Below, one piece after another: positions 1 through 64,000 of a DNA stretch of 64,000 nucleotides. The notes under the pieces are model-generated. The model made no database searches, had not been told where the DNA came from, and saw only the letters and a list, made by a program, of their open reading frames with translations. The DNA is taken from contig CALQZS010000001.1 in NCBI GenBank assembly GCA_943349945.1, positions 130,803 to 194,802 of the forward strand, read 5' to 3'. Each line of letters starts with the position of its first letter. Positions within the stretch are counted from its first letter, which is position 1. The translations under genes and the position numbers were made by a program. The stretch is from Candidatus Nomurabacteria bacterium. GTDB lineage: Bacteria > Patescibacteriota > Minisyncoccia > Phycocordibacterales > SBAW01.

Positions 1-472
1 CTTCCAGCTTACGGTCACCGTTACTGACTGCTCGTCCGTGTTGCTTGCTACAGAAGAAATAGTAACTTTGCGGGTAAAGATGGTTGGCTTAATCGTATCT
101 GTGGAGACCGTGGAGTCGTACGTGTACCAACTTTTTGTTTCGTTGTAGTTAAGTACAGGACACGTGCCGGTGCAAGCTACAATGGTATTTTCCCGAGAGT
201 CTACGCGGCAACCATCCGCCCCTGTGCATCCACCCATACCAGCCAAGTAGTCGAGATCTTTTAGTTTGTTAGTGTCGCGCACAAACCGCATATATTCCAC
301 TGCATCCTGCGCCAAGAAAAATGCGATGGTCTGGTCTTTAGCGATAAGTGCCGAGCTCATGGCCTTGGCCGCAATGGTCAAAGGCGCCGCCAAAGACACC
401 GCCAAAATAAGCACCGCGAGCAGTGTTTCAATAAGAGTGAATCCCCGTGCCGCACGCTCTGTATGTGTGTGA
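1..472 (-). CDS. prepilin-type pilin/pseudopilin, partial (3' end beyond window)
   Basis: Minus-strand ATG at 470-472 gives MISNHTHTERAARGFTLIETLLAVLILAVSL..., a class III signal peptide (G/FTLIE motif). Reading frame stays open to position 1. Not in the ORF track because no stop is in the window. Confidence 0.55.
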
Positions 473-1078
473 TTAGAGATCATAAATGCGTTGGGTCACA
501 CTTGTTTGTAAATTAAACCACGATCTTTGCGTCGACTTTATCACCACGTACGCCCGTACCAAAATAGTGACCTTGGGTTGCGTGGTGTCAGCCGACGCCG
601 CTTGCTTGGGCTCTGCACCGGTTACATAAAAGCTCAAGTTCTCGACCACAATGTCCGGAGCCGTCAGCGGCAAAAACACCGACGATGCACAGTTGGTACT
701 GAGCGACCCCGGAACACCTGCCTGTATCACTTGCCGCTTTATCGCCCCATCATCAAAACAGTAGGCAACCTTGGCACCATCTGCCGCAACAAACGCTATG
801 TAGGTACCCGGCGTGGTGCCGCTTGCCCCACCCGCACCACAGTCTTTGGGTGTCGCCAGGGTACCTCCGGTGGTGCAGTGGTAGTTAGTGCCGGTGCGCA
901 GTGCGCGCGACATACTGTCGAGCGCGAAGCTCACGTTGTTTATAGATGCATTCAGCAAGTCGGCTTTGCGATTTGCTTCAGAGAGCGAGAGTAGGGCGCC
1001 CAGTGCAATAACCATCACCACAGTAAACACTGCGGTCGACACCAAAAGTTCTATCAAAGTAAATCCGCGTTTTATCAT
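473..1078 (-). CDS. type IV pilin-like protein (prepilin N-terminal methylation domain)
   Basis: [22 protein letters not shown]..., a canonical prepilin leader plus hydrophobic helix. Confidence 0.8.
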   Translation of the reverse strand: MIKRGFTLIELLVSTAVFTVVMVIALGALLSLSEANRKADLLNASINNVSFALDSMSRALRTGTNYHCTTGGTLATPKDCGAGGASGTTPGTYIAFVAADGAKVAYCFDDGAIKRQVIQAGVPGSLSTNCASSVFLPLTAPDIVVENLSFYVTGAEPKQAASADTTQPKVTILVRAYVVIKSTQRSWFNLQTSVTQRIYDL

Positions 1079-1722
1079 ATAGGGTCGGTATTAGGCGCCA
1101 ACACACTCACCTGGCCTGTTGCATACACAAGTACGTTGCGGTAGGTGCCTTCATTGGAGCGTATCTGAATATATGCGCTTGCATACAACTCGCCAGGGAA
1201 TGCGCTTCCTCCTGCATTGAGCAGCAAAAACTGTGCATCAGGATTGGGACGTTTAAACAAAATCTGGAGCGACCCCACAGCACTGTCACCCGGCGAGCAG
1301 TGGTAGTTTGAGGCAAGTCGAGCGCACAACTTGCTGATGCGGTAGTTGTTGCCCAACGAAAATACTTTTATCTCTTCGCCCGCATCGTATCTGCCGTTTA
1401 CGGGAGCTTGGTCGGCAAACAGTGTGTAGTAGTCATTATCAGTTGCAGAAAAATGTACGCCGTATGCAGGGGCAAACGCGGTGTCGCTTGCGCCGGTACC
1501 CAGCACACTAGTGCCGTACACTTGCGCTTGCCGCACCGACAACGCGGTGCTGTAGGCCAAGCTGCGCAAAATGGTGGCACTATCAAACCGCGACTGCTGG
1601 AACAAAAACACCGCAGTCAAAATCATAATGATTGCCGCGACCACAAGCATCTCTATCAAGGTGAATCCGGCACAGACGGCGCGTTTACCAAAGAAGCGAG
1701 ATTGTTGAGAAGAAATTAACAT
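1075..1722 (-). CDS. type IV pilin-like protein
   Basis: Internal ATG at 1720-1722 gives MLISSQQSRFFGKRAVCAGFTLIEMLVVAAIIMIL.... The track ORF 1075..2079 carries a spurious Cys/Arg-rich N-terminus and overlaps pilD. Confidence 0.7.
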   Translation of the reverse strand: MLISSQQSRFFGKRAVCAGFTLIEMLVVAAIIMILTAVFLFQQSRFDSATILRSLAYSTALSVRQAQVYGTSVLGTGASDTAFAPAYGVHFSATDNDYYTLFADQAPVNGRYDAGEEIKVFSLGNNYRISKLCARLASNYHCSPGDSAVGSLQILFKRPNPDAQFLLLNAGGSAFPGELYASAYIQIRSNEGTYRNVLVYATGQVSVLAPNTDPI

Positions 1723-2503
1723 TGAAAAAATATACGAGCGCCGCACCAGCAGCCAAGAACGGTGCAAACGGTATCTCGCTCTTAATTGTAAGCTGCCCGC
1801 CAGGCAAATGAAAGGCTTTTTGTAGCCACACTGTGGAAGAGTGTTTGCTCTGTGCCAAACGCTGCAACGCCATGAGTAACAGTCCAGCAGCAGCCCCAAA
1901 CCACACCGCAAGCATGAGCGCAGTGAGCCCCATAGACAACCCAAGCAGCCAGCCCAAAGACAATTCAAACGCACTGTCCCCCCACCCCATCCACGTGCCG
2001 CGCGATACCAGCGAAAGCAGGAACAGGGGCAAAGCCAACAAAGGCCCGGCAAGCAGCGCCCACATGTCCGGCGCACCACCTACAAACAAAGACACGAACG
2101 CGACACCCATAAGCGTGAGCGAGAAGGTCCACGGTATTATGGTGTGCCGCAAATCATACACGCCAATAAACAGTATGGTGAGCCACGCAAACAAGAACAG
2201 CGTGTACAACCCTGGAGTCGGCGAGACGAAGTACACACCAACAGACAGTAGTGCGGCACACACTTCAACAAGCGGGTACTGAGGCGACAACTTTGCCCCG
2301 CAGTAGCGGCACTTGCCGCCAAGCCACACATACGAGAGCACCGGCACCAAGTCTTTGGCTGCAAGCGTATGCCCACAGCACATACACCGAGACCGTCCGC
2401 CCATGCCGCGGCCCGTGTTAAAGCGGAAAGACAGGGCGTTTAAAAAACTCCCCAGTATGGCGCCAAGTACCGCTGCCGCCACTACCAACAATGGGTCATG
2501 CAT
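1685..2503 (-). CDS. pilD: prepilin peptidase (A24 family)
   Basis: N-terminal CxxC...CxxC zinc-binding motif, multiple TM segments, and the GWGD-like aspartyl protease motif (WMGWGDS). Confidence 0.85.
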   Translation of the reverse strand: MHDPLLVVAAAVLGAILGSFLNALSFRFNTGRGMGGRSRCMCCGHTLAAKDLVPVLSYVWLGGKCRYCGAKLSPQYPLVEVCAALLSVGVYFVSPTPGLYTLFLFAWLTILFIGVYDLRHTIIPWTFSLTLMGVAFVSLFVGGAPDMWALLAGPLLALPLFLLSLVSRGTWMGWGDSAFELSLGWLLGLSMGLTALMLAVWFGAAAGLLLMALQRLAQSKHSSTVWLQKAFHLPGGQLTIKSEIPFAPFLAAGAALVYFFNVNFFSTISLLW

Positions 2504-2511
2504 ACTAGTGG

Positions 2512-3114
2512 CTAGTTGGTTACGTCGTAGCAGGTCTCGGGATTAGTGGTGCCTGGTGCTGCTGCGCCCGCAGCACCCGAACACATCTTAGGCGTAGCGG
2601 TGTAGCTCAAGCCAGAAAAGTCGCTGTTTACGCTAGTCGAGCATTGCGAGTATGCAACACCGCCCACGGTTGGGTTTGCAGCCTGGTCGGCATCTTGCAG
2701 GAGACTCGCATTGTTAGACAACTCAAGCGAGGCGCCAAGGTGGTACCTGTCGGACAAAGAACAAGAGCCCCCCGCAGGAGAAAGCGCCGCATATATATAG
2801 CAACTTACTTGTGTACCGCTGGTACAAGCGGCACTACTGTTTGGGTCGCTAGGTACTGTAGCTAGATATACTGATGTTTTGTTGAGCGAGCCGTTGGCCG
2901 TGCCATATACGCTAGTTGGGTACGACAAGTTGTCGCTATAGTACGTCTCGAGCGCAAGCTGAATTGTTTTCACATCCACAATACGTCGCGCGTCGCGCGC
3001 CTTTTGTCGTGCAGTCACCAAAGACACCATCACCACCGAAGACAAGATGCCGATAATAGCAATTACCACCAGGAGCTCTATAAGAGTAAAACCTCTTTGC
3101 TTTTTTATACGCAT
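2512..3114 (-). CDS. type IV pilin
   Basis: ATG at 3112-3114 gives [28 protein letters not shown].... The upstream extension in the track ORF is probably spurious. Confidence 0.8.
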   Translation of the reverse strand: MRIKKQRGFTLIELLVVIAIIGILSSVVMVSLVTARQKARDARRIVDVKTIQLALETYYSDNLSYPTSVYGTANGSLNKTSVYLATVPSDPNSSAACTSGTQVSCYIYAALSPAGGSCSLSDRYHLGASLELSNNASLLQDADQAANPTVGGVAYSQCSTSVNSDFSGLSYTATPKMCSGAAGAAAPGTTNPETCYDVTN

Positions 3115-3195
3115 ATACATACCCACAAGTATACCCCCAAAATCAAAATCCCCACCGCAAGGGTGGGGATTTTGCATACACAAGAGTGCGAGTGC

Positions 3196-3723
3196 TTAGC
3201 AGCCAGCAACTACGCTGCCGCCAGTGCCGCTACTGACATGTACTGAGCCAAAAGTTGCTGCAGTACCTCCGTAAGTAACGTTACCTGCCTCTAGCACTGT
3301 GCAGATTTTGTAGTTTTGGGTTGTTGCACCTGCTGCAGGCGCTGCACCTACCGCTGTGTCTGTACCTATAACGTACTGACATGCTGCTGATGCAACTGCG
3401 CTACTTGCCGCTGGTGCACATGCTGTACCTGCTGTACCTACTGTTGGGTCTCCATATGCAGAGAAGCTTACAGGACTTGGGCCAGTACAGGTGTTTGCTT
3501 TTGCACTTGCGCCTGTGCAGGTTGCCAAGGCAACTGCGGGGTCAGTGTCGGCAAGCTGTATTGCCTTTGCCATTTCTTTAAGTGACGAGACGCGTTCTGC
3601 ATCACGTGCCTTGCCGCGAGCACTATTAAGAGAAACCAGCACAATAGATGCCAAGATACCGATGATGGCGATAACCACCAAGAGTTCTATAAGGGTGAAA
3701 CCTTTCGTAAACGTTTTGCGCAT
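3196..3723 (-). CDS. type IV pilin (major pilin candidate, Ala/Gly/Thr-rich C-terminal domain with Cys pairs)
   Basis: [28 protein letters not shown].... Confidence 0.8.
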
Positions 3724-3828
3724 AGAAATCTTCTATTTATTAATAATCTGCCATTAATAGTGACTCGCAGATATGCCGTAAGTATATCCTACCCCGCTTT
3801 GCCGCCAGGCCGCTTGTGTGGATAAGCC

Positions 3829-3872
3829 CACCCGCGGGTTAAACCCGCAGGTGGAATGTGTGGTGTAATATA
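3829..3872. repeat. REP-like palindromic repeat, family A (left copy)
   Basis: cacccgcgggttaaacccgcaggtggaatgtgtggtgtaatata contains the palindrome gcgggtt-a-aacccgc. A near-identical copy lies at 4575-4618. Confidence 0.6.
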
Positions 3873-3875
3873 CTT

Positions 3876-4556
3876 ATGTCAAATCGGGCACCCATAGCCA
3901 CGGGCGAGTGGTACCATTGCTACACTCGCGGAGTGGACAAGCGTATCGTCTTTGAAACCCGATCTGACTATGAGCGTTTCTTGGCATACCTTTATATAGG
4001 AAACGGTACCAACCTGCTCCGTCTTTCAAACATACAAGACAAGCGTTTGGTGTCCGTACTCACCAATACACGTCTGCAGCGCGGAGAGCCCTTGGTCGAC
4101 ATAGGCGCATACACCCTTATGCCTAATCATGCGCATTTTATATTACGACAAACACACGACCAGGGCATCGCCACCTTTATGCAGCGAGTTTTTACTGGAT
4201 ATACACAATACTTCAACAACAAACACGAACGGACGGGAGCGCTCTTTTCAGGAACATACAAGTCGAAACACATACTGGACGACCGCTATCTAAAGCAAGT
4301 AACTGCCTATGTATTGCTAAACCCGGTGGAATTATTTGAACCCGCATGGAAAGAAGGAGTGGGCAACTTGAACCACATCGAAAAACAGGTTCGCACCTAT
4401 CCTTATTCTAGTCTCGTTGATTTTTATGGGTCACAGCGCCCAGAAAGCAGTATCACGACAAACACGCTGCACGCGTACTATGATCAGCGTCCTAGCCTTA
4501 CAGACATGCTTGCGGACGCGCAGGCATTTTATAGAGAACACGAGCCTAAAGCTTGA
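3876..4556 (+). CDS. REP-associated tyrosine transposase-like (RAYT, IS200/IS605-family Y1 HUH) protein
   Basis: HUH motif YTLMPNHAHFIL with a catalytic-Tyr region. It is flanked by family-A REPs. The start is probably MSNRAPIATGEWYH at 3876. Confidence 0.75.
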   Translation: MSNRAPIATGEWYHCYTRGVDKRIVFETRSDYERFLAYLYIGNGTNLLRLSNIQDKRLVSVLTNTRLQRGEPLVDIGAYTLMPNHAHFILRQTHDQGIATFMQRVFTGYTQYFNNKHERTGALFSGTYKSKHILDDRYLKQVTAYVLLNPVELFEPAWKEGVGNLNHIEKQVRTYPYSSLVDFYGSQRPESSITTNTLHAYYDQRPSLTDMLADAQAFYREHEPKA

Positions 4557-4574
4557 AACACCGCCCGCTCCCCC

Positions 4575-4618
4575 ACCTGCGGGTTAAACCAGCAGGTGAA
4601 ATGTGTGGTGTAATATAT
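4575..4618. repeat. REP-like palindromic repeat, family A (right copy)
   Basis: cacctgcgggttaaaccagcaggtgaaatgtgtggtgtaatata, a direct repeat of 3829-3872. Confidence 0.6.
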
Positions 4619-4655
4619 TTTGAGAAGTAAAAAGGGAGGGGTTGTTTGTGTTGTG

Positions 4656-5870
4656 CTAGATGCTGGTGGTGCTGCTGTAGATAGGGAGCAAGACTGCCGC
4701 CAACAAAAAGCCCACACCCACCGCAAGCGCCACAATAAGCACAGGTTCGATGAGCGACACCAAAGTGTCGACCGCTGCATTTACCTCGCGGTTATAGAAC
4801 TTGGCCATACGCTCCAAAATGTTGCCCAACTCGCCTGTTTCTTCACCGATCTGGAGCATCTGCACCATAATGGCTGGTATTTCGTCTGGATATTGCGCAA
4901 GCGTCTGCGACATAGGACTACCGGCCTTCACTCCTTCGAGCGCTTCGAGCAAAATGGTTTGGTAGACTGCGTTTTCTATAACTGACGAAGTGATTTCGAG
5001 TGAGCGTACTGCCGATATACCGGAAGACAACATCACATGCATGTTGTCTGCAAAGCGAGACAGGTAGAGTTTTTGGTAGAGTGTGCCCACGTACGGAATA
5101 GAGAGCTTTGCACGCGCCATACTAAGTCGTCCACGCGGCGTCTGGCTGTAGCGATACAAAAAGTATCCGCCGATAATAAGCGCCACGAACAAGAATATGC
5201 CATAGTCGGTCAAAAACGCACTAAAGCCAAGTATGACTTTGGTGTATACGGGCAACTCCTGCCCACTTTCCGACAAAATAGAACCTATTTTTGGAATAAC
5301 CACCGTAAGCATCAGCGTCATCACCGCAAAGAAAGTAAAGAGAATGAACGCCGGGTAGATGAGCGCATTGCGAGCCTTGGAAGTCAGCTCGTAGGAGCGG
5401 TCTATGTAGTCGGCCAAAAATTGGAAGGTCTGGTCGAGCTTGCCGGACTCCTCGCCTGCACGAACCATGTTGACATAAAAGTCAGAAAAAACTTTAGGGT
5501 GCTTTACCAGCGCTTTGGAGATGCTGTTACCCGCCTGCAAGTCGTCGCTTATTTCGGTAAGAACCGTGCGCAAGTAGGGCTTTTCTGCCTGCTCGGCCAA
5601 CAAACGGAAAATACGCAGTGCAGAAACTTGCGCCTCGAACAAGGTCGCCAACTGGCGAGAAAGGAGCACCACATCGCGGCCAGTTACGCCGCCAAAAAAT
5701 GGCAGCTGCACGGTCAAACCATGTAGTCCTTTTGGCGCATCGCTGGTGAGCGCCGTGATGGTAAATCCTTTGCGCTGCAGCGACTCAATAGCCGCGTCTT
5801 GTGTGGCAGCGTTTACTACACCGGCTTGTGCCTTTCCTGCTTGGTCGAGTGCTTCGTATTTAAATTCCAT
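4656..5870 (-). CDS. pilC: type IV pilus assembly inner-membrane platform protein (GspF/PilC family)
   Basis: 404 aa with two T2SSF-like domains and a TM topology typical of PilC. Confidence 0.9.
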   Translation of the reverse strand: MEFKYEALDQAGKAQAGVVNAATQDAAIESLQRKGFTITALTSDAPKGLHGLTVQLPFFGGVTGRDVVLLSRQLATLFEAQVSALRIFRLLAEQAEKPYLRTVLTEISDDLQAGNSISKALVKHPKVFSDFYVNMVRAGEESGKLDQTFQFLADYIDRSYELTSKARNALIYPAFILFTFFAVMTLMLTVVIPKIGSILSESGQELPVYTKVILGFSAFLTDYGIFLFVALIIGGYFLYRYSQTPRGRLSMARAKLSIPYVGTLYQKLYLSRFADNMHVMLSSGISAVRSLEITSSVIENAVYQTILLEALEGVKAGSPMSQTLAQYPDEIPAIMVQMLQIGEETGELGNILERMAKFYNREVNAAVDTLVSLIEPVLIVALAVGVGFLLAAVLLPIYSSTTSI

Positions 5871-5907
5871 AAATCTGTGCTAAGTGAGTGAAATAAACAT
5901 GCTTCGA

Positions 5908-6975
5908 TTATAACAGCCGCTCAAGGGTCTTTGGATTCCAACTAAGGTTGTATGCGCTCTCGACTGTTATCTCGCCTGCACGCACAAGTTCTGCAAGAGA
6001 GCGGTTCATGTCTATCATACCCTCTTCGGCACCGGTCTCTATCACCGTCTGGAGTTCGTGCGTGCGCTTTTCTCGGATAAGGTTGGCGACTGCGTTGTTG
6101 TTTATAAGCAGCTCGCACGCAGGCACCAGCCCGCCAGAAATGCGCGGCACCAAACGCTGCGAAAAGATACCTGCCAACGACCCCGCCAGCTGGATACGAA
6201 TTTGGTCTTGTTGCCCCGCGGGGAACGAGTCGATGATGCGGTCGATGGTTTGTGCTGCGTTGTTGGTGTGGAGTGTTGAAAACACCAAGTGCCCCGTCTC
6301 GGCGGCAGTTACGGCTGTGGCCATGGTCTCGGGCGTGCGCATCTCACCTATCATCAACACGTTTGCATCCTGACGAAACACCGAGCGCAGCGCCGAGTCA
6401 AAGTCGGCCGTGTCCACACGAACCTCGCGCTGGTCTATGAGTGACTTTTTATTTTCGAACAAGTATTCAATAGGGTCTTCTATGGTGACAATATGCTCGG
6501 TACGTTCGGTGTTTATCTTCTCGAGCAATGCAGCAAGTGTCGTAGTTTTACCCATACCCACCGGCCCCACCACCAAAAAGAACCCCTGTTTGCGTGACGC
6601 AAACGTCTCCAAAATTGGAGGCAACCCAAGCTCGCTGAGCGAGCGTATTACCTTGGGGATAAGACGCAGCGCCACGGCGACGTGCCCGCGCTCGACAAAC
6701 CCGTTGCCACGGAAGCGCGTTTTTTCTTGGTGCGAGTAGGAAAAGTCTATTTCTTGTGTCTCTAAAAAGCGTTTTTTGTGCTCGGGGCTCAACATCTCCG
6801 ATAACAGGCCGATAATTTCGTCGTTCGTTAAGACCGACTCAGACAAAATAGGTGTCAGCGCACCCGACACACGTATGATGGGTTGTGCACCCACAGACAA
6901 GTGCAAGTCCGAAGCACCTTGCGCGACCAACAAATCAACCAACTCTGCTACTTTCTTTTTAAAATCAGTTATCAT
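5908..6975 (-). CDS. pilT: twitching motility ATPase PilT
   Basis: 355 aa with Walker A GPVGMGKTTT in a PilT-like AAA+ secretion ATPase. Confidence 0.9.
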   Translation of the reverse strand: MITDFKKKVAELVDLLVAQGASDLHLSVGAQPIIRVSGALTPILSESVLTNDEIIGLLSEMLSPEHKKRFLETQEIDFSYSHQEKTRFRGNGFVERGHVAVALRLIPKVIRSLSELGLPPILETFASRKQGFFLVVGPVGMGKTTTLAALLEKINTERTEHIVTIEDPIEYLFENKKSLIDQREVRVDTADFDSALRSVFRQDANVLMIGEMRTPETMATAVTAAETGHLVFSTLHTNNAAQTIDRIIDSFPAGQQDQIRIQLAGSLAGIFSQRLVPRISGGLVPACELLINNNAVANLIREKRTHELQTVIETGAEEGMIDMNRSLAELVRAGEITVESAYNLSWNPKTLERLL

Positions 6976-8846
6976 ACTTGGACTTCTTTTACATTTTCAT
7001 CAGGGATATCTTCTTCTCTTAGTGCTTCTGGCTTGGCGACAGGTTGTTCCAGTGGCGGAGCTTCATCTGCCAAGTCGTACTCGCCGCCGAGTGTGTTCAC
7101 TTCTTCAAACGGAATAACCCCTTTGGCTGATTTTATAATAGCATCTTCTTTCATTGTAAACATGCCACTTTTGCGCACTGTTGCGAACATCTCTTCTTCG
7201 GGTTTGTTGGCAAGTATGGCACGCTCAAGTTCTGGATTCATCTCAAATGCCTCAAACACCGCAATACGGCCCTTGGTACCCGTTGGGCAGTCGGCTGTAG
7301 GGTTTAGGCGATACACTTCGTCTAGTGGAGGAATATTTTTTTCGTATGCAGGAGGTAAGTCGGCAAACTCTTTTTTAAACATCTCTTGCATACTGGCATC
7401 GACCTTCATCTTTTTGCCACCGCCCGGGCACAAGGTGCGCACCAAACGCTGCGCCATGCCCAAAATAAGCACCGGAGGTATAAGGTAGGGCTCGATACCC
7501 ATGTCGAGCAAGCGAGGCACAATACCCACAGCGTTGTTGGTGTGGATGGTAGACAACACAAGGTGGCCGGTGAGCGCGGCTTGCACAGCCAAGTCTGCTG
7601 TCTCACTGTCGCGGATCTCGCCGACCATGATGATGTTTGGGTCTTGGCGGAGTGTAGTGCGGAGCCCTGTGGCAAACGTGTAGCCAATTTCGGGCCGCAC
7701 CTGACTTTGCGACACGCCGGGTATGGTGTATTCCACCGGGTCTTCAAGCGACAGCACGTTCTGCCTTTCTCGGTCTATCTCGTTCAAAATCGCATAGAGT
7801 GTGGTGGATTTACCCGAACCGGTTGGCCCCGACACCAGCACGAGCCCGTAGGGTTTTTTAATTGCTGCGCGTATAAGCGCCAAGTCGCGGTCAGAAAACC
7901 CAAGACTGTCCAACCGCAGGTCCTTTGCGGCCGAACCCAAAATACGCATCACCACCTTTTCGCCATAGTACGTGGGGAATGTGGATACACGGAAGTCTAC
8001 TTTGTTGCCGCCCACCCGGGCAGAAAAGCGGCCGTCTTGCGGTTTGCGTTTTTCGTCGAGTCGCATGTTGGAAAGCACCTTAATACGTGCCACCACCGAG
8101 CTGTGTACCTTGGACGGCAAGGTGATGTTGACTATGAGCACACCGTCGATACGAAACCGCACCCGTGTTTGGTCGACCATAGGCTCAATGTGGATGTCGG
8201 ACGCGCGCTGCTCGGCAGCATGGCGCAGCACCGTAGCCACAATCTTGGTTACCGGTGCGTCTTCGGTAATAGCGGCAGCTTCGGTGTCGGTTATCTGGTC
8301 TTCTTCGACCGATATGTTGCGTTTGTCATTCTTTCCCAGCTTCTTAGCGTCTACTCCTATTTCTGTCTCTAGCTCGCTCAGTGCTTTGCCCACTTCGCCC
8401 GAGAGACCTTTGTACTGTGTGAGCAGTTTTTCGAAGTCGGTTTCGTTTATCAAAAAAACTTTGTACGGCATGCCCACCTTGGCCGAAATAAAAGACAAGG
8501 CGTCCCGCGCCTCCAAGTTGTCTGGGTCGGTGACCCCAACCTCAAGCACGCCGTCGGCGAGCCCCAAAGGGGCGAGCCTGTAGTGCCGCGCCGACTCCTC
8601 GGGTATGTAGCCCAAAATATCAAACGGCACCGACCTGTCGCCCAACTCGCGCGTCGGCACACCAAAATAGTCTCCCTTGGCTTTAAGCAGCGCCGCCGGG
8701 GTAATACCCGCAGTTTCAAGCGCCAACTCTGTCTTAGCCGGAGAGTCCCCTGCCGCGGTTTTTGACTTACTTAAAGTGGCGCGCAGCTCGGTAGCCCGAG
8801 CTTTGTCCACGACGCCGCCTTCTTCCAAAACAGTTACCAGATCCAT
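6972..8846 (-). CDS. pilB: type IV pilus assembly ATPase PilB (GspE family)
   Basis: 624 aa with Walker A GPTGSGKSTTL and an N-terminal GspE_N-like region. It overlaps pilT by 4 nt. Confidence 0.9.
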   Translation of the reverse strand: MDLVTVLEEGGVVDKARATELRATLSKSKTAAGDSPAKTELALETAGITPAALLKAKGDYFGVPTRELGDRSVPFDILGYIPEESARHYRLAPLGLADGVLEVGVTDPDNLEARDALSFISAKVGMPYKVFLINETDFEKLLTQYKGLSGEVGKALSELETEIGVDAKKLGKNDKRNISVEEDQITDTEAAAITEDAPVTKIVATVLRHAAEQRASDIHIEPMVDQTRVRFRIDGVLIVNITLPSKVHSSVVARIKVLSNMRLDEKRKPQDGRFSARVGGNKVDFRVSTFPTYYGEKVVMRILGSAAKDLRLDSLGFSDRDLALIRAAIKKPYGLVLVSGPTGSGKSTTLYAILNEIDRERQNVLSLEDPVEYTIPGVSQSQVRPEIGYTFATGLRTTLRQDPNIIMVGEIRDSETADLAVQAALTGHLVLSTIHTNNAVGIVPRLLDMGIEPYLIPPVLILGMAQRLVRTLCPGGGKKMKVDASMQEMFKKEFADLPPAYEKNIPPLDEVYRLNPTADCPTGTKGRIAVFEAFEMNPELERAILANKPEEEMFATVRKSGMFTMKEDAIIKSAKGVIPFEEVNTLGGEYDLADEAPPLEQPVAKPEALREEDIPDENVKEVQV

Positions 8847-8852
8847 AGGCGG

Positions 8853-9197
8853 CTAGTAGGCGTTAAGTGGCCGTATTGAAGAATTTGTTGGACCAACTGC
8901 CGTGTACGGCAAGAATGGATTTCGACGACCAATAGGCTCTTGCGGGATAACTACACCAAAGTCGCTCAAAGACATAAAGATTGGGTCTCTAAAAATGGCA
9001 TCATTGAGCTCTATAGAGCGCAAGTTCGACAGTGTAACCAGCAGCTCTTGCGTAACCGGTGATGCTCCGGTTACATCTGTCTCGGTCAAAAGCGAGTCTG
9101 TGCTGCTTGCGGCAAATACAAAGTAGTAGAGCAACACCCCAAGCCCCAGCACCGCTGCGCCTGAAAGTAGTTTGTTTTGTTTGATAAAATCAATCAT
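8853..9197 (-). CDS. small membrane protein in the type IV pilus operon (function unknown; PilP-like position)
   Basis: 114 aa with a single N-terminal TM helix, lying between pilO and pilB. Confidence 0.4.
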   Translation of the reverse strand: MIDFIKQNKLLSGAAVLGLGVLLYYFVFAASSTDSLLTETDVTGASPVTQELLVTLSNLRSIELNDAIFRDPIFMSLSDFGVVIPQEPIGRRNPFLPYTAVGPTNSSIRPLNAY

Positions 9198-9200
9198 ATA

Positions 9201-9752
9201 TTACTGTAGCCAATAGGTACGGATAGTAAATTCATAGCTATTGCGTATAGCGCTCTCTGCACTAAAGTTTACCTCTATCACATCCACGATGCGCAAACTG
9301 TGCTCGAGGTCTTGCAAAAATGCCAGGTAACCGTCGTAGTCTGCAAGCAAGGTAAAGCCCACTTCCACCGAGCCAATTGGATCCCCTGAAGATCCAACGG
9401 CGCCGTCTGCACGCGGTGCGCTGCGGTCTGATATCTCGCCAAGCGACACGTCGGTCAAGGTTAGGTTGTGTCGCACGGCAATGTTGTTGATGTCTATGAT
9501 GAGTCGGATGTTGTCGACGTTGTCGGGCAGCATGCGTTCAAGCTTGACCACATCGCTGTTGGCAAAGGCATTACGCTTTTGGAGCAAGGTGTCACGTACC
9601 GTCCGCAGCTCTTGCGCTTTGACCAGCGCGTCTTCATACGCGTCCGCCTGCACCGCCAAAGGCTGTGTGCTTTTGTACACCGGGTTGGTATACATCACAA
9701 AGAGGCCTATAGCGGCTATGACGAGTATGAGAGGTATAAAAAATCGTGCCAT
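9201..9752 (-). CDS. pilO: type IV pilus assembly protein PilO-like
   Basis: 183 aa with an N-terminal TM helix and a coiled-coil, positioned between the pilN-like gene and pilB. Confidence 0.6.
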   Translation of the reverse strand: MARFFIPLILVIAAIGLFVMYTNPVYKSTQPLAVQADAYEDALVKAQELRTVRDTLLQKRNAFANSDVVKLERMLPDNVDNIRLIIDINNIAVRHNLTLTDVSLGEISDRSAPRADGAVGSSGDPIGSVEVGFTLLADYDGYLAFLQDLEHSLRIVDVIEVNFSAESAIRNSYEFTIRTYWLQ

Positions 9753-9758
9753 ATAATT

Positions 9759-10457
9759 TTATTGAAATGCTGATGATGTGGCCATGCTTGGGGTCGATGA
9801 CGAGACGGTAGTCTGTACTATTGGCGTCGTGGTTGCTTGTGGCTGCACCGCTGCCCCTGGCACCATATTAAGGTTTTTGCCGTAGTTAATAAGAGATGGG
9901 TCCACCGTTGCGGTTACGGTAAAGGTCACCTTGCCCTGTGGGTCGACGGCGATGTCTGAGAACACAATATCCTTGAGCGCTTTGCTTGCGGCAAACTGGT
10001 CGCTCTGTAGCGCCACAGTAGAAAAGCCCGCGGCAATACCCTCGAGCTCTACCTCAGCCGACCCGTCGTCTTGGAGTGCGTAGTTAAAGCTGGTGAATTG
10101 TAGGTTTTGGAGCGTCTGGAGCGAAAGGAAAGAGAATATAGCCGACGCTGCAACGTGGCGCTGCAACAAGGTACCCGCTTGTTTGATACGCAGGTCGATA
10201 CGCAGAAGGTTTTCTATAGCAGAGAGGTCGAAGGCTTCTTTTGTTTTTTGGAGTGAGGCGCTTTTGTCGGCGATAGATTTGACCAAGTATCCTTTGTAGG
10301 CAAAGGTAGCGCCCGCCGCAACGATGGATACTATAAATAGAAAGACACCGACCAAAAACAGTAAGCCTCCGAGCGCGCCGCTATTGCGCGCGCGAGCGCT
10401 AGTATCGAGCGACTTTTTTGGAATAAAAGATGCCGGCGTCTGCGGGTCCATGTACAC
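9759..10457 (-). CDS. pilN: type IV pilus assembly protein PilN-like
   Basis: 232 aa with an N-terminal TM helix, directly downstream of pilM on the same strand. Confidence 0.6.
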   Translation of the reverse strand: MYMDPQTPASFIPKKSLDTSARARNSGALGGLLFLVGVFLFIVSIVAAGATFAYKGYLVKSIADKSASLQKTKEAFDLSAIENLLRIDLRIKQAGTLLQRHVAASAIFSFLSLQTLQNLQFTSFNYALQDDGSAEVELEGIAAGFSTVALQSDQFAASKALKDIVFSDIAVDPQGKVTFTVTATVDPSLINYGKNLNMVPGAAVQPQATTTPIVQTTVSSSTPSMATSSAFQ

Positions 10458-10528
10458 CTAGTATATACTCATTTTTTTGTCCACCAGTATAAAGTTGTGG
10501 CAGTGTGGGGACAAACTAAAAACAACAC

Positions 10529-11629
10529 TTACCCTATTTCTTGCAAACGACGGAGTGCCAAGCCCACTGCCACACAAAACTCTGGTCCTGCTTCTTTTAA
10601 AATCTCTTCCAAAAATGCGGGCGCCTCTGTTTTACCAAAAGGGTCTGCAAGACGGATTTCTGTTTGTATTTTGCCTTGTGCAAAAGCCTGCATACCTTTA
10701 AGCGTGGCGCCACCACCAGTCAAAATGAGCGCACTCAAAGACTGATTCATCCGCGCCTCGTATGCCGCCACCGTGCGCGAAATATCGGACAACAAAGGAG
10801 ACAGAGAAAGTTCGAGTGATTTTTGTAGCTCTGCCCAGCCGCCCGGGTCTGTAGCAGACCCACCACCAGTAAGCCCGAATTTGCGCTTGCGTTCTTCTGC
10901 TTCGGCAACAGAAATATTGAGCGCACGCGAAGCCGCAAGTGTAAGGTCTTGGCTGCCGTGGTTGATGATGTGACTCTCGTGTATAAGCCCGCGCTCGACG
11001 ACATAAAACTTGGTAGTGGCCGCACCCATGTCGACCACAGCCACCGGTGCTATGCCATGGTCGAGCGCGGCACGCACTGCACTAAAGACCTCTATCTCAA
11101 AAAATCCAGTAACCAACCCGGCGTCGCTAGATATAGTACGGAACTTGGCCAGTGTGTCGTTGTGTATAGCAACAAGCAAAACTTCTATTTTGTCGGATGG
11201 CTCGGCGCTTTTACCTCCGCCACCCACCACAAACCAGTCGAGCATTACCTCGTTAATAGGCACGGGGATGTATTTGCGCGCCTCAATAGGCACCACTTGC
11301 GCCAGCTGTTTTTCTACGGACGCAGGTAGGCGCAAAATTGAGATCAAGCTCGACGAGTATGGTATAGCGATGCCCGCGTCTGTGGTGGTTACGTTTGCCT
11401 CGCGTATGACGTCTTTAAGCGCCTCGGCGATTTTCTCAGCAGGAAGGGCAGTGGCGCGGCCAATTTCTATATCGGCATACGGCCCAAGCGCTATGGCGCC
11501 ATACGTCTCGAGTATCACCTTACCCCTATCGCGCCGCAGTTGTACAACCTTAATGGACGAGGTGCCAATGTCGACACCAAGTACACTTTTTTGCGGCTTA
11601 TTAAAGAATGTTGAAAAGGAAAATGCCAT
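10529..11629 (-). CDS. pilM: type IV pilus assembly protein PilM (actin-like ATPase fold)
   Basis: MAFSFSTFFNKPQKSVLGVDIGTSSIKVVQL..., a typical PilM N-terminus. Confidence 0.85.
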   Translation of the reverse strand: MAFSFSTFFNKPQKSVLGVDIGTSSIKVVQLRRDRGKVILETYGAIALGPYADIEIGRATALPAEKIAEALKDVIREANVTTTDAGIAIPYSSSLISILRLPASVEKQLAQVVPIEARKYIPVPINEVMLDWFVVGGGGKSAEPSDKIEVLLVAIHNDTLAKFRTISSDAGLVTGFFEIEVFSAVRAALDHGIAPVAVVDMGAATTKFYVVERGLIHESHIINHGSQDLTLAASRALNISVAEAEERKRKFGLTGGGSATDPGGWAELQKSLELSLSPLLSDISRTVAAYEARMNQSLSALILTGGGATLKGMQAFAQGKIQTEIRLADPFGKTEAPAFLEEILKEAGPEFCVAVGLALRRLQEIG

Positions 11630-11659
11630 ACTAGCTTACGTTTGTTACCATTATATACT

Positions 11660-12271
11660 ATGTGGGAATCTTTTTTATCTTCCCTACTCGACTACCTAGT
11701 ACTGCCGCGCAAAACAGACCAGATCGTGCGCACACTAACACTCGACGAGCTCTACTCGTTAGTGTTGCACTCTGAAGACCAGGGGCTGTTGCCCTACCAA
11801 GACGAGCGCGTGCGCGCCTTGGTGTGGGAGCTTAAATACTATGCAAATAAACACGCCGCAGCGCTTGCCGCCCTCGTCTTGCATGAAACCCTCATAACAA
11901 TAGCCTCAGAGGAGTTGGGCAAGCCACTACTTATCCCCGTCCCCATGCACAAGGCCCGCAGGCGCGCACGAGGCCATAACCAAACAGAGGTATTGTGTGA
12001 AGCGCTGCTCGCCCATGTGGGCGAGTTTTTTGTATACGCACCAGATGTGTTGGTGCGCCATATGCATACCGAGCAACAGCAGGGGCTGCAAAAAGATAGG
12101 CGGCTCAAAAATGTTGCGGGCTCTATGCACAGCAAGCCGCAGGTCCAAGGCCGCACGTGCGTGGTCGTAGACGACGTCACAACCACCGGTGCCACGTTTG
12201 CCGAGGCCACGCGCGCACTCAAAGAGGCCGGGGCACAGCGCGTGATATGCGTTGCTTTGGCAAAATCGTGA
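11660..12271 (+). CDS. comFC: ComF family protein (phosphoribosyltransferase-type competence protein ComFC)
   Basis: C-terminal PRTase motif VVVDDVTTTGATFAEA. Start uncertain: TTG at 11642 or ATG at 11660. Confidence 0.7.
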   Translation: MWESFLSSLLDYLVLPRKTDQIVRTLTLDELYSLVLHSEDQGLLPYQDERVRALVWELKYYANKHAAALAALVLHETLITIASEELGKPLLIPVPMHKARRRARGHNQTEVLCEALLAHVGEFFVYAPDVLVRHMHTEQQQGLQKDRRLKNVAGSMHSKPQVQGRTCVVVDDVTTTGATFAEATRALKEAGAQRVICVALAKS

Positions 12272-12760
12272 CTAATTGGAAACTTGGAAGTATATATTCG
12301 ACCCGTTTGGTCCTGCAGCCGCGGCAGCAAATGCGCCTGTGCCGCCGCCCGGCGTAGGCGCGGTTATAGACAGCGTCGTAGGCGTCTCTGCTTTTTCTAA
12401 ATTGGTATAGAGCGCGCACGCGCTGCCCGACACCACATACCTGTAGTGCGTTTGCGTAGCGCTACCGATACTTGGGTCTTTGGGGACTTGTGCCAACTGT
12501 GCAGCATATTGTGGATATTTGGCCGCAAGTTCGGGCACCAAGTCTGCCAAGTCATAGTTGCCTGCACCCGCAACAGGCGTATAGCACGCCCCGGTGAGTA
12601 AACGCCCCATTTGCGACACTTCTGCTTTGCGGCGTGCATCACGTGCACCCTCGCGCGCACCACCAAGCGCCACAAACACAATCGAGGCCAAGATACCGAT
12701 AATAGCGATGACTACCAACAGCTCCACTAACGTGAATCCTTTATGAGAAATACGTTGCAT
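12272..12760 (-). CDS. type IV pilin / competence pilin-like
   Basis: ATG at 12758-12760 gives [30 protein letters not shown].... The longer track ORF N-terminus is spurious. Confidence 0.75.
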
Positions 12761-12865
12761 ATACATAACTATAGCTGCAAAATAGCATCTTCGTAAGAGA
12801 AGTTTGACACACACCACCCCATAGCGGACACTGGGCCTAGATGATCTTCGAAAGGAGACTTTATT

Positions 12866-13453
12866 ATGCCCAAAGGGGTACAAACAAGCCCACGCATAGA
12901 CTGGAACGACGACATTCTTGCCCGTCTGCGCCTACTATGGAGCCAAGGCCTGAGCACCGCAAAAATTGGCCGGCGCCTGGGAGTCAGCAAAAATGCCATA
13001 ATCGGCAAAGCTAAGCGGATCGGCCTGCCCGAACGCCAATCACCCATACGCCGCAGTAGCAATAAAGGAGCGCCCCGCACCCGCCAGACAAAAGCCCCCG
13101 CAACCCTGCCGCCACTGACAAGCTTGGCGCAGCCTGTCGTGCATCCAAAGCCCGCCCCCCTTGCGACAGAGCCCGAGGCGCCAGCGCCACCAGTGCTAAC
13201 GGCGGCGGAGATAGTACACGAAAATCCGCTACCTCCTCGCCCTATGTACGTGCCGCCCATCGAAAGTACACAGGCGGCCCACACCACTGAGCAACGCAGT
13301 TGTTGTTGGCCGCTGGGCGACGTGGGCACGCGGAGTTTCCGCTTTTGTGATGCACCAATAGCGACAAGGAAGCCGTATTGCAGCACACACGCCAAAGAAG
13401 CGTATGTAAAAGCACGTGACAGACGTGAGAACGCAGACGCTTTTATACAATAA
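12866..13453 (+). CDS. gcrA: GcrA-like cell cycle regulator family protein
   Basis: The N-terminus ([39 protein letters not shown]) matches the GcrA DNA-binding domain. The C-terminus (CCWPLGD...FRFCDAPI...KPYCSTHA) matches the GcrA sigma70-interaction domain. Strong RBS aaaggag. Confidence 0.75.
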
Positions 13454-13478
13454 GACCCCAACGGGTCTTATTTTTTTA
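13454..13478 (+). terminator. rho-independent terminator after gcrA-like gene
   Basis: agaccccaacgggtct followed by TTATTTTTTT. Confidence 0.6.
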
Positions 13479-13484
13479 TAGAAA

Positions 13485-14027
13485 TTAAACTTTTGAAGAC
13501 AAGAAATCTTTGAGTGCGGCGAAGGGTTTTATTTGCAAATATGTTTTTTCGTACTCAGCCTCGTTCATTTGCGCACGGGTTTGTGTGCAGCCGCTTGGAA
13601 TAAATATTTTGTCCCAGCCGTATCCTCCATCCCCCATTGGGGTTTGCGCTACCTCGCCGTCCATAGCACCTTCAAAAAGTTTGAGTGTCTCGCCGTCGTA
13701 ATATCCAAACACACACTTGGCCGTCGCTTTGCGGTTTTTGTCATTAAGCATCGAACAGATACTTTCAAACGAGAGGCGCTCGATAAAGAATTTTATAAAC
13801 GGCCCGGGCAAACCGCCCAACGCCTCAAACTCGAGCGACACGTCTTCGACAATAACGGGCGTCTTAATTTTCTCATACGCCTGCCGTACCTTGTGCCCCA
13901 CAATCTCTTTTAAATCCATCGATTGCAGCTCGTCCAAGTCGAGCTTTACATGGCTCACAGGCAACCCCAAATACCGGGCCAAGTAGTCGGCCTTTTTTTG
14001 GTTACCGGTGATGAAGGTGATTTGCAT
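13485..14027 (-). CDS. rdgB: non-canonical purine NTP pyrophosphatase (RdgB/HAM1 ITPase)
   Basis: MQITFITGNQKK...LPGPFIKFF..., Ham1 family motifs. Confidence 0.85.
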   Translation of the reverse strand: MQITFITGNQKKADYLARYLGLPVSHVKLDLDELQSMDLKEIVGHKVRQAYEKIKTPVIVEDVSLEFEALGGLPGPFIKFFIERLSFESICSMLNDKNRKATAKCVFGYYDGETLKLFEGAMDGEVAQTPMGDGGYGWDKIFIPSGCTQTRAQMNEAEYEKTYLQIKPFAALKDFLSSKV

Positions 14028-14036
14028 TGTGGTAAA

Positions 14037-14474
14037 TTACATCTTCCTCGAGTCATACGCCCAATGCAACAGCGCTTGCCGCTGTTTTGGGCGACAAAAA
14101 ATATCTCCAGTTCTACAATTATTTTTGATTTGCATTATATGCCTACGCATAGCGAGCCACCTTTTTATTTGCTTCTCGTCATCATCGGTCCTACGACCCA
14201 TAAAATATCTGCAGTACCACTGAAACCACCCGCGCGGGTCTTGCGGATGTATCCAGCCTTTTGCCTGCCATACCGCAAGCGACTGACTCGCGTTTATGCC
14301 AAAGTAATTCAGCTCTTTGTGCCGCTTCCCATCGGGTGATAATTTTGCACTCTTCCACCAACCTTTTGGGAACTCCTTTGGCTTGTCAGAAAAATATAAT
14401 CCACCGAACACACCAAGCTCGAGCATCTCTTTTGGCGTCAGGTCCGGCGTAAAGCGCGGGTCGAATTTCGTCAT
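14037..14474 (-). CDS. hypothetical protein (Trp-rich, conserved-looking)
   Basis: 145 aa with good coding potential and no recognisable family. Confidence 0.5.
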   Translation of the reverse strand: MTKFDPRFTPDLTPKEMLELGVFGGLYFSDKPKEFPKGWWKSAKLSPDGKRHKELNYFGINASQSLAVWQAKGWIHPQDPRGWFQWYCRYFMGRRTDDDEKQIKRWLAMRRHIMQIKNNCRTGDIFCRPKQRQALLHWAYDSRKM

Positions 14475-14480
14475 AGTTTG

Positions 14481-15245
14481 TTATTTCCTCGGCAATGGGA
14501 TAAATATACTTGTTTTCCTTTTGTACTCTGCAAACTCAGGGTTCCCCTCCAGTTTCTTTTCAAGCATCGGAACGCCAGACACTTTCAAGATCAAAAAAGT
14601 TATAGTCATAGGCCCAACAATACCAAGCCAGGCGCCGGGTACAGAGAGAGCGATGAGCCACAGCCCCCACCACTGCACTACCTCGCCAAAATAATTTGGA
14701 TGACGAGTGTACGCCCACAACCCGCTTTGCATCAACTTTCCCTTGTTCTCTGGATTTTTAATAAACCGCGCAAGTTGTGCATCGCCCAAAGCTTCAAAAT
14801 AAAAACCAACAAGCCACACAGCTACGCCTAGAAAATCGAGCAGCACAAGACTCGGCCCAGCATTTTTGTTGATAAGCAGTACCGGCGAAACAATGAGGAA
14901 CAAAAACAGGCCTTGCAAAAGATACACTTGAAAATACGAACGGATATAAAACCACTTGCCCCATTCTTTCCTCCAAGCTAGATAGCGATAGTCCTCTGCT
15001 TTGCCTTTGTTGCGTCTGTGTATGTGCCACGCTAAACGCAAACCCCAAATACTTACCAACACTCCTACCAACATCCCTCGTATACCAGAATCACCGGAAA
15101 GAAAAAAGGATGCCCCTGTCATCAGTACAAACCCGAGCCCCCACGCCACATCGGCCACATCGTTTCTTTTCCTAATCAAAGAAACCACGAACCATAGGCT
15201 CATGTACACAAGCAGTATGGCGATAAGAGTTACAAAATAACTCAT
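14481..15245 (-). CDS. DUF1295 / steroid 5-alpha-reductase-like membrane protein
   Basis: C-terminal RHPNYFGE motif and multiple TM segments. Start moved to MSYFVTL (15243-15245), giving an ATGA overlap with the upstream gene. Confidence 0.65.
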   Translation of the reverse strand: MSYFVTLIAILLVYMSLWFVVSLIRKRNDVADVAWGLGFVLMTGASFFLSGDSGIRGMLVGVLVSIWGLRLAWHIHRRNKGKAEDYRYLAWRKEWGKWFYIRSYFQVYLLQGLFLFLIVSPVLLINKNAGPSLVLLDFLGVAVWLVGFYFEALGDAQLARFIKNPENKGKLMQSGLWAYTRHPNYFGEVVQWWGLWLIALSVPGAWLGIVGPMTITFLILKVSGVPMLEKKLEGNPEFAEYKRKTSIFIPLPRK

Positions 15246-15640
15246 AAACCGATCTTGGTTGCGATGAAGTAGGTTACCGCAGAAACAGACGCCGCGAGCA
15301 CTGCACCCCACACTAAGTCAACGATGGTTACAAGAAGCGGCCAATCTTTGGTGACGGCAAGGTTAGTAAGGTCGTACGTTGCATAACAAACCAAACCAAA
15401 TAGCGCACCGAACAAAAGTGCGTGCGTCCATGAATTCTTCTCTATGGCCGGCATAATTACAAAAACCACAAGACCGACAACAAACAAAAGATAAAAGATA
15501 ATAGCCGCCGTCCAGTTTACATCTGGCTTTAGGAGCGGACCGATTTGTTTAGCGTAAAAACCCTTTGCAACGAGTCCAAGCCACACCATGTCGATGGCAA
15601 AGAAAACAGGGAGTGCTATTGCATAGAGTTTTATGAACAT
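15242..15640 (-). CDS. small integral membrane protein (DUF2177-like)
   Basis: 132 aa, 4 TM helices. Confidence 0.55.
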   Translation of the reverse strand: MFIKLYAIALPVFFAIDMVWLGLVAKGFYAKQIGPLLKPDVNWTAAIIFYLLFVVGLVVFVIMPAIEKNSWTHALLFGALFGLVCYATYDLTNLAVTKDWPLLVTIVDLVWGAVLAASVSAVTYFIATKIGL

Positions 15641-15651
15641 AAAAGATAGGA

Positions 15652-16302
15652 TTAATTAATAATTTCCACCAACACTTCATTGCGATACATCCACGGTGGA
15701 GTCCATGGTGCGCTGTATCCAGCGTATGCAGTGCTTCCCTTTGTCGCCACTCCATCACGGGCAAGTGCCGAAGCTAATTTTTCTTGCATGTCTTTTACCC
15801 GCGTATCCGAGCGATACCCCGAGAATTGCAGTACTGCATATTTCTTGGTAGGGATCATCACGATTTTCACTCTCGGATCATTTGGTGTCGGTAATGTTTC
15901 AAGGGTGTACGAGCGGGGCATACCAAAAGATATTATTTGCGAGTCACCATCAGTCGTCGCTACTACCGGTGCAGTCATAGCAATATTTTCTGATGTTTTT
16001 TCGCCTCCTACTTTTTGCGCGATGACTGGAACGGTCATCGCTATACTTTCTTTTTTTGTATTTCCGCCAAAGATATACCCAGCAACAATTCTAAAACCAT
16101 TATTCATAGATTCTCCATAAGAACCCTTTACCGTAGTCTGCGCTACGATATGTGCCGGATATTCTCGTATTTCATATCCATCTTTTATCTCAATGACAGT
16201 ATAGTCAGCTTGCTCAACACGCGAACCAAAAAATCCTGAGATAGACCAAAGCACCACAATAACAAGCAAAGCGATAAGTATAGTGCTCATATTTTTATTC
16301 AT
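15652..16302 (-). CDS. SOUL heme-binding protein family protein
   Basis: N-terminal TM helix plus the SOUL/HBP fold signature (YEIREYPAHIVAQT...AGYIFGGN). Confidence 0.7.
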   Translation of the reverse strand: MNKNMSTILIALLVIVVLWSISGFFGSRVEQADYTVIEIKDGYEIREYPAHIVAQTTVKGSYGESMNNGFRIVAGYIFGGNTKKESIAMTVPVIAQKVGGEKTSENIAMTAPVVATTDGDSQIISFGMPRSYTLETLPTPNDPRVKIVMIPTKKYAVLQFSGYRSDTRVKDMQEKLASALARDGVATKGSTAYAGYSAPWTPPWMYRNEVLVEIIN

Positions 16303-16345
16303 ATAGCTTTAGTATATAATAGTATATACTAAACTATAATAATAT
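16297..16345. promoter_or_regulatory. divergent promoter region with TAGTATATA direct/inverted repeats (candidate operator)
   Basis: ttagtatataatagtatatactaaactataataatattagtttagtatat lies between the SOUL (-) and fasciclin (+) starts. It contains a 12-bp inverted repeat atatactaaact/agtttagtatat. Confidence 0.35.
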
Positions 16346-16393
16346 TAGTTTAGTATATGCATTAACAATATTTAATCAATTTAAAATAAATAT

Positions 16394-16795
16394 ATGCAAA
16401 ATATCGTAGAAACAGCTGTCGCAGCAGGATCATTTAAAACACTGGTCACTGCAGTGCAAGCGGCAGGATTAGTAGACACTCTATCTGGTGCAGGTCCCTT
16501 CACTGTATTTGCTCCAACTGATGAGGCTTTCGCCAAAATTCCAAAAGAGACTCTCGACGCAGTCCTTGCGGATAAAGCAAAGCTAACATCTATACTTACG
16601 TACCATGTGGTGGCAGGAAAAGTAATGGCTTCTGATGTAATGGGCCTGACTTCTGCAAAGACAGTACAAGGTGATGAAGTTAAAATAGAAACTGCAGATG
16701 GAGTTATGGTAAACGACGCCAAAGTAGTACAAACAGACATAGAATGCACAAACGGAGTAATCCATGTCATCGATTCAGTCTTGATGCCAAAATAA
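16394..16795 (+). CDS. fasciclin (FAS1) domain protein
   Basis: Typical FAS1 H1/H2 motifs ([10 protein letters not shown]...[11 protein letters not shown]). Confidence 0.8.
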
Positions 16796-16814
16796 ATACA
16801 TCCGAAATAAAAAT

Positions 16815-16844
16815 AAAAAACTCTAACTTTTGTTAGAGTTTTTT
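16815..16844. terminator. bidirectional rho-independent terminator
   Basis: aaaaaactctaacttttgttagagtttttt, with A-run and T-run on both sides, between convergent genes. Confidence 0.6.
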
Positions 16845-16855
16845 ATTTTTATTGA

Positions 16856-17245
16856 TTAGGCGTCTATTTTTGCCGCAAGAATAAAATCATTTTGAGAGAG
16901 TCCGTTAATTGCATGGGTGGACAGCGTGAGCTCTACAAATTTGTAGTTTTTCAGATATATGTCCGGATGATGCCCCTCTGATTCAGCCAAAACGCCAACC
17001 TTATTTACAAAAACAAGAGCTTCATTGAAGTCCTTAAAACTATATCGCTTGGCGATACTTTTAGCATCAAGCGAAATATCCCAGCCGGGAATTTGCTTGC
17101 ATAATATATCTGCCTCTATCTTTGAAAAAGGAATGACACCACCATCGCATGCCATGCATTTTTGTTGAGTCAGTGGCGAGTTAGTTTTAGGAGTAGGGGC
17201 CTGACTCTGTATAGTTGTATGTTCCATATGCTTGTAGTATAGCAA
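16856..17245 (-). CDS. phhB: 4a-hydroxytetrahydrobiopterin dehydratase (PCD/DCoH)
   Basis: EGHHPDI...ELTLSTHA motif. Confidence 0.8.
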   Translation of the reverse strand: MLYYKHMEHTTIQSQAPTPKTNSPLTQQKCMACDGGVIPFSKIEADILCKQIPGWDISLDAKSIAKRYSFKDFNEALVFVNKVGVLAESEGHHPDIYLKNYKFVELTLSTHAINGLSQNDFILAAKIDA

Positions 17246-17268
17246 AATTAAGAATGGCTACAAATTTT

Positions 17269-18939
17269 TTATTTCGTATCAATATGATTCCACGCAAAAC
17301 CCTTGTCTCCATACACTTTTTTACCTGGGTTTAAAATAGCAAGCGGGTCAAAAATATCTTTTGTCTTTTCAAAGAGACGTACGATCTCAGGGGTAAACAT
17401 CTGCGAAAGGTACGAGGTACGTAAAAGTCCGTCATTATGTTCTCCAGACATAGAACCTCCATACTGAAATACGAGAGTATAGACTTCATCCATGAGTGTA
17501 TGGAGAGTCTCAACTATTCCTTCTTTATGAATGTCAATAAGCGGAATAATATGAAAGTTTGCATCTCCCATATGTCCGGCCACAGTATAAATAAGATCAT
17601 ATTTCGAAAAAATAATTTCAAGTTTGGGAAGAAACTCCGGGAGATCTTTTGTGTGTACGACAATATCATCAATTGTGGGTGCCGTTCGATACCCTCGCAA
17701 CTTCTGGCGAAGCAGGTTGAAGCTTTCGCGCCTGAATGTCCAATACTTTTTTGCTTCTTGTTCCGAGTGCGTCAATGTAATAGGAAATCCGAATACCTTC
17801 ATCTCGTTATATGCTGACTGTACCTGCTCTGCAACTTCTTCTTCAGTATCCCCTGCAAATTCTGCCATGAGAATTATCTTTGGAACTCCGCCAGTGATTG
17901 CCATCCAAAACTCAGGCAAAAATTGGAACCCGAGCGTCAACATAGTACCCCCCATGCTTTTTGCAATTGAACCAAAGAATTTAATCGCTATTTTAAACGT
18001 ATGATCATCATAAGATTCGATGGTTTCAGGTGTATGTTTTAAAAGTCTTGGAATTATTTCTCCTAGTTGCGTTGTGGCTGGCAAAAACATAACGAGCATT
18101 CTGGAATGTTTTTTGGGGACAATTCCACTCAATGTCGCTTCAGTCACACAGGCAAGGGTTCCCTGACTGCCCACAACGAGCTTTGATAGGTCAAATACTC
18201 CTGATTCTTTATCGTAGACATTCCAAAGATAGTACCCTGAAGAATTTTTTGTTACTGTCGGTTTTGCTTGTTGCAGTACATCATAGTTGTCCTTTACAAG
18301 GGCAAATATCTCTCGATGAATGCGCCCGCTTTCAGTTTGTTCTTCGCATTTTGCGATAAGTTTCTCTGCATGAAGTGGTTCTAGAACATCTTCTTCTCCA
18401 TTTGCAAATACAACACGAAGCGAGCGAACATACTTTTCCGTCTTTCCATAGGTAAGTGTCTTTTCACCTCCTGAGTTATTAGAGACAATACCTCCAATCG
18501 CAGCCAAATCACGAGACGCCGGATAGCTTGGCAAAAGCCAGCCGTGCGCAAGAGTCTTTTTCTCAAAATCACTATAGTATACCCCCGGCTCTGTTATGGC
18601 TTCTGTGTCGGTGACAGAAAATACATGATTCATGTATCTCATTGTGTCTACGACGATGGATTCCGAAAGTGGGCCACCGGTCATACAGGTACCGGCGGCA
18701 CGCATGGTGAGGGATAACGGTACACCCTGATCTATATCTTTAGTTTTTTTTGCATGCACATAAGCAACAAGTTTTGCAATGTCTTCTTTACTTTTTGGGT
18801 AGACAACAATGCGGGGTTTTACATAAAAAAGGCTTGTGTCTCGCGCAGCTTTTTCTCGATCACTGTCTAAGATAGAAATATCTCCTTTGATTATTGTACG
18901 CAAATCACCAGCGACATCCGTATAAAAAATTTCATTCAT
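17269..18939 (-). CDS. FAD-linked oxidase (D-lactate dehydrogenase/glycolate oxidase GlcD-like)
   Basis: 556 aa with an FAD-binding PCMH domain and an FAD-oxidase C-terminal domain. Confidence 0.8.
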   Translation of the reverse strand: MNEIFYTDVAGDLRTIIKGDISILDSDREKAARDTSLFYVKPRIVVYPKSKEDIAKLVAYVHAKKTKDIDQGVPLSLTMRAAGTCMTGGPLSESIVVDTMRYMNHVFSVTDTEAITEPGVYYSDFEKKTLAHGWLLPSYPASRDLAAIGGIVSNNSGGEKTLTYGKTEKYVRSLRVVFANGEEDVLEPLHAEKLIAKCEEQTESGRIHREIFALVKDNYDVLQQAKPTVTKNSSGYYLWNVYDKESGVFDLSKLVVGSQGTLACVTEATLSGIVPKKHSRMLVMFLPATTQLGEIIPRLLKHTPETIESYDDHTFKIAIKFFGSIAKSMGGTMLTLGFQFLPEFWMAITGGVPKIILMAEFAGDTEEEVAEQVQSAYNEMKVFGFPITLTHSEQEAKKYWTFRRESFNLLRQKLRGYRTAPTIDDIVVHTKDLPEFLPKLEIIFSKYDLIYTVAGHMGDANFHIIPLIDIHKEGIVETLHTLMDEVYTLVFQYGGSMSGEHNDGLLRTSYLSQMFTPEIVRLFEKTKDIFDPLAILNPGKKVYGDKGFAWNHIDTK

Positions 18940-19154
18940 ACATTTATTATAACATTATCGGACTCATTTTACTTAGCGTTTGCTTCGAGTTTTTCTTCGC
19001 TGTATATACCAGTACACATAGAGAGAAAGTAGAAGGATTATATTCGGAATAAATATGATTGGTTGACCCCAGGATATTCCATTGATATGGAAGTCTGAAA
19101 TCGGCCACAAAAAAGGCGTTGGGAAAAAGGCAAAATCGTGTGTAGGTATATCAA

Positions 19155-19445
19155 CTAAAATATGAAGTGGCCACGCGAGCGTAAGCTTGGCAAAATGCTT
19201 TTTGCCAAGAATAACGCATAAACGACCAAGCTATGAGTAATACCATAGACGGTGAAGACGTACGGCGGAATCGTTTCTAAGCTTGGCCGACCCATTGCGC
19301 CACCAGAAACTAGATTTATTATAAAAAGAGGCGCGAACGCCAAGAGGTCTGGCCCTATACCAAAGAGAAATGCAGTCACATAATCCCGCCTGCGCATGCG
19401 ACCAAATGCAACACCTCCATATAATCCGTGAGAGATAATGTCCAT
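19155..19445 (-). pseudogene. possible truncated/frameshifted membrane-bound metal-dependent hydrolase (DUF457-like) remnant
   Basis: 96-aa ORF MDIISHGLYGG.... Additional hydrophobic reading frame continues after the stop in 18960-19150, with an overlapping alternative frame at 19231-19449. Confidence 0.3.
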
Positions 19446-19473
19446 ACATTTATTATACTATTTGTATGTGAAA

Positions 19474-20934
19474 TTATTTTTTAGACAGATACTCCTTTGC
19501 AATTTTTAAATAATTTTCTTTTTTCTTTTTTTCCATCTTATCAAAAAGTCTCGGCATCATCGATAGTCGATGATTACTTGTGAAAAAGTCACGGTGACTA
19601 GCTATGAAATTCCAATACAGTGCAGTCCACTTCTCTTCCCAATCGCCACCAGTATAATCTGACATTTTTTTAATGTAATTGCTACCCGAGATATATGGTT
19701 TGGTAGCAAAAATACCACCATCAGCGAACTGACTCATCCCATATACATTTGGTACCATTACCCAATCATACGCATCAACATACATTGCCATAAACCATTG
19801 ATACACATAATCGGGATTAACCTGAGAAAGCAACATAAAGTTACCGATAACCATCAATCGTTCGATATGATGATTGTATCCATAGTGCAGAGCTTTCTTG
19901 ATAGCGCTGTCGACCGGAGCAATACCAGTATCTCCAGTCCAAAATCCTATTGGCAAGTTGCGGGAATGTTTCCAAAAATTCTTCGTGCGCATGACGGCAC
20001 CATCACACTCATAGGAAGCGCGCATAAACTCACGCCACCCAATGATCTGTCGTACAAAACCTTCGAGTGAATTTATAGGTATAGCGTGAGTATCTGCATA
20101 TACTATTGCACTATCGATTACCTGCCTTGGGTCGAGCAATCCAATATTTATGAGAGCTGACAATGTAGAATGAAAAAGCCGTACGCTTTTCGTAGAAAGC
20201 GCGTCCTCATACACACCAAAATCTGCAAAGCGGTCTTCTAAAAATACCTGCAAAAATTTTTTGGCATCCTTGTGTGTATATGGTAGCCAGCAGGCTATCT
20301 CTCCATATTTTTCAGCTTGTATTGTATCGAGCCACTTCTTCATTTTTGATACATCAAAATCATTTTCAAAAACAGTATCCTTGGGGAGAGTTGTATCTCG
20401 AGCAAGTTTTTTTCGATTGTCTGCATCAAAGCTCCACGCTCCCCATCTGGGCTTTCCATGTCCGTCCATCAAGATACCCAAGTCCACTCGAATTTTCTTG
20501 TAGAACATCGCCATATTTTTCTTTGAGCTTTTGTATCTTGCTATTGATTCCTCCTTTGGCAAAATAAAAAGTGGTGACTCATACCAAACCCGCTTTATCT
20601 TGGAAGCTGTTATAGCCCGCTCCAAATAGAAGTCAGTAGTATCGACAATATGAAGTTCTTGTATCCCTTCTTTTTTTAAATAATCAAAAATATCTTTCGT
20701 CTTCGGATACTGTTCAATCGTCAGGCATTTTACTTTGTACCCCTCTTTTTTCAAAAGCTCTGCATATGCGCCCATACTTAATTTGTGCAAAATTAGCTTT
20801 TGATAATGAATGGGGTTGTGCGACAGAATCAAGGGCTCTTCAATCAAAAAAATAATCCGTGCTTTTTGTATAGCCGGTGATTTTATAAAAAGTTGATGAG
20901 GATAGACCAATGTTGCTTCTTTCATAGTATTCAT
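19474..20934 (-). CDS. cryptochrome/photolyase-related protein (COG3046-type)
   Basis: 486 aa with GWREF and NHHIERLMVIGNFMLL motifs, in an AT-rich gene. Confidence 0.8.
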   Translation of the reverse strand: MNTMKEATLVYPHQLFIKSPAIQKARIIFLIEEPLILSHNPIHYQKLILHKLSMGAYAELLKKEGYKVKCLTIEQYPKTKDIFDYLKKEGIQELHIVDTTDFYLERAITASKIKRVWYESPLFILPKEESIARYKSSKKNMAMFYKKIRVDLGILMDGHGKPRWGAWSFDADNRKKLARDTTLPKDTVFENDFDVSKMKKWLDTIQAEKYGEIACWLPYTHKDAKKFLQVFLEDRFADFGVYEDALSTKSVRLFHSTLSALINIGLLDPRQVIDSAIVYADTHAIPINSLEGFVRQIIGWREFMRASYECDGAVMRTKNFWKHSRNLPIGFWTGDTGIAPVDSAIKKALHYGYNHHIERLMVIGNFMLLSQVNPDYVYQWFMAMYVDAYDWVMVPNVYGMSQFADGGIFATKPYISGSNYIKKMSDYTGGDWEEKWTALYWNFIASHRDFFTSNHRLSMMPRLFDKMEKKKKENYLKIAKEYLSKK

Positions 20935-20937
20935 CTA

Positions 20938-21204
20938 TCAGGTTGATAGTATTAAAATCAAAATAGCGAAGTATACGATCAGATAAAAACGATAGAAATT
21001 AATCACCCGCAACTCTGCACTCTTCGTGCGCTGATGAAAGCCAAAAAGCACTTTGATCTCCTCCCAAAAAACGGGCTTTACATTAATCCACCAGCTATCA
21101 GTTTGATAGACCATCTTCCTAAATCGACTGCGAAACAATCCCAAAGGAAAACTCCAGATAAAAAACGCAACGATGGCAATCGTGTGTATGGTTATAGTAT
21201 CCAT
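20938..21204 (-). CDS. small membrane protein (translationally coupled to photolyase-related gene)
   Basis: 88 aa, two TM segments, with its stop 3 nt from the downstream start. Confidence 0.4.
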   Translation of the reverse strand: MDTITIHTIAIVAFFIWSFPLGLFRSRFRKMVYQTDSWWINVKPVFWEEIKVLFGFHQRTKSAELRVINFYRFYLIVYFAILILILST

Positions 21205-21325
21205 TTATGCCTCTTCAGTCCTTACTTCTATTATAAACTTTATTCTCTCAAGAGCTACCATTCCCTCCCCCTCCTTTTTGCGAACCTCGACCTTCAGGGG
21301 CAAAAGATACTTTGGCCATAAATTT

Positions 21326-22225
21326 TTACTCCACCGGACAGGTGTTTTTGCCCATCGCGGCGTAGAACCCACACCAGCTAAATATTGCTTCAAAGAATGC
21401 AAGGCCGGAGAAGAAGATGAGGATGGGGCTCCAGGTGGTGGTGATGGCCCATAGGAGCAATGCAATGCCAATGGCGAGGCGGACGAGTCGGTCGGACTTG
21501 CCGATATTTTTAGCAACTCCACGCACAGAGTTTTTAGCAACCTTTTTCAAAATCGCGCGGTAGACGAAGCCCACGATGAACGCAAGAATATATATAATGA
21601 CAATCAGTCCCCACCCAAAGGGCGAGAGGATAAAGCCGATTGGCGATTCGTTAAAAAAATCCTTTTTAATCTGCGGGATGAGCGTGAGTGCGTTTAAGCC
21701 TTCTTTGCCGTCAAACTTCTCTATCTCACCGATGGCGAGCGAGTACTTGCTGTCGTTGTTGGGGCTTGTCACACGGATCTCGTAGATGCCTACATCAGCA
21801 CGCGCTTTATACTCTGGTCCTTGCCAGTAGGTGTCGTAGCCAAATGGTTCAAAAAACTGTTTCCATGCAAATGTCGCGCCATCGAGCACGGCGATTTGCT
21901 TGCCGTCTTTTAGTACCACAGCGGAGACATCTTTCTTTTGCCCTGCAATGTCTGGCACCAAGACTCCGACATACAGATTAAACGCTTGCTTCGCATCTAT
22001 AGTATATACATCCGGCTCGCCCATGAGCTTGCCATAATATGCTTTGGAAACTTCGGGGTCAGTAACTGATGTAAGTCTATCCTCTGTAATTCGAGGCTGA
22101 TGTGCGGAAGCCAAGCTCGGAGTCAACGTAAATATAGAGACAAACAACGCAAGCAGCGTGAGTGATAGTAGTTTGGAATTTATGTTATATCCGAAAACGT
22201 TCAAGATGCACCTAGTATACAGCAC
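21326..22225 (-). CDS. secreted protein with C-terminal DUF2892-like transmembrane domain
   Basis: Signal peptide plus a C-terminal RLVRLAIG...SWCGFYAAMGKNTCP motif. Confidence 0.5.
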   Translation of the reverse strand: MLYTRCILNVFGYNINSKLLSLTLLALFVSIFTLTPSLASAHQPRITEDRLTSVTDPEVSKAYYGKLMGEPDVYTIDAKQAFNLYVGVLVPDIAGQKKDVSAVVLKDGKQIAVLDGATFAWKQFFEPFGYDTYWQGPEYKARADVGIYEIRVTSPNNDSKYSLAIGEIEKFDGKEGLNALTLIPQIKKDFFNESPIGFILSPFGWGLIVIIYILAFIVGFVYRAILKKVAKNSVRGVAKNIGKSDRLVRLAIGIALLLWAITTTWSPILIFFSGLAFFEAIFSWCGFYAAMGKNTCPVE

Positions 22226-22230
22226 CTAGT

Positions 22231-22599
22231 CTAGAAGTAAGGGATGAGTAAACTAAGTCCCTTCCCCATCAGAAAGCTGTATATCAGCAACCCAATGAAC
22301 GGTAGAGGCACCAGCCATAAAAACCATCTTGGATGGTCAGGTTTTTTTGAAAAAACCATGTACCAATTCAACGCAAATATAAGAGGTGTACAAATTGACA
22401 AGAGAGCACTTGTACCAAAACCGAGCAGTCCAAACACTTCCCCACTACTCCATACGAAAGAGTCGTCCTGCACAATAAACAAAAAGGCTACGCTCGACCA
22501 AACAACAGCTATTAGAAACACCTTTACTAAAAGCGCTTCGTAAATTCCAATAGCAGCCAAAACTATTTTTACAGGCGTGTTGATGGTGAATCTATGCAT
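22231..22599 (-). CDS. hypothetical membrane protein
   Basis: Start moved to ATG 22597-22599 (MHRFTINTPVKIV...), because the track ORF's N-terminus overlaps a tRNA on the same strand. Confidence 0.45.
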   Translation of the reverse strand: MHRFTINTPVKIVLAAIGIYEALLVKVFLIAVVWSSVAFLFIVQDDSFVWSSGEVFGLLGFGTSALLSICTPLIFALNWYMVFSKKPDHPRWFLWLVPLPFIGLLIYSFLMGKGLSLLIPYF

Positions 22600-22627
22600 G
22601 TAGGTAATTATATACCCATAACCGTTG

Positions 22628-22714
22628 CGGAGAGAGCGAGATTCGAACTCGCGGGCCCAATTAAGGGCCGACAGTTTAGTAAACTGTTGATTTAAACCAC
22701 TCATCCATCTCTCC
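22628..22714 (-). tRNA. type II (long variable arm) tRNA, Ser-like, anticodon apparently ACU
   Basis: Acceptor GGAGAGA/TCTCTCC, T-arm GCGAG-TTCGAAT-CTCGC, variable arm GGCCC-TTAATT-GGGCC, and anticodon stem ACAGT/ACTGT with loop TTACTAA. Confidence 0.7.
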
Positions 22715-22926
22715 ATATATTCGCACTGCTCAAATGGAGCTGCTCGGCGCAGATCGATGGAATCGTGGTCGGCACATGGTGCCGGCTTGAGAAGAAGCAG
22801 TTCTTCTCTTCGCCCATCTCATCCATCTCTCCTTGCCCTTGAGGATACTACAGTATATAGAGGAGCTCAATTAAAGCCTTTTTGAGCGTGTAAAGTAGCC
22901 CCTATTATGGTACTGTGGCGTGTATT

Positions 22927-23011
22927 GGAGACGTGTCAGAGTGGTCGAATGTGCCTCCTTGCTAAGGAGGTAGGGCGCAAGCCCTCGTGGGTTCGAATCC
23001 CACCGTCTCCG
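22927..23011 (+). tRNA. tRNA-Ser (GCU)
   Basis: Acceptor GGAGACG/CGTCTCC, anticodon loop TTGCTAA between CCTCC/GGAGG, long variable arm, and T-arm GTGGG-TTCGAAT-CCCAC. Confidence 0.85.
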
Positions 23012-23049
23012 CAAAGCTAAATTTTGATATATTCTCCTATCTAAATTTT

Positions 23050-23230
23050 GCTTATGTGTGAACGGGAGAGGGATTCGAAGGACGGAAGAAAAGCTCTGGG
23101 AGAGCTTTTCTGAGTCGGGGTCGCGAGATTTTTCAGCAGAAAAATACTTGTGACCGAATCCCACTGTCCACAAATACTACGCGGCGTAGAATTGAGTCGA
23201 AGCCGAATCGTTTTAATCGTCTCCGCTTAG
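23050..23230. repeat. degenerate tRNA-end fragments (possible att-site scars)
   Basis: gggagagggattcgaagg resembles the end of the minus-strand tRNA. gaccgaatcccactgtccaca and atcgtctccgc resemble the 3' end of tRNA-Ser(GCU), TTCGAATCCCACCGTCTCCGCA. Confidence 0.35.
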
Positions 23231-23298
23231 TTTTTTGTAGTGTTCTACTGTAGAGCATTTTATGTGGTATAAACAAGCCATATCATTAATTTTTTAAT

Positions 23299-23931
23299 AT
23301 GTCTCGACAAACGATATTAATATTAGTCCTTATTGTTTTGGTGGTTGGCGTAAGCGGGTATTGGTATTTTAGTCACCAAAGCAAGGTTACCGACGTACCT
23401 ACAGAGGTGGTTGCAACGACAAATACTACCCATGTAGAAGAAGTAAAGGTGGAAAATAATCGAAAAAGTGCCGTAACGTCTAATGGTTTGGAATTTGACC
23501 CGGCTAAGGTACAGCCCGGGGAAAAATTCGGTGCGTTTACAGTTATTGCTTCGAGCGCTTATACGATTGGCGATGAACACTCTTACTCAGTAAGTTTCAA
23601 AGGACCTGTAAATATCCAGGGTGTATTAAACAATTTTGAGCCTAGTATGTGTGGTGCAGTACTGGAGATTTCTACATCAACTTCCGAAACCTTGCCTAGA
23701 GTGAGCGGTGAAAAGGTGGGGAGCATGAATGTATACCTTGACCTAGATGGTTTGCCAGAGGCAGAGCGTGTTACTTATACGAGCGCCGGTTTTACAACCC
23801 CTTCCGGGCAACTACTCCAAGAGGGTGATGTGTTAGAAGTAACTGTTGATACGTTTTTGGCTTCGCACCAAGGGAAAGATTGTAGCGGCAAGAGGATACA
23901 GGTCACCTCATTTAAGAAGCTTTCTATCTAA
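23299..23931 (+). CDS. hypothetical secreted/membrane-anchored protein
   Basis: 210 aa with an N-terminal TM/signal anchor. Confidence 0.5.
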   Translation: MSRQTILILVLIVLVVGVSGYWYFSHQSKVTDVPTEVVATTNTTHVEEVKVENNRKSAVTSNGLEFDPAKVQPGEKFGAFTVIASSAYTIGDEHSYSVSFKGPVNIQGVLNNFEPSMCGAVLEISTSTSETLPRVSGEKVGSMNVYLDLDGLPEAERVTYTSAGFTTPSGQLLQEGDVLEVTVDTFLASHQGKDCSGKRIQVTSFKKLSI

Positions 23932-24022
23932 CTGCGCAGCAAAATAGAAAACTTCGCCTCAGTACATATTTGTGACCGAGTCTCACTCTCTCTCCGCCAT
24001 ACATATACAACTTTTTTAAGAG

Positions 24023-24070
24023 TTGATATCCGCATTGACAATATCAACTAAACAGTATAAACTGTTGACA
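24023..24070 (+). promoter_or_regulatory. promoter region of fic with two palindromic operator-like sites
   Basis: gttgatat-N10-atatcaac and aacagtataaactgtt overlap two TTGACA hexamers just upstream of the ATG. Confidence 0.4.
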
Positions 24071-24075
24071 TTCAT

Positions 24076-25257
24076 ATGAGCAACATCAATAGACCAAAAA
24101 TAGGTCGCTACGTAGCCCAAAAAGAGGGGTTCAAATCCTTCACCCCTTATGACTTTCCACCCAAGGAAGGCTTTGTTATTAGTCCTAAATTGTATAAAAA
24201 ACTTGAGGATGCGATTCGACTAGTCGGCAAGCTTGACGGTATCACTCGCCTGCTACCCGACAAAGACTTCTTTCTTCTTATGTTCATCAAAAAGGACGCC
24301 GCCTATTCAAGTCAAATAGAAGGCACCAAAGCTACCCTACAGGATGCCGTGGCGGCACCAGTTACAGAAGAAAAATCACGTCGACATCCTGATGTAGATG
24401 ACATAGTCCATTATGTTGAGGCCGTAAACTATGGCATCAAACGAAGCGAGACACTCCCTATTTCTCTGCGGTTAGTACGAGAGATACACGAGAAGTTAAT
24501 GACAGGTGCACGCGCCACACAACATGCCTATCCTGGCGAATTTAGACGTTCCCAAAATTGGATTGGGGGTAAAATTCCTCAAGATGCCTCCTTTGTGCCA
24601 CCTGCGCCGCACGATATGGACAAATCACTGGATGATTTGGAAAAATTCATCCATGCAAAAGATGATTACCCCTCACTTATAAAAGCGGGTCTTTTGCATG
24701 CCCAATTCGAAACAATTCACCCATTTACAGACGGCAACGGACGTACAGGACGCATGCTTATTGCTATGTACATGCACCACACAAAACTTCTTGAATTACC
24801 TATATTGTATCTATCTAGTTACTTCAAAAAGTATCAAAAACTCTACTACCAAAAGCTTCAGAATTACCATGAGGAAGATTCCGATATAGAAGGTTGGCTA
24901 GAGTTCTTTCTTGAAGGTGTTGCTGAAATTGCTGAATCTTCAATCGAAACCTGTACTAATATCACAGCCCTTCGAGACCGAGACTTTGCGAAAATGCAAA
25001 AACTTGGCAAACAGTCTGCTGAATCAACACTCGAAGTGGTGCGCAAACTCTTCAGCCAACCAATAGTCGGGGTTGCAGAAATAATAAATTGGACTGGGTT
25101 TAGCCCACAAGGGGCGTACAACATGATTGAGCGACTTAAAGCTCTAGGAATTCTAGAGCCTCTTGGTGATGCAGAATATGGACAAAAATACATCTATGCA
25201 GACTACTACAGGCTCTTTGATGATACTTTTAATACAACAAAAGTAAGCAAAAAATAG
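24076..25257 (+). CDS. fic: Fic family protein (AMPylator/adenylyltransferase), class II with N-terminal inhibitory motif
   Basis: Active-site HPFTDGNGRTGR (HxFx(D/E)GNGRxxR) and the inhibitory helix motif SSQIEG ((S/T)xxxE(G/N)). C-terminal wHTH-like region. Confidence 0.85.
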   Translation: MSNINRPKIGRYVAQKEGFKSFTPYDFPPKEGFVISPKLYKKLEDAIRLVGKLDGITRLLPDKDFFLLMFIKKDAAYSSQIEGTKATLQDAVAAPVTEEKSRRHPDVDDIVHYVEAVNYGIKRSETLPISLRLVREIHEKLMTGARATQHAYPGEFRRSQNWIGGKIPQDASFVPPAPHDMDKSLDDLEKFIHAKDDYPSLIKAGLLHAQFETIHPFTDGNGRTGRMLIAMYMHHTKLLELPILYLSSYFKKYQKLYYQKLQNYHEEDSDIEGWLEFFLEGVAEIAESSIETCTNITALRDRDFAKMQKLGKQSAESTLEVVRKLFSQPIVGVAEIINWTGFSPQGAYNMIERLKALGILEPLGDAEYGQKYIYADYYRLFDDTFNTTKVSKK

Positions 25258-25258
25258 T

Positions 25259-25828
25259 ATGAAAAAACTCATCCTCGCTTCTACATCACCCCGACGCAAG
25301 GAGGTGCTCGAGAAAACAGGCCTATCGTTTGAGATTGTGCCAAGCGACTACGAAGAAGACATGACCCTCGACATGCCGCCCGAGGAGTTGGCCGAGTATC
25401 TTTCGGCTGGCAAGGCGCGGGCCGTTGCGGCCAAAAACCCAGGAGCCGTAGTTATTGCGGCCGACACCTTTGTAGTGCACGAGCATCATCGCCTGGGCAA
25501 GCCACACACCAACGAGCGCGCAAAAGAGATGCTAGAGATGCTCAGCGGCAAAGCACACTATATAGTAACCGGTGTGACTATTGTCGCTGGCGACCAAGTG
25601 TGCTCCTTCCACGAAAAGACTTCGGTGCACATGGCAGAGTTGTCGGAAGCGTTAATAGAGCAATATATAGCCACCGGCGAGCCACTCGACAAAGCTGGCG
25701 CCTATGCGCTGCAAGAGCTGGGCGCTATGCTTATAGAAAAAACAGAGGGTGACTTTTTTAATGCCATGGGCCTGCCGCTCCGCCGGCTTGTGCACGAGCT
25801 CCGGGCCTTTGGGGTGGAGGTTTTGTAA
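25259..25828 (+). CDS. maf: Maf-like nucleoside triphosphate pyrophosphatase (septum formation protein Maf)
   Basis: LILASTSPRRKEVL...IAADTFV.. Maf signature. It starts 1 nt after the fic stop. Confidence 0.85.
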   Translation: MKKLILASTSPRRKEVLEKTGLSFEIVPSDYEEDMTLDMPPEELAEYLSAGKARAVAAKNPGAVVIAADTFVVHEHHRLGKPHTNERAKEMLEMLSGKAHYIVTGVTIVAGDQVCSFHEKTSVHMAELSEALIEQYIATGEPLDKAGAYALQELGAMLIEKTEGDFFNAMGLPLRRLVHELRAFGVEVL

Positions 25829-25858
25829 GACAGAACATAACCTCTTGCGGTACTTATA

Positions 25859-26149
25859 ATGCATGGTACTGTATCGCCAGTAGCCGTGCGTATTCCATTA
25901 CCCACAAAAGTTGGAGAGGAACGATCCATGAACAGCGCGCACATCTCCGGCTCGCAACACACTCCTACGACAGTAGGCGGGGGCACGCTCCACGACATCG
26001 CCGAGGACACGGTCTCATCTACCAACGACCCTTCCTTATTTCCTCGGTCTGTAACAGGCTCCACCTTCACCTGCGACCATGGAAATTGCGGGTGCATGGT
26101 GCAAATCGTGTTCAGGACGGTCACCCGAAACAACCCCTTCGACAACTGA
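25859..26149 (+). CDS. hypothetical small Cys-containing protein (uncertain)
   Basis: 96-aa ORF ending CDHGNCGC..., followed directly by a terminator. Coding status unproven. Confidence 0.3.
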   Translation: MHGTVSPVAVRIPLPTKVGEERSMNSAHISGSQHTPTTVGGGTLHDIAEDTVSSTNDPSLFPRSVTGSTFTCDHGNCGCMVQIVFRTVTRNNPFDN

Positions 26150-26155
26150 CCCACC

Positions 26156-26187
26156 GCCGGCCCACAAGCCGGCGTTTCTTTTTTTGT
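26156..26187 (+). terminator. rho-independent terminator
   Basis: cgccggcccacaagccggcg followed by TTTCTTTTTTT. Confidence 0.55.
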
Positions 26188-26188
26188 A

Positions 26189-27643
26189 TTAAAACTCGAT
26201 CTTTCTATATTCAGGTTTAAACGCACACCCTGCACATGCCACGTCGGACACAGCAGCACCTTGCGCAATCGCCTCGCCCAACCAGCCGGTAAGCCGCGTC
26301 GTGTCTTCCGTATAGTCACTCGAGCGCAACACAATAACCGCCACTCTGTGTTTTTCTGGCCCGTTTGATACGGTAAATACCGACACCATGGTCTCGCCTG
26401 CCGCAGTCGTCTGCCCCACCTTGCCGCCCACAAAGCTTTTTTCGCCCGAAAAGATATTGAGGTTTTGGAGCGCATATACCGCGCCATCGTTTGCTTTAAT
26501 CGTCTTGGCCGGAGCGCGCGTAATATCCCACACAAACGACTTTTTATTTGCCAAGTACATAGCTAAACGAAACAGATCGTCGGGAGTTGATTTGTTGTAT
26601 GGCGACATGCCGCTTGGGTCGGCAAACTGGGTCGCAGTCATCCCCAGTGCCTCTGCGGTAGTATTCATCCATTCTACAAAACCCTTCGTACCATAAAAAC
26701 TGGCCAACATGTCGGCCACGTGGTTGTTAGACTCCATCAAAAGTGGGTACAGCAAGTCGCCGATAAAAAATCTTTTCTGCTCTGTACTGCTTGCAAGCGC
26801 GCGCGACAGCTCCCCTTCCCGCACGGGCACCTCCTTTTCAAAACTGATTATCTCGCTGGCCACCAGTGCGGTCATGAGCTTGGCTACAGACGCCACAGGC
26901 ATCTCTCGGTCTGCGTTGCGCTCGAGGTACACATCGCCGGAGTCTATGTCGGCCACCAAGTAGGCTTCGGCCGAAACAAGCGGCGCTTCCAACTGTGCCA
27001 ACACCCACGGCGTAGTAGACGCCGCCCCATGCGCATCATAGACAAACAATCCCGTACCCTTGTCGGCAAAAGCAAAAATCTCTTGTGCATCTTCGGTCGA
27101 GAGCCGTATGCACCCACCCGAGAATGTCGAGGCCACCGGCGTGCCGTCTGGATAGGTTGGCCACCCATGGATAAAGTAGTTGCCATAAAACTGCATGCTG
27201 TAGGGCATGTTGACGCTCCCTATGGTCGAGAAGTGATTCTCTTCTTTTGTTTGTACCGAATAAAATCCGCTTGGCGTCTCCCACGGCGTCCCCGGCTTGC
27301 CTTTGGTCAAAATGGGGTACGTGGCGGTGGTGGTGCCATTTTCATACAAAGACACCTGCATAGCATCCAGGTCGGCGACCACAAACTTGCCTGTGTGCGG
27401 CACCACCTGTGCAATAGACAGCGCGTTAATTACCCGCTTGGGTGTGCGCGGCGTTATTACGGGTGTGGACGTCGCAAGCGGCACTTCCGCAACAGTCGCC
27501 ACAGATTGTGTGTTTGGCCATGTTTGCAAGTACAGCAGCCCCGCACGCCCACCCAACCCCACCACAAGCACTAGCGCCACAAAAATACCCACAAAGTACA
27601 AACCTCGCTTGTCGACTGCATGCTCTATACCACCGTACTCCAT
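26189..27643 (-). CDS. fused L,D-transpeptidase (YkuD) / D-alanyl-D-alanine carboxypeptidase (PBP5-like serine peptidase) membrane-anchored protein
   Basis: N-terminal TM helix. The LDT catalytic region is HGWPTYPDG...STFSGGCIRL. The DD-CPase motifs are SVAK (SxxK), SNN (SxN) and GKVGQT (KTG-like). Confidence 0.75.
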   Translation of the reverse strand: MEYGGIEHAVDKRGLYFVGIFVALVLVVGLGGRAGLLYLQTWPNTQSVATVAEVPLATSTPVITPRTPKRVINALSIAQVVPHTGKFVVADLDAMQVSLYENGTTTATYPILTKGKPGTPWETPSGFYSVQTKEENHFSTIGSVNMPYSMQFYGNYFIHGWPTYPDGTPVASTFSGGCIRLSTEDAQEIFAFADKGTGLFVYDAHGAASTTPWVLAQLEAPLVSAEAYLVADIDSGDVYLERNADREMPVASVAKLMTALVASEIISFEKEVPVREGELSRALASSTEQKRFFIGDLLYPLLMESNNHVADMLASFYGTKGFVEWMNTTAEALGMTATQFADPSGMSPYNKSTPDDLFRLAMYLANKKSFVWDITRAPAKTIKANDGAVYALQNLNIFSGEKSFVGGKVGQTTAAGETMVSVFTVSNGPEKHRVAVIVLRSSDYTEDTTRLTGWLGEAIAQGAAVSDVACAGCAFKPEYRKIEF

Positions 27644-27644
27644 A

Positions 27645-28472
27645 CTATATATGTGGCTGCAGCACAGGCACCAAAGCGCCCTCTGGGGTTATGTCGTAGG
27701 TGATGCCCAACGGGTCTTGCGGCAGCTCGCGCAACACACCCGCCCGCACCAAGTCTTCTAGAGTACTTGGGTACGCCCCCACAGCGCTGTGGTATTGCTC
27801 GACCGCCTGCTCCAGCATGCTGCGCAGCTCTATATGCAGCACATTATGTAGCGCCTGGGCGCGCACCACCTCGTCGGCAGAGTTTTCATAAATAGCTATC
27901 CAGATTTGTTTTGTCTCTTCTCGGATGTCACCCCGCAACCCATAGTTGTGCGCAGACAGTTTGATACCCTCGGGCACGCCCGGGGTGTTTGCAGCGATGT
28001 TCATATACAGTGCTGCATTTGTTGAGTCTTTGAGCGCCAGATGGTACGCAGTGGCTACGTAGTATGGTATGCGCCAGTCGCCCAAGTTTTGTGCGACTCC
28101 TTGCCGGCCAATGGCTATGGCGCGCTCTGTTGCCTCTTGGTCGTTGTGCGGCGCCATCAAAGTTACAAAAGCATACAGGTAGCTAAACTGCGGGTCCAGA
28201 GCCACCATGGCCGCTATGCGCATGGCCGCACTGTCGAGCGCCGCGCCGCCTGTGCCGCCTATGTCTTGTATGAGCCCGAGCCAAAGCAGCGACGCCATAG
28301 CCGAAGACAAACCCAGCGTAGCGCCACGCAACACCGGGGCCGGGAGTGGCTGGTGCGGTTGGTATGGCACCGACGTTTGGTATTTGTCGTGTACCAGCTG
28401 CACAGCAGCCACCGCACACAAGAGTGCCACCAGCACTGCGCCGCATATGGTTTGTATATGCCACTTTGCCAT
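27645..28472 (-). CDS. hypothetical membrane-anchored protein
   Basis: 275 aa with an N-terminal TM helix. It is packed 1 nt from the downstream LDT/CPase gene. Confidence 0.45.
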   Translation of the reverse strand: MAKWHIQTICGAVLVALLCAVAAVQLVHDKYQTSVPYQPHQPLPAPVLRGATLGLSSAMASLLWLGLIQDIGGTGGAALDSAAMRIAAMVALDPQFSYLYAFVTLMAPHNDQEATERAIAIGRQGVAQNLGDWRIPYYVATAYHLALKDSTNAALYMNIAANTPGVPEGIKLSAHNYGLRGDIREETKQIWIAIYENSADEVVRAQALHNVLHIELRSMLEQAVEQYHSAVGAYPSTLEDLVRAGVLRELPQDPLGITYDITPEGALVPVLQPHI

Positions 28473-28475
28473 AGG

Positions 28476-29246
28476 CTATAGTTCGCGCTTACCCAGCAAA
28501 AGCGACGCGCCAAACAAAAGCACCCCCGCGTAGAGCACCGCGTAGGCAACAGTGGTGAGCATGTGCGCCGTGGTGGGCACCCCGCCGTACAGCACCAACT
28601 CGCGCACGTTAAACTTTTCGAGGTTGGGCAATATGTAGTAGAGGCTCGTCAGCACCGGCTGCAGCGCGGCAGGCGCCGACAGCGCCGGCAAGAGCGACAA
28701 AGAATGCCCGATGTATAAACAGACAATAGTGTAGACCGTGGACGCAAGCGGCCGCGCAAAGGTAGAAAAAAATATAGCCAACGCGATGATGAGCCCTAGC
28801 TCCAACAATTCGTACCCCACGGCAAACATAGCCCCCGTATCTACCCCGCCGCCGCCGTACCACACCAGCCCCAGGTATACCGCGAGCATCCCCGCCACCG
28901 ACACCGCCACGCTGGCAAGCAGGCCACTAAACTTGCCCACCACCATTTGCCAACGGCTCACCGGCTTGGACAAAATAAAGTATGCGGTTTTTCTTTCGAG
29001 CTCTTTAAACACCAAGGACGTCGCCAAAAAGATGGTGATGAGCAAGCCAAAGAGATACATCCCCGCCAACCCCAAACTCCGCACTATGTGCAAGTTTTCG
29101 CCCAGCGATATCGAACCCAAAAACAGCGTAAAGGTGCTAAAGATAAACGCAAAAATCCAGATGCCGTACAGCACCTTGTCGCGCACATTTTCTATAAACG
29201 TGCTCTGCATCAATACAAACAGGGTATGTGCTATGCGGGATATCAT
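28476..29246 (-). CDS. ABC-2 family transporter permease
   Basis: 256 aa with 6 TM segments. It overlaps the ATPase gene by 4 nt. Confidence 0.7.
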   Translation of the reverse strand: MISRIAHTLFVLMQSTFIENVRDKVLYGIWIFAFIFSTFTLFLGSISLGENLHIVRSLGLAGMYLFGLLITIFLATSLVFKELERKTAYFILSKPVSRWQMVVGKFSGLLASVAVSVAGMLAVYLGLVWYGGGGVDTGAMFAVGYELLELGLIIALAIFFSTFARPLASTVYTIVCLYIGHSLSLLPALSAPAALQPVLTSLYYILPNLEKFNVRELVLYGGVPTTAHMLTTVAYAVLYAGVLLFGASLLLGKREL

Positions 29247-29953
29247 GCTGTTTTGGTTATGGCGGTAATGGTGTCTACAAACTGCTCTTCGAGCGAGCGT
29301 CCGTGGGTAAACGCGTCGACCGCCCCCGCATACACCAGTGAACCCCGGTGCAAGATGCCTATCTGGTCGCAGATTTCTTCCATATCAAACAAAATATGCG
29401 AGTTAAAGAAAACTGTTTTGCCTTGTGCCTTGAGGTCGAGGATTATTTTTTTTAATTCCAAGCGGCCAATAGGGTCCAAGCCGTCGAGCGGCTCATCCAA
29501 AAAGATATAGTCGGGGTCGTTGACTATTGCTTGGGCAAACCCCAGGCGCTGCTTCATACCTTTGGAGTAGTCGGCTATGGTGAGGTCGCGCGCCTCGTAT
29601 ATCCCCACCCGCTCTAACAACTCGCCGCAGGCCTGTTTTGTTTTAGGGTAGCGAAAGAGGTGCGAACAAAAACACAAAAACTCTAGACCCGTCAGGTGGC
29701 CATAGTAGTGCGGCGTCTCGGGCATAAAGCCGATGCGCTCGCGCACCGAGCGGTGCGTCGGCGCCACTTTGTCTATCAAAATAGAGCCTGCATTTGGCTG
29801 GTTGAGCCCCACCAGCATTTTGATGGTGGTGGTTTTGCCCGCGCCGTTTTGCCCCAAAAAACCAAACACCGTGCCTTGCGGCACGGTAAACGAAACGTTA
29901 TCGATCACAACTCGACCAAGGATTTTTTTGTGTATACCCTGCACTTCTAGCAT
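29243..29953 (-). CDS. ABC transporter ATP-binding protein
   Basis: Walker A GQNGAGKTTT, signature LSGGMKQRL-like (YSKGMKQRL), and Walker B IFLDEP. Confidence 0.9.
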   Translation of the reverse strand: MLEVQGIHKKILGRVVIDNVSFTVPQGTVFGFLGQNGAGKTTTIKMLVGLNQPNAGSILIDKVAPTHRSVRERIGFMPETPHYYGHLTGLEFLCFCSHLFRYPKTKQACGELLERVGIYEARDLTIADYSKGMKQRLGFAQAIVNDPDYIFLDEPLDGLDPIGRLELKKIILDLKAQGKTVFFNSHILFDMEEICDQIGILHRGSLVYAGAVDAFTHGRSLEEQFVDTITAITKTA

Positions 29954-29985
29954 AGAGCTATTATACGCAGTGCAGGTGCCCCGTG

Positions 29986-31104
29986 CTAGTCATTGTCTGG
30001 CAGCAAATCAATATCGCCCACGCGTGGCAGCGCGCCATCAAAGCGTCGCTCCGCCTTGAGGTACGTCTCGAGTTCTACAGCGCTCTGCAGCGCAGTATCA
30101 AACTGCACCACCGCCGTGTCATAGTCGGCTGCACCAAAGGCAGTGTCGCCCGCACTCATCAGCACGCTGGTCGAAGCAAGCACGGTTTGGACATACTCTG
30201 CCAATTTTTCATCTTTTAGAGAAAGAGCGTGGATACGCCCAAGCACCAAACGCGTACGCGCCTTCAATTGTGCTGCAACAGCTTGGCCACTAAGCGACCC
30301 TTCGTCTGGCGCCGGCGCAGCCACCTGCGGCACTGGCTCGCTGGTTGTTGCCGCTATGGACATCACTTTGGCTGCTTTTGCAGCCACTGCCACAGGCTCG
30401 CTCCGGCGCTCCAAGACCACACGCTTACTTTCTTTGACAGGCTTGTTTGCCTCTGCTGCTGCGGTGGCGTGCATCCGCACCCGTACCGCAAACTTTCGCG
30501 ATGTGTTTTTTGTTTCTTCGTCGGGACTTTGTTCGCCCAAGTGGCTCAACACTGCATCGTTGACCGCCAAGGACGACGCGAGTTGCGTGCTAATTTGTGC
30601 TGCGGCACCTGGGTCCTCTATCTCGAGCACCTCTGTCAAAGACTGCGCTGCCGCCACATGCTCGTCGAGCTGCAGCTGCAGCTGCTCTGCCACGGTGGTC
30701 GTAAACTTGCCCTGCGAGGCAAGATCTTGTGCCTCTTCTACGCGACGCTCGGCCAATACTGCTTGCGCCTCGGCTTTGGCGGTGGGCGTTGTGGCAAGTG
30801 CTATTTCTACAAACTCGTTTACGTGGATCTTCACCGCGTACAGCAAGTCGCCAGGCAATGCGGTTTGTGCCGCGTAGCTGGTGCCGCCGCCGCTACCCGC
30901 TACAAACACAAACAATATGAGTGCCGCGAAGGTACGCTGCAATACTACATGGTTGAATATAAAAAAGTGATACGGACTTTGCACCAAGGGAGACGCGGGG
31001 TTAAGCGCCATGCGCTCGCTCAGGCGGGCACGCAAAGTAGCCTTCTCTTGTACAGTAAGGCGGACACGCAAACCTTCGTTTTTAAATTCTTCGGTAAATT
31101 TCAT
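29986..31104 (-). CDS. putative anti-sigma factor (single TM, Ala/Glu-rich coiled-coil extracytoplasmic domain)
   Basis: ATGA overlap with the upstream ECF sigma gene. N-terminal cytoplasmic segment, then a TM helix at about residues 60-80. Confidence 0.5.
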   Translation of the reverse strand: MKFTEEFKNEGLRVRLTVQEKATLRARLSERMALNPASPLVQSPYHFFIFNHVVLQRTFAALILFVFVAGSGGGTSYAAQTALPGDLLYAVKIHVNEFVEIALATTPTAKAEAQAVLAERRVEEAQDLASQGKFTTTVAEQLQLQLDEHVAAAQSLTEVLEIEDPGAAAQISTQLASSLAVNDAVLSHLGEQSPDEETKNTSRKFAVRVRMHATAAAEANKPVKESKRVVLERRSEPVAVAAKAAKVMSIAATTSEPVPQVAAPAPDEGSLSGQAVAAQLKARTRLVLGRIHALSLKDEKLAEYVQTVLASTSVLMSAGDTAFGAADYDTAVVQFDTALQSAVELETYLKAERRFDGALPRVGDIDLLPDND

Positions 31105-31637
31105 GATTGTGCTTCTGGTTCCATGAGCGTACGGAGCTTTTTGAGCCCGCGGTGTATCCGCACCGATACCACATTTTCGCTCTCTTCTATCGACTCTGCA
31201 ATCTCTTTTGGACTAAAGCCCTCTATATAGCGCAGCGCCAACACCTCGCGGTATGGGTCGGCCAACTTGGCCAGCGCCGCGAGCGCGCGCTTGCCGTCGA
31301 AGCGGTCCATAGCAGCTTCGAGCGCGTTTGTCTCGTCGGCAGGTAAAAGGGACTCCACCGTCTCGCCGCCCTCGCCGCTTTCGACCATCTGTTCGAGCGA
31401 TGTGGTTTTGTGCTTGCGGTACTCGTCGACAATAAGGTTATGTAGCGTGCGGTAAAAGAAGGGACGGTAGTCGTGGATTTCTTCGCCGCGCGAGACATAG
31501 GCCCACGCACGCAGAAAAGTCTCTTGCGTCAAGTCGAGCGCCCGCTCCCTGTCGGAGAGCCTGAGTGTCGCATGCCGGAAAAGCTCGTCGGCATACCGCT
31601 CAAAGGCAGCAGTAAATTGTTTTTCTGTGTCTACCAT
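31101..31637 (-). CDS. ECF-type RNA polymerase sigma factor (sigma-70 family)
   Basis: Region 2 (DLTQETFLRAW) and region 4 (YIEGFSPKEIAESIE...VRIHRGLKKLR) motifs. Confidence 0.85.
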   Translation of the reverse strand: MVDTEKQFTAAFERYADELFRHATLRLSDRERALDLTQETFLRAWAYVSRGEEIHDYRPFFYRTLHNLIVDEYRKHKTTSLEQMVESGEGGETVESLLPADETNALEAAMDRFDGKRALAALAKLADPYREVLALRYIEGFSPKEIAESIEESENVVSVRIHRGLKKLRTLMEPEAQS

Positions 31638-31710
31638 ATATAGAGACGGATGAGAGCCTCTACTCTTTCATCGCCTACCTATTCTACCCTATACAACCCG
31701 TACACTAGAC

Positions 31711-31745
31711 GCAAAAACACCACCCCTAAACAGGGTGGTGTTTTT
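31711..31745. terminator. bidirectional rho-independent terminator (terminates the minus-strand hammerhead-containing transcript)
   Basis: caccacccctaaacagggtggtg flanked by an A-run and a T-run (gcaaaaa / ttttt). Confidence 0.6.
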
Positions 31746-31855
31746 AAACATCCATAGGGCCACGAGCCATGCACAGTGGTTAGAGGAGAGAGTTTTTTGC
31801 TCCGTCTTGGCTAGTGCAATTTGGAGCTTCTCACACAGCGTGACTCATGACCCTA

Positions 31856-31909
31856 TAGAGATTTTTACCTTTTCGTCCTTTTGGACTCATCAGCCCGGGC
31901 ACACACCCG
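31856..31909 (-). ncRNA. hammerhead ribozyme, type III topology
   Basis: Minus-strand RNA: GACUUUC^CUCGGG-UGUGUG-CCCGGG-CUGAUGA-GUCC-AAAA-GGAC-GAA-AAGGU. All core nucleotides are present: C3-A9 CUGAUGA, G12A13A14, A15.1:U16.1, cleavage-site C17, and G10.1:C11.1. Stem I is a 6-bp hairpin, stem II a 4-bp hairpin, and stem III is an open 5-bp helix. Predicted cleavage is between window positions 31903/31902. Confidence 0.7.
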
Positions 31910-32009
31910 AGGAAAGTCGGACGACACGCAGCGTTGTTGCGCCGTGTCGCCCGTTAGCCCCGGACTAGCCGGGGCGGCCGGGGATGATTTTGCGGTAATC
32001 ATCCTGTTG

Positions 32010-32402
32010 TTAGGTGCCGCATATAGCGGCCACGAACTGCTTCGCAAGTTCTTGGCGATTCAGTTCTGACGCCCGATCGTCGCTGGGGACGCACGGGGAC
32101 TTAGTTAACCCGTACGCCAAAGAAGCGTAACTCACCGCCATCGACGGATTGTAACCGCCCCAAAAGCGAGCGGCCTCAGCCGCTGCCAGAACGGCGAACT
32201 TCTTCGCCGCCTGTGAGTCCTCAATGGACACATCGAATGGTCGGTCAGCGTGACCGAAAACCCCAAAAAGGGCCCTTTCGATTTCATAGAGTACCCGCTC
32301 TGAAATCTCTCCACCCACTATCATCCATTGGACGACCTGTGGGTTGGGCATCCACAGCCCAGCGACAACAAGCGCTGCCATTCGCGCATGTACTATTGTC
32401 AT
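32010..32402 (-). CDS. hypothetical protein (130 aa) embedded in the ribozyme/leader locus
   Basis: RBS ACGGAGAG 5 nt before the ATG. Third-position GC is about 59%, comparable to a neighbouring real gene (Maf, about 63%). No recognisable family. Coding status needs confirmation. Confidence 0.45.
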   Translation of the reverse strand: MTIVHARMAALVVAGLWMPNPQVVQWMIVGGEISERVLYEIERALFGVFGHADRPFDVSIEDSQAAKKFAVLAAAEAARFWGGYNPSMAVSYASLAYGLTKSPCVPSDDRASELNRQELAKQFVAAICGT

Positions 32403-32592
32403 TTTACTCTCCGTTTTTTTGAGCGTTGGATTTTGCCAACGCTCGGGTTTAGAACATCAGGGTGCAATTTCTTGCGATCCCTCTTGCCGCACCGAGCATT
32501 AGAGTGCATCCATCTGCACTAGGCAGACAGGCTCATGACTCGGTAAGGCGAAGAGGAACAACAAAGGTGATCTTTCGATCGTTTGTTATTTC

Positions 32593-32634
32593 CCGACGCC
32601 AATATTTGGGTCGGGATCCCGACTTTGCGGGATC
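32593..32634 (-). promoter_or_regulatory. mutually exclusive hairpin set in 5' leader (attenuator/riboswitch-like expression platform)
   Basis: Three overlapping alternative helices: cccgac...gtcggg, gtcgggatcccgac, and gatcccg-acttt-cgggatc. Confidence 0.35.
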
Positions 32635-32773
32635 TATTCGCTATTCTTTTGTCAAAGAATGTCTCTCTTTCGAGAGAAGTCGGATGGCAAAATGGGCCAA
32701 ATATAAAAGATGTGCCTTTTGCCGTCCGGCTTCTCCCTACGACTCTCTCCTCTAAGAGGTAATCGTTAAACCC

Positions 32774-32802
32774 ATTATACCCCCTTATTCCGAGTTTGTC
32801 AA
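32774..32802 (-). promoter_or_regulatory. consensus sigma70 promoter (TTGACA-17-TATAAT) driving leader and 130-aa ORF
   Basis: Minus strand reads cTTGACAaactcggaataagggggTATAATggg, a perfect -35 and -10 with a 17-nt spacer. It lies about 360 nt upstream of the ORF start. Confidence 0.6.
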
Positions 32803-32889
32803 GTAGTTCGAGGCGCTCATAACCAAACAGGCAAAATAGCCCTATACATAAGGCTTTTTAGGCACTCTAGAGCCTGCCTTGCTTTGTAG

Positions 32890-34056
32890 CTACCGCACAG
32901 CCTTTGCAACCGCCTCCATGACCCCTTTGTCGAAGGGCCCAGGGATTATTTTGTCTGCCGTAGGCTTTTTGACCAGCGCAGCCAAGTTGTGGGCGGCAGC
33001 CAACTTCATCTTGTCGGTGATTTTGGTGACCTTGTGGTCGAGCGCTCCGCGGAAGATGCCGGGGAATGCTAGCGAATTGTTGATTTGGTTTGGGAAGTCG
33101 CTCCGCCCTGTGGCCACCACAGCTGCCCCTCCCCGCATAGCATCGCCCGGCATAATTTCGGGAGTCGGGTTGGCAAGCCCAAAAACAATCGCACGCGGTG
33201 CCATCATTTGCACGTGCCGCGCCTGCATCAGCCCCGGGCCAGAAACCCCCACCACAGCGTCCGCCCCCGCAAGCGCATCTTCTAAACCTCCCTGTATCTT
33301 GCGTGGGTTTGTGTGTTTGGCCAGCGCCTGCTTGTGCGGCTCGTTACTATTCACCGTGATGATTCCTTTACTGTCGAGGACGATTACATCTTTAACACCC
33401 GCCAAGAGCAGCAGCTTGGTTACGGCGGTGCCTGCAGCACCCGCGCCAGCCACTACTACTTTTAATTTCTTTAGATCTTTCTTTACCACCTTTGCTGCGT
33501 TAATGAGCGCTGCGAGCACCACAATTGCTGTGCCGTGCTGGTCGTCGTGCATCACGGGGATGTTGAGCGCCGCCTTTACCCTGTCTTCTATCTCAAAACA
33601 ATTGGGCGCAGTAAAGTCTTCGAGGTTGATGCCACCGAATGCGGGCGCAATGCGCACAATAGTCTCGACAATCTCGTCGACGTTTTGTGTATCGAGCACA
33701 ATCGGGAATGCGTCTACGTCTGCAAACGACTTAAACAGCGCAGCCTTACCCTCCATAACCGGCAGCGCACCATAGGGCCCGATGTTGCCCAACCCCAACA
33801 CTGCCGAGCCGTCGGAGATAACCGCGACCATGCGTTTTTTTATTGTGTATTCTTTTGCGAGCGTCTCTTGTTTTTTTGTTGGGTGGAGTTTGCCTTTAGT
33901 GCCCGCGACAAGTGTCGACACCGCCGCCACGCCCGGCGTGTATACCAAACTCAAGTCGTCTCTGTTTGTAACGGGCGCTGCTGCCTGGATGCGAATTTTA
34001 CCCCCGAGTTTTTTGTGTAATGCAATTGCCTTTGCTGCGGTGTCGTTTTTTGCCAT
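32890..34056 (-). CDS. maeB: NAD(P)-dependent malic enzyme
   Basis: Malic enzyme NAD-binding and N-terminal domains (GAGAAGTAV...). Start moved to MAKNDTAAKAIALHKKLGGKI (34054-34056) to remove a 5' overlap with recG. Confidence 0.85.
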   Translation of the reverse strand: MAKNDTAAKAIALHKKLGGKIRIQAAAPVTNRDDLSLVYTPGVAAVSTLVAGTKGKLHPTKKQETLAKEYTIKKRMVAVISDGSAVLGLGNIGPYGALPVMEGKAALFKSFADVDAFPIVLDTQNVDEIVETIVRIAPAFGGINLEDFTAPNCFEIEDRVKAALNIPVMHDDQHGTAIVVLAALINAAKVVKKDLKKLKVVVAGAGAAGTAVTKLLLLAGVKDVIVLDSKGIITVNSNEPHKQALAKHTNPRKIQGGLEDALAGADAVVGVSGPGLMQARHVQMMAPRAIVFGLANPTPEIMPGDAMRGGAAVVATGRSDFPNQINNSLAFPGIFRGALDHKVTKITDKMKLAAAHNLAALVKKPTADKIIPGPFDKGVMEAVAKAVR

Positions 34057-34116
34057 GCGGTTGGTCAGATAAATGGATATGCCTTTATTGTAGCAAGCTT
34101 TTGGTATGATTGTTGC

Positions 34117-36378
34117 ATGGAGCTTGCCGACCTGCTTACCCAACACTTCCGCCTGAGCGAGCCACACAGGCAAGCGCTGCACAAGCTCGGCATACACAGC
34201 ATTGGCGACCTTGTGCACCACTTCCCCTCTCGCTATGAGGCGCCAGGCAATGAGTCGGCCATTGCGGGGCTCACTCTTGGCATGGACGCAGCCGTTACCG
34301 GGGTACTAGAAAAATTGGAGACAAAAAAGTCGTGGAAGCGGCGCATCCCCGTGTCGGAAGGATATTTGCGTGACAGCAGCGGACACATCAAGCTGATGTG
34401 GTTTAACCAGCCATACATAGCCAAGATGTATATGGACGGCACGACGGTGCGTGCCACGGGCAAAGTGTCGGGCTCGGCCGGAAAACTCTACCTCGCCAAC
34501 CCGCAGCTGGAAAAAGTTTCTGCTACAGAAGACGAATTGTTTACGGAGCAGCAGCATCCTGAAGAAAATGGTCTGGCCTCGCTTGCCCGACGTCCCGGCT
34601 CGCCGGGACTTGCGGGCGACGAGGAGAACCGAGGACCTTTTCGGAAGGATGCTGCTGCGAAGTTGTTCGCCGTCTATCCCGAAAGCCGCGGGGTTACATC
34701 GCTGTGGCTACGGCACGCAATACAAAAAATACTCTCCCACTCTGTACAAGGGTTACCCTTGGTAGAGCAGGTGCAAGACCCCATCCCGCCCGAGATTTTA
34801 AAACGCTACAACCTCCCCACCCTTAAAGCCGCTTTGGTGTGGATCCACACCCCCGAAAAACAAAAAGACGCCGACGCGGCGCGCAAGCGCTTTGCCTTTG
34901 AAGAAGTTTTTTTGATCCAGCTCGAGCGCAGGCAAGAGCGCATGCGCGCACTGCACGAGCAAAGCTTTGCGGTGGATGCACCGCCCCAGGCAATTGCCGA
35001 GTTTATGCAGACCTTCCCCTTTGCGGCAACGGGTGCGCAGCAGCGCGCGGTCGAACATATATTGACCGACATGCGCTCCGGCCAACCTATGTCGCGCCTG
35101 CTCGAGGGCGACGTAGGCAGCGGCAAAACTGCAGTAGCCGCCACCGCCGCATACGCGGCGGTACGCACACGCCCCACAAACCAAAACTTCGGCACACTCC
35201 AAGTAGCCTACATGGCGCCCACCGAGATTTTGGCCAAGCAACATTTCGAGTCGTTTATAAAATATTTTGTCCCCTTCCCCATAAACATCGGACTCATCAC
35301 CGGCTCGGGCTGTTTTAAATTCCCCTCTAAAGCGAGGCGAGGCGAAGCCACCACCATCTCGCGCACGCAACTGCTCAAGTGGGTGGCGGGGGGCGAAATT
35401 CCAATTTTAATTGGCACGCATGCACTTATTGAAAAGGCAGTGCAGTTTAAACACCTGAGTCTGGTGGTGATAGACGAGCAGCATCGCTTTGGCACCAACC
35501 AGCGCAAAAAGCTTGCCCGCAAAAACGGCGACGCGCGGATCCCCCACCTTCTTTCTATGACCGCCACCCCAATACCCCGCACCTTGGCGCTGACCGCCTA
35601 CGGCGACCTAGACCTGACGCTACTCGACGAGATGCCCGCAGGCCGCAAACCAATTATTACGGAAATTGTAAAACCCACAGAGCGTTCGCGAGCGTACGCA
35701 AAAATGCACGAGCAGCTGGCGGAAGGTCGCCAAGCGTATGTGATTTGCCCGCGCATAGACGAACCAGACCCAGAAAAAGCATTCGCTCTTCAAGCCAAGT
35801 CTGTCACCGCCGAGGCCAAGCGACTTAAAAAAGAGGTCTTCCAACAATATGAACTTGCGATATTACACAGCAAGATGACCCCAAAAGAAAAAGACGAGGT
35901 TATGGCGCGCTTTGCCCGGCACGAGATAGACATCCTGGTGGCCACGTCTGTGGTCGAGGTGGGGGTCAACGTGCCCAACGCGACTATGATCTTTATCGAA
36001 GGTGCCGAGCGTTTTGGCCTAGCCCAGCTGCACCAGCTGCGCGGGCGCGTGGTACGCTCCAACCACCAGGCATACTGTTTTGTCTGCCCCGAAAGCCGCG
36101 GAGAACATACACTCGCAAGACTCAAAGCCTTGGTAACGGCAAAAAATGGGTTCGAGTTGGCCGAGCAGGACTTGATGCAGCGCGGCCCCGGCGAACTTTC
36201 GGGCCGCAAACAATGGGGCATCTCGGACATCGGCATGGAAGCGCTTAAAAATATAAAACTGGTAGAAGCGGCACGCACTGAAGCGCTCAACATAATAGAA
36301 ACAGATGCCGAGCTTGGGCACTACCCACTCCTTAAAGAGGCACTTGCCCTAAGGGCCAAGGCACTACATTTCGAGTGA
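34117..36378 (+). CDS. recG: ATP-dependent DNA helicase RecG
   Basis: 753 aa with a wedge domain and helicase motifs (GDVGSGKT, DEQHRFG). Confidence 0.9.
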   Translation: MELADLLTQHFRLSEPHRQALHKLGIHSIGDLVHHFPSRYEAPGNESAIAGLTLGMDAAVTGVLEKLETKKSWKRRIPVSEGYLRDSSGHIKLMWFNQPYIAKMYMDGTTVRATGKVSGSAGKLYLANPQLEKVSATEDELFTEQQHPEENGLASLARRPGSPGLAGDEENRGPFRKDAAAKLFAVYPESRGVTSLWLRHAIQKILSHSVQGLPLVEQVQDPIPPEILKRYNLPTLKAALVWIHTPEKQKDADAARKRFAFEEVFLIQLERRQERMRALHEQSFAVDAPPQAIAEFMQTFPFAATGAQQRAVEHILTDMRSGQPMSRLLEGDVGSGKTAVAATAAYAAVRTRPTNQNFGTLQVAYMAPTEILAKQHFESFIKYFVPFPINIGLITGSGCFKFPSKARRGEATTISRTQLLKWVAGGEIPILIGTHALIEKAVQFKHLSLVVIDEQHRFGTNQRKKLARKNGDARIPHLLSMTATPIPRTLALTAYGDLDLTLLDEMPAGRKPIITEIVKPTERSRAYAKMHEQLAEGRQAYVICPRIDEPDPEKAFALQAKSVTAEAKRLKKEVFQQYELAILHSKMTPKEKDEVMARFARHEIDILVATSVVEVGVNVPNATMIFIEGAERFGLAQLHQLRGRVVRSNHQAYCFVCPESRGEHTLARLKALVTAKNGFELAEQDLMQRGPGELSGRKQWGISDIGMEALKNIKLVEAARTEALNIIETDAELGHYPLLKEALALRAKALHFE

Positions 36379-36531
36379 CAAGAAGAAAGGGATTTCCCCT
36401 TACAGGGGCAGTACAGGTCTCGTATCGCACTTCATAAACTTTATGCGATATACTCGACCTTTTCAATCCCTGCACATACAGTGCATAGGCACTGTATTCG
36501 CGCCAATACTCGCTATGCTCGTTCTATTGTG

Positions 36532-36603
36532 TGGGCGCGGCAGGGATTGAACCTGCGACCAGTCGTGTATAAGACGACCGCTCTACCACTGAGCTACGCG
36601 CCC
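36532..36603 (-). tRNA. tRNA-Ile (UAU)
   Basis: Acceptor GGGCGCG/CGCGCCC, D-arm GCTCAGTGGTAGAGC, anticodon stem GTCGT/ACGAC with loop CTTATAC, and T-arm GCAGG-TTCAATC-CCTGC. Confidence 0.75.
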
Positions 36604-36681
36604 GTGCTTCATACTCTATCTCAAACTAGGTCTTCATGCTATCCTGCCGGAGGTATCAACAGTACACAAGGAGGACTACCC

Positions 36682-37599
36682 ATGAAAGCTCCAAAAAGGC
36701 GTCTCCAGCACGTCCTCGAAGCGCAGCAGTTCGGGAATGACCCAGAGTTGCTGGGCGAAGTCTTCAAGTTGGCCCAATTCTTCCAAAAAGGAGGAGAGAG
36801 CGACTGCATGCGGGGTAGAATACTCGCGTCGCTCTTTTATGAGCCCAGCACGCGGACAAGACTCTCTTTCGAATCTGCTGCACTCAGACTGGGCGGCGGT
36901 GTCATCGGCACAGAAAGTGCCGAGCAATTCTCCTCGGTCGTCAAAGGCGAATCGCTACCTGACACTATCCGCATTATAAGTGCGTATGCGGATGTTATCG
37001 CACTGCGACACAAAGACAACAACGCCGCAGAAGATGCCGCTCGGGTAGCCACCGTACCCATCATCAACGCCGGCTCCGGTGCACACCAACACCCGACCCA
37101 AGCCCTGCTCGACTTGTACACCATCGAGCAGGAATGCGGTACGTTTGAAGGACTCACCGTAGCCTTTGTGGGCGACCTCAAACACGGTCGCACAGTGCGG
37201 TCGCTGGCGTACTTGCTGGGCAAGTTCCCGCAAAGAAAAATCGTCTTCTCTTCACCTGTGGACTTGCGTATTGGCAAAGACATCAAAGACTATCTCGACG
37301 AGAGAGGCGTCCAGTATGTCGAGACGGACATACTGGGTACCGAAGTACTACAAGCAGACGTGGTCTACATGACCCGCATGCAGACAGAGCGGCACGCCAG
37401 CACACACAACAGAGACTACAGCCAGTTCCATTTGACTGGCCGGGTAGCTCGGTCTGTGCGAGGCGCCATACTGCACCCGCTGCCGCGCAATAGCGAACTC
37501 GACCCGGTGATAGACACTCGCCCGAATGCAGCGTACTTTCGCCAAGCGCGAAACGGACTCTACGTCCGGATGGCGCTACTGCACATCCTCTTCGCCTAA
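36682..37599 (+). CDS. pyrB: aspartate carbamoyltransferase catalytic subunit
   Basis: STRTR, HPTQALLDL and HPLP motifs. RBS aaggagga. The start was re-called because the track ORF runs through the tRNA. Confidence 0.85.
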   Translation: MKAPKRRLQHVLEAQQFGNDPELLGEVFKLAQFFQKGGESDCMRGRILASLFYEPSTRTRLSFESAALRLGGGVIGTESAEQFSSVVKGESLPDTIRIISAYADVIALRHKDNNAAEDAARVATVPIINAGSGAHQHPTQALLDLYTIEQECGTFEGLTVAFVGDLKHGRTVRSLAYLLGKFPQRKIVFSSPVDLRIGKDIKDYLDERGVQYVETDILGTEVLQADVVYMTRMQTERHASTHNRDYSQFHLTGRVARSVRGAILHPLPRNSELDPVIDTRPNAAYFRQARNGLYVRMALLHILFA

Positions 37600-37619
37600 A
37601 CTGTGGCCTTGTGCCACAA

Positions 37620-37648
37620 CCCGCCTCACAATGAGGCGGGTATTTTTT
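37620..37648 (+). terminator. rho-independent terminator
   Basis: cccgcctcacaatgaggcggg followed by TATTTTTT. Confidence 0.6.
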
Positions 37649-37709
37649 ATCGCACAATATTTTTTGCTATGGTAGGCTTTTGGGCAGACGAACAACCCAG
37701 GAGCAGAAC

Positions 37710-38714
37710 ATGATACTGCGCAACATCGACTTTGGCCCCTGCTTGGATGCAGCCGGCACGAGGGGATTTTTTGGCCGGGGATATCCAGCGCATCGGATCC
37801 CGGTCTTAGGACCTTGGCTGTGGAACTTTACCGGCTCGACCTTTGTGGCGAAGACCACGACCACGCCCATACAGTACGGCAATATGCCGCTCAGGGGCAG
37901 CGAGTATGACTTCGAGCCCGAAGGTTGGTTCCCTCAGTGCATTTGGTCAGACATGCAGGACCAAATAGCACTAAACGCGGTCGGCCTCTCGGGCCCAGGC
38001 GCGTACCAACTGATGGCGCAGCAAAAATGGCAAAAGCATAAAGAGCCATTTATGGTGTCGTGGGCGCCCGTGGGGCCAGAAAAGGAGTGGGAGGCTCAAG
38101 CGCGGAAGTTTGCATACAACTGGGACATATACATGTCCGGGCAAAAGCTACAGGTCGGGCTGCAGGTCAACATAAGCTGCCCCAACACAGGCACAGACCT
38201 TGCAAGACTTGTGCAACAAACACACGTGCTGCTCGATATCTTGCGCAAACTCTGCATACCACTTGTCGTCAAGCTGAATTTGCTTGTCGACCCTGCCCGC
38301 GCAGTCGAGATCTCAGAGCACCCTGCGTGCGACGCTCTGTGTGTCTCGAACACCATACCCTTTGGGGAGTTGCCCAATGAGATAGATTGGGATCAATTCT
38401 TCCCTATCGGCTCGCCGCTCGTACGACGCAACCCCGCCTTTGGTAACGGTGGACTCTCGGGCAAGCCGTTGTTGCCGTTGGTTATCGAGTGGCTGCGGCA
38501 CGCTTTTGACGCCGGGCTCAAAAAGCCAGTCAACGCCGGCGGCGGCATACTCGAAGCCAACGACGTCGACTTTTTGGTCGAAAACGCATCTCTTCGACCA
38601 GGCATCGACTCGATATTTATTGGGTCGATAGCAATACTCAACCCGCTGGGCATCCGCTCGACCATACGCCGTGCACACAAACTGCTTGGATCACAAAAAC
38701 CCGCCTCAACATGA
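37710..38714 (+). CDS. pyrD: dihydroorotate dehydrogenase family protein (divergent class 1 PyrD-like)
   Basis: FGPCLDAAG and NISCPNTG motifs. RBS aggag before ATG 37710. Confidence 0.6.
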   Translation: MILRNIDFGPCLDAAGTRGFFGRGYPAHRIPVLGPWLWNFTGSTFVAKTTTTPIQYGNMPLRGSEYDFEPEGWFPQCIWSDMQDQIALNAVGLSGPGAYQLMAQQKWQKHKEPFMVSWAPVGPEKEWEAQARKFAYNWDIYMSGQKLQVGLQVNISCPNTGTDLARLVQQTHVLLDILRKLCIPLVVKLNLLVDPARAVEISEHPACDALCVSNTIPFGELPNEIDWDQFFPIGSPLVRRNPAFGNGGLSGKPLLPLVIEWLRHAFDAGLKKPVNAGGGILEANDVDFLVENASLRPGIDSIFIGSIAILNPLGIRSTIRRAHKLLGSQKPAST

Positions 38715-38727
38715 GGCGGGTAATTTT
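38698..38727 (+). terminator. rho-independent terminator (near-identical to the one at 37620)
   Basis: cccgcctcaacatgaggcggg followed by TAATTTTTT. The stop codon lies inside the hairpin. Confidence 0.6.
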
Positions 38728-38747
38728 TTATATATTGAGAGAAAGGT

Positions 38748-40727
38748 TTAGAAATCGACCACCACCGGCTTTGGTTCTATGTCTTGCTTCTTTTTTGGGG
38801 TGATGCCGTGGGCTATGAGTATAGTCTCAAACTCCTCGCGCTCGAGCGTCTCTACTTCTACCAAGCGCTCGGCTATAGCATCCAGTACTTTGCGCTGGTG
38901 GGTAATGATGTCGTGCGCTTTTTTGTATGCACCGTCTATGATGTGCTTGACCTCTGCATCAATCTCGCCCGACACCTTTTCGGAATACTCGCGGCCATCC
39001 ACCCCCGCACCAAACATAGCGCGGCCGCCGTCGCCCACCAACGCAATAGTGCCCACTTTGTCGGACATACCCCAACGGGTCACCATGTTGCGTGCCAAGT
39101 TGGTAAGCACCTGTATGTCGTTTGAAGGGCCAGTGGTGACGTCGCCAAAGACCTCTTTTTCGGCAACATAGCCACCAAGCGACATCGCGATATCATCCAA
39201 AAACTCTTTTTTGCTCTGCATGCGCTTGTCTTCGAATGGGAGCTTGAGGGTGTAGCCCGCTGCGCGGCCACGAGAGATGATGGAGATTTTGTGCACAGGG
39301 TCGGCGTAGGGCAACACGGACGCAACGAGCGCGTGCCCTGCTTCGTGGTATGCGGTTATCTCTTTCTCGCGGGCGTTCATCACGTTGGTCTTGCGCTCGG
39401 GGCCAAGCATCACCTTTTCTATAGAGCGGATGAGGTCGAACTGTGCGACGGTTTTGCGGTTTTCGCGTGCTGCAAGGATGGCAGCCTCGTTCATCAGGTT
39501 GGCCAAGTCGGCGCCACTAAACCCAGGCGTGCGCTCGGCTATGACGGCCAAGTTTACATCTTCGGCCAGTGGCTTTTTGCGCGCATGGATGTGCAAAATC
39601 TCGACGCGGTCTTGGCGGTCGGGCAGGTCTATCATCACGCGACGGTCAAAGCGGCCCGGGCGCACCAGCGCTGGGTCCAAAACGTCGGGGCGGTTGGTTG
39701 CAGCCATCACAATTACCTTTTCGTTTGGCTCAAAGCCGTCCATCTCGACCAGTATTTGGTTGAGTGTCTGCTCGCGTTCGTCGTTGCCCCCGCCTACACC
39801 CGTGCCGCGCACGCGGCCCACGGCATCAATTTCGTCGACAAAGATAATAGCGGGTGCTGCGCGCTTGGCTGTCAAAAAGAGGTCGCGCACACGACTTGCG
39901 CCCACACCCACAAACATCTCGACGAACTCCGAACCCGAGATAGAGAAGAAGGGCACCCCCGCCTCGCCCGCCACCGCGCGCGCAAGCAAGGTCTTGCCTG
40001 TGCCGGCTGAGCCCATCAACAAAATACCCTTGGGGATGCGTGCACCAATGTCCAGAAACTTCTTTGGGTTTTTAAGAAAGTCGACAATCTCCAAAAGCTC
40101 TATCTTTGCTTCTTTGGCGCCTGCAACATCTTTAAAGGTTACGCGCGAGCCCTTGTCGTTGGGGTCGGTTACTTTGGGGCGGCTTTGCCCAAACGAGAAT
40201 GCCTGCATCCCCGCCCCCTTTACTTGGCGCGAGAGATACCAGACAAAAAACGCAATCAAAAGTAGCGGCACCAAAAACGGCGCAAGCGCGGTGAGCCAAA
40301 ACTGCCACGAGCTTTGGCGCTTGATAGTAACCTCTACTTTGTCGAGTGCCTCTTTAGAGACGCTGTAGTTGGTGAGTGTTTGCGACAGCGCGGCGTCTGG
40401 CTCTTTTTTGGATACCTTTTCTATTGCCTCGGCGCCCTCGGATTCGGGGACATAAGTGATGGTGAGGTCGTTACCGTCGACAAGCACCTTGGACACAGTG
40501 CCTGCTTGGATGTCGGCCGCCAATTGCGAGATAGGTATGTCGACGGGCTTTTTTTCATCGCTAACAAAGTAGGTGTACGCACCCGCCAAGAGCATCAGCA
40601 CCAACACGCTGCTGGCCAAGTTGACCCAAAACGAATCACCCTGGGGCATCTGCGGCATAGGCATGCGCGGTCCACCCTTTTTTTGCTGAGGAGATTTTTG
40701 TTCGGCCATTGCTTTACATACTAGCAT
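38748..40727 (-). CDS. ftsH: ATP-dependent zinc metalloprotease FtsH
   Basis: 659 aa with an AAA+ Walker A GSAGTGKT, the SRH, and the HEAGHA zinc motif. Confidence 0.95.
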
Positions 40728-40777
40728 CTACCCTGCGGTGGAGCAAAAAGAATTTCTAATCGTGGTATATTCAGCTC

Positions 40778-41239
40778 GTGAGCCTTATAGAAAGTAAAAA
40801 AGCCCGGCTAAACTATGACATCCTCGAGGAATTTGAGGCGGGGTTGGAATTGGTGGGTAGCGAGGTAAAGAGTGTCCGCGCCGGCCACGGCAAGCTCGAC
40901 GGTGCACATATTATTGTGCGCCCCACCGCGCGCGCAGGGGGCCTAGAGGCATACGTGGTGGGCATGTCTGTGCCTCCATACCAAGCCACCAACACCCCCG
41001 CCGACTACGAACCCGAGCGCACACGCAAACTCCTGCTGACTAAAAAAGAATTGCAAACGTTGGCCGGGTTTGAAAAGCAGAGCGGCTTGACAATAGTGCC
41101 ACTTTCGGTGTATAATAAAGGGAGAGTACTGAAGCTGCGTTTGGCGGTAGCCCGCGGCCGTAAGAAATACGACAAGCGCGCCGTCTTAAAGGAAAGAGAC
41201 ACCAAGCGCGACATACAAAGGCTAAAACGACAATTATGA
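40778..41239 (+). CDS. smpB: SsrA-binding protein SmpB
   Basis: 153 aa, typical SmpB. Confidence 0.9.
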   Translation: MSLIESKKARLNYDILEEFEAGLELVGSEVKSVRAGHGKLDGAHIIVRPTARAGGLEAYVVGMSVPPYQATNTPADYEPERTRKLLLTKKELQTLAGFEKQSGLTIVPLSVYNKGRVLKLRLAVARGRKKYDKRAVLKERDTKRDIQRLKRQL

Positions 41240-41286
41240 AATTTGTCGTTCGCCCGACAAATAGCTATGCTATTTGTTTAGGGACT
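41220..41286 (+). repeat. direct repeat copy 1 (includes last 7 codons of smpB) flanking GIY-YIG cassette
   Basis: ggctaaaacgacaattatgaaatttgtcgttcgcccgacaaatagctatgctatttgtttaggg. The second copy is at 41591-41656. Both contain the hairpins atttgtcg/cgacaaat and acaaat/atttgt. Confidence 0.5.
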
Positions 41287-41325
41287 TTGAAAAAAGAATA
41301 AACAGACCTGGCCGTCGCCTAAAAT

Positions 41326-41586
41326 ATGTCTTGGACTGTATATATCCTATATAGCTTAAAAGATAAGAGGTTGTATGTAGGCTGTACTTCTGATCTTGAG
41401 AAAAGGATTGGGAGGCACAGCAAAGGATATGTATTAGCCACTTCTCATCGAAGACCTTTGGTTTTGATTCATTCAGAATTATTCAAACAAAAAGGAGAAG
41501 CTTTTCAACGAGAGAGATTTTTGAAAAGCCTTTGGGGAGCACGAGAAAAGAAAAAGATTCTAAAAAAGTACTTAGAATCAGAATGA
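41326..41586 (+). CDS. GIY-YIG nuclease family protein (small, homing-endonuclease-like)
   Basis: YILYSLKDKRLYVGCTSDLEKRIGRH GIY-YIG motif, in an AT-rich insert. Confidence 0.8.
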   Translation: MSWTVYILYSLKDKRLYVGCTSDLEKRIGRHSKGYVLATSHRRPLVLIHSELFKQKGEAFQRERFLKSLWGAREKKKILKKYLESE

Positions 41587-41590
41587 ATTG

Positions 41591-41656
41591 GGCTAAAACG
41601 ATTACCATGCAATCGTTCGCCCGAACAAATCTTGGCACAAGATTTGTTTTAGGGGG
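41591..41656 (+). repeat. direct repeat copy 2 (duplicated smpB 3' end remnant) abutting ssrA
   Basis: ggctaaaacgattaccatgcaatcgttcgcccgaacaaatcttggcacaagatttgttttaggggg. Confidence 0.5.
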
Positions 41657-42018
41657 ATGCCAGGCCTAGACAATGAAGACGCCTGTTGAATGCGCGCAGT
41701 AGAAGTCTGGACCTTCTTAAAAATCCGGAAACAATAACTGCAAAAAACAGTGTTTCGCCGTATTTCGCGGCGAACGACTTCCAGTTCGCGTTCGCGCGAG
41801 CGTAAGTCGCATCTACCCTTCCTCTCTCTTGCGGGTTGGGATAGGTGTTATATAGCAAGAGTATAGTTGCAAGAGCCGCTCTGACTTGCATCCGAACATA
41901 AGAGCTGCAGGAAGTTATGATTTCGTTTGCTTTGCCCATAACAGCCTAAAGAAACAACAAGCGAACTACACTACGTAGAAGCTTCAGCAGCACTTCATTG
42001 CACGGCGGTTCAATTCCG
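41653..42018 (+). ncRNA. ssrA: tmRNA (ssrA)
   Basis: 5' GGGGAUG pairs with 3' CAUCUCC-A, including a G3:U wobble. T-arm GGCGG-UUCAAUU-CCGCC. The tag ORF GCG GCG AAC GAC UUC CAG UUC GCG UUC GCG CGA GCG UAA encodes (A)ANDFQFAFARA. A terminator follows. Confidence 0.8.
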
Positions 42019-42319
42019 CCCATCTCCACATAAAAATAAAACGCGCCCATAGTTGGGTGCTTTTTATTTTCCCTGTCACCTCTGCCCCACTCGGCGAGTT
42101 GTCATAAGTGTCTAGCAATAAAACAAACACACCATGGAACACTTGAGTTAAGCCGAGGAGGCTGCCACCCCAAGGGGACGCGGCCTCCTCGGCGCACATG
42201 GTGCGTTTTGCACCCCTGTTTTTTGCATATGCACACAGATGGTGGTATGTTCAAAAAACGTACAGCGTTTGTTTGTTACGTACTGCACGTCCTAACTCAA
42301 GACTATTTGGGGAAAGCCG

Positions 42320-42496
42320 TTGAAAATCATACTAGCAAAGGGTGTAGCGGCAGGTATTGCCCTGCTACTCATACCCACAAGTACATCCAAAGCTGGCCAA
42401 GTGTGGCCAAGCCAAACACCCCTGATCCTTGCAGGCGGGGTGCTGTTGATCTTTCTATTGACGATATTACTAGGCCACCGGCGCAACAAGCGCTAG
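42320..42496 (+). CDS. possible small membrane peptide (58 aa, TTG start)
   Basis: RBS gggaaag, then (M)KIILAKGVAAGIALLLIPTSTSKAGQVWPSQTPLILAGGVLLIFLLTILLGHRRNKR, with a terminator immediately after the stop. Not in the ORF track. Confidence 0.3.
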   Translation: MKIILAKGVAAGIALLLIPTSTSKAGQVWPSQTPLILAGGVLLIFLLTILLGHRRNKR

Positions 42497-42502
42497 CGAC
42501 CA

Positions 42503-42535
42503 ATCCCCCTACCGCTGCAGTAGGGGGATTTTTTA
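42503..42535 (+). terminator. rho-independent terminator
   Basis: atccccctaccgctgcagtagggggat followed by TTTTTT. Confidence 0.55.
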
Positions 42536-43039
42536 TAACTCCCCTTTTATCTTTTCTATCAAAGGCCCCGGCTCCAAGCGGATAATAAGCCCGCTGGGCA
42601 GTGTGATGTCGTGCGTGGTGTGGTGCGGGCGCTCCACGTGGACAAGCTGCTCGCCCCCTTTCTGTAGCAAGTCCACCAACATGTCGTACGTAGTAGGCGC
42701 CACAGGGTAGAGTTCGAGGTGGTCCAGCCCGCTGCTTTGGCTGCCATCTGGCTTTTGGTCTGAAAGTTCGACAAACCACACATCCCCCAAACCGGTTGGC
42801 AATGGGGCCGCCAACTTTACATAGGCAATGCGCCGGCCCGATATAGTTGCCTGGTGCATATATGCAGCACCTTTCTCTAATATGGCACGCACTTCTTCAA
42901 ACTCCTTGGCCGAGCCGCACTTGTAGCACACATGGTCTGCCAAAGCCAAACCGCCAAGCCCGTGTTTTTTAAAAAAGAGGTCAAAGTGCTCGGTGGCCTC
43001 TTTTGCCTGCGCATAAAAGCTCAATAGGTCGTCTACCAT
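42533..43039 (-). CDS. YecM-like / VOC-fold family protein (uncertain)
   Basis: 168 aa. The ...HVCYKCGS...VWFVELSDQ... pattern resembles E. coli YecM. Confidence 0.45.
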   Translation of the reverse strand: MVDDLLSFYAQAKEATEHFDLFFKKHGLGGLALADHVCYKCGSAKEFEEVRAILEKGAAYMHQATISGRRIAYVKLAAPLPTGLGDVWFVELSDQKPDGSQSSGLDHLELYPVAPTTYDMLVDLLQKGGEQLVHVERPHHTTHDITLPSGLIIRLEPGPLIEKIKGEL

Positions 43040-43098
43040 ACATATATTGTATCACCTACACAAAAAGTCGATACTCTGGTATAGTGTTGGCAACCGCT

Positions 43099-43614
43099 TT
43101 GGATACCACCCGCATTAATCACCAGATCCGCGCAACAGAAGTGCGCGTCATAGGCCCCGAGGGGGAGAATTTTGGCGTTTTAGCCGTATCTGAGGCTATT
43201 GCCAAGGCAGAGGAGCTGGGGTTCGACCTTATTGAAATATCCCCTGGCGCCGTCCCACCAGTTGCAAAAATAATGGAATATGGTAAATTCCAATACGAGC
43301 AGGAGAAGAAACGCCGAGAAATAAAGGCCAAATCCCACACTACGGAGACCAAAAGTGTCCAGGTAAAGATAGGCACCGGCGAAAACGACCTTAATTTGAA
43401 GGCAAAAAGGGCGGCAGCGTGGCTCAAAGAGGGGCACCGGGTCAAAATAGACCTTTTTCTGTGGGGGCGATACAAGTACATGGAGTTTGGCTTCCTAAAA
43501 GAGCGTTTGGAGCGATTTTTGAAACTTATCCCCGAGGAATACAAGATAGGCGACCCTATAGCCAAAAGCCCCAAAGGCCTGACCACCGTTATCGAGCGCG
43601 CAGCTAAAAAGTAA
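43099..43614 (+). CDS. infC: translation initiation factor IF-3
   Basis: IRATEVRVIGPEGENFGV...KIDLFLWGR..., with a likely non-ATG start (TTG 43099 or ATT 43114), as is typical for infC. Confidence 0.85.
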   Translation: MDTTRINHQIRATEVRVIGPEGENFGVLAVSEAIAKAEELGFDLIEISPGAVPPVAKIMEYGKFQYEQEKKRREIKAKSHTTETKSVQVKIGTGENDLNLKAKRAAAWLKEGHRVKIDLFLWGRYKYMEFGFLKERLERFLKLIPEEYKIGDPIAKSPKGLTTVIERAAKK

Positions 43615-43623
43615 GAAATTACC

Positions 43624-43824
43624 GTGAAAACAAATAAATCATTTACGAAACGTCTCAAACTTACCCGCAACGGCAAGGTTATTGCGCGCAAGCCAGGACA
43701 GAACCATTTCAACGCAAAGGAGGACCGCTCGGGCCAGATGAGCACACGCCGCACCCAGCTCCTCACCCTCACCAAAAAGGTCTCTCAACGTTTTATCAAG
43801 ACAGTAACGCCCTCAAAGCGCTAA
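43624..43824 (+). CDS. rpmI: 50S ribosomal protein L35
   Basis: 66 aa, basic, in the canonical position between infC and rplT. Confidence 0.8.
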   Translation: MKTNKSFTKRLKLTRNGKVIARKPGQNHFNAKEDRSGQMSTRRTQLLTLTKKVSQRFIKTVTPSKR

Positions 43825-43847
43825 CTTAATCGACTTATCACACCACT

Positions 43848-44216
43848 ATGGCACGCGTAAAAGGAGGAACAACCGCGCTCAAGCGCCGCAAAAACATCTT
43901 GGCGATGACCAAGGGCTACCGCTTTGGCCGCTCGACCAAGACCAAGCAAGCTAAAGAGGCTATATTCCACGCAGGTAAGTACGCCTTTGCACACCGCAAA
44001 GACAAAAAGAACGACTTCCGCCGCCTGTGGAATGTACGCATCAACGCAGGTCTCGACACCTCGGGCGCACTCGCCTCAACAGGCAAGCCACTTTCGTACA
44101 GCCGCCTTATAAACGCGCTCAAAACAGCAAACATCACCCTCAACCGCAAAATGCTCGCAACGCTTGCCGAGCAGTCCCCCGCAACGTTTGATCGTATTGT
44201 TAAAAAAGTATCATAG
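43848..44216 (+). CDS. rplT: 50S ribosomal protein L20
   Basis: MARVKGGTTALKRRKNILAMTKGYRFGRS.... Confidence 0.9.
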   Translation: MARVKGGTTALKRRKNILAMTKGYRFGRSTKTKQAKEAIFHAGKYAFAHRKDKKNDFRRLWNVRINAGLDTSGALASTGKPLSYSRLINALKTANITLNRKMLATLAEQSPATFDRIVKKVS

Positions 44217-44274
44217 TTAATCCCGACGTTTCAGTCGGGACCCCGACCAAAGCGTCGGGGAAAGGTCTCCTAAC

Positions 44275-44304
44275 AAAAAACTCCCTACGGGGAGTTTTTT
44301 GTTT
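44275..44304. terminator. bidirectional rho-independent terminator
   Basis: aaaaaactccctacggggagttttttgtttt. It is preceded by stacked hairpins cccgacgtttcagtcggg and ccccgaccaaagcgtcgggg. Confidence 0.6.
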
Positions 44305-44306
44305 TA

Positions 44307-44969
44307 CTACTCTGTGGGCTGCACAAACCGGAATGACGCCCGGTTTATTTTGTCTTTTTGTACCAGCTCTATCACCCGCTCTACCAGTGCCTTTGGGTCC
44401 GAGTCGAACACGATACGGTCGTTGGGGCGATGGCCACTTTTGAGTATCCCTTTAATGACCTCGTCCGTCTCCCAATCTGCCTCTAAAATGCCAATAGGCT
44501 TTTTGTCTTCAAACGCGATAGTAAATTCGTGTATGGTCCCTATGCGTCCGCAGCCAAAAAGCAGCGCGTCAGACGACCGGGTAAAAATCAGGTCCCGCCC
44601 AGGGAAGCCAAACCCCGTGTACACAATAACGTCCATGTATTCCACCGGTAGGTTATACATCTCGATGTGCTCTTTTTCTGAGTTAGCAGGAGAAAACCCA
44701 ACGGACACCCCGCCCAATTCCTTGGCGCCCATAGCCGACCACAAGGGGAAGCCCGTAGTCGCCCCCGTTACAAGCACCGCGCCGTGGCGTGCCACTTCGC
44801 GGCCCAGCTCCAAACCTTTGTCGTACGCATCAATGCCGCAGTGGCCTGTTTCTGCCGCGCCCGAGACACCCAACTTTATCTGCAGATGCGGATGATTAGG
44901 CGACATAGGCTGCACAGTACCTGCTTCTTTTGTCTCTGGAGCAGGCGCAGTAGTAGTGGTCATATGCAC
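44307..44969 (-). CDS. LOG/SLOG-like Rossmann-fold protein (TIGR00725-type)
   Basis: ...LVTGATTGFPLWSAMGAKELGGVSVGFSP...IVYTGFGFPGRD...FGCGRIGTIHEF pattern. Confidence 0.55.
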   Translation of the reverse strand: MHMTTTTAPAPETKEAGTVQPMSPNHPHLQIKLGVSGAAETGHCGIDAYDKGLELGREVARHGAVLVTGATTGFPLWSAMGAKELGGVSVGFSPANSEKEHIEMYNLPVEYMDVIVYTGFGFPGRDLIFTRSSDALLFGCGRIGTIHEFTIAFEDKKPIGILEADWETDEVIKGILKSGHRPNDRIVFDSDPKALVERVIELVQKDKINRASFRFVQPTE

Positions 44970-44979
44970 TATTCTAGCA

Positions 44980-46371
44980 TTAGAAATTAATTATCGCGCT
45001 GTCCCCAGCTTCGGGTGCGGTGGCTTTTACCCCCAAGTAGTCGCGCACCCGCTGCACCAAAAACCCCGACGCTGCTGGCTCCCCCATCACCACAAACGCC
45101 TGCTCAAGCACGCCGCCTCCTTGCGGTGGGTTGGCCACACTGTTTACAAACTCAAGCAGCTGTTCGCTGTCCATGTGTGCCGAATAGCCATACATAGCAG
45201 CTACGGTGCAGCGCACCGCCACTTCCTCGCCCCGGATTTCTACTTTTTTTGCACCCTCGATGAGCTTGCGGCCCAAACTCCCCGCAGACTGGTAGCCCAC
45301 AATAAGCAGCGTCGAGTGCTCGTCGGGCAAGAGCGCCGCCTCGTGCGCCACAACCCGGCCGCCGTTGCTCATACCCGAGCCTGCCAAAATAATCTTCGGC
45401 CCCGGTTTGTTACGCATGTTTTCCGACTCGGCAGCACCTTCGACAAACTGCAACTCAGGAAAGTCGAAAATATGCTCGCCTCCTGCAATGCGCTTTTGCA
45501 TCTCGTCGCTAAAGTATTGGGGATGTGCCAGGTAGGCAGCGGTGATTTTTTGTGCCAAGGGTGAGTCCAGATACACCGGCATAGACGGCACGCGTTTTTC
45601 TAAAAAGAGCGAGCGGATTTCAAACAGCAAGTCTTGCGTACGCTCGGTCGAAAACGCAGGGATAAGCAGCGTGCCGCCTTTTGCAGCCACGTTTTCTATA
45701 TGGTTTTCCAATATATCACGCCTGTGTGCATCCTCTTGCCGCACACGGTCTCCGTACACACTCTCGACCACCAGGTGGGCTATGTCCCCCGGGACCTCTG
45801 TCTTGGCCAACAGCGGCGAGTTACCCCCGCCCAAGTCGCCCGTAAAGGCCACCTTGCTGCTGTCTGGCTGCGCCTTGCGGCTGAGCACCGCTATGGCCGA
45901 GCCCAAGATGTGCCCCGCATCAAACAGCTCCAAGGTTACCCCGCCGCCCACATCCTCGAGCTGGTGGTAGGGTATCCCCTTCCATTGCCGCATAGCCTGT
46001 GCGATATCTTTTTCTGTATACAAAGGCTCTTTGCCCAAGCGCTCTGCAGTGCGCGCAGCAAGCTCCATAGCGTCCAGCAAGAGCGGCTCCGCGAGCGCGC
46101 GGGTAGCCTCGGTGGATATAATGGGCCCCCGGAAACCGTCTTTTACTAGTTTGGGGATACGGCCAATATGGTCGATGTGTGCGTGCGTGTTTATAAGCAC
46201 CGACACTTCTGCCGGGTTATACGGAAAAGGGTCCCAGTTGGTGTTTTCGAAAGAGTGCTTGCCCTGGAAGAGCCCACAGTCGACGGCAATTTTGACCTCT
46301 CCTGTATCGAGCAAAAAGTTAGACCCCGTTACCGACCCTGCCCCGCCGTAAAAGTATATGGTTGATTGCAT
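44980..46371 (-). CDS. beta-CASP family MBL-fold ribonuclease (CPSF73/RNase J-like)
   Basis: HxHxDH motif (NTHAHIDHIGRIP) with downstream beta-CASP motifs. 463 aa. Confidence 0.8.
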   Translation of the reverse strand: MQSTIYFYGGAGSVTGSNFLLDTGEVKIAVDCGLFQGKHSFENTNWDPFPYNPAEVSVLINTHAHIDHIGRIPKLVKDGFRGPIISTEATRALAEPLLLDAMELAARTAERLGKEPLYTEKDIAQAMRQWKGIPYHQLEDVGGGVTLELFDAGHILGSAIAVLSRKAQPDSSKVAFTGDLGGGNSPLLAKTEVPGDIAHLVVESVYGDRVRQEDAHRRDILENHIENVAAKGGTLLIPAFSTERTQDLLFEIRSLFLEKRVPSMPVYLDSPLAQKITAAYLAHPQYFSDEMQKRIAGGEHIFDFPELQFVEGAAESENMRNKPGPKIILAGSGMSNGGRVVAHEAALLPDEHSTLLIVGYQSAGSLGRKLIEGAKKVEIRGEEVAVRCTVAAMYGYSAHMDSEQLLEFVNSVANPPQGGGVLEQAFVVMGEPAASGFLVQRVRDYLGVKATAPEAGDSAIINF

Positions 46372-46419
46372 CAGTGCATTATACGTTTTTTACTACCCTT
46401 CGACTATTCTTTAGGCACA

Positions 46420-46457
46420 AAAAAACCCGCACCAGGAGCCCGGTGCGGACTTTTTTC
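46420..46457. terminator. bidirectional rho-independent terminator
   Basis: aaaaaaacccgcaccaggagcccggtgcggacttttttc. Confidence 0.5.
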
Positions 46458-46620
46458 GGACTCCGGAAGCAAGTGTCTACCGTGTATTAGGTGGGTGCTC
46501 TAAGCGGTACACCACGGTGCCCCGCCACAGCGAGCTCCCGGTAGATTCACTTAAGGACATTTGCCTCCGGGGTCCTGCCGCTATTGTATCAAATTTTTAC
46601 TACAATCCCCCACCCCTTCT

Positions 46621-46645
46621 AACCCACAAGTCTGACTTGTGGGTT
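46621..46645. repeat. REP-like palindrome, family B (copy 1)
   Basis: aacccacaagtctgacttgtgggtt, a 10-bp perfect stem (cccacaagtc/gacttgtggg). Confidence 0.65.
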
Positions 46646-46675
46646 TAGGTTTTACCCGAGCTATAATCTATAGAC

Positions 46676-47539
46676 TTATTTTGTCACAGCAGCCTTTCGC
46701 ATATATACAGAGACGTCTCCATATACGCCCCCAAGCAATGCTCCATCTTTTCCTGATGCCACCAGAAGTTCTATGTTTTTATCTTTAAGGGCAGCAAGAA
46801 TTGCATCGCCACGCACATCTCCCAGTGTGGCGTACATGCGACGAAATGCCTCAAAATCTTTAATAAAACAATCGCCCCCAGCCCCACGTCCTCCACTATG
46901 TACAGGGTTAGTGTGGCTAGCACCGACACGAGGGTCATGCACCAACGCATCGCGCACTCCTTCCCAGTCTCCTCCTTTCGCTTGCACCAGGTCATAGAGC
47001 AAGTTAGTAAACATGACTTTGGTGTATAAAAAACAATTGCCTGCATATTTGACCAACTCTGCATCACAGGCCAAAAGTATACGCGCGTACGGCGCCTCAG
47101 GCAGCACACTAAGCACTGCGCGGGCTTTTTCTTGGTACACAGCAGAGTCTACGGGGATTCCTACAATATTACGATGAGGGTGCGCTGCATCATGCGCCGC
47201 CGTAGCCTCGGTCAAAAACTCAGGGCTGTGTAGCACAAAAATGTCAGGGTATATTTGCTGAAACATCTCTGTCGTGCCTGGCAGTATGGTTGACTTAATG
47301 ACCGCCACTTTTCCTTTGCCCACAAGAGGCAGTACGCGCGCAATAATGGAGCTGTCGAACCCCTCTGGAGTGGTAGGGGTTGGCACCGCAATAAACACAA
47401 TGTCGCACCGGGCTATACGATCTTTGTTTGCTCGATATGGCTCTTCAAGCGCGTAACGTACAACCGTATAGCCACGGTTTTCAAAATCATCTGCATAATG
47501 TCTGCCGATCCACCCCTGCCCAATAAATCCTATGTGCAT
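46676..47539 (-). CDS. nucleotide-sugar dehydrogenase family protein (UDP-glucose/GDP-mannose dehydrogenase-like, short)
   Basis: N-terminal Rossmann fold (GFIGQGWIGRHYA) and the catalytic-Cys motif GGDCFIKD (compare GGSCFPKD). It is bracketed by family-B REPs. Confidence 0.6.
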   Translation of the reverse strand: MHIGFIGQGWIGRHYADDFENRGYTVVRYALEEPYRANKDRIARCDIVFIAVPTPTTPEGFDSSIIARVLPLVGKGKVAVIKSTILPGTTEMFQQIYPDIFVLHSPEFLTEATAAHDAAHPHRNIVGIPVDSAVYQEKARAVLSVLPEAPYARILLACDAELVKYAGNCFLYTKVMFTNLLYDLVQAKGGDWEGVRDALVHDPRVGASHTNPVHSGGRGAGGDCFIKDFEAFRRMYATLGDVRGDAILAALKDKNIELLVASGKDGALLGGVYGDVSVYMRKAAVTK

Positions 47540-47596
47540 TCCCTAGTAACTCGACGACTGAACACAAAGTTACTCGTCGACACCAAACCAGTGTCC

Positions 47597-47621
47597 AACC
47601 CACAAGTCAGACTTGTGGGTT
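47597..47621. repeat. REP-like palindrome, family B (copy 2)
   Basis: aacccacaagtcagacttgtgggtt, 2 nt from the RAYT stop. Confidence 0.65.
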
Positions 47622-47622
47622 A

Positions 47623-48321
47623 TTATTCCAGAATCGCCAAACTGCTCAATTCTGGCACACGTCCCAAGATTAAATCTTGAGCATTCGTACGAAAATCTGC
47701 CGGTGAACAAAATATTTCTGCGAGAATATCCTTTTCAACAACTGCCGCATATATAGAGTTTTCTCCAGCATACTCTTTTAAGCTCGAAAAAGGATACGTA
47801 TCGACAGCCCACTTCCACGCCTCATTAAAATTTTTTGCAGCAGTCACATATCCCCCTGGATATAATTCGAACACATTTTTTACTACTATATACGGGACCA
47901 CGTAACGCAAATGTCGGTCTGTCTCAACTGTACGACTACGATATGCACCTTGGAAAATACTACCTCGCTCACTATATTTTTCGTTAAAATATCGGGACAT
48001 ACTGCCACAAACACTTTGCATAAATCGCGCCACCCCTCTTTCTTGAGTTTCTTTAAGCAAAAGGTGGAAATGGTTCGGCATCAACGTCCAAGCAAGTACC
48101 TTTACTAATGGTCGACGTTCTGGCCAAACAGCAGGGCGTTCAAACATTCCCAGATCACAAATATCTCTCTCCCAAAAATCGGAGCGATGTTCGTCGTTTA
48201 AATAATAAAGGAGTTTTACAAAACGCCGCTTATCAGCCTCATCACGAGTGATAGGCATGCCGCGCGCTCCGCGTTTAACAACATGAACAAAAGAACCCAC
48301 TTCATGAGGTTCCACTCTCAT
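47623..48321 (-). CDS. REP-associated tyrosine transposase-like (RAYT, IS200/IS605-family Y1 HUH) protein, second paralog
   Basis: HUH motif WTLMPNHFHLLL. Divergent paralog of the gene at 3876. Confidence 0.75.
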   Translation of the reverse strand: MRVEPHEVGSFVHVVKRGARGMPITRDEADKRRFVKLLYYLNDEHRSDFWERDICDLGMFERPAVWPERRPLVKVLAWTLMPNHFHLLLKETQERGVARFMQSVCGSMSRYFNEKYSERGSIFQGAYRSRTVETDRHLRYVVPYIVVKNVFELYPGGYVTAAKNFNEAWKWAVDTYPFSSLKEYAGENSIYAAVVEKDILAEIFCSPADFRTNAQDLILGRVPELSSLAILE

Positions 48322-48346
48322 ACCCTTATAGTAGCCCCAAAATCTA

Positions 48347-48370
48347 AACCCACAAGTCAGACTTGTGGGT
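48347..48370. repeat. REP-like palindrome, family B (copy 3)
   Basis: aacccacaagtcagacttgtgggt, 26 nt upstream of the RAYT start. Confidence 0.65.
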
Positions 48371-48377
48371 GCAAAAA

Positions 48378-48962
48378 CTACTCGTCGATGCCGAAGCGCT
48401 TGTACTTGAAGATGGTTTGTTTACCAAACCAGTGCTCGATTTCGTGCTTTGCTTCCTCTGGAGTCTCAGACGCATGGACCAAGTTGTAGACTGCGCGTTT
48501 TTCGATGTTTGCAGAAATAGCAGAGTCTGCCGAGTAGTCGCCGCGGATGGTGCCCATCTCTGCCAAGTACGGCATAGTAGGCCCCACGATTTTGCGCACC
48601 ATGTCCACCGCGTGCACGCCCTGCACCACCATCTTGACCATAGGGGCCGAGATCATAAAGTCGATAAGCCAGCCGCGTACCACTTTACCAATTTTAAGAA
48701 GGTCGTCGGTACCAAAGTCTTTTTTCACATCATGTCCGTACTTTTGGTAGGTGCCGGTTGTCTTTTCGCCAATGCGCTTGAGCCACGCCTCGTCTTTGGG
48801 ATAGTGTTTGTCCATCTCGGCCTTAGACGGCTGGAACATCTCTAGAGCTACGACTTTGAGGTCGCGCTGCTCCATGCGTTTAATGATCTCGCCCGTGAGC
48901 CCTTTGCGTACGCCGTCGGGCTTTATGAGCACAAAAGTTTTTTCCTCCTTGGGATGTTGCAT
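48378..48962 (-). CDS. ndk: nucleoside diphosphate kinase
   Basis: Start at ATG 48960-48962 (MQHPKEEKTFVLIKPDGV...). The NDK active-site His region is present. Confidence 0.85.
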   Translation of the reverse strand: MQHPKEEKTFVLIKPDGVRKGLTGEIIKRMEQRDLKVVALEMFQPSKAEMDKHYPKDEAWLKRIGEKTTGTYQKYGHDVKKDFGTDDLLKIGKVVRGWLIDFMISAPMVKMVVQGVHAVDMVRKIVGPTMPYLAEMGTIRGDYSADSAISANIEKRAVYNLVHASETPEEAKHEIEHWFGKQTIFKYKRFGIDE

Positions 48963-48999
48963 GCGAGCACTATACAATAGTATGTAAGATTTTGCAATA

Positions 49000-49764
49000 T
49001 CAAAACGGCGTCAACACCTCGCACCCGTCTTTTGTCACCATCAGCGTTTGCTCAAACTCAGTACTGCGCAAACCGTCGCGCGTGTGGTAGGTCCACTCGT
49101 CTTTTGCCAAGGTGATGTGCGGCTTACCCTCGCAAAAAATAGGCTCTATGGCGATGATTAACCCTTCTTTAAGAATCTCCCCCGTGCCCGCCTCCCCTTC
49201 GTTTGGTATGTAGGGTTTTTCGTGCGGGACTTTACCCAGCGCGTGGCCCCCTAGGTCTTTTGCAATAGTAAAGTTGTATTTGCGGGCAACACGCTCGATA
49301 GCCGCACCGATGTCGCCCACATGCGCACCCGCTTTGACCACCTTGAGCGCCTCGGCAAGCGCCTCGCGCGAGGCATTAAGGAGCTTCATCCCCTCTGCAT
49401 CTACCGCGCCCACCGGCACCGTCAGCGCTGCGTCGGCAAAAAAGCCATTGTAAGAAACCCCAAGGTCGAGCATCACCAAGTCGCCGTCTTTGACTACCTT
49501 GTCTTCTGTGGGGATGCCGTGCACCACTTCGTCGTTTATAGAAACACACAGCACGGCAGGAAACGGGTACGCAGCCCCGCTTGGTTTGTAGTTTAAAAAC
49601 GCGGGCTTGCCACCCTGCTCTTGTATGATGCGCTCGGCAGCCAAGTCGAGCTCCGCAGCAGTGACCCCAGGCACCACCAGCTTTGCCGTCTCGGTGAGCG
49701 CATGCGCCAAGATGCTGCCTGCTTTGCGCAAATTATCTATGTCTGACTGGGCGGTTGCTATCAT
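49000..49764 (-). CDS. map: type I methionine aminopeptidase
   Basis: 254 aa, MetAP type I metal-binding residues. Confidence 0.9.
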   Translation of the reverse strand: MIATAQSDIDNLRKAGSILAHALTETAKLVVPGVTAAELDLAAERIIQEQGGKPAFLNYKPSGAAYPFPAVLCVSINDEVVHGIPTEDKVVKDGDLVMLDLGVSYNGFFADAALTVPVGAVDAEGMKLLNASREALAEALKVVKAGAHVGDIGAAIERVARKYNFTIAKDLGGHALGKVPHEKPYIPNEGEAGTGEILKEGLIIAIEPIFCEGKPHITLAKDEWTYHTRDGLRSTEFEQTLMVTKDGCEVLTPF

Positions 49765-49767
49765 AGT

Positions 49768-50367
49768 CTACGCGAGCCCTAGTTTGGCCAAAATGTCGGC
49801 GTGGATTGCTTCGACAGTGCGCTCGCCGTCTATGTCGACCACACGGTACAGTGGGTTTGCACGGAACCACTCGATGTTAGGCATCGTATCTTTGCGCGAC
49901 CAAGCAAGCCGTTTGCGGATACTCTCTTCGGTGTCGTCATGGCGGCCGCGCTTAAGCAGCCGGGCAACTGCCTCGTCGTCCGAAATGTTGATGCACACCA
50001 CCGTAGGCATGTCGCGTTTATAAAACTCCACCAAGGCCGAGTCCAGCGTAGGCACCTGTGTGGCCGTGCGCGGAAAGCCGTCGATGATCAAATCCTCCTC
50101 TCCGGTGTGCATAGTGTCCATCAGATATTGTGCAAACAAACTTGCACTTATGGCGTACGGTATCAAACCACCCTGCTGCAATATTTCATTCGTTAGCCGC
50201 CCCGTGTAGTCGTCTTTTGTAGCAAGCTCGCGCAGCTGTTTGCCCATCTCGAAGTGGACTATTTTGCGCGTCGCATCTTGCGCCACCATTGCCTCTTTAA
50301 GCAGCTGTATTTGCGTCCCCTTGCCCGAGCCTTGTGGCCCTAAAAAAATTGCAGTGAGTTTGTTCAT
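49768..50367 (-). CDS. adk: adenylate kinase
   Basis: P-loop GPQGSGKGTQ. 199 aa. Confidence 0.9.
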   Translation of the reverse strand: MNKLTAIFLGPQGSGKGTQIQLLKEAMVAQDATRKIVHFEMGKQLRELATKDDYTGRLTNEILQQGGLIPYAISASLFAQYLMDTMHTGEEDLIIDGFPRTATQVPTLDSALVEFYKRDMPTVVCINISDDEAVARLLKRGRHDDTEESIRKRLAWSRKDTMPNIEWFRANPLYRVVDIDGERTVEAIHADILAKLGLA

Positions 50368-50966
50368 GCGTGTATATTGTACCCTTCTTTTTCAAGAATA
50401 GAGATCGTTGCCAGGACGGCATCTTCTAATTTACCGTTTGCGTTTACGACCTCATAATCATAAAAAGATCGCTCATCGCGCACCTCACTCACTGCATTTT
50501 CGTATCTTTTTGCGATTTCCTCCTCCGACATTTCTGGATTGCGGGCACGAAGCCGTGCTGGCAACTCATTTAAATCACCTGGCAAAATAAAAATGGTAGT
50601 TGCGTTGTAGCGCTCTTTATAAAACTTCGCCCCTACAATATCAGGGTTCACTAGGACAATGTTTCCTTTTGCTAATTTATCTGCCAAATCTGGCCCATAG
50701 GCGCCGTAGTACGTATCTCGATTTTCAATATACGTTACTTCAAGTATCTCTCCTGCTTGCTGTTTTTGTAAAAAATCTTCTTTGCTAAAAAAATAGTAGT
50801 CTTTACCATGTTCTTCTCCGGCGCGAGGAGTGCGCGTGGTTGCCGTAACTAGTCGGGCAGCATTTGGGCATCTATCGATTATCGCTTTTGTGATAGTGCT
50901 CTCGCCGCTCCCGGTCGGCCCTGCTATCACCGCAATCTGTTTTGGTTTAGCAGTAGGAATAGTCAT
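50364..50966 (-). CDS. gmk: guanylate kinase-like P-loop kinase
   Basis: P-loop GPTGSGEST and a TTRTPRAGEEHGKDYYF motif. Confidence 0.7.
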   Translation of the reverse strand: MTIPTAKPKQIAVIAGPTGSGESTITKAIIDRCPNAARLVTATTRTPRAGEEHGKDYYFFSKEDFLQKQQAGEILEVTYIENRDTYYGAYGPDLADKLAKGNIVLVNPDIVGAKFYKERYNATTIFILPGDLNELPARLRARNPEMSEEEIAKRYENAVSEVRDERSFYDYEVVNANGKLEDAVLATISILEKEGYNIHA

Positions 50967-50976
50967 GACAATAGTG

Positions 50977-52248
50977 TTAGTACTCCCGGATGGAGATTTG
51001 CGCGTCGATACGACGCGAGAGGTCGAGCACCACCGACACTACGATGAGCAGCGCGGTACCGCCCAAGGTAAGCGACTGGATGCCTGTGAGTGACTGCATA
51101 GCGATTGGCAAGACAGCGATAAGACCCAAGAAGAATGCTCCTACGAAGGTGATGCGGGTGATGACTTTGCTCAAGTGGTCGACCGTCGAGCTGCCTGGTC
51201 GGACACCTGGCACAAAGGCGCCGTTTTTCTGCAAGTTTTCTGCTATTTGGTGCGGGTCGAAGGTTACTGCGGTGTAGAAGTACGTAAAGAAGAACACCAA
51301 GGTAAAGTATAGGAGTCCGTAGATGCCTAGGTGCTGCAAGGCTTGAAGTACAAAATTGGCAGCCTGCGCCACCCACACCAAAGATGAGGTAGCAAAAAAG
51401 GTAGCCACCATTTGCGGCACCAACAAAAGCGACAAGGCGAAGATGATTGGGATAACGCCAGCCTGGTTAAGGCGCAGTGGCAAGTAAGTTGCAGAGCCGC
51501 CAAAAGTCTTCATCCCGCGTACCTGCTTGGCGTACGTAACAGGGACAGGACGCTCTGCTTCGGTAACCACCACCACAGCGGCCACCACGGCCACTGCAGC
51601 CGCTATAAACGCCAAGTATATAGGCAGCTGTGACGGTACAAAAGAGAACAGCGCTTGGCTCACGGTACTTGGCAAGCTTGCGACGATGCCGCCGAAGATA
51701 ATAACCGAGACACCATTGCCCAACCCAAATTCAGAAATAAGCTCGCCCAGCCACATTAGGAACATCGACCCTGCCACCACCACCAAGAGGTTAACCCCAA
51801 ATTGGAAGGCGCTGAGGTCTGGCAACACGCCTTGGCGCTCCAAAATAAGCAAAAAGCTGATGCCTTGCAGCACCGCGAGCGGCAACGACAGCATGCGTGT
51901 GTATTGGCTAAAGCGTTGGCGTCCTGCCTCACCCTCTTCTTGATAGAGCTGTTTGAGGCGCGGCACCATGATGGTCGACACCTGCATGATGATGGACGCG
52001 GTGATGTATGGCCCAACGCCAAGCAGCACTATAGACAAGTTGGCGAGCCCACCGCCAGAGAATAGGTTAAGTAGGCCAAAAAATTGGTTGCTTGCAAAAA
52101 AAGCTTGGAGCTGCAGTGTGTCTATACCTGGCACTGGCATTGCCGCCAACAGACGAAACACGGCGAGTACTCCCACCACAAACAGCAATCGGTTGCGGAG
52201 TGACCGGTCTGCAAACAAGAGTTTGAGTTTTTGACTAAAAGTACCCAT
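50977..52248 (-). CDS. secY: preprotein translocase subunit SecY
   Basis: 423 aa, 10 TM segments, in the canonical position after rplO. Confidence 0.95.
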   Translation of the reverse strand: MGTFSQKLKLLFADRSLRNRLLFVVGVLAVFRLLAAMPVPGIDTLQLQAFFASNQFFGLLNLFSGGGLANLSIVLLGVGPYITASIIMQVSTIMVPRLKQLYQEEGEAGRQRFSQYTRMLSLPLAVLQGISFLLILERQGVLPDLSAFQFGVNLLVVVAGSMFLMWLGELISEFGLGNGVSVIIFGGIVASLPSTVSQALFSFVPSQLPIYLAFIAAAVAVVAAVVVVTEAERPVPVTYAKQVRGMKTFGGSATYLPLRLNQAGVIPIIFALSLLLVPQMVATFFATSSLVWVAQAANFVLQALQHLGIYGLLYFTLVFFFTYFYTAVTFDPHQIAENLQKNGAFVPGVRPGSSTVDHLSKVITRITFVGAFFLGLIAVLPIAMQSLTGIQSLTLGGTALLIVVSVVLDLSRRIDAQISIREY

Positions 52249-52277
52249 TAGATATTGGTGGGGCCAGTGACCCCGAA

Positions 52278-52718
52278 CTATGCTACCGAACCGCCCGCTG
52301 CTTCTATCTTTGTCTTTGCACTTGCCGACACCACACAGCCCGAGATGTTTAGTTTTTTGGCAAGCTCGCCATCGCCCAAGATCTTAACGACTGGTGCAGA
52401 TTTTTTCGGCGTACGCACCAACCCACGTTCTACCAAAACACTAGGAGTTATAGTATCACCTGCAGCGAATGCTGCATTAAGAGCCGCCACGTTTACTACC
52501 AATGGCTTGTTTTGGATACTTATCAAACCTTGGATACCACGACCACGGAGTTTAGGAATCTTCTTGAGCTGCTCGCGGATGTCTGGGCGGATAGAGTGGC
52601 CTGCGCGCGCCTTCTGACCCTTGGTGCCGCGACCCGAAGTCTTACCACGCCCACCACCGCGGCCCACGCGCTTTGCGGTTTTGTTTGGGGTTGCTCGTTT
52701 AAGTTCGTGAAGTTGCAT
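52278..52718 (-). CDS. rplO: 50S ribosomal protein L15
   Basis: Gly/Arg-rich N-terminus, typical of L15. Confidence 0.9.
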   Translation of the reverse strand: MQLHELKRATPNKTAKRVGRGGGRGKTSGRGTKGQKARAGHSIRPDIREQLKKIPKLRGRGIQGLISIQNKPLVVNVAALNAAFAAGDTITPSVLVERGLVRTPKKSAPVVKILGDGELAKKLNISGCVVSASAKTKIEAAGGSVA

Positions 52719-52727
52719 ATAAATTTT

Positions 52728-53360
52728 TTACGCCTTGAGTTTTTTAAGCGCCTCAATTGCTGCACGCGCGTTGTTGAGTCCGTTTTTACTGCCCGAGTGG
52801 ACTTTCGCAACCACGTTGGTTACACCCGCAAGCTCAAGCACTGGACGCACCGACGAACCTGCCACCAAACCGCGACCATGCGCTGGCATCATAGAGATGC
52901 GTGCGGCGCAGTACTTTGCCTCGGTTTCGTGTGTGATTGAGTTGTCCTTGGTAAGCGCCACAGTGATCATGTGCTTTTTTGCATCACGCACTGCTTTGTC
53001 TATAGCCAAGGTAGTGTCCCCTGCTTTGCCAAGACCCACACCTACTTTGCCTTTTTTGTTGCCGATAATAATCGCAACCGAGAAAGAGAAGCGGCGACCG
53101 CCGGCGACCACACGCGACACGCGACGGATGGTGATCATCTTTTGGTCAAACTCGCTGCGCGCACGTGGAGGGCGAGACGAGGCACGGTTTGGACGGCCAC
53201 CACGCTCGCCGCCGCGGCCACGCAAAGGGCGGTTTGCACCACGGCGGTCTTCTGGGGCTGCAGGTGCTGCAGGCACAGCCGCAGCCTCTGCCACAGCAGC
53301 AGGCTCCGCGGCAAGCGGTGCAGTCTCTTCGATTATGTCTTTTTCTGTTTCCATATGCAT
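52728..53360 (-). CDS. rpsE: 30S ribosomal protein S5 (with Ala/Pro/Arg-rich N-terminal extension)
   Basis: S5 dsRBD and C-terminal domain. No L30 gene lies between this gene and rplO. Confidence 0.9.
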   Translation of the reverse strand: MHMETEKDIIEETAPLAAEPAAVAEAAAVPAAPAAPEDRRGANRPLRGRGGERGGRPNRASSRPPRARSEFDQKMITIRRVSRVVAGGRRFSFSVAIIIGNKKGKVGVGLGKAGDTTLAIDKAVRDAKKHMITVALTKDNSITHETEAKYCAARISMMPAHGRGLVAGSSVRPVLELAGVTNVVAKVHSGSKNGLNNARAAIEALKKLKA

Positions 53361-53719
53361 TAAAATTTCAACCCGCCCTCTCGTGCTGCCTCTGCTACTG
53401 CTGCAACTCGGCCAGTATAGCGGAAACCGCCTCGGTCGAACACCACCGACTCAATACCTGCAGCTTTTGCCTTTTTGGCCAACTCCGCACCAAGCGCTTT
53501 TGCAGCTTCGCCTTTTTTTGCGGCCACCTTTGCACCTACCTCTTTGGTGCTGCCTGCTACCAAGGTTTTGCCTGCAGCGTCGTCGATAATTTGCGCATGA
53601 ACGTAGCGGTTAGACTTGTATACCGCCAAACGTGGGCGCGCTGCCGTACCCACCACGCTCTTGCGGATGCGGTTGTGTCGACGCTCTCGTCCTAATTGTT
53701 TTTTGCTTGCGGTATTCAT
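53360..53719 (-). CDS. rplR: 50S ribosomal protein L18
   Basis: 119 aa. Confidence 0.9.
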
Positions 53720-53725
53720 ACTAGT

Positions 53726-54259
53726 TTATGCGGTCTTTTTACCTTGTTTGCGGCGGATAACCTCGCCATCATAGCGGATGCCTTTACCTTTGTACGGCTC
53801 TGGTTTTTTGAGTGCGCGCACATTTGCAGCAAACTGCCCGACCATCTCTTTGTCAAAGCCCGAAATAGTAAGTGCGTTCTTCTCGGCAACCACGGTCAAT
53901 CCTTCTGGGATTGCCATAGTTACGGGGTGAGAAAACCCAAGAGACAAATTAAGTGTCTTGCCCGACACATCCCACTTAAAGCCCACACCTTCGACAATGA
54001 GCTTTTTTGCAAAACCCTCTGTAACCCCGTGCAACATGTTGCGCACGTGTGATGCGTAGGTGCCCAAGGCTGCACGCGCTTCGATAGAGGTGCCTTTAGG
54101 GCTCACCTGCACGCCTTCTGGAGTCACCTCGATAGCAATAAGGCGGTGACCACGCTTCTCTAGCGTGCCTTTAGGGCCTTTGACGCGGATGTCCCCTTCC
54201 GAAACGGTAATTTCGGCTTGTTTGGGAATTGCGATTGGTCGTTTTGCTAAGCGTGACAT
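53726..54259 (-). CDS. rplF: 50S ribosomal protein L6
   Basis: Start MSRLAKRPIAIP at 54257-54259. Confidence 0.9.
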   Translation of the reverse strand: MSRLAKRPIAIPKQAEITVSEGDIRVKGPKGTLEKRGHRLIAIEVTPEGVQVSPKGTSIEARAALGTYASHVRNMLHGVTEGFAKKLIVEGVGFKWDVSGKTLNLSLGFSHPVTMAIPEGLTVVAEKNALTISGFDKEMVGQFAANVRALKKPEPYKGKGIRYDGEVIRRKQGKKTA

Positions 54260-54266
54260 ATATTTT

Positions 54267-54656
54267 TTACCAAATTTCAAACAGGGCTTCTCCGCCAACG
54301 CGCTTTATCTGCGCCTCTTTGCCTGTGGCTATACCCGCTGGAGTCGAGAGCACCAACAGACCGTGGCCGCGCTTGACTGGGCGCACATCGCGCACACCCA
54401 TGTAGATGCGGCGAGATGGCTTGGAGATGCGCTTTACGCCTTGGATAGTTGGCTTGCCGTCTTTGTAGGCAAGGACCACAGACAACACGCCACCTTTTTT
54501 AGACTTTTTGTCGACCGAAGCGATGTAGCCTTCGCGCTCCAAGATTTCGGCTATCGCAAACTTCATTTGAGAAAACGGCAAAGAAACAGTCTCTTTGCCC
54601 GCGCGAGACGCGTTTTGGAGGCGGATTATAAAGTCTGAAATTGAGTCAGTTACCAT
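54267..54656 (-). CDS. rpsH: 30S ribosomal protein S8
   Basis: 129 aa. Confidence 0.9.
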
Positions 54657-54835
54657 GATGATTTACGGACGCCCGGGATAAGCCCTTCGTTGGCTGCCTC
54701 GCGGAAGCAGGCGCGGCACATACCGAAGTCGCGCATAAAGGCGCGCTTACGGCCGCAGCGGAAACAACGACGAACAACACGCGAAGCGAACTTCGGTGTT
54801 TTGTTAGAGCGAGCTATAGTGGATTTTTTGGCCAT
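54650..54835 (-). CDS. rpsZ: 30S ribosomal protein S14 type Z (zinc-binding, 61 aa)
   Basis: [33 protein letters not shown]...C..C. Confidence 0.85.
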
Positions 54836-55018
54836 TATTGAATGGTTACTCCCCATGCCTTGGGAGTTACGATTCTGTCGGTTTGCCTCGCCTTGCGACT
54901 AAGCGGCACCTAACAGAAAAAAGGAGCCCTATGGGGCTAGAGGGATACTAGCACAGCCCCCCTTGGGGTGCAAGCAAAGGGCCAAAAACGCCTAGCTTAG
55001 GAGGATAATTGACAAAGC

Positions 55019-55046
55019 TGTGCGTAATGCTATAATTAATAAAAGA
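55019..55046 (+). promoter_or_regulatory. near-consensus sigma70 promoter (TTGACA-16-TATAAT) for the RlpA-like gene
   Basis: aaTTGACAaagctgtgcgtaatgcTATAATtaat. Confidence 0.45.
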
Positions 55047-55101
55047 GGAGGCGTGCGGCGAAATACTCGCATCTTCCCCACCACTGCAAGGACGTCGGTT
55101 A

Positions 55102-55521
55102 ATGAAGTCTGTACTAGTACTTATCGCTTTTGCACTGGCCACGCTACCCAGCCTCGCTAGGGCAGCATGTCCACTACAAGAGGGAGTACTGGTTGCGCGT
55201 GCAACCTACTACAACCTGCCGGGCAAACAGATGGCCAATGGCCGCAAGTTTGACCCAAAAAACAGTGCCATGGCAGCAACTCCAAAGAATTTCTTTCCTT
55301 TGGGGACAGTGCTGCTTGTCACCAACCCGTCGACCAGCAAATCTATCATTGTCCGCGTGACTGATAGGATGCCAAAAATACAGAGGTGGCGCATGCCCCC
55401 AAAAGCACAGCACATTACAACCAAGCAACGTCTAGACTTAACGCCACGCGGCGCGGACATCTTAGGGTTTTACCCGACCCAAGGTGTCGCCTGCGTCGAA
55501 GTCCGACCCCTTAGGGGGTAA
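55102..55521 (+). CDS. rlpA: RlpA-like double-psi beta-barrel (DPBB) lipoprotein/lytic transglycosylase-like protein
   Basis: Signal peptide, then ATYYNLPGKQMANGRKFDP...LPLGTVLLVTNPSTSKSIIVRVTDRMP. It lies antisense within the ribosomal protein cluster. Confidence 0.7.
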   Translation: MKSVLVLIAFALATLPSLARAACPLQEGVLVARATYYNLPGKQMANGRKFDPKNSAMAATPKNFFPLGTVLLVTNPSTSKSIIVRVTDRMPKIQRWRMPPKAQHITTKQRLDLTPRGADILGFYPTQGVACVEVRPLRG

Positions 55522-55524
55522 TTA

Positions 55525-55556
55525 AAAAGCCGTCGCAATTGCGACGGCTTTTCCCT
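55525..55556 (+). terminator. rho-independent terminator (first of two tandem hairpins)
   Basis: aaaagccgtcgcaattgcgacggcttttcc. A second hairpin, atacataggccgggcctatgtat plus a T-run, follows at about 55561-55592. Confidence 0.55.
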
Positions 55557-55582
55557 TTAAATACATAGGCCGGGCCTATGTA

Positions 55583-56122
55583 TTATTTTTTGAATGGGAG
55601 CCCCAAGTGCGCCAAGTAGGCGTGCGCTTGTTTTTTGCCTTTTGCAGTAGTAACGATAGTTACCGCCATGCCGAATACGTCCTTAAGCTCTTCGTCTGCA
55701 GTCTCGGGGAACACTGAGTGCTCGCGGATACCTAGGGTGTAGTTGCCCATCTCGTCGATTGCGGTTGCAGAGATGCCTTTAAAGTCTTTGGTGCGAGGAA
55801 GTGCCACGTGTATGAGGCGGTTAAGGAAGTCTTGTGCGCGTTTACCGCGGAGTGTTACTTGGTAGCCTACGCGGTCGCCGATACGTGTCTTGTAGGTAGC
55901 GATGGACTTCTTTGCACCGCGAGTCACCGGCTTTTGGCCAGTAATGGTTGCAAGACGCTTTGCCACCAGCTCGACTTTTTGCTTGTCCTTTGCCATCTTA
56001 CCCACACCCACAGAGACAACCACCTTGGCTACCTTAGGTACTTGCATGACGTTCTTCCACCCAAAGTCGGCTTTGAGCGCATCAAATGTTGTTTTTTGCT
56101 GTTCTTGTAAAAGGTTTGCCAT
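55583..56122 (-). CDS. rplE: 50S ribosomal protein L5
   Basis: 179 aa. Confidence 0.9.
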   Translation of the reverse strand: MANLLQEQQKTTFDALKADFGWKNVMQVPKVAKVVVSVGVGKMAKDKQKVELVAKRLATITGQKPVTRGAKKSIATYKTRIGDRVGYQVTLRGKRAQDFLNRLIHVALPRTKDFKGISATAIDEMGNYTLGIREHSVFPETADEELKDVFGMAVTIVTTAKGKKQAHAYLAHLGLPFKK

Positions 56123-56125
56123 ATA

Positions 56126-56410
56126 CTATTTTGTCTTAGCCGCTTTCTTACTGCCTGCCTGCGCAGACAGGCGCTCTTTGTGTGCTGCTGCGAGCATGAC
56201 CTTGCTTGCGCTGATAGGGTGCTGCTTGTCTATCACTTGGCCCTGCTGTCCTTCGCGACGAGGCTTTTGGTGCTTTTTGCGCATCCCTACCCCCTCCACA
56301 AGCACCATGCCAGTTTTTGGAAATACTTCCGTAACCTTGCCGGTCTTGCCCTTTTCGTTGCCCGAAAGGACGACCACCGCATCACCTTTTTTAATGTGTA
56401 GAGTATTCAT
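56126..56410 (-). CDS. rplX: 50S ribosomal protein L24
   Basis: KOW motif. Confidence 0.9.
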   Translation of the reverse strand: MNTLHIKKGDAVVVLSGNEKGKTGKVTEVFPKTGMVLVEGVGMRKKHQKPRREGQQGQVIDKQHPISASKVMLAAAHKERLSAQAGSKKAAKTK

Positions 56411-56421
56411 ATTGGTATGCG

Positions 56422-56802
56422 TTACACGACTTCTGGTGCGCGAGAGATAATAGTCTGGTAACCAAGCTCTTGCAGCTCGCGAGGTATTGGGCCAAAGATG
56501 CGACCTGCCTTTGGCTCTTTAGGACCCTTGCCGGTACCTTCGATAATAACCACGGCATTGTCGTCGAAGCGCAAGTACGAACCGTCTTTGCGACGAAATG
56601 GCTTGCGCTGGCGCACCACCACAGCCTTAAGCACGTCTTTTTTCTTGACCGCTTTGCGAGGCTCTGCAGTCTGCACAGACAACACCACTATCTCGCCTAT
56701 CTCTGCGTAGCGTTTCTTAGAACTTCCGGGAATCTTGAAAATGCGTCCAATCTTGGCGCCTGAGTTATCTGTAACTACAACGAGTGAGCGATCTTGAATC
56801 AT
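56422..56802 (-). CDS. rplN: 50S ribosomal protein L14
   Basis: 126 aa. Confidence 0.9.
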   Translation of the reverse strand: MIQDRSLVVVTDNSGAKIGRIFKIPGSSKKRYAEIGEIVVLSVQTAEPRKAVKKKDVLKAVVVRQRKPFRRKDGSYLRFDDNAVVIIEGTGKGPKEPKAGRIFGPIPRELQELGYQTIISRAPEVV

Positions 56803-56808
56803 ATAATT

Positions 56809-57054
56809 TTATGCAAACACAATTTCAAACGACTTACGCTTGGACAGCGGGCGGCACGAGCGGATGGTCACCTTCTCCCCTTCCTTGGCACGGTTGCCCG
56901 GGTTGTGCGCGTGGTATCGCTTGGTCTGGCGCATGTACTTTTTGTACTTAGGGTGCTTCACATAGCGCATCACCGACACCACAGCAGTATCCTGCATCTT
57001 GTCAGATACCACAGTGCCTTGGAGTGTTTTTTTGTTTGGGGTAGTTTTTTCCAT
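56809..57054 (-). CDS. rpsQ: 30S ribosomal protein S17
   Basis: 81 aa. Confidence 0.9.
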   Translation of the reverse strand: MEKTTPNKKTLQGTVVSDKMQDTAVVSVMRYVKHPKYKKYMRQTKRYHAHNPGNRAKEGEKVTIRSCRPLSKRKSFEIVFA

Positions 57055-57055
57055 A

Positions 57056-57256
57056 TTACTTTGTGTCGACTGGGCGCAGCTGCAGCTCGGTCAAGCCTCG
57101 CGCAATGGTTTTGCGGAGAGTCCGAGCAAGCTTCACATTGCGATTTTTACTCCCTGCGACGGAAAAACGCAAGGTGCGCAGTTCTTCACGCTTGGCAGCA
57201 ACCAAGGTTTGTATGTCTTGTGGAGTATGCTTTTTGAGTGTTGTTTTTTTAGTCAT
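57056..57256 (-). CDS. rpmC: 50S ribosomal protein L29
   Basis: Start MTKKTTLKKHTPQDIQTLVAAKREELRTLRF. The track ORF's N-terminal extension was discarded. Confidence 0.8.
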   Translation of the reverse strand: MTKKTTLKKHTPQDIQTLVAAKREELRTLRFSVAGSKNRNVKLARTLRKTIARGLTELQLRPVDTK

Positions 57257-57263
57257 GATGGTA

Positions 57264-57689
57264 TTAGTGGCCCGAGCGAGAAACAACTTTAGCCTTAAGT
57301 GGCAGCTTTTTAGCCGCACCTACAAGCGCTTTGGTAGCCACCGCGTCAGATACGCCGTCCACCTCGAACAAAACGCGGCCTGGCCAAATGTCTACCTCGT
57401 AGCCCACTGGGTCGCCCTTGCCTTTGCCGAGCTTAACCTCTGGAGGCTTCTGGGTAAAGGGCTTGTCTGGGAAGATGCGCACCCATGACTTGCCGGTTTT
57501 GCCCAAGTTGCGGGCAATAACCTTGCGGGCGCTCTCTATCTGGTTAGACCGCAAACGTGCGTGTGTTACCGCCTTGAGCGCATGGCTACCGAAGGCCACC
57601 GTAATACCACGAGACGCCACCATGTCTCGCTTGGGGTTGCGGCGCATAGTGTGCCATTTTCTAAATTTTACTTTTTTGGGGAATAACAT
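57264..57689 (-). CDS. rplP: 50S ribosomal protein L16
   Basis: 141 aa. Confidence 0.9.
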   Translation of the reverse strand: MLFPKKVKFRKWHTMRRNPKRDMVASRGITVAFGSHALKAVTHARLRSNQIESARKVIARNLGKTGKSWVRIFPDKPFTQKPPEVKLGKGKGDPVGYEVDIWPGRVLFEVDGVSDAVATKALVGAAKKLPLKAKVVSRSGH

Positions 57690-57706
57690 ACGGTTTTATA
57701 GATCGC

Positions 57707-58375
57707 TTACTCGTCCTTGCTGCCGGCAGCAAATACCTCGCCGCGGTAGATCCACACCTTGATGCCTATAACACCAAGCGGTAGGTTTGCGCGCTCGCGA
57801 GCATAGTCGATGTCTGAGCGGAAGGTTTGTAGCGGGATGCGGCCTTTCTTGAGCTCTTCTTTGCGTGACATAGAGCCGCCGCCGAGCATACCGCCCAAAG
57901 AGATACGCACACCCTTAACGTCGCGGTTTGCCATCACTTTTTCGATAGTCTGCTTGAGCACGCGGCGGAAAGGCATACGCTTTTCAAGCCCTTCGGCCAC
58001 CATGTAGGCCACAATAGCGGCGTTACTCTCGGGCGAGCGGATCTCTTCGATATCAAGCTTGATTTCCGGAGTTGGAAGTTTGCGTTTTGTAAGAAAAGAG
58101 ACGATTTTGTTTTTGAGCTTGAGTGAGCCCTCGCCTGAGCGGCCGATGATGAGGCCCGGGCGAGAGGTTTGTATCATGATGCGGAGTGTTTTTTCATTGC
58201 GCTCTATCTCGATGCCGCCAATGTGCATACCGCGAAGGTCTTTTTGCAAAAATTCACGGAGCAGGATGTCTGCTTTGAGATTCTGTTGGTACTTCTCGCC
58301 CACCGCAAACCAGCGATGACGCCAGTCACGCAAAATTCCTAAACGGTGTGCAAATGGGTGTACGATTTTAGACAT
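57707..58375 (-). CDS. rpsC: 30S ribosomal protein S3
   Basis: KH domain plus S3 C-terminal domain. Confidence 0.9.
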   Translation of the reverse strand: MSKIVHPFAHRLGILRDWRHRWFAVGEKYQQNLKADILLREFLQKDLRGMHIGGIEIERNEKTLRIMIQTSRPGLIIGRSGEGSLKLKNKIVSFLTKRKLPTPEIKLDIEEIRSPESNAAIVAYMVAEGLEKRMPFRRVLKQTIEKVMANRDVKGVRISLGGMLGGGSMSRKEELKKGRIPLQTFRSDIDYARERANLPLGVIGIKVWIYRGEVFAAGSKDE

Positions 58376-58379
58376 AATA

Positions 58380-58760
58380 TTATTTATCCTCCTCTGGCTG
58401 TGCCACAGAGGTTTTTGCTGCTTTTTTAGGCGCCTTTGGCCCTACGGTCAAAGTGATTTTGCTGCTCTTTTTGCGGATAGCCGATGCGCGACCGCGTGCG
58501 CGAGGCATCGAACGACGAAACACTACCCCACTGTTTACCTCGATAGTGGAGATAACCAGGTTTCGTGCGCCGCCCTCTATCCCAGCGTTTGCAACTGCAG
58601 ACTGGATGAGTTTTGCCATAGGCTCTGCGGCGCGCTTGGGCAAAGCAGAAAGCAGCGCGAGTGCGTGCTCCGCAGTTTTACCACGAACCAAGTCAGCAAC
58701 CAAGCGCACCTTGCGGGGCGACTGACGGTAGTTTTGAAGTGATGCGGTTGCGGTTGCCAT
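58380..58760 (-). CDS. rplV: 50S ribosomal protein L22
   Basis: 126 aa. Confidence 0.9.
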   Translation of the reverse strand: MATATASLQNYRQSPRKVRLVADLVRGKTAEHALALLSALPKRAAEPMAKLIQSAVANAGIEGGARNLVISTIEVNSGVVFRRSMPRARGRASAIRKKSSKITLTVGPKAPKKAAKTSVAQPEEDK

Positions 58761-58763
58761 AAA

Positions 58764-59120
58764 TTATTTCTTCTTTGCAGCGTCCTTGGTGCTTGCGGCA
58801 GCCTTGGCAGCCTGGGCTGAAGCAATTTCAGACTCCTTGGCCTTTTGCTCCATCTCTTTCTGCATTTTACCGCCGTGACGTACGAACTTCTTGGTAGGAG
58901 AAAATTCGCCCAAACGGTGGCCTACCATGTCTTCCGATACCAAGACCTCGACGTGTACGCGGCCGTTGTAGACCCCAAATTTAAAGCCAACCATCTCTGG
59001 GGCAATCTGGGAGCGGCGTGCCCACGTCTTAATAACCGCTGCGGTTTGCGGCTTTTGCCCCTCAAGCTTTTTGAGGAGTTTTTCATCTACGTATGGGCCT
59101 TTTTTGAGACTGCGTGCCAT
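58764..59120 (-). CDS. rpsS: 30S ribosomal protein S19 (with Lys/Ala-rich C-terminal extension)
   Basis: Start [12 protein letters not shown] at 59118-59120. Confidence 0.85.
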
Positions 59121-59226
59121 GTTTTCGAAAATAAAACCCGCCAAGCGGGATTGGTGAGATAGTACAGGAAAGGGATTGAAGAGTCAACTAAAATGCAAAA
59201 CCCGGCTTTTTGCCGGGTTTTGTTTG

Positions 59227-60075
59227 TTACTGCTTCTTGCTTCGTTTGCCAACTTTGCGACGAGAGACGATAAGGTAGTTTGAATATTTCTTTGGAGAAC
59301 GGGTTTTTTGGCCCTTGCCCGATGGCTTACCCCAAAGGGTCTTTGCCCGGCGGAGACCGCGGCCCTGGCGGCCTTCACCGCCGCCGTGTGGGTGGTCTAC
59401 AGGGTTCATAGCGGTACCGCGCACAGTAGGGCGGATGCCCTTCCAGCGCGAGCGTCCTGCCTTGCCGAGTGTCACCAAGTGATGCTCGTCGTTGGACACC
59501 TCGCCCACTGTTGCCCAGCAAGTCTCCAACACTTTGCGTACCTCGCTGGATGGCATTTTGAGGTCTACATAGCCATTGTCGCGGGCAATAACCTCGATGT
59601 GTGTACCTGCCGAACGGCCAAGCTTGCCGCCGTTGCCGGGCTTGAGCTCGACGTTGTAGACAAAGCCACCGATAGGGATATTTTTAAGCTGTGTGCGGTT
59701 GCCGGGTGCAATTGGCGCATCCTCTGCAGTCACAATAGTGCTGCCGGCAATAACGGTGCCCGGGAGCAGTGCGTAGCGGCGCTCGCCGTCTTTGTAGAGC
59801 AAGAGGCCGATAAAGCCCGAGCGGTTTGGATCGTATTCGACAGTCTCCACAACTGCTGGGACGAGTTTTTTGTATGTAAAGTCTACCGCACGGTAGAGGC
59901 GTTTGTGTCCGCCGCCTTTGTGGCGCACGGTGATGCGGCCCGCGTTGTTGCGGCCCATGTAGCGTTTGCCGCCCTGGGTAAGGGCTTTGTGCGGCTCTGA
60001 CGCAGTCAGCTTGTCTTTAAAGCTGATGGTCGTCATGTGCCGACGTGATTTTGTGTATGGTTTGTATTTTTTCAT
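59227..60075 (-). CDS. rplB: 50S ribosomal protein L2
   Basis: 282 aa. Confidence 0.95.
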   Translation of the reverse strand: MKKYKPYTKSRRHMTTISFKDKLTASEPHKALTQGGKRYMGRNNAGRITVRHKGGGHKRLYRAVDFTYKKLVPAVVETVEYDPNRSGFIGLLLYKDGERRYALLPGTVIAGSTIVTAEDAPIAPGNRTQLKNIPIGGFVYNVELKPGNGGKLGRSAGTHIEVIARDNGYVDLKMPSSEVRKVLETCWATVGEVSNDEHHLVTLGKAGRSRWKGIRPTVRGTAMNPVDHPHGGGEGRQGRGLRRAKTLWGKPSGKGQKTRSPKKYSNYLIVSRRKVGKRSKKQ

Positions 60076-60082
60076 ACGATTA

Positions 60083-60370
60083 TTACACTACTTCAATAGT
60101 CTCTCCTTTTTTGAGGTAGACGTAGGCTTTTTTGCCACCAGCAGTTTGCCCCATGCGGTTACTCCCGCGTGCGCGCACCTGTTTGCGAGGCAAAGTAACC
60201 ATGCGCACCAGACGAGGCATCACCTTGTACAGTTCATGTACTGCTGCAGCCACCTCAAACTTGTTTGCGCCAGGAGCTACGTTAAATACGTACGCACCTT
60301 GTGCAGACAGGTAGGCACCCTTTTCGGTAATGCGTGGCGAGAGGATAATTTTTCCAGTGTGTTTTTGCAT
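60083..60370 (-). CDS. rplW: 50S ribosomal protein L23
   Basis: 95 aa. Confidence 0.9.
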   Translation of the reverse strand: MQKHTGKIILSPRITEKGAYLSAQGAYVFNVAPGANKFEVAAAVHELYKVMPRLVRMVTLPRKQVRARGSNRMGQTAGGKKAYVYLKKGETIEVV

Positions 60371-60374
60371 AGTA

Positions 60375-61088
60375 TTATTGCGCCTTTACTATCTTTTTCT
60401 TCGACAGCGTCTCAAACGCAGCCTCAGGGTTGGCGATGATGAGGTACTTGGTGGAAAGGACGCTGAGTGGGTTTAGGTTACGCACCTCTTCCACCACTAC
60501 GTTACCGATGTTACCAAAGCTCTTCATGGTTGGGATATGTGCTACTGGCAAGGCCAGCAATGCTGCGTTGCGCTTTTTGTCGAGCGCAAACCCTGCCTTA
60601 GACAAGCCATGCATGATGTTTTTTGCCTGTGCAGTCTTTGGCACCTCAAGTTCGAGAGAGTCAACAAAAATAATCTCTCCGTCTTTTGCTTTGCGCGACA
60701 ACACCACGAGCAATGCCTTTTGGCGTGCCTGGCGGTTTATCTTTTGTGCGTAAATCTTTTCGTTGCGAGGACCGTGTGTCATACCGCCGCCCTTCCAAAT
60801 TGGAGAACGTGATGAACCATGGCGGGCACGGCCGGTGCCTTTTTGCTTCCAAGGCTTTTTGCCGCCGCCTTGCACCTCGCCACGGTCTTTGGTGTGCGCA
60901 ATAGGGCCGCGTGCATTTGCCTGCATCGCAGTGGTGGTCAAGTGCACCAAGTCAGCATTCCAAGGAAGGCCGAAGATGCTCTCGGGCAAGTCCACTGTCC
61001 CCTTCTGTACACCAGCACTGGTGTACAGTGGCGCTTGAAGCGCACCTGTAGGCATTTTTTCTTTTTTTGTTTTAGTAGTCTTTTCCAT
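60375..61088 (-). CDS. rplD: 50S ribosomal protein L4
   Basis: 237 aa. Confidence 0.9.
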   Translation of the reverse strand: MEKTTKTKKEKMPTGALQAPLYTSAGVQKGTVDLPESIFGLPWNADLVHLTTTAMQANARGPIAHTKDRGEVQGGGKKPWKQKGTGRARHGSSRSPIWKGGGMTHGPRNEKIYAQKINRQARQKALLVVLSRKAKDGEIIFVDSLELEVPKTAQAKNIMHGLSKAGFALDKKRNAALLALPVAHIPTMKSFGNIGNVVVEEVRNLNPLSVLSTKYLIIANPEAAFETLSKKKIVKAQ

Positions 61089-61102
61089 AAAAATATTCTG
61101 GT

Positions 61103-61768
61103 CTAGCCACGCACTTCGACAAGCGTGCCTGGGCGACCAGGTATTGCCCCCGCTATCACCAGCTCGTTTGTGCCAGGATGCACCTGCAGCACACGCAAAT
61201 TGCGCACTGTTACTTTGTCGCTACCCATGCGGCCTGCCATGCGCATACCCTTGGCCACACGACCGCCGGCACGACCACCGCCGCCGCCGATAGAACCAGG
61301 CGAGCGCTCGGAGTGCTTTTGACCGTGGGAGCGTGGGCCGCCGTGGAATCCATGGCGCTTTATAACACCTTGGAAGCCTTTACCTTTGGAGGTTGCCGAC
61401 ACCGTAACGGTGTCCCCTTCTGCAAAAGCCGACACATCGACTGTTGCACCTGCTTCAACGCCTGCAGGCAGTTGACCGTCGCGCTGGCGCATTTCTTTAA
61501 AGTGTTTGAGCGCTTTGCCCTTAGCGTGGCCAAGCTGTGCTTTGTTGACACGGACGTCTTTTGTTTCGACTGCGCCAATTTGCACCGCGTTGTAGCCGTC
61601 TTTTTCGACTGTTTTGACTTGAGTCACCAAAACGGGTGCTGCCACCACCACGGTTGCAGCAAAAGCCCGGCCGTCTTCTGTAAAGACGGTCGTCATTTTA
61701 CCTTTTGTGCCAAGTATAAATTTAACCATGTTGTCTATTGGTCCCTTCTGGGCAAGCGCCCGGGACAT
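61103..61768 (-). CDS. rplC: 50S ribosomal protein L3
   Basis: 221 aa. Confidence 0.9.
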   Translation of the reverse strand: MSRALAQKGPIDNMVKFILGTKGKMTTVFTEDGRAFAATVVVAAPVLVTQVKTVEKDGYNAVQIGAVETKDVRVNKAQLGHAKGKALKHFKEMRQRDGQLPAGVEAGATVDVSAFAEGDTVTVSATSKGKGFQGVIKRHGFHGGPRSHGQKHSERSPGSIGGGGGRAGGRVAKGMRMAGRMGSDKVTVRNLRVLQVHPGTNELVIAGAIPGRPGTLVEVRG

Positions 61769-62068
61769 GGATCAACTCTATGTGAGAGTCCAAGAGACTA
61801 TACACCAGGGCAATTTAGTATGCAAGGCCACGGGGCACACACAACAAAACCCACCAAAATGGTGGGTTTTGTTGTAGAAATTTCTTTTATTGGTACTCGA
61901 TGCCACGACGTCCACCTTGGAAACCCTAAGAAAGACGTACCCTCGGGCTGTTTGAGACCCAATAAAAAAATCCGAGACATTCTCTCAGACGAAATTCTGA
62001 CTTGCTCGTGATCACGAACTAATGAGCAACTTTTATTGAGTATACAGCAAACCATACATGTTGCAAAC

Positions 62069-62096
62069 AAAAAACTCCGCCAAAGCGGAGTTTTTT
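62069..62096. terminator. rho-independent terminator between rpsJ and rplC
   Basis: aaaaaactccgccaaagcggagtttttt. Confidence 0.55.
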
Positions 62097-62111
62097 GTGG
62101 ATAGAGGTTAC

Positions 62112-62483
62112 TTAGACCATTTTGACATCAATCGTCACACCCGATGGGAGCGACAAGTTTGTCAGCGCTTCAATAACTTTTGGCGCTGGGTCTAGGATGT
62201 CTATCAATCGTTTATGAATGCGCATCTCAAACTGCTCGCGTGCGTCTTTGTAGACGAAGGTTGAGCGGTTTACGGTGTACTTTTTTATCTCTGTAGGAAG
62301 CGGTATCGGGCCTGCAATTTTGGCATCATAGCGGAGCGCCGTGTCCATGATTTGGCGCACTGACGTATCAAGCACCTTGTGCTCGTAGGCACGTACTTTG
62401 ATGCGCAGACGCTGTACTTGGGCAGGAGCTGCTGCCTTGCGAGGCCGCTTTACGGGAGTCTTTTTTGTTTCTTCGGTAGCCAT
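62112..62483 (-). CDS. rpsJ: 30S ribosomal protein S10 (with basic N-terminal extension)
   Basis: 123 aa. Confidence 0.9.
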   Translation of the reverse strand: MATEETKKTPVKRPRKAAAPAQVQRLRIKVRAYEHKVLDTSVRQIMDTALRYDAKIAGPIPLPTEIKKYTVNRSTFVYKDAREQFEMRIHKRLIDILDPAPKVIEALTNLSLPSGVTIDVKMV

Positions 62484-62588
62484 ATTTTTTATTGAGTCTA
62501 GTTCTCTCCGACCTTGCGGAGTAACCTATACCCGGTTAGCTTACTCACTAATAACAGTACGCAACTTCTATTTAATTTAAAATAGTCG

Positions 62589-63788
<1,200 letters not shown>

Positions 63789-64000
63789 ATACTAACTACT
63801 TCTAAATCGATTAATAAGTGCCGAGATTAAACCCTTCGTTTGCCATACATCCGCCCCAAGGGAGCTAGATTTCTGAACAAACAAACAGGGCAAACAAAGG
63901 AAAACCACGCACGGATGCGTTCTCGCCATGATAGCAAACCCACACAAAGAGTCAATGCGCCCACCCCTATCCGGGAGTAGGCGCATCGCGCTTTTTAGAG

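Follow-up and report, generated by a model that had tools for sequence, protein, structure and literature searches.

How does a Y1 HUH gene bracketed by two near-identical repeats come to lie inside the type IV pilus locus of a CPR genome, and what do the repeats do there? The question is raised by a 64,000-nucleotide stretch of a Candidatus Nomurabacteria contig, analysed here in full and called the window. RAYT-type genes are common and their function is still unknown; work on them has centered on Proteobacteria with thousands of REPs. A sequence-only reading of the window had seen in this locus a classic REP/RAYT arrangement, unusual for a genome of apparently CPR origin. That origin is supported by the names attached to homologs (Patescibacteria, Kaiserbacteria, Adlerbacteria, and Paceibacterota). 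We suggest, with a probability of roughly 0.58, that the gene and its flanks form a resident, low-copy, hairpin-bounded module of RAYT/IS200-like type, whose enzyme would recognize the flanking hairpins in single-stranded DNA and only rarely cut and rejoin DNA there.

The gene occupies positions 3876–4556 of the plus strand (ATG at 3876, TGA at 4556), between the major pilin gene (3196–3723, minus strand; Pfam N_methyl) and pilC (4656–5870, minus strand; Pfam T2SSF). Open reading frames and Pfam matches thus place it on the strand opposite to both neighbors, as first read, and it encodes 226 amino acids rather than 227. Its HUH residues, His85 and His87 (4128–4136), lie in the segment LMPNHAHFIL, a PNHAH context, and the predicted catalytic Tyr145 lies in YVLLNP (4308–4325). 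In an alignment of 30 homologs, E11-W-Y-H-C15, H85, H87, Y145, and N149 are invariant, and the last four of these define an HUH motif and a Y-x3-NP tyrosine motif. According to the classification of Quentin et al. (2018, PMC6006769), Y-x3-NP is the signature of class 2 (RAYT-like) TnpAY1 proteins and Y-x3-Q that of IS200, so that the window protein belongs with class 2 and not with IS200.

Profile searches upheld the Y1 assignment, but not membership in the curated RAYT family. The protein just passed the gathering threshold of Pfam PF01797 Y1_Tnp (25.8 bits against 23), a model matched by 21 of the 30 homologs at E ≤ 1e-3. Against NCBIfam NF047646 REP_Tyr_transpos, the RAYT model, it scored 38.3 bits, far below the curated cut-off of 80; all 30 family members tested missed this cut-off, giving weak matches with a best E of 1e-10. 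An AlphaFold (AF2) model built from the homolog alignment reached a pLDDT of 90.8, and a Foldseek search of the PDB with this model ranked first 4ER8_A, the E. coli TnpA-REP with a REP hairpin (E 9.1e-6, probability 1.00), followed by the ISDra2 and IS608 TnpA structures. A PDB sequence search with the protein alone returned nothing relevant, and a PDB profile search gave only one marginal match, to ISDra2. The protein ends in a helical extension of ∼75 amino acids, and Pfam detected in it neither an HTH nor a DnaA-like domain. Motif and modeled fold support a placement closer to RAYT/TnpA-REP than to IS200; with Y-x3-NP and 4ER8 as the best fold match, the earlier proposal of a RAYT-like Y1 protein bracketed by cognate palindromes stands. 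The window holds a second Y1 paralog, on the minus strand, which is 30% identical to the first, scores 37.7 bits against REP_Tyr_transpos, and carries FQ; beyond these two, no copies of the gene occur in the 64 kb. The GC skew is negative across the window, which indicates one replichore; an orientation set by the replication strand was not supported in this window, because within this single replichore the two paralogs lie on opposite strands.

A repeat search of the window delimited the flanking repeats as a direct repeat of 49 nt (45/49 identical, 92%; chance expectation 0.00), with copies at 3827–3875 and 4572–4620, both read on the plus strand and in direct orientation. The ∼44-bp repeats first described were correctly placed upstream (3829–3872) and one base off downstream (4574–4617); they fall short of the full repeat. 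This 44-mer has exactly two matches in 64 kb (chance expectation 0.00), and no further copy appeared in the window with up to three mismatches; neither did the hairpin half or the tail half, searched separately at the same tolerance, match anywhere else in the 64 kb. At the scale of the window the repeats are thus unique to this site, a result that the sequence-only reading had itself named as counting against REPs. Each copy begins with an imperfect palindrome, CCACCYGCGGGTT-A-AACCMGCAGGTG, of 13+13 nt with one mismatch; a palindrome in each repeat had been noted before, and it proves longer than described. The upstream one, CCACCCGCGGGTT-A-AACCCGCAGGTGG (3828–3854), is the putative recognition hairpin of the Y1 enzyme. 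The downstream one, CCACCTGCGGGTT-A-AACCAGCAGGTG (4573–4598), which is marked out by the repeat search, by single-strand folding, and by the homologs, begins 17 nt past the stop codon; in most homologs the equivalent hairpin overlaps the stop. Folded as single-stranded DNA, the window hairpins reach −9.3 to −14.1 kcal/mol (z −3.1 to −6.0), more stable than all or nearly all shuffled sequences, the upstream one giving −11.7 kcal/mol on the plus strand and −14.1 on the minus strand. A scan with ACCNGCGGGTTWAACCNGCAGGT of a genome-contig collection that does not include the source genome gave one chance match, in a Firmicute, and Rfam found only tRNAs and a tmRNA in the window, with no match at the hairpins. 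An integron attC or Xer/dif-type site was considered briefly and set aside, given a central region of 1–5 nt and the absence of a recombinase nearby.

The pilus locus is completed by pilT, pilB, a second pilin gene, and a prepilin peptidase gene (Pfam), and comparison with relatives shows how the Y1 gene came to interrupt it. The window PilC is 100% identical to a protein present in 23 contigs (P0121), and the Y1 gene sits at the same junction in 10 of the 10 places listed with an identical PilC; the junction is occupied in the 90% clade as well (L001, L100). Relatives whose PilC is 82% and 80% identical (L102–L105) have the order pilB-pilT-pilC-pilin-pilD without a Y1 gene. At these empty sites the pilC stop is followed by 0–9 nt and then by CTTATCC(A/C)CA and the pilin upstream region. 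A single nucleotide separates the window counterpart of this motif, GTGTGGATAAG (3816–3826, plus strand), from the upstream hairpin; the empty-site alignment makes the outer foot of this hairpin the pilin-side end of the insert. The pilC-side end falls somewhere within 4620–4655, and the boundaries therefore define an insert of ∼0.83 kb that includes both hairpins. The 35 nt between the repeat and the pilC stop (4621–4655) are missing from the empty-site relatives, and are weakly conserved and indel-rich in comparison with L001. Because relatives with a PilC 80%–82% identical have an empty pilC|pilin junction, the Y1 gene is, judged from these alignments, a genuine insertion into the pilus operon, in agreement with the first reading.

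The empty-site alignment reveals no target duplication for the pilus insertion. A reading of the direct repeat itself as a target-site duplication was rejected, since the 22-nt tail of its upstream copy lies inside the unit and no convincing duplication is found outside the hairpins. Alignment to L102 and L105 shows that the pilin upstream region (3724–3826) is retained from the uninterrupted locus, so that piliation is probably unaffected by the insert. We also rejected a functional link of the family to type IV pili, because the pilus context is limited to the closest clade (the window and L001–L008). Outside this clade, family members lie in the str operon, beside tuf, or in unrelated contexts.

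The family is large. We counted more than 1,390 clusters of homologs of ∼226 amino acids, nearly all of them on one or two contigs and the few with names coming from Patescibacteria or Kaiserbacteria, and a metagenome scan gave at least 576 loci; some homologs have already been labeled RayT by automatic pipelines. The gene is thus not the rarity among CPR that it had been taken for. In the literature that we searched, no paper reported RAYT or HUH hairpin elements from CPR, and this CPR-wide Y1 family, related to RAYT and IS200 transposases, is apparently undescribed. For a detailed set we assembled 89 gene copies, from the window and 88 further loci (719 kb). Homologs 60%–62% identical to the window protein lie antisense between pilC and pilT (L004, L008) and between fusA and rpsG in the str operon (L007). 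Where both neighbors encode at least 150 amino acids, the gene is antisense to both in 27 loci and sense in eight, in a set of loci that are not fully independent. Where a junction is occupied in some genomes but not in others, its empty version has no hairpin. In seven loci we observed direct target duplications of 17–94 nt outside both hairpins, the longest, in L031, being 95% identical and derived from the 3′ end of rnc; a remnant of the 3′ end of ndk is present at the second window paralog. Besides L031, the loci with duplicated flanks include L022, L036, L039, L053, and the region at 47.6–48.4 kb of the window. We identified no common target motif for insertion among these loci.

A cognate palindrome pair is present in ∼70 of the 89 gene copies, the upstream hairpin 10–45 nt before the start codon and the downstream one at or over the stop, often with TAA in its loop. 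Across 123 distinct hairpins, the stem positions at offsets 3–7 from the center are 98%–100% Watson-Crick, with three to four pair types at most positions, that is, with compensatory changes between loci, around a core CAAGG(Y)-N1-5-(R)CCTTG. In loci with two paralogs (the window, L048, L053, and L085), each paralog has its own hairpin. Co-variation of this kind would be equally expected of a palindromic double-stranded site bound by a dimeric protein. The loops of the two hairpins have the same orientation in about half of the loci and inverted orientations in the other half, with flips among close relatives (e.g., L060, L068, and L075), so that no single active strand can be named. Additional hairpins bracket neighboring genes, such as a PCC-domain gene in L004 and a UDP-glucose-dehydrogenase-like gene beside the second window paralog; L056 has a tandem array of four, L030 and L085 have up to six to seven cognate hairpins in 6–18 kb, and nine to 10 of 65 genes carry an in-frame hairpin inside the coding sequence, at codons 47–59. 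This spread is local: in the 719-kb survey, extra hairpins number 1.9 per 10 kb up to a distance of 1 kb from the gene and 0.07–0.4 per 10 kb at distances of 1 to 10 kb, with one hairpin in 236 kb beyond 5 kb (in the 5- to 10-kb zone) and none in the 98 kb beyond 10 kb.

These observations bear directly on the classic REP/RAYT interpretation, in which a domesticated RAYT would be accompanied by REPs dispersed in many intergenic copies and the two palindromes here would be those of the REPtron. The RAYT-like fold and motifs agree with it, the extra hairpins of L030, L085, L056, and the in-gene copies do resemble REPs, and low-copy, divergent paralogs with a hairpin each are also described for class 2 TnpAY1 (PMC6006769). 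We nevertheless consider it distinctly unlikely. The window has only two copies in 64 kb, and the hairpins of the family cluster within ∼1 kb of the gene instead of being dispersed; a 5′ GT[AG]G foot is absent from the window copies, and no conserved foot exists outside the stem in the 123 centered hairpins; and, as noted, the RAYT cut-off was missed by every one of the 30 members tested (38 against 80 bits for the window protein). Moreover, both hairpins arrived with the gene, the target duplications lying outside both of them, whereas, according to PMC6006769, REPtrons do not move as units. As far as the 64-kb window and the 719-kb survey reach, the locus would be, by the REP criteria of PMC6006769, a REPtron-like cluster without dispersed REPs.

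The rate of evolution of the module differs from that of its surroundings. Compared with L001 and L100, the Y1 gene has a dN of 0.045 and a dS of 0.41–0.43 (dN/dS ∼0.11); for pilC, pilT, and pilB, dN is similar (0.06–0.085) and dS is 1.4–2.1. Nucleotide identity peaks within the Y1 gene, at 0.85–0.95 versus 0.75–0.85 in the flanks. The low dS of the module may reflect either exchange after the lineages split or constrained synonymous sites; a 295-nt tract that is 100% identical elsewhere in the locus indicates that exchange between lineages does happen. By these estimates and by its distribution, the Y1 gene is under purifying selection, fixed, and single copy, and the sequences compared contained neither a second, nearly identical copy nor an excised circle, nor did they show polymorphism for an empty allele.

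Such a pattern is hard to reconcile with an active IS200-type insertion sequence, with subterminal hairpins and peel-and-paste transposition, an alternative that we regard as very unlikely. Its appeal lies in the hairpins at both ends of a ∼0.75- to 0.83-kb unit that carries only a Y1 gene, in the variable position of this unit among relatives, and in the empty-site boundary at a hairpin foot. The protein has Y-x3-NP instead of Y-x3-Q, however, and its 226 amino acids compare with ∼150 for the core-only TnpA of class 1.1 IS200 elements (PMC6006769, Table 1). No near-identical copies exist, the window paralog being only 30% identical; the same site is occupied in all strains and in the 90% clade; and plasmids and phages contain almost no members of the family. 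IS200/IS605 elements insert 3′ of a specific tetra- or pentanucleotide and are not known to make target duplications, whereas long ones are found at other loci of this family.

The repeat also turned out to contain more than a hairpin. For 64 loci, we compared the interval from the upstream hairpin to the start codon with a downstream stretch of equal length. TANNNT occurs in 57 of the 64 intervals versus 15 of the controls, and TGNTANNNT in 30 versus two; the hexamer lies exactly 6 nt from the start codon in 32 of the 57 loci, and an SD-like motif between hairpin and start codon is found in none of the 64. Given an extended −10 element at a fixed 6 nt and the lack of an SD, the most likely transcript of these genes is a leaderless mRNA, driven by an extended −10 promoter directly after the hairpin. 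The corresponding element in the window, TG-G-TGTAAT (3861–3869, plus strand), ends 6 nt before the ATG and was recognized solely from the position conserved across the 64 loci; a simple sigma-70 −35/−10 scan flagged no promoter at the window repeats. This homology of position makes the 3′ 22 nt of the direct repeat the gene's own promoter, so that the upstream copy (3827–3875) consists of a hairpin and a promoter tail and cannot be equated with a REP alone. Transcription is predicted to start at A3876, yielding a leaderless mRNA. The downstream copy has duplicated a −10-like hexamer, TGTAAT (4609–4614, plus strand), preceded by TG at 4606–4607, which faces antisense into the 3′ end of pilC with no start codon at the +1 position. 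It is conserved in L001 and L100, and the duplicated promoter is a candidate antisense regulator; promoter duplication past the downstream hairpin is unusual in the family, with a similar case only in L075.

The promoter geometry invites a purely regulatory interpretation, in which the gene would be a fully domesticated host gene engaged in no DNA transaction, the upstream palindrome an operator over the −35 region (for autoregulation or insulation), and the downstream one a 3′ stabilizer or terminator. In its favor, the upstream hairpin has a constant place immediately before the extended −10, the downstream one lies on the stop codon, and the gene is single copy, fixed in the species, and under strong purifying selection. 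Left unexplained, however, are the same sequence kept at both ends and co-evolving with the protein, the copies around neighboring genes and in frame inside the gene, and the invariance of the catalytic HUH and Tyr residues. Furthermore, the hairpins are not followed by a T-run, and a terminator scan was empty at the window repeats. On balance, we hold this interpretation to be rather unlikely.

We therefore return to the hairpin-bounded module as the preferred explanation. Its layout would be a hairpin, an extended −10 promoter, a leaderless 226-amino acid ORF, and a second hairpin, and the whole would have entered the pilC|pilin junction in one piece, in an ancestor of the species group, to persist as what is now probably a fixed single-copy resident under purifying selection. 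We infer that the protein is a RAYT-like single-strand DNA nuclease/ligase, which may still be active today; its metal would be bound by His85 and His87, and a 5′-phosphotyrosyl link would be formed by Tyr145. The flanking palindromes would be its cognate recognition hairpins, extruded in single-stranded DNA and bound by the enzyme, which may cut and rejoin near the hairpin feet. Through such events the hairpin-bounded segment could, on rare occasions, be excised or inserted, and single hairpins could now and then be copied to nearby sites.

A broader proposal, possible though doubtful when taken as a whole, is that these modules constitute a previously undescribed, CPR-wide class of hairpin-bounded Y1-HUH mobile elements. 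Members of such a class would carry a built-in leaderless promoter, would insert as units between genes of conserved operons, and would lie antisense to both neighbors about three times more commonly than sense. Their integration mechanism would be unlike the peel-and-paste of IS200/IS605, because target duplications of 17–94 nt are left and the 3′ end of the gene that is hit is preserved. Transfer between related lineages would be a further trait of the class, and would account for a synonymous divergence of the module 3.5–5 times lower than that of its flanks. In whichever form, the family offers a stripped-down case of RAYT biology in tiny CPR genomes, with one gene, two cognate hairpins, a built-in leaderless promoter, and almost no proliferation of hairpins, and illustrates a stage midway between an insertion sequence and a domesticated REPtron. 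Even such conserved CPR operons as those for the pilus and str evidently tolerate these inserts, and the two hairpins, their individual strands, and the flanks are well-defined substrates for tests. Should the long target duplications be a product of integration chemistry, Y1 HUH enzymes would have a novel way of inserting.

Among known systems, the module is closest to the RAYT/TnpA-REP REPtron (E. coli YafM, 4ER8), with which it shares the Y1 HUH fold, Y-x3-NP, vertical inheritance, and purifying selection. It resembles class 2 TnpAY1 more generally in its low copy number, in divergent paralogs with their own cognate palindromes, and in a gene bracketed by palindromes; the in-frame hairpin copies inside the gene in some CPR relatives recall subclass 2.4. 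Unlike RAYT, it scores far below the cut-off of the curated model (38 against 80 bits), encodes 226 amino acids with a helical C-terminal extension of ∼75, and has hairpins that lack the GT[AG]G foot and are found only within a few kilobases of the gene. Moreover, the gene and both hairpins form one inserted unit, at times with target duplications of 17–94 nt, and promoter and leaderless start are built into the CPR unit. It is like IS200 in consisting of one Y1 gene with similar subterminal hairpins on either side, in its length below 1 kb, and in its insertion as a unit between genes. It differs from IS200 in having Y-x3-NP instead of Y-x3-Q, a longer protein, no multiple identical copies, no fixed relative orientation of the hairpins, long target duplications in several loci, and no tnpB partner. 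The remaining comparison is with subclass 2.1/TIRYT, described as proteins of ∼238 amino acids with NH[YF]H, FQ, Y[IV]HLNP, and a C-terminal HTH, without REPs (PMC6006769). Here the likeness extends to a similar length, the N-H-x-H context of the HUH motif, a C-terminal extension, Phe in place of the usual Trp after the HUH, and FQ in the second window paralog. Unlike subclass 2.1, the window protein has no HTH found by Pfam; and, as compared with the published description, cognate hairpins are the rule in the CPR family, whereas subclass 2.1 genes reportedly have terminal inverted repeats in place of REP-like hairpins at their flanks (PMC6006769).

The window carries a second Y1 gene (paralogue 2; 47623-48321, minus strand; 232 aa; Pfam Y1_Tnp, 38 bits), which is 30% identical to the first and lies in the same orientation as its neighbours. 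Its own perfect palindrome, ACCCACAAGTC-W-GACTTGTGGGT, occurs on both sides of the gene (48348-48370 and 47597-47621) and once more at 46621-46645 (whole region 46621-48370, minus strand), so that the adjoining UDP-glucose-dehydrogenase-like gene (46676-47539) is also bracketed by hairpins. A third pair of palindromes in the window, nearly identical to one another (ACCCGCCTCA-NNN-TGAGGCGGGT followed by a T-run; 37619-37641 and 38699-38721), is terminator-like; it brackets a dihydroorotate-dehydrogenase-like gene (37680-38714), and there is no Y1 gene between its two copies. Elsewhere in the window, positions 16000-24000 have a low GC content (0.40-0.43 versus about 0.52 elsewhere) and include two tRNA-Ser genes (22.6-23.0 kb); this region may be an island. 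With a tRNA-Ile of anticodon TAT (36531-36603), AUA would be read without the lysidine-modified CAU tRNA that usually serves it, an arrangement that is probably uncommon among bacteria.

Synonymous divergence differs between the first Y1 gene (3876-4556, plus strand) and its surroundings when the window is compared with the related loci L001 and L100. The Y1 gene has a dS of about 0.42 against 1.4-2.1 for the neighbouring pilC, pilT and pilB (4656-8846), so its value is 3.5-5 times lower, with similar dN. This low dS reflects either horizontal exchange of the module (the Y1 gene with its two cognate hairpins) or constraint on synonymous sites. Against L001, the window also has a 295-nt tract (11392-11686) of 100% identity, sharply delimited within a region that is otherwise about 80% identical. 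It takes in the 5' end of pilM, the divergent intergenic region and the beginning of the gene that follows, and is probably a recent recombination tract. One Y1 homologue, 61% identical, lies antisense between fusA (EF-G) and rpsG (S7) in locus L007 (5821-6556), within the normally uninterrupted str operon, and another adjoins tuf (L024).

Directly past the downstream hairpin of paralogue 2, CACTGGTTTGGTGTCGACGAGTAA (about 47570-47595) repeats in shortened form the 3' end of ndk (CACTGGTTTGGT...ATCGACGAGTAG; compared with 48378-48435), the gene immediately upstream of this element. This duplicate resembles a target duplication that has decayed. In six related loci (L031, L022, L036, L039, L053 and L085), direct duplications of 17-94 nt flank the module outside its two hairpins, the 94-nt one in L031 (9858-9951 and 10699-10792) being 95% identical and derived from the 3' end of the RNase III gene. 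Insertion of the IS200/IS605 type is not known to make a target duplication, and in this respect the hairpin modules of L031 and the other loci differ from it.

The hairpins themselves vary. Among the close relatives L060, L068 and L075 the 3-nt loop flips between AAG and CTT, independently at each end, as it also does in about half of all loci; these flips are small loop inversions within the palindromes. Moreover, in 9-10 of 65 homologues the Y1 gene contains, in frame and at a recurrent position, a copy of its own cognate hairpin (codons 47-59 in L039, L045, L053, L055, L056, L079, L080 and L085), versus 0 in shuffled controls. These in-gene hairpins recall the REP insertions within subclass 2.4 tnpA-REP genes (Quentin et al. 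2018, PMC6006769).

Follow-up and report, generated by a model that had tools for sequence, protein, structure and literature searches.

How does a gene of the GcrA family come to lie in the chromosome of a CPR bacterium, and could its product act there as GcrA does in its usual hosts? GcrA is regarded as an invention of Alphaproteobacteria, and of alphaproteobacterial phages, that works with the methylase CcrM, and a search of one literature library returned no paper mentioning GcrA together with CPR bacteria or Patescibacteria. The locus described here presents a known family in an unexpected phylum. It lies in a stretch of 64,000 nucleotides, termed the window, whose features are collected in Table 1.

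The best explanation, to which a probability of roughly 55% is assigned, is that an Adlerbacteria lineage acquired an intact GcrA-family gene horizontally, with Caulobacter GcrA as the most likely model for its mechanism. Membership in the GcrA family and horizontal origin, taken as a joint claim, are highly probable. The more specific proposal that GcrA works as a sigma-tethered transcription cofactor in its present host cell is made by analogy and is tentative, held with slightly less than even confidence. If the protein is active, a sigma-tethered methylation reader would be transplantable into a very different, minimal transcription system, and the gene would open a way into the regulation of CPR bacteria, where recognizable regulators are few. 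If it is inactive, the locus simply documents well how single-gene cassettes turn over at a hotspot of recombination beside competence genes in a CPR genome. As a single, population-specific acquisition, gcrA is of limited significance unless activity is demonstrated.

Ribosomal protein L2 is 81–84% identical to proteins named Candidatus Adlerbacteria/Paceibacterota, which identifies the host as a CPR bacterium (Candidatus Adlerbacteria); the genome is tiny and has a GC content of 52%. The window is chromosomal, with the S10/spc ribosomal operon, EF-Tu, SecY, FtsH, RecG, SmpB/tmRNA, and a type IV pilus/competence cluster. A first-pass annotation, made from the sequence without database searches, had described a chromosomal gene in a CPR-like genome, next to pilus and competence genes. 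Both descriptions hold: PilB, PilM, a ComF-type phosphoribosyltransferase, and a prepilin are present in the neighborhood, together with a weak, sub-threshold match to PilO.

Table 1. Features at and around the gcrA locus, in window positions
Feature	Position	Strand	Evidence
ComF-type phosphoribosyltransferase, last gene of the conserved pilus/competence synteny block	11642-12271	+	Pfam, synteny
Type IV prepilin (N-methylation motif), divergent to gcrA	12272-12763	-	Present in L089 and L090, absent in L092
Single-gene gcrA cassette, segment unique relative to close relatives	12771-13484 (~714 bp)		blastn and MAFFT against L089, L090, and L092
Upstream intergenic region with Shine-Dalgarno AAGGAG	12771-12865	+	Direct sequence reading
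gcrA-family ORF	12866-13453	+	Pfam, PDB sequence matches, AlphaFold2, Foldseek
N-terminal three-helix DNA-binding domain, residues 11-55	12896-13030	+	pLDDT ~95; 0.9 Å to 5yiv_A
Pro/Ala-rich unstructured linker, residues 56-140	13031-13285	+	pLDDT 52-64, without secondary structure
C-terminal CCCH zinc-finger sigma70-interacting domain, residues 141-184 (zinc binding predicted)	13286-13417	+	pLDDT 82-91; 0.9 Å to 5yix_B
C-terminal tail, residues 185-195	13418-13450	+	Alignment
Terminator-like hairpin and T-run, between convergent gcrA and Ham1	13449-13482	+	Sequence scan
Ham1-family non-canonical NTP pyrophosphatase, first gene of the shared downstream block	13485-14027	-	Pfam, alignment
Low-GC block, recently exchanged island	13519-23029		98.5% nucleotide identity to congeneric genome L092; ends 17 nt past tRNA-Ser

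An intact GcrA-family protein

The ORF encodes an intact, full-length GcrA-family protein of 195 amino acids, from an ATG start to a stop codon, as the first-pass annotation had proposed. The Pfam GcrA profile (PF07750) matches it with 95.6 bits against a cutoff of 26.9 (E = 5.3e-27) over profile positions 2-153 of 155. Both GcrA signature regions recognized at first reading are present, one in residues 23-54 and the other in residues 146-176 (CCWPLGD...FRFCDAPI...KPYCSTHA). The score against the NCBIfam equivalog model for GcrA, NF050816, is 71.4 bits and falls below its cutoff of 280; by that criterion the protein is a member of the GcrA family but not an orthologue of the alphaproteobacterial cell-cycle GcrA. 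Sequence searches of the PDB return full-length C. crescentus GcrA (7YE1_G) with an E-value of 7e-16 and, as separate matches, the DNA-binding domain (5YIU) and the sigma-interacting domain (5YIX_B).

An AlphaFold2 model built on an alignment of 48 homologues places three helices in the N-terminal domain (residues 15-26, 31-38, and 42-52), followed by a linker of ~85 residues and the sigma-interacting domain; the confidence values of the three parts are given in Table 1. Foldseek ranks GcrA structures in the first five places among PDB entries, and the modeled DNA-binding domain superposes on 5yiv_A with a TM-score of 0.92. The architecture, composed of a sigma4-like three-helix DNA-binding domain, a disordered linker, a CCCH zinc-finger sigma-interacting domain, and a tail, is shared with Caulobacter GcrA as known from its DNA-binding domain (5YIU/5YIV), its sigma-interacting domain with sigma70 domain 2 (5YIX), and the transcription activation complexes (7YE1/7YE2). 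The two proteins are ~40% identical in the two domains, while the linker has ~60 residues in Caulobacter and ~85 here. Within the linker, a TLPPL motif is conserved across the clade of nearest homologues, with T80, L81, and P82 invariant in the alignment.

Positions found important by Wu et al. 2018 (PMC5887438) were projected onto the protein. The Caulobacter zinc ligands C118, C133, C143, and H146 are kept as C146, C161, C172, and H175, with the spacing C146-X14-C161-X10-C172-X2-H175, and zinc binding is predicted. Its second spacer is one residue longer than in Caulobacter (C-X10-C rather than C-X9-C), as it is in the donor clade. The sigma70 contacts that are essential in C. crescentus GcrA (W120, F130, F132, Y142, and Y151; PMC5887438) are all retained, five of five, as W148, F158, F160, Y171, and Y180. 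The residues N34, I37, G38, K39, and R42, which belong to the DNA interface and m6A pocket, are likewise conserved as N43, I46, G47, K48, and R51. The whole DNA-contacting and m6A-pocket set reads K42, N43, I46, G47, K48, K50, and R51, in which K42 replaces Caulobacter R33. The same lysine is found in 119 of 119 clade members, the nearest cellular homologues.

Relative to Caulobacter, the substitutions at mapped positions are R33 to K, H41 to K, K119 to C, P125 to V, G129 to S, and V149 to E. Three of them are specific to the protein studied here: H41 to K (K50, a DNA contact) and, as peripheral contacts of the sigma interface, P125 to V (V153) and V149 to E (E178). These positions are invariant or uniformly hydrophobic among the 119 nearest cellular homologues. 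GcrA touches alphaproteobacterial sigma70 in conserved as well as non-conserved parts, and the P125V and V149E changes could mean either that the protein adapted to another sigma factor or that constraint on it was relaxed. In the alignment, the C-terminal tail, with K182 and R184, corresponds in position to the GcrA basic patch, which contacts non-template single-stranded DNA (PMC9976885). This 14-residue stretch has four basic and four acidic residues and is nearer to the KVRDRREDAA of the donor clade than to the KKK patch of Caulobacter.

Direct reading of the sequence locates the Shine-Dalgarno sequence at 12852-12857, 8 nt upstream of the ATG. Overlapping and following the stop codon, an intrinsic-terminator-like hairpin with a 10-bp stem and a 4-nt loop (13449-13472) precedes a T-run, so the ribosome-binding site and terminator credited to the gene at first reading are both in place. 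A sigma70 consensus scan upstream of gcrA found no promoter-like site, and CPR promoters may differ from that consensus. An opposite-strand ORF of 230 amino acids (12769-13461) is a shadow ORF of gcrA.

A hypervariable slot and a cellular, alphaproteobacterial-type origin

In 66 metagenomic loci whose PilM is 41-80% identical, the gene order ComF, PilM, PilN, PilO, PilB is kept, and a GcrA homologue occurs in none of them (0 of 66 syntenic loci). In several, an ECF sigma/anti-sigma pair and RecG come next to ComF or 0.3-5 kb farther on; in the window they lie at 30-36 kb. The gene is also absent from closer relatives with PilM 94-98% identical, where the slot is filled otherwise or is empty. 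Downstream of ComF, the window has prepilin, gcrA, and Ham1. L089 has the prepilin and then the 3' end of glmS; L090 and L091 have the prepilin, a class I SAM-methyltransferase, and Ham1; L092 and L093 have an 85-residue DUF218-like fragment and Ham1; and in L094 hyp145 follows directly. The slot between prepilin and Ham1 is hypervariable and recombination-prone. With gcrA confined to one population, the gene is clearly dispensable for the lineage.

Comparison with L089, L090, and L092 also delimits the inserted DNA. Homology ends just past the prepilin start codon (~12770) and restarts at the Ham1 stop codon (~13485), which leaves a cassette made up of the intergenic DNA upstream of gcrA, gcrA itself, and the terminator; no flanking direct repeats were seen around it by blastn and MAFFT against these three relatives. 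Immediately to the right begins the block that is 98.5% identical to L092 over 9.5 kb, while to the left the pilus operon reaches no more than 76% identity with that contig. The block is a low-GC island (GC3 z-scores of -2 to -3), and copies of tRNA 3'-end fragments follow its tRNA-Ser end. No tRNA-end repeats delimiting the island were found near gcrA beyond local scars. The jump in identity and the tRNA-Ser end place gcrA at the left seam of an island that is tRNA-linked and was recently exchanged; the slot itself turns over rapidly.

The closest homologues of the protein are cellular. A word-indexed search returned nearest homologues of 44-52% identity, with named matches in Acetobacteraceae, Rhodospirillales, and Rhodopila, and an exhaustive HMMER search over 1.84 billion cluster representatives gave 14,386 matches at E <= 1e-3, with 2,879 of them at E <= 1e-10. 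Below the query's own 100%, the next identity among 15 billion proteins is 54%, which indicates that the immediate donor is unsampled; the 54%-identical protein bears the same clade motifs as the query. Cellular homologues span 44-54% identity overall and reach ~72% in the two domains. The closest relatives are cellular GcrAs of the Acetobacteraceae/Rhodospirillales type (P0003, P0007, and P0365), with which the query shares the motifs CCWPLGxxGTxSFRFCD and KPYC..HA..AYVK.RDRRE and one 14-residue motif. Copies of this type sit between HAD hydrolase and cold-shock protein genes in aerobic genomes of 68-69% GC. Two of the closest homologues have this context, one of them adjoining cytochrome oxidase genes, and both loci have the GC content of an ordinary alphaproteobacterial chromosome. 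The query, in contrast, is an isolated cassette in a CPR genome of moderate GC.

Phage copies are more distant. Those of the phiCbK group and Brevundimonas phage Bajun, represented by 18 Caulobacter/Brevundimonas phage records, are 28-30% identical (E ~1e-4), GcrA copies in IMG/VR reach at most 38% at full length, and the phage and viral copies as a whole range from 26 to 38%. IMG/VR contig L013 is a real phage, with terminase, portal, and primase, L014 has an integrase, and the query matches PHROG families 16311 and 12262. Phage GcrA-like proteins resemble the query in standing outside the canonical chromosomal cell-cycle circuit and in keeping both the DNA-binding domain and the CxWP...FC...YC..H domain; unlike them, the query is not in a phage genome or prophage. 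In a neighbor-joining tree of the two conserved domains with 100 bootstraps, the query falls inside a cellular clade of the Acetobacteraceae/Rhodospirillales type, a grouping that excludes phage/viral, Caulobacter, and Rickettsiales copies in 94 of 100 replicates. Across the domains, the query is 72% identical to its best matches in the clade, 40% to Caulobacter GcrA, and 36-38% to the phage proteins. Judged by these sequence comparisons, acquisition of gcrA from the cellular Acetobacteraceae/Rhodospirillales-type branch, and not from phage copies, is supported. Of the two origins suggested in the first-pass annotation, horizontal acquisition is thus borne out by the absence of gcrA from the 66 loci and from close relatives, whereas the cellular placement speaks against a phage remnant. 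The clade affinity might hint at ecological contact with bacteria of the Acetobacteraceae/Rhodospirillales type.

The age of the acquisition can be approached from composition and from the pattern of substitution. The GC3 of gcrA is 0.57, equal to the mean of 47 core genes (z = 0.0), whereas the nearest alphaproteobacterial gcrA genes have values of 0.69-0.86. Host-like GC3, Shine-Dalgarno sequence, and terminator are signs of adaptation to expression in the host. Of 67 positions with at least 95% conservation in the clade, the query retains 56, whereas it matches the consensus at only 29 of 79 variable positions (Fisher p = 7e-9); since substitutions avoid clade-invariant positions, the divergence accumulated under purifying selection. 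Even so, the query has changed at 11 clade-invariant positions; clade members average 0.7 such changes and have 5 at most. Population polymorphism offers no variation as a selection test, all gcrA copies being 100% identical. Absence from close relatives suggests a recent gain, whereas host-like composition and the 54% identity ceiling point to a long separate history. Both fit most simply with an unsampled intermediate of moderate GC, such as the accessory gene pool of related CPR bacteria; alternatively, the gene would have been present at the slot for longer and been replaced in relatives.

Candidate mechanism and competing explanations

The mechanism of Caulobacter GcrA (PMC5887438, PMC9976885, PMC4647560) serves as a template for the protein. 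By this analogy, the protein would use its C-terminal zinc finger to bind, in monomeric form, region 1.2/2 of the primary sigma factor, and the long disordered linker would let the helix-turn-helix domain reach GANTC-type boxes located from about -30 to +30 of the start site. N6-adenine-methylated GANTC sites would be preferred, via the pocket of K42, N43, I46, and G47, and reading of a box near the promoter may stimulate open-complex formation. The gene for the presumptive sigma partner, rpoD, was not found in the window, in loci L001-L086, or in ~16 kb of extra flanks beyond the window ends.

In Alphaproteobacteria, gcrA and ccrM co-occur, one being missing wherever the other is (PMC3885167). 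The query differs from Caulobacter GcrA in that its host is not alphaproteobacterial and no CcrM lies nearby, in addition to its score below the NF050816 cutoff. Pfam searches on candidate genes detected no DNA methyltransferase in the 64-kb window, a six-frame scan of the window for (D/N/S)PP(Y/F/W/H) gave no occurrence in a real gene, and the ~16 kb of extra flanks hold no methyltransferase either, so that ~80 kb around gcrA were covered in all. The SAM-methyltransferase in the L090 slot was considered as a DNA methylase and rejected: its Pfam matches are Methyltransf_11/23/25 and UbiE, class I small-molecule types, and not N6_N4_Mtase. GANTC occurs 136 times in the window, against 161 +/- 13 expected from shuffles (z ~ -1.9). 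This depletion was rejected as the mark of a cognate methylase or restriction system, as three other palindromes of the form xxNxx (CTNAG, TCNGA, and GGNCC) are more depleted. The extended box YGAKTCG is found 19 times against 22.7 +/- 4.4 expected, which is the level of chance.

These results bear on an alternative that sees in gcrA a passenger with a neutral or near-neutral effect. The adjacent competence machinery, for example, could have brought it in, and recombination would have placed it in the slot; without the methylase it works with and a sigma surface that suits it, the gene would play no regulatory part in this host and would be lost in time. Such an account is unlikely, though it deserves serious weight. 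It is consistent with the restriction of gcrA to one clonal population, with the way the cargo of the slot changes from one close relative to another (glmS, a SAM-methyltransferase, a DUF218-like fragment, or nothing), with the lack of a methyltransferase near the gene, with the chance-level box count, and with the excess of substitutions at invariant positions. The ORF is nevertheless intact, it has a ribosome-binding site and a terminator, its zinc ligands and essential interface residues are all kept, and its substitutions strongly avoid invariant positions. Its host-like GC3, set against the values of the nearest donors, also argues for long residence without decay in a moderate-GC background. 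These features count against a passenger. Within the range of active forms, there is a slim chance that the protein is either a working orphan m6A reader and sigma cofactor re-tuned to the CPR machinery, with H41K, P125V, and V149E being adaptive, or a factor directed against the sigma70-RNA polymerase of an Acetobacteraceae-type host.

A phage or mobile-element origin, in which the gene arrived as a moron on a phage or integrative element, as in phiCbK-type homologues, and the rest decayed, is improbable. GcrA homologues are indeed carried by phages, including the viral contigs and PHROG families described above, and next to the locus lies an island linked to tRNA-Ser, with scars of tRNA fragments that resemble att sites. 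The phage and viral copies are, however, less similar than the cellular ones and lie outside the query clade in the tree. Moreover, the unique segment is short and free of repeats, and neither the cassette nor its immediate flanks hold a phage, integrase, or transposase gene. More widely, Pfam found no phage structural, replication, or integrase genes among the genes at 7-34 kb and the other unassigned genes tested, so that no prophage surrounds this strong HMM match, and two IS200-like Y1 transposase genes are well separated from gcrA, at 3.9 and 47.6 kb. It is very improbable, and entirely speculative, that the GcrA of an episymbiotic CPR cell acts on the sigma70-RNA polymerase of an alphaproteobacterial host, as is thought for Caulobacter phages; if true, this would also indicate the identity of that host. 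Retention of alphaproteobacterial-clade sigma70 contacts in a non-alphaproteobacterial genome, proximity to type IV pilus genes, and affinity to Acetobacteraceae/Rhodospirillales would fit. On the other side, sequence reading finds no signal peptide or hydrophobic stretch at the N-terminus, the gene is strain-specific, its linkage to the prepilin is absent in relatives, and no protein-delivery system is known for these organisms. Chimeric joining of an alphaproteobacterial fragment to a CPR contig during assembly or binning would account for the alphaproteobacterial best matches and is effectively refuted. An identical gcrA with the same neighbors and junctions is found in several samples, on 13 contigs assembled independently of one another, among them assembly GCA_964805655.1 and contigs of 208-424 kb, which excludes an assembly chimera; the host-like GC3 and the limited identity (54%) to the nearest alphaproteobacterial protein also stand against it.

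The distribution of GANTC within the window has two further features. A cluster at 23072-23209 holds five sites in 134 bp, three of which are YGAKTCG. It was considered as a possible GcrA-regulated promoter and rejected, as GAATC belongs to the T-arm of the tRNA and the region is made up of partial copies of the tRNA-Ser 3' end in direct and inverted orientation. The ratio of intergenic to coding GANTC density is 1.5, a weak difference.

A tRNA-Ser-linked block to the right of gcrA

To the right of the gcrA cassette, a low-GC block of 9.5 kb (window 13519-23029) shares 98.5% nucleotide identity with positions 10958-20491 of L092, a congeneric Adlerbacteria contig, while identity to L092 falls to only 76% in the adjoining pilus operon. 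The block encodes, in order, Ham1, hyp145, DUF1295, DUF2177, SOUL, fasciclin, pterin-4a-carbinolamine dehydratase, FAD oxidase, YdjM-like, photolyase-related DPRP, and YgaP-like proteins and two tRNA-Ser genes. It looks like a tRNA-Ser-linked island that was exchanged recently.

Downstream of tRNA-Ser(GCU) lies an intergenic region with an inverted and a direct copy of the tRNA-Ser 3′ end as well as a perfect hairpin (see table), which together look like att-site scars left by integrative elements. These repeats account for the local cluster of five GANTC sites. The normal tRNA-Ser(GCT) adjoins a second tRNA-Ser, also within the low-GC island, to which ARAGORN assigns the anticodon ACT; an A at the wobble position would be unusual in a bacterial tRNA-Ser. 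Outside the island, the presence of a tRNA-Ile(UAU) suggests that AUA is read without a TilS-modified CAU tRNA.

Features of the window and of other contigs
Feature	Contig	Coordinates	Strand	Source
IS200-like Y1 transposase (PF01797)	window	3858-4556	+	Pfam
IS200-like Y1 transposase (PF01797)	window	47623-48321	-	Pfam
hyp145, 145-aa protein	window	14037-14474	-	
tRNA-Ser, anticodon ACT	window	22627-22714	-	ARAGORN
Intergenic region downstream of tRNA-Ser(GCU)	window	23013-23298		
Inverted copy of tRNA-Ser 3′ end	window	23070-23079		
Perfect hairpin, 11 bp	window	23087-23111		
Direct copy of tRNA-Ser 3′ end	window	23155-23168		
tRNA-Ile, anticodon TAT (UAU)	window	36531-36603	-	
Class I SAM-dependent methyltransferase, 212 aa, in gcrA slot	L090	11126-11764	-	
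GcrA homologue	L013	9986-10528		

Genes within and around the island

The DUF1295, DUF2177, SOUL haem-binding, FAD oxidase, and photolyase-related genes cluster at 14481-20934, and an ECF sigma/anti-sigma (DUF5667) pair lies ~9 kb away at 29986-31637. In Alphaproteobacteria, photo-oxidative-stress ECF regulons include similar gene sets. The hyp145 protein has no match in Pfam; several Adlerbacteria relatives keep it, at 65-99% identity, beside Ham1 or ComF. Both Y1 transposase genes are divergent and match their Pfam family at weak to moderate scores. One of them interrupts the pilus gene cluster; no counterpart of the latter occurs at the equivalent position in L090 or L092.

Cargo of the gcrA slot and a phage-borne homologue

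The site occupied by the gcrA cassette carries different cargo in close relatives: the methyltransferase in L090, which was ruled out as a DNA methylase because it is of the UbiE/Methyltransf_11 type, and an 85-aa DUF218-like fragment in L092; in L089, glmS comes after the slot. Located just downstream of ComF, the slot is a hotspot of gene-cassette turnover.

A GcrA homologue is also encoded by L013 (IMGVR_UViG_3300004774_000016), a bona fide phage contig as judged by its terminase, portal, and primase/helicase genes. This homologue has an N-terminal domain similar to the Acetobacteraceae type, 64% identical to that of the GcrA protein in the window, and a divergent C-terminal domain. Phage-borne copies therefore occur beyond the phiCbK group of Caulobacter phages.

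Follow-up and report, generated by a model that had tools for sequence, protein, structure and literature searches.

A serine tRNA gene whose anticodon begins with A (ACU), a type that reviews list as universally absent, is present and intact in a 64,000-nucleotide stretch of Patescibacteria (CPR) DNA (contig CALQZS010000001.1 of GCA_943349945.1; hereafter the window). It is strongly conserved, belongs to a family that is widespread in these ultra-small bacteria and in tRNA arrays of viral contigs, and most likely reads only the AGU codon. We give this reading a probability of about 0.75.

The tRNA-Ser(ACU) gene and its neighbourhood

ARAGORN finds four RNA genes in the window (Table 1), one of which it calls tRNA-Ser(act). 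The Rfam tRNA model (RF00005) scores this gene at 55.8 bits with no non-canonical pair, slightly above the neighbouring tRNA-Ser(GCU), which scores 54.5 bits. Read 5' to 3', the gene has an acceptor stem GGAGAGA/UCUCUCC, U8 and G9, a 3-bp D stem GAU/AUC enclosing GAGUGGUUUAA, a single A, an anticodon stem ACAGU/ACUGU around the loop U32 U33 A34 C35 U36 A37 A38, the dinucleotide CG, a long variable arm GCCC-UUAAUU-GGGC, the dinucleotide CC, a T arm GCGAG-UUCGAAU-CUCGC and the discriminator G73; no CCA is encoded. It thus has the cloverleaf of a bacterial type II tRNA-Ser, and G73, G1-C72, G2-C71, A3-U70 and the long variable arm, the elements by which SerRS recognizes its tRNAs in E. coli, are all there. 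Only the anticodon falls outside the canonical serine set (NGA or GCU), and since SerRS ignores the anticodon, charging with serine is still expected. The first-pass annotation had described a clean type II cloverleaf with the anticodon ACU, divergent from a normal tRNA-Ser(GCU) 200 bp away. This observation is confirmed and its anatomy is exact; the strand, which had not been stated, is minus.

Table 1. Features of the window discussed in the text
Feature	Position	Strand	Remarks
tRNA-Ser(ACU)	22628-22714 (ARAGORN 22627-22714)	-	Type II, 87 nt without CCA; A34 at 22680, C35 at 22679, U36 at 22678
Spacer between the divergent tRNA genes	22715-22926		212 bp; presumably holds both promoters and leaders
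15-nt direct repeat	22700-22714 and 22818-22832		Equal to the first 15 nt of tRNA-Ser(ACU)
Spacer hairpins	22770-22784 and 22789-22808
tRNA-Ser(GCU)	22927-23012	+	Divergent partner; anticodon stem CCUCC/GGAGG
Conserved element 3' of tRNA-Ser(GCU)	23060-23172	+	About 110 nt; att-like 3' end
Extra DNA relative to related species	23013-25257		2.2 kb, including the insertion at 23173-25257
Second degenerate tRNA 3'-end copy	23966-23997
PBP/YkuD protein gene	26189-27643		Anchor for retrieval of related species
Low-G+C region	about 16000-22620		G+C 0.40-0.43, against 0.50-0.55 elsewhere; abuts the 3' end of tRNA-Ser(ACU)
tRNA-Ile(UAU)	36531-36603	-	74 bits in Rfam
tmRNA	41653-42029	+	Tag peptide AKNSVSPYFAANDFQFAFARA
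Sub-threshold Rfam hits to Plastid-psbl-rps4 3'UTR RNA and Plastid-ycf2	22628-22679 and 22962-23011	+ and -	Antisense strands of the two tRNA-Ser genes; a database artefact

The window also carries type IV pilus genes, SecY, EF-Tu and FtsH. Its RecG is 72-75% identical to proteins labelled Candidatus Adlerbacteria and about 70% identical to Paceibacterota, Minisyncoccia and Kaiserbacteria proteins. The organism is a Patescibacteria/CPR bacterium of the Paceibacteria group, near 'Adlerbacteria'. The tmRNA is ordinary and lies next to smpB-like synteny in relatives.

The anticodon is not an artefact. A search with the exact Maf protein encoded 2.3 kb away recovered independent assemblies of the same species, one copy of the locus being in the metagenome-assembled genome GCA_943349885.1, and the three that span the gene (designated L001, L003 and L004) all carry the identical gene, with ACT. 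Nor is the gene a fresh duplicate, since it is only 57% identical to the adjacent tRNA-Ser(GCU), the median over the 98 loci that hold both genes being 60%. The two are old paralogues. The body of the ACU tRNA in fact resembles ordinary bacterial tRNA-Ser(GCU) genes, with up to 87% identity, whereas it is the CPR GCU tRNA that has a distinctive anticodon stem.

The DNA around the pair is variable. On the 3' side of the ACU gene it differs in the strain variant L003 and in each related species examined. The adjoining low-G+C region encodes a SOUL haem-binding protein, an FAD-linked oxidase, a photolyase-related protein and a YgaP-like membrane protein, and its content differs between related species; no integrase or phage gene was found nearby, and no direct repeat of the ACU 3' end bounds the region. 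The 118-bp unit defined by the 15-nt repeat is missing in L003 but present in three other species, so that L003 looks like a repeat-mediated deletion or an assembly variant. A promoter and terminator scan found no consensus sigma-70 promoter in the spacer and nothing convincing next to the gene. On the other side, related species have Maf within a few hundred bases of the GCU tRNA, while the window has the extra 2.2 kb, which contains the conserved att-like element, the second tRNA 3'-end copy, a 210-aa ORF with no Pfam match and a Fic/DOC gene. Homologues of the Fic protein are 80-88% identical across Uhrbacteria, Peregrinibacteria and Bacteroidota, which indicates horizontal transfer and led us to reject it as a synteny anchor.

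The conserved element has the layout GGGAUUCGAA..., a variable hairpin, ...GAGUCGGGGUCGCGAGAUUUUUCAGCAGAAAAAUACUUGUGACCGAAUCCC, and ends in a degenerate copy of the tRNA's T-loop-to-3' end, including its 3' acceptor strand. Its core is 89-98% identical in six other loci from distantly related CPR genomes (L007, 6253-6297; L109, 6198-6257; L372, 7041-7092; L081; L100; L097), and it lies directly 3' of a tRNA-Ser gene in each locus where the neighbour was checked (the window, L007, L372 and L100). No Rfam family matches. It could be a miniature integrated (cis-mobilisable) element or an undescribed ncRNA; it is part of the variable DNA attached to this tRNA pair and not of the tRNA function. These features are typical of tRNA genes acting as insertion targets and do not change the reading of the tRNA itself.

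Conservation and distribution of the family

Orthologues were first retrieved without using the tRNA. Homologues of the PBP/YkuD protein with 76-79% amino-acid identity led to three other species (L375, L376 and L377), all of which carry the divergent Ser(GCU)/Ser(ACU) pair in the same chromosomal neighbourhood (Maf, PBP/YkuD, ABC transporter, ECF sigma factor). Across the four species, the ACU tRNA has 0 variable positions out of 87 and the GCU tRNA is likewise identical, while 23 of the 212 columns of the spacer vary and the outer flanks do not align. The ACU gene is therefore constrained exactly as strongly as the canonical one. More distant PBP homologues had lost synteny. Retrieval through RecG (71-75% identity) gave loci either too far from the tRNAs (L371) or carrying only Ser(GCU) near RecG (L372-L374), which says nothing about the rest of those genomes; the position of the ACU gene, and perhaps its presence, is thus not universal within Paceibacteria.

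Species-representative genomes were then scanned for a degenerate pattern requiring a Ser-like D loop, the loop TTACTAA and a T loop, for which we estimate about 0.4 chance matches. At least 120 genomes carry it. Of these 120 hits, 96 are labelled as Patescibacteria lineages (39 'Saccharibacteria', 42 Paceibacteria/Parcubacteria-type, 5 Magasanikbacteria and 10 'Patescibacteria group'), 14 are unspecific and 10 are other taxa, two of the latter (L039 and L072) having sequences identical or nearly identical to viral-contig tRNAs. ARAGORN calls tRNA-Ser(act) in 119 of the 120, giving 111 distinct sequences. On the cloverleaf, 98.8% of cells are paired and 19 of 24 pairs show double, compensatory changes, with a covariation score of 0.576 against 0.172 for shuffled partners and at most 0.10 for slid partners. 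G1-C72, A3-U70 and G73 are invariant, and G2-C71 holds in 111, across 112 distinct family members. A Ser(gct) lies in the same 8-kb stretch in 78 of the 119 loci and within 600 bp in 55; the commonest layout is divergent, as in the window, and recurs across CPR classes. In several loci RecG or tRNA-Ile(UAU) also lies near the Ser tRNA genes.

Since the pattern fixed the loop, loop invariance in this set holds by construction; the unbiased evidence is the three protein-anchored species, together with a loop-free scan of metagenomes. In the latter, a pattern built only from the D arm and anticodon stem of the ACU tRNA proved not to be specific, as it occurred with GCU (64), UGA (28) and ACU (28) loops. 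Only an argument from context survives: 24 of the 28 ACU loci have a second, different Ser(gct) nearby, and in pairs of AGY tRNAs the member with this body was always ACU, no pair of two GCU tRNAs being seen.

The same pattern is found in at least 120 IMG/VR viral contigs (L247-L366), with 97 distinct tRNA-Ser(act) genes, although some of these contigs, for example L335, may be misclassified cellular DNA. The genes sit in tRNA arrays with Gln(ttg), Thr(tgt), Asn(gtt), Glu(ttc), Arg(tct), Lys(ttt) and Ile(tat), and Ser(gct) is present in only 1 of the 120 loci. There ACU appears to take the place of GCU as the AGY decoder of the array. Five arrays also carry Arg(acg), and one (L317) has a tRNA-Phe(AAA) call, another 'forbidden' A34 anticodon. 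BLAST of a phage-type Ser(ACU) and its surroundings against GenBank phages found no close cultured relative, the four tRNA-Ser hits inspected being UGA or GCU, and PHROGs scans of ORFs beside two ACU genes were uninformative.

Proposed decoding by an A34 serine tRNA

In the explanation we favour, the gene encodes a functional serine isoacceptor, an old paralogue kept by purifying selection, that decodes AGU by full Watson-Crick pairing (A34 with U3, C35 with G2, U36 with A1), alongside tRNA-Ser(GCU), which reads AGC and can wobble on AGU. The U36-A37 context is the usual one for t6A37. The intact cloverleaf, the presence of the serine identity elements, the conservation, the covariation and the distribution are established here from sequence; that the tRNA is expressed and charged with serine, that A34 stays unmodified and that only AGU is read are inferences, the last resting on analogy with an engineered tRNA. 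This orthogonal M. jannaschii tRNA with anticodon ACU read AGU in E. coli at 9.4%, AGC and AGA below detection, and AGG at 0.36% (Schmitt et al. 2024; PMC11066159), a discrimination of at least about 10:1 in vivo; it has, however, an artificial tyrosine-accepting body and the anticodon loop CU-ACU-AA, and is not a natural Ser tRNA. SerRS does not read the anticodon, so a G34-to-A34 change would leave charging intact. Ser is the only NNY two-codon box whose synthetase ignores position 34, which, we infer, plausibly explains why only this A34 anticodon has become established. Codon usage in the window gives mixed support: AGU is used at 7.5 per 1000 but is not the preferred AGY codon (AGC, 13.2 per 1000), and GCU alone could read both, which leaves the selective benefit unexplained.

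The first-pass annotation had proposed an unusual decoding adaptation (through A34 or I34), a recently mutated duplicate or a sequence error. This interpretation is partly supported: the decoding adaptation stands, the inosine variant of it is unlikely, and the two other options are refuted. If A34 were deaminated, the tRNA (ICU) would read AGU and AGC, but would also misread AGA (Arg), used at 3.5 per 1000 in the window, as Ser. In favour of this possibility, A34 of tRNA-Arg(ACG) is converted to I34 in most bacteria (PMC8007984), and in the phage arrays where Ser(ACU) replaces Ser(GCU), five of which carry Arg(acg), one tRNA reading both AGY codons would be economical. However, CPR are reported to lack tRNA-Arg(ACG) and to use GCG instead (PMC8629427), and so presumably lack inosine editing, for which reason A34 most likely stays unmodified; consistent with this, tRNA-Arg(gcg) was seen in three CPR loci (L048, L084 and L380), and Arg(acg) in none of the CPR loci fetched. 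In addition, the loop has U32 and U36 where the TadA substrate, C32-U33-A34-C35-G36-A37-A38, has C32 and G36, and E. coli TadA was very specific for the tRNA-Arg2 anticodon and loop: inosine was detected in only 3 of the 15 A34 anticodon variants tested, and ACG, AUG and AAG, but not ACU, are named among those modified (PMC11066159).

It is somewhat less likely still that the tRNA was acquired recently from a phage or genomic island as an accessory passenger. The abundance of Ser(ACU) in viral contigs, the variable 3' flank, the low G+C of the adjoining region, and the att-like copies and mobile Fic gene beside the partner tRNA would fit such an origin. Against it, the pair and its spacer lie in conserved synteny in four species, the divergent arrangement recurs across CPR classes, neither mobility genes nor a bounding repeat was found, and tRNA genes are usual insertion targets, which explains the variable flanks. 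A role as a non-ribosomal seryl donor, for example for cell-wall or lipid aminoacylation, is improbable: an apparently redundant isoacceptor invites the idea, and dedicated non-proteinogenic tRNAs exist in some Gram-positive bacteria, but the T arm (GUUCGAAUC), D loop (GG) and anticodon loop (U33, A37, A38) are fully canonical, the anticodon loop is the same in every member recovered, including the three species fetched independently of the tRNA, and translation-oriented phage arrays carry it. Finally, although a single G-to-A change would create an anticodon listed as universally missing, a pseudogene, a fresh duplicate or an error at position 34 is ruled out by the identical ACT in three assemblies and four species, the full-length gene with all stems paired, the low identity to the neighbour, a score equal to the neighbour's, and the 111 distinct, covarying family members.

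Relation to known anticodons and significance

A 2021 review states that all ANN anticodons in split boxes except Ile are universally missing, and specifically that A34 is universally missing in the Ser-Arg box, but its sample had no CPR (PMC8007984). The 2024 study calls unmodified A34 tRNAs 'essentially absent' and treats the reason as an open question (PMC11066159). The remark of the first-pass annotation that A34 tRNAs other than tRNA-Arg(ACG) are rare in bacteria matches this literature, but understates how common this particular one is in CPR and phages. We found no paper describing tRNA-Ser(ACU) in CPR or phages in full-text searches, which did not extend to subscription journals, so that prior mention elsewhere cannot be excluded. 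What appears to be new is a natural isoacceptor class thought not to exist.

One close counterpart is the canonical AGY decoder, bacterial tRNA-Ser(GCU), with which the ACU tRNA shares the type II architecture, G73, G1-C72/G2-C71/A3-U70 and the U36-A37-A38 context; it differs in having A at position 34, in coexisting in CPR with a second, divergent GCU tRNA and in occurring almost always without one in phage arrays. Mycoplasma tRNA-Thr(AGU) and yeast mitochondrial tRNA-Arg(ACG) also carry an encoded A34 that stays unmodified, in organisms or organelles with reduced genomes and few modification enzymes (PMC11066159), but they serve four-codon boxes, where promiscuous reading does no harm, while ACU sits in a split Ser/Arg box, where only U-specific reading is tolerable. 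The tRNA-Arg(ACG)/TadA system shares an encoded A34 followed by C35, and differs in the loop positions and the predicted Arg-to-Ser misreading discussed above. tRNA-Ile(UAU), in bacteria that decode AUA without lysidine, is another anticodon usually listed as missing in prokaryotes and used as a dedicated decoder in place of a modification-dependent one, although it belongs to a different codon box and its unusual base is U34. It is present in the window, where AUA is frequent (19.7 per 1000), and near the tRNA-Ser genes or RecG in a number of the CPR loci fetched, which suggests AUA decoding without lysidine. The ACU gene fits a wider CPR habit of using dedicated decoders in place of modification-dependent wobble, of which tRNA-Ile(UAU) and Arg(GCG) are examples.

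A more speculative possibility, which we consider doubtful, is that CPR bacteria and many phages split the AGY serine box between two dedicated tRNAs, ACU for AGU and GCU for AGC, A34 carrying either no modification or a still-unknown one. This would make AGU a separately controllable codon and would be a natural precedent for splitting a two-codon box; in phages, Ser(ACU) would replace Ser(GCU) in order to favour AGU-rich phage genes, or to escape host nucleases or defences that target the G34 anticodon loop.

In practice, annotation pipelines and curators should not discard tRNA-Ser(ACU) calls in CPR or phage genomes as errors. The gene of the window is one member of a large, selectively maintained natural family, found in a whole bacterial radiation and in phage tRNA arrays, that breaks the rule of A34 absence from split codon boxes. 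It offers a precedent for codon-specific decoders of interest to genetic-code engineering, a natural system for asking how unmodified A34 decodes and why it is normally avoided, and a possible link between loss of the TadA/inosine system and freedom to use A34.

Follow-up and report, generated by a model that had tools for sequence, protein, structure and literature searches.

The attC sites of integrons and the attP(+) hairpin of CTX phage, which is used by XerCD, recombine as folded single strands. Integrative elements at the 3′ end of tRNA and tmRNA genes (the T-loop region) accumulate in tandem and include integrase-less satellites (PMC9897764; bioRxiv 10.1101/2020.12.28.424599), and tRNA 3′ ends are classical integration targets, with partial tRNA copies as a known by-product (PMC9897764). 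Among Fic proteins, dimeric SoFic occupies its own promoter, at most 100 bp from the start codon, and EF-Tu is AMPylated by it (bioRxiv 10.64898/2026.07.09.737422). We compared these systems with a locus in a window of 64,000 nucleotides, the whole stretch of DNA analyzed here. In our assessment there is a probability of about 55% that its 23.0-25.3 kb region is an insertion hot spot with a small structured element at its centre, in which the end of the adjacent tRNA is copied. The coordinates of the features are collected in Table 1.

Table 1. Features of the locus and of the window (positions in the window).
Feature	Position	Strand	Remarks
Low-GC block	13519-23029	.	GC 0.43; Ham1, SOUL, FAD oxidase, DPRP, YgaP, ending with the tRNA pair
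tRNA-Ser, anticodon ACT	22627-22714	-	ARAGORN; Rfam tRNA 55.8 bits
tRNA-Ser(GCT)	22927-23012	+	ARAGORN, Rfam; 3′ end TTCGAATCCCACCGTCTCCGCA copied by the element arms
Spacer hairpin H0 (AAGCTAAATTTTGATA / TATCTAAATTTTGCTT)	23014-23053	+	Separates tRNA from element
Three-way-junction element	23056-23176	+	~120 nt; CM R1 104.2 bits, E 1e-27; fold z = -4.9
Left arm, tRNA-like fragment gggagagggattcgaagg	23064-23081		Inverted copy of tRNA T-loop and T-stem 3′ strand
Hairpin H1	23087-23111
Conserved junction GAGTCGGGGTCGCGAG	23112-23127
Long hairpin H2	23134-23139 (loop)		CAGCAG loop
Direct repeat 1 (ATACTTGTGACCGAATCCCACTGTC)	23144-23168	+	End of H2 and right arm
Right arm and tail, tRNA-like fragment gaccgaatcccactgtccaca	23152-23172		Direct copy of tRNA 3′ end
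Probable collapsed second copy	23194-23226	+	Left-arm-like GAGTCGAAGCC, then GAATCG...AATCGTCTCCGC; read directly from the sequence
tRNA-like fragment aatcgtctccgc	23215-23226
hyp210	23299-23931	+	210 aa, hydrophobic N-terminal segment, no Pfam family
Direct repeat 2 and tRNA-Ser-like 3′ end (ATATTTGTGACCGAGTCTCACTCTCTCTCCGCCA)	23966-23999	+	Repeat part 23966-23990
Putative Fic promoter/operator	24022-24071	+	Half-sites GTTGATAT (24022-29), ATATCAAC (24041-48), GTTGACAT (24064-71)
Predicted Fic promoter TTGACA-17-TAAACT	24035-40; 24058-63		-35 TTGACA; -10 TAAACT
fic, SoFic-type class II	24076-25257	+	393 aa; Pfam Fic_N 5e-18, Fic 4e-20; C-terminal wHTH region
Inhibitory motif SSQIEG (S78xxxE82G83)	24307-24324		aa 78-83; same chain, N-terminal to the Fic core
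Catalytic motif HPFTDGNGRTGR	24718-24753		aa 215-226; fits HxFx(D/E)GNGRxxR
maf	25259-25828	+	Nucleotide pyrophosphatase family; core gene, ATG 25259
Y1_Tnp paralogues	3858-4556; 47623-48321		HUH-like (HAH/HFH) and Tyr motifs

A preliminary description of this DNA had proposed one low-GC accessory island at 15.6-25.3 kb. The GC drop is real (0.426 over 13519-23029 and 0.421 over 23169-25258, compared to 0.519 over 1-12222 and 0.549 over 25259-40000), with a minimum of 0.33-0.43 at 16.0-21.2 kb, but its onset lies near 13.4 kb rather than at 15.6 kb. The accessory genes that had been listed, such as SOUL, fasciclin, pterin dehydratase, FAD oxidase and photolyase-related genes, were found by annotation, in which the low-GC stretch carries SOUL, fasciclin, Pterin_4a, FAD oxidase, DPRP, DUF1295, DUF2177 and YgaP-like genes. 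The single island was not borne out: the block 13519-23029 is kept, with constant gene order, in every relative found, whereas 23.17-25.26 kb is a lineage-specific insertion. Alignment to relatives gave an empty site for 23169-25258, in the loci L011 and L099, but none for the low-GC block. No att-like repeats of either tRNA, a search for which had been suggested at 15.6 kb, were found near 13.5 or 15.6 kb, and no repeats bounding the 13.5-23.0 kb block were found. A 9.5-kb tract inside the block was 98.5% identical between species compared to 73-79% in its flanks, which indicates recent exchange between species by recombination. The 13.5-23.0 kb block is a unit separate from 23.17-25.26 kb. 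Its jump in identity illustrates clearly how DNA has recently passed between species of an uncultured lineage.

The two divergent tRNA-Ser genes of the preliminary description are present at the end of the block, and the ACT gene was 100% conserved in the sister species in the identity profile. Beyond them, the window differs from two sister species by a 2.09-kb insert (23169-25258) that separates the element from the start codon of maf and comprises hyp210 and the Fic gene; only 25 nt separate element and maf in L011 and L099. Elsewhere in the slot, L011 holds 625 bp of inserted DNA, which encode a zinc-ribbon ORF of 121 aa and terminate in a degenerate tRNA 3′ end, and L099 holds a VanW gene. 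In the window, 25-nt direct repeats flank hyp210, with an 18/21 match where none is expected by chance. These repeats copy the 3′ end of the element and not the tRNA itself, and 23966-23999, a fourth tRNA-end copy, is the orthologue of right arm and tail in the sister species. Homologues of hyp210 numbered only 4 in 5.8 billion proteins, and the gene is missing from the sister species. Since the far end of the hyp210 module is without a complete element, its history could be homologous recombination between element copies and not site-specific insertion. By sequence comparison, the tRNA-Ser(GCU)-to-maf slot is an insertion hot spot, in line with the repeated insertion downstream of tRNA-Ser(GCU) that had been suspected: cargo differs in the sister species and tRNA 3′-end copies bound the insertions. 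All three close relatives carry the element after tRNA-Ser(GCU), and neither an empty tRNA site nor an excised form of the element itself was observed.

The degenerate tRNA 3′-end copies reported downstream of tRNA-Ser(GCU) were located at three places (Table 1). Taken one by one, the second (gaccgaatcccactgtccaca) alone was clearly above chance, with 13/14 identity to the T-arm and equal scores in 2/500 shuffles. In a window-wide scan for tRNA-end likeness, scores of 20-24 occurred elsewhere too, and three of the six best non-tRNA matches fell less than 1 kb downstream of tRNA-Ser(GCU). The main fragments, however, are not decayed scars as had been supposed, but together form the closing helix, one strand each, of a three-way-junction element that is conserved and covaries; the inverted fragment is its left arm and does not derive from the second tRNA-Ser. 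Rfam 15 gave no match over 23014-23300 at E up to 10. A little further downstream, 23194-23226 terminates in 9 nt identical to the acceptor 3′ strand of tRNA-Ser(GCT) and is probably a collapsed second copy, read from the letters and not detected by the covariance model (CM).

In the scar reading, the fragments would be inert, decaying attL/attR remnants of successive integrase-carrying islands whose integrases were later lost. It agrees with the known targeting of tRNA 3′ ends and its partial copies (PMC9897764; Williams 2002 cited there), with the L011 insert that terminates in such an end, and with the variation of cargo between sister species. The absence of an integrase noted in the preliminary description was confirmed for 1-56.4 kb: no integrase family occurs among precomputed Pfam matches covering 1-56.4 kb, and scans of 13-28 kb likewise gave no recombinase or integrase family. 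These precomputed matches came from contigs that match the window at 95.7-100% nucleotide identity over 1-56.4 kb. However, inert scars would not keep a ~100-nt core with compensatory substitutions over dozens of distant genomes, at seven tRNA types and tmRNA, nor would they stay 97.5% identical, as the element does in L011, where neighbouring genes are ~79% identical. Moreover, ordinary integrase att recombination makes no inverted tRNA-end copy. The covariation and the family evidence largely refute this reading, and we consider it improbable.

The family was delineated with the covariance model, which found 26 or more copies scoring up to 112 bits, compared to at most 20 bits on the reverse strand. 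The members are three-way junctions of ~80-180 nt from many CPR genomes. Each one examined closely follows the 3′ end of a tRNA or tmRNA gene and shares its strand, and the same core occurs at seven tRNA types and at tmRNA. This core reads ...AAGG-N-CGGA-hairpin-GAG-N'-CGGGGTCGCG-long hairpin-GTGAC..., with compensatory base changes. Of the alignment cells, 84.4% were paired, compared to 70.7% in shuffles, and the covariation score was 0.395, compared to 0.152 in shuffles (0/500) and 0.06-0.145 with partners slid. The middle pair of P2 was seen as C-G, G-C, A-U, U-A and U-G, and one G-U pair was retained in 19/20 sequences. Like the copy in the window, those of six other loci were without an Rfam match (E up to 0.05 for these six). 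A two-anchor pattern matched 21 metagenome loci, the interiors of which differ by compensatory changes; because the pattern prescribed 24 arm nucleotides, arm invariance in those 21 loci is built in, and variant arms come only from four loci (L019, L070, L096, L082). These variant-arm copies, found by the CM, speak against a search-pattern artefact as the source of the family.

The helix P1 pairs the inverted and the direct copy of the tRNA end, and its inverted arms are imperfect. Both arms track the 3′ end of the adjacent tRNA: in comparisons of self with permuted tRNA pairings, 0/20000 permutations reached the observed value for each arm. They follow the T-loop variants TTCGAAT, TTCGACT (L019), TTCGATT (L070) and TTCAATT (tmRNA, L096), and in L070 the inverted copy is exact over 24 nt. 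Past the T-stem, complementarity between the arms is not maintained. Since each arm matches the tRNA independently, DNA copying is suggested over selection for an RNA helix.

The main rival reading is a structured non-coding RNA gene, whose arms would be held identical to the tRNA by gene conversion and which could serve as mimic, decoy or antisense of the tRNA 3′ half, or as a processing signal that parts tRNA transcripts from downstream mRNAs. It would explain the strand-specific fold on the tRNA-sense strand together with the conserved G-U pairs and the strong covariation. Elements also lie between two tRNA genes within clusters (L072, L077, L086, L087), the tail stops exactly at the end of the tRNA, with the encoded CCA included in L076, and a protein-coding gene often starts 10-30 nt downstream. 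On the other hand, the H0 position holds a terminator-type hairpin in most other loci (such spacers were seen in at least 7/14 RNAfold folds, judged by eye) and leaves no room for a promoter afterwards. The lack of maintained arm complementarity past the T-stem also argues against an RNA gene, and so do the tandem and truncated copies, which are common, the nested copies and the cassette arrays, all of which typify mobile or recombinogenic DNA. Furthermore, the CM search found no element at many CPR tRNA loci (L012, L013, L022 and L030 among them), and the genes downstream of the copies are unrelated to each other. We regard the RNA gene as rather unlikely.

L082 holds four ORF cassettes, and what separates each of them is a copy of the tRNA-Ser 3′ end together with a terminator and an element. 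In L099, a tRNA-Ser(GCU) copy runs, within the shared TTCGAATCCC, into the left-arm flank and spacer hairpin in reverse complement, a fusion that points to recombination at that site. In weighing the readings, we counted terminator-like spacers, tandem and truncated copies, the L082 cassettes and the L099 fusion for a DNA-level function. Counted against a module were the retained G-U pair (19/20) and the strand-specific fold, which are also expected of functional RNA, the possible leakiness of terminators after tRNA genes, by which the element may be transcribed, and the match of both arms to each new tRNA, for which a classical att-carrying element would need specialising.

Most likely, the element is not an RNA gene but a small recombination or mobile module in its chromosomal form, which regenerates a target resembling a tRNA end. 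On folding of one strand, pairing of the arms would restore the T-loop/T-stem region of the tRNA gene as a duplex. This duplex would serve as an att-like site, similar in principle to a folded integron attC or CTX-phage attP, at which an enzyme acting in trans would recombine. Because each recombination would leave a new tRNA-end-like target, cassettes and partial copies would pile up. A recombinase linked to the element was found neither in 1-56 kb of the window nor in the annotated neighbouring genes, which hold no integrase.

In another reading, the element would be a MITE or REP-like repeat moved by a transposase in trans, for which one of the two Y1 HUH (IS200/RAYT-like) proteins of the window, which act on ssDNA hairpins, is a candidate. 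Like such repeats it is small, non-coding, hairpin-forming and multi-copy, its 10-24 nt arms act like terminal inverted repeats, and two Y1_Tnp paralogues are encoded in the same genome. However, transposon ends are constant, whereas the arms here are target-derived and vary with the neighbouring tRNA (0/20000 in the arm permutation), and the element sits strictly at tRNA ends. The duplicated segment is a 13-21 nt tRNA end and not a short target-site duplication, and IS200/IS605-type elements make no long target duplication. Neither Y1 gene is flanked by an element copy in the CM search, and the element loci examined yielded no Y1 gene. We hold this reading to be very improbable.

The cargo of the window ends with the Fic gene. 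The preliminary description had called it class II and noted an inhibitory SxxxEG motif, which agrees with SSQIEG at aa 78-83 and the Fic_N and Fic domains. The PADLOC SoFic model aligned over 18-382 of 393 aa (E 5e-107). Solved SoFic-like chains in the PDB, including 9vjc, gave phmmer E values of 1e-27 to 1e-30 in alignments reaching residues 364-369, and the best local alignment to them spans residues 38-366 only. Homologues 80-88% identical occur in Uhrbacteria, Peregrinibacteria, Parcubacteria and Bacteroidota, often within type I R-M or defence islands. Going by its sequence, the protein is a SoFic-type class II defence gene product.

The palindromes noted over the fic promoter correspond to half-sites around TTGACA-17-TAAACT. 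The fic ATG lies 12 nt past the -10, which leaves a very short leader. The half-sites stand at -54, -35 and -12 in 7/8 loci; in L096 two stand at -51 and -32, and the third is without an exact match. Position 4 is G or T and covaries among the half-sites of a locus. On this conservation, we regard the palindromes as a genuine operator. As had been stated, maf starts 1 nt after fic, and since the fic cassette replaced its native upstream 25 nt, maf is now probably co-transcribed with fic. By analogy, the protein most likely acts as its characterised relatives do: a dimer would bind the three half-sites via the C-terminal wHTH, so that the fic promoter, and now maf too, would be repressed, and upon displacement of the inhibitory Glu82 it would AMPylate a target such as EF-Tu, leading to translation arrest in phage infection. 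A conserved operator, with three half-sites that covary between loci, is added to a defence family whose promoter binding was first reported in 2026.

CPR bacteria (Patescibacteria) have tiny genomes, and their gene gain and exchange are little understood. If the element marks sites of differing cargo, it offers a concrete, testable route of gene capture for them, and it would account for many of the partial-tRNA "scars" met by annotation pipelines. Because the element is without an Rfam family, a covariance model would improve annotation, whether it is a DNA site or an RNA. More tentatively, it may represent an undescribed class of CPR recombination module, in which a single strand folds into a mimic of the T-arm/acceptor end of the tRNA or tmRNA gene beside it. 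A trans-acting enzyme would use this site to stack promoter-bearing or promoterless cassettes, defence genes included, behind tRNA genes. This would be integron-like gene capture with tRNA ends as the attachment site, in organisms thought poor in mobile elements.

The Fic protein shares with SoFic of Shewanella oneidensis and CccR of Yersinia the N-terminal (S/T)xxxE(G/N) helix, followed by the Fic core HxFx(D/E)GNGRxxR and a wHTH. It matches full length the SoFic model, which PADLOC lists as a single-gene anti-phage system, and its inverted repeats less than 60 bp from the start codon fit the dimer binding reported in the first 100 bp upstream. It differs from both in its CPR host and in a subfamily unusually uniform across phyla (80-88% identity).

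Compared with classical integrative elements of tRNA and tmRNA genes (PMC9897764; tycheposons, bioRxiv 10.1101/2020.12.28.424599), the site is again directly 3′ of the tRNA or tmRNA. Repeats related to the tRNA 3′ end may delimit the inserted DNA (those of hyp210 copy the element end, and the L011 insert stops at a degenerate tRNA 3′ end), arrays are in tandem, and cargo, defence genes included, varies between close relatives. Unlike them, the locus has no integrase (1-56.4 kb checked), its repeated unit is a conserved covarying three-way junction of ~120 nt with an inverted and a direct tRNA-end copy in one unit, and one core serves seven tRNA types and tmRNA.

Integron attC and CTX attP(+) differ from the element in other respects. 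The R''/R' sites (RYYYAAC / GTTRRRY) of integrons are absent here, the arms being tRNA-derived (GAGGGATTCG / CGAATCCCTC), and no integron integrase is among the precomputed Pfam matches (1-56.4 kb). The target is a tRNA T-arm, and the arms vary by locus. In common with them, structure is conserved more than sequence, the fold is strand-specific, imperfect inverted arms fold into a duplex resembling the target, and cassettes form arrays (L082) and need no recombinase gene. The order predicted for a folded strand was also the order observed: 5′ part of the target, new 3′ end, cargo, inverted arm, loop, direct arm and old 3′ end.

The tRNA-end-like fragments 3' of tRNA-Ser(GCT), which the preliminary description had taken for leftover scars, instead belong to a conserved, covarying structured element tied to tRNA ends. 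All three tRNA-like strings reported there were present, and singly only the match of CGAATCCCACTGTC was clearly beyond chance (2/500 shuffles). Fragments with comparable scores occurred elsewhere in the window, yet the best matches clustered within 1 kb 3' of the tRNA. The plus strand 3' of the tRNA folded far better than shuffled sequences (z = -4.9), and the inverted and direct T-arm-like fragments were predicted to pair together. The same 157 nt were found in L011, a locus of a sister species, at 97.5% identity, compared with only about 70-80% in the adjoining genes.

A metagenome scan with a pattern anchored on both arms of the element yielded 21 loci, which shared the junction GAG-N-CGGGGTCGCG and whose interiors formed two hairpins with obviously compensatory differences. 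Covariation statistics were computed on a three-way-junction structure that we had specified. The pairing cells of the alignment amounted to 84.4% compared with 70.7% in shuffles, both sides were changed in 98 cells compared with 38.5, and the covariation score was 0.395 compared with 0.152 (0/500 shuffles as good). When the pair partners were slid, the score reached only 0.06-0.145. One junction pair took C-G, G-C, A-U, U-A and U-G forms. The covariance model gave 104 bits for the window copy and also detected the element in loci that had not been collected for it, namely L019 (close to maf), L096 (close to a Fic homologue) and L099 (from a sister species), while reverse-strand scores were 20 bits or lower. 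Rfam was searched with the window, the region and six further loci, using both gathering and more permissive cut-offs; this returned tRNA and tmRNA only and no family for the element. A weak permuted-tmRNA match (E 0.71) was accounted for by the genuine tRNA end with the GGATTCGA-type left arm behind it. Literature searches yielded no description of such an element, and the published group I introns of Patescibacteria tRNAs are anticodon-loop introns, distinct from it. The element is apparently undescribed so far.

All copies with a visible neighbour were located directly 3' of a tRNA (Ser, Arg, Tyr, Lys, Val, Ala, or Gly) or tmRNA on the same strand. The right arm and tail repeated up to 21 nt of the tRNA 3' end, finishing at the discriminator or the encoded CCA, and the left arm was the reverse complement of the same stretch, with a longest exact copy of 24 nt (L070). 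Four different T-loop/T-stem variants were mirrored by the arms, and for each arm separately 0/20000 permutations matched the tRNA as well as the true pairing did. The arms in the window were somewhat decayed, with 13/14 positions matching on the right and a 10-nt match on the left. At L096 the element (8086-8223, minus strand) came directly after the tmRNA gene, its arms fitted the tmRNA T-loop (TTCAATT), and it was 2.9 kb from a Fic homologue 83% identical to that of the window.

The two divergent tRNA-Ser genes were recovered by both ARAGORN and Rfam. tRNA-Ser(ACT), which was 100% identical in L011 and L099, has A at the wobble position, which bacteria seldom have except in tRNA-Arg(ACG). 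An exact 15-nt copy (CTCATCCATCTCTCC) of its 5' end (22700-22714) occurred 104 nt upstream of the gene, within the spacer separating both tRNA genes, and was also present in L011; its 3' end had no second copy within 3 mismatches anywhere in the window. The window also encoded a tRNA-Ile with the anticodon TAT (UAU), the usual tRNA-Ile of such kind being the lysidine-modified CAU type.

Several other identities were considered for the element. A maf leader or riboswitch was rejected because the genes downstream of it at other loci are unrelated (CCA-adding enzyme, HIT, membrane proteins, other tRNAs). A hidden or split tRNA gene was rejected as well, since ARAGORN called none and the T-stem 5' strand was absent beside either arm. 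For hammerhead, K-turn and other small motifs, the consensus cores were lacking on inspection and Rfam gave no match. Viral-contig pattern scans, a protein scan and blastn against phage genomes showed no phage link. Two solitary Y1 HUH paralogues (IS200/RAYT-like, PF01797; mutual identity 30%) with HAH/HFH and GxYxS motifs were found among core genes of the window; copies of the element were not beside either of them, the element loci had no Y1 gene, and a link between these genes and the element was rejected.

Coordinates of the element and associated features in the window
Feature	Position	Strand
Y1 HUH gene 1	3858-4556	+
Variable slot, left edge of low-GC block	12223-13518	
Low-GC block (Ham1 to tRNA pair)	13519-23029	
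DUF2177/SOUL junction segment	15637-15702	
Variable slot between FAD oxidase and photolyase-related gene	19021-19457	
Divergent tract (YgaP-like gene and 161-aa ORF)	21558-22608	
tRNA-Ser(ACT)	22627-22714	-
Copy of tRNA-Ser(ACT) 5' end	22818-22832	
tRNA-Ser(GCT)	22927-23012	+
Structured element	23056-23176	+
Probable collapsed second element copy	23194-23226	
hyp210 (210-aa ORF)	23299-23931	+
Second copy of the element's last 25 nt + tRNA-Ser-like end	23966-23999	
fic	24076-25257	+
maf	25259-25828	+
tRNA-Ile(TAT)	36531-36603	-
Y1 HUH gene 2	47623-48321	-

In L011 and L099, the element is followed by 25 nt and then the ATG of maf, whereas the window has 2.09 kb at this position. The insert contains, in order, the probable collapsed second copy, hyp210 (only four known homologues), the repeat with the tRNA-Ser-like end, and the fic unit; in other species the same slot carries different cargo. 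The Fic protein matched the PADLOC SoFic model at full length (5e-107) as well as solved SoFic-like proteins, and adds a new member to an established defence family. Its gene, both its motifs, the promoter palindromes and the 1-nt gap to maf were all as first described. Homologues with 80-88% identity occurred in several CPR phyla and Bacteroidota, often within type I restriction-modification operons or beside defence genes, and others stood alone in core regions. The DNA similarity of fic between loci began at the first operator half-site and stopped at the stop codon, indicating that the travelling unit is the promoter plus the gene. The predicted operator is well supported: half-sites GTTKAYAT, its complement and GTTKAYAT at -54, -35, and -12 framed the -35 and -10 boxes in 7/8 independent loci, and the G or T at position 4 was uniform among the half-sites within each locus. 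At L096, the first two half-sites were at -51 and -32, and the third was not an exact match. According to a 2026 preprint (bioRxiv 10.64898/2026.07.09.737422), EF-Tu is AMPylated by SoFic, whose dimer also binds the promoter of its own gene within 100 bp of the start codon; CccR is cited there as an autoregulator. The maf gene has lost its native upstream region and is probably transcribed from the fic promoter.

The surrounding genes were ordinary core genes (type IV pilus/T2SS cluster, maf, penicillin-binding protein, ribosomal proteins, tmRNA with SmpB), and the window proteins were matched exactly in groundwater-type metagenome MAGs labelled Candidatus Nomurabacteria (e.g., GCA_943349885.1), of an uncultured CPR/Patescibacteria lineage. 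The reported drop in GC was borne out, from 0.52-0.55 in the flanks to 0.43 in the low-GC block and 0.42 at 23169-25258, and Pfam confirmed the accessory genes. The island proposed at about 15.6-25.3 kb is real, but it is composite and common to several species rather than a single unit, and local alignment gave no att-like repeat match near 13.5 or 15.6 kb. Between the pilus genes and maf, all relatives found kept one and the same gene order from Ham1 through to the tRNA pair. By the criterion of the preliminary description (ancestral if conserved in relatives), gene order taken alone would count against acquisition; however, the block was 98.5% identical to L099, compared with 73.4 and 78.5% in the L099 flanks. 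Moreover, the FAD oxidase protein was identical in at least 23 contigs, and identity to L011 was a mosaic of 99-100% and 55-70% tracts. These results indicated a recent transfer of the block between species, for which homologous replacement would be the simplest route. Neither an empty site nor bounding repeats were found among these relatives. Synteny beyond the genus was uninformative as island evidence, since L012-L034 have only maf in common.

Strains differed at three small slots within or adjoining the block. The left-edge slot holds a GcrA-like gene (GC about 0.6) and a 203-aa ORF here, a DUF218 gene in L089 (flanks 96-98% identical), and an 85-aa ORF in other relatives. The slot after the FAD oxidase gene holds a 96-aa ORF here, a YdjM-like gene in L099 and L102, and an ABC transporter with a GDSL lipase (4.2 kb) in L011 and L100. 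The 66 nt at the DUF2177/SOUL junction were 86% identical to L011 1359-1424, which lies at the margin of the 4.2-kb insertion with the ABC transporter. The 5' two-thirds of the YgaP-like gene and the tRNA-side 161-aa ORF were 55-74% identical to L011 amid DNA of 97-100% identity, which suggests fast-evolving or swapped surface proteins.

The following evidence makes a recombination or mobile module the preferred reading of the element, ahead of an RNA gene. In RNAfold output judged by eye, a canonical-terminator-like hairpin (stem then U-run) stood between the tRNA and the element in at least 7 of 14 loci, a few nt before the left arm. Each arm resembled the tRNA independently, with no extended arm-to-arm helix maintained, and copies were often tandem, nested or truncated. 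At L082, tRNA-Ser(GGA) has downstream of it an array (1272-6620) with four ORFs (DUF2971, TraB-like, methyltransferase, unknown), all trailed by a conserved motif about 32 nt long (AAAAGTTCTTGATA...). In three cases a copy of the tRNA-Ser 3' end, a long terminator hairpin and a larger element variant came next, and the second ORF had the motif only. In L099, one tRNA-Ser(GCU) copy was fused inside the common TTCGAATCCC to the left-arm flank and spacer hairpin in reverse-complement orientation and to a degenerate tRNA 3' half; beyond this junction came a VanW gene and then another complete tRNA pair, again with its element. ARAGORN still called this chimeric tRNA-Ser(GCT) a tRNA, both in L099 (3923-4004, minus strand) and in L102 (1086-1167, minus strand), where its 3' part is likewise the reverse complement of the left-arm flank and it adjoins the duplicated tRNA pair and VanW gene. 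The conserved G-U pairs and the placement of the element within tRNA clusters keep the RNA-gene reading alive.

Among known systems, retron msr/msd has a similar overall shape, but the element has no neighbouring reverse transcriptase, and this identity was rejected. The order at the loci was tRNA, new 3' end with terminator, inverted arm, loop, direct arm, and old 3' end. CTX and attC systems integrate as folded single strands, and integration of this kind would leave the observed order.
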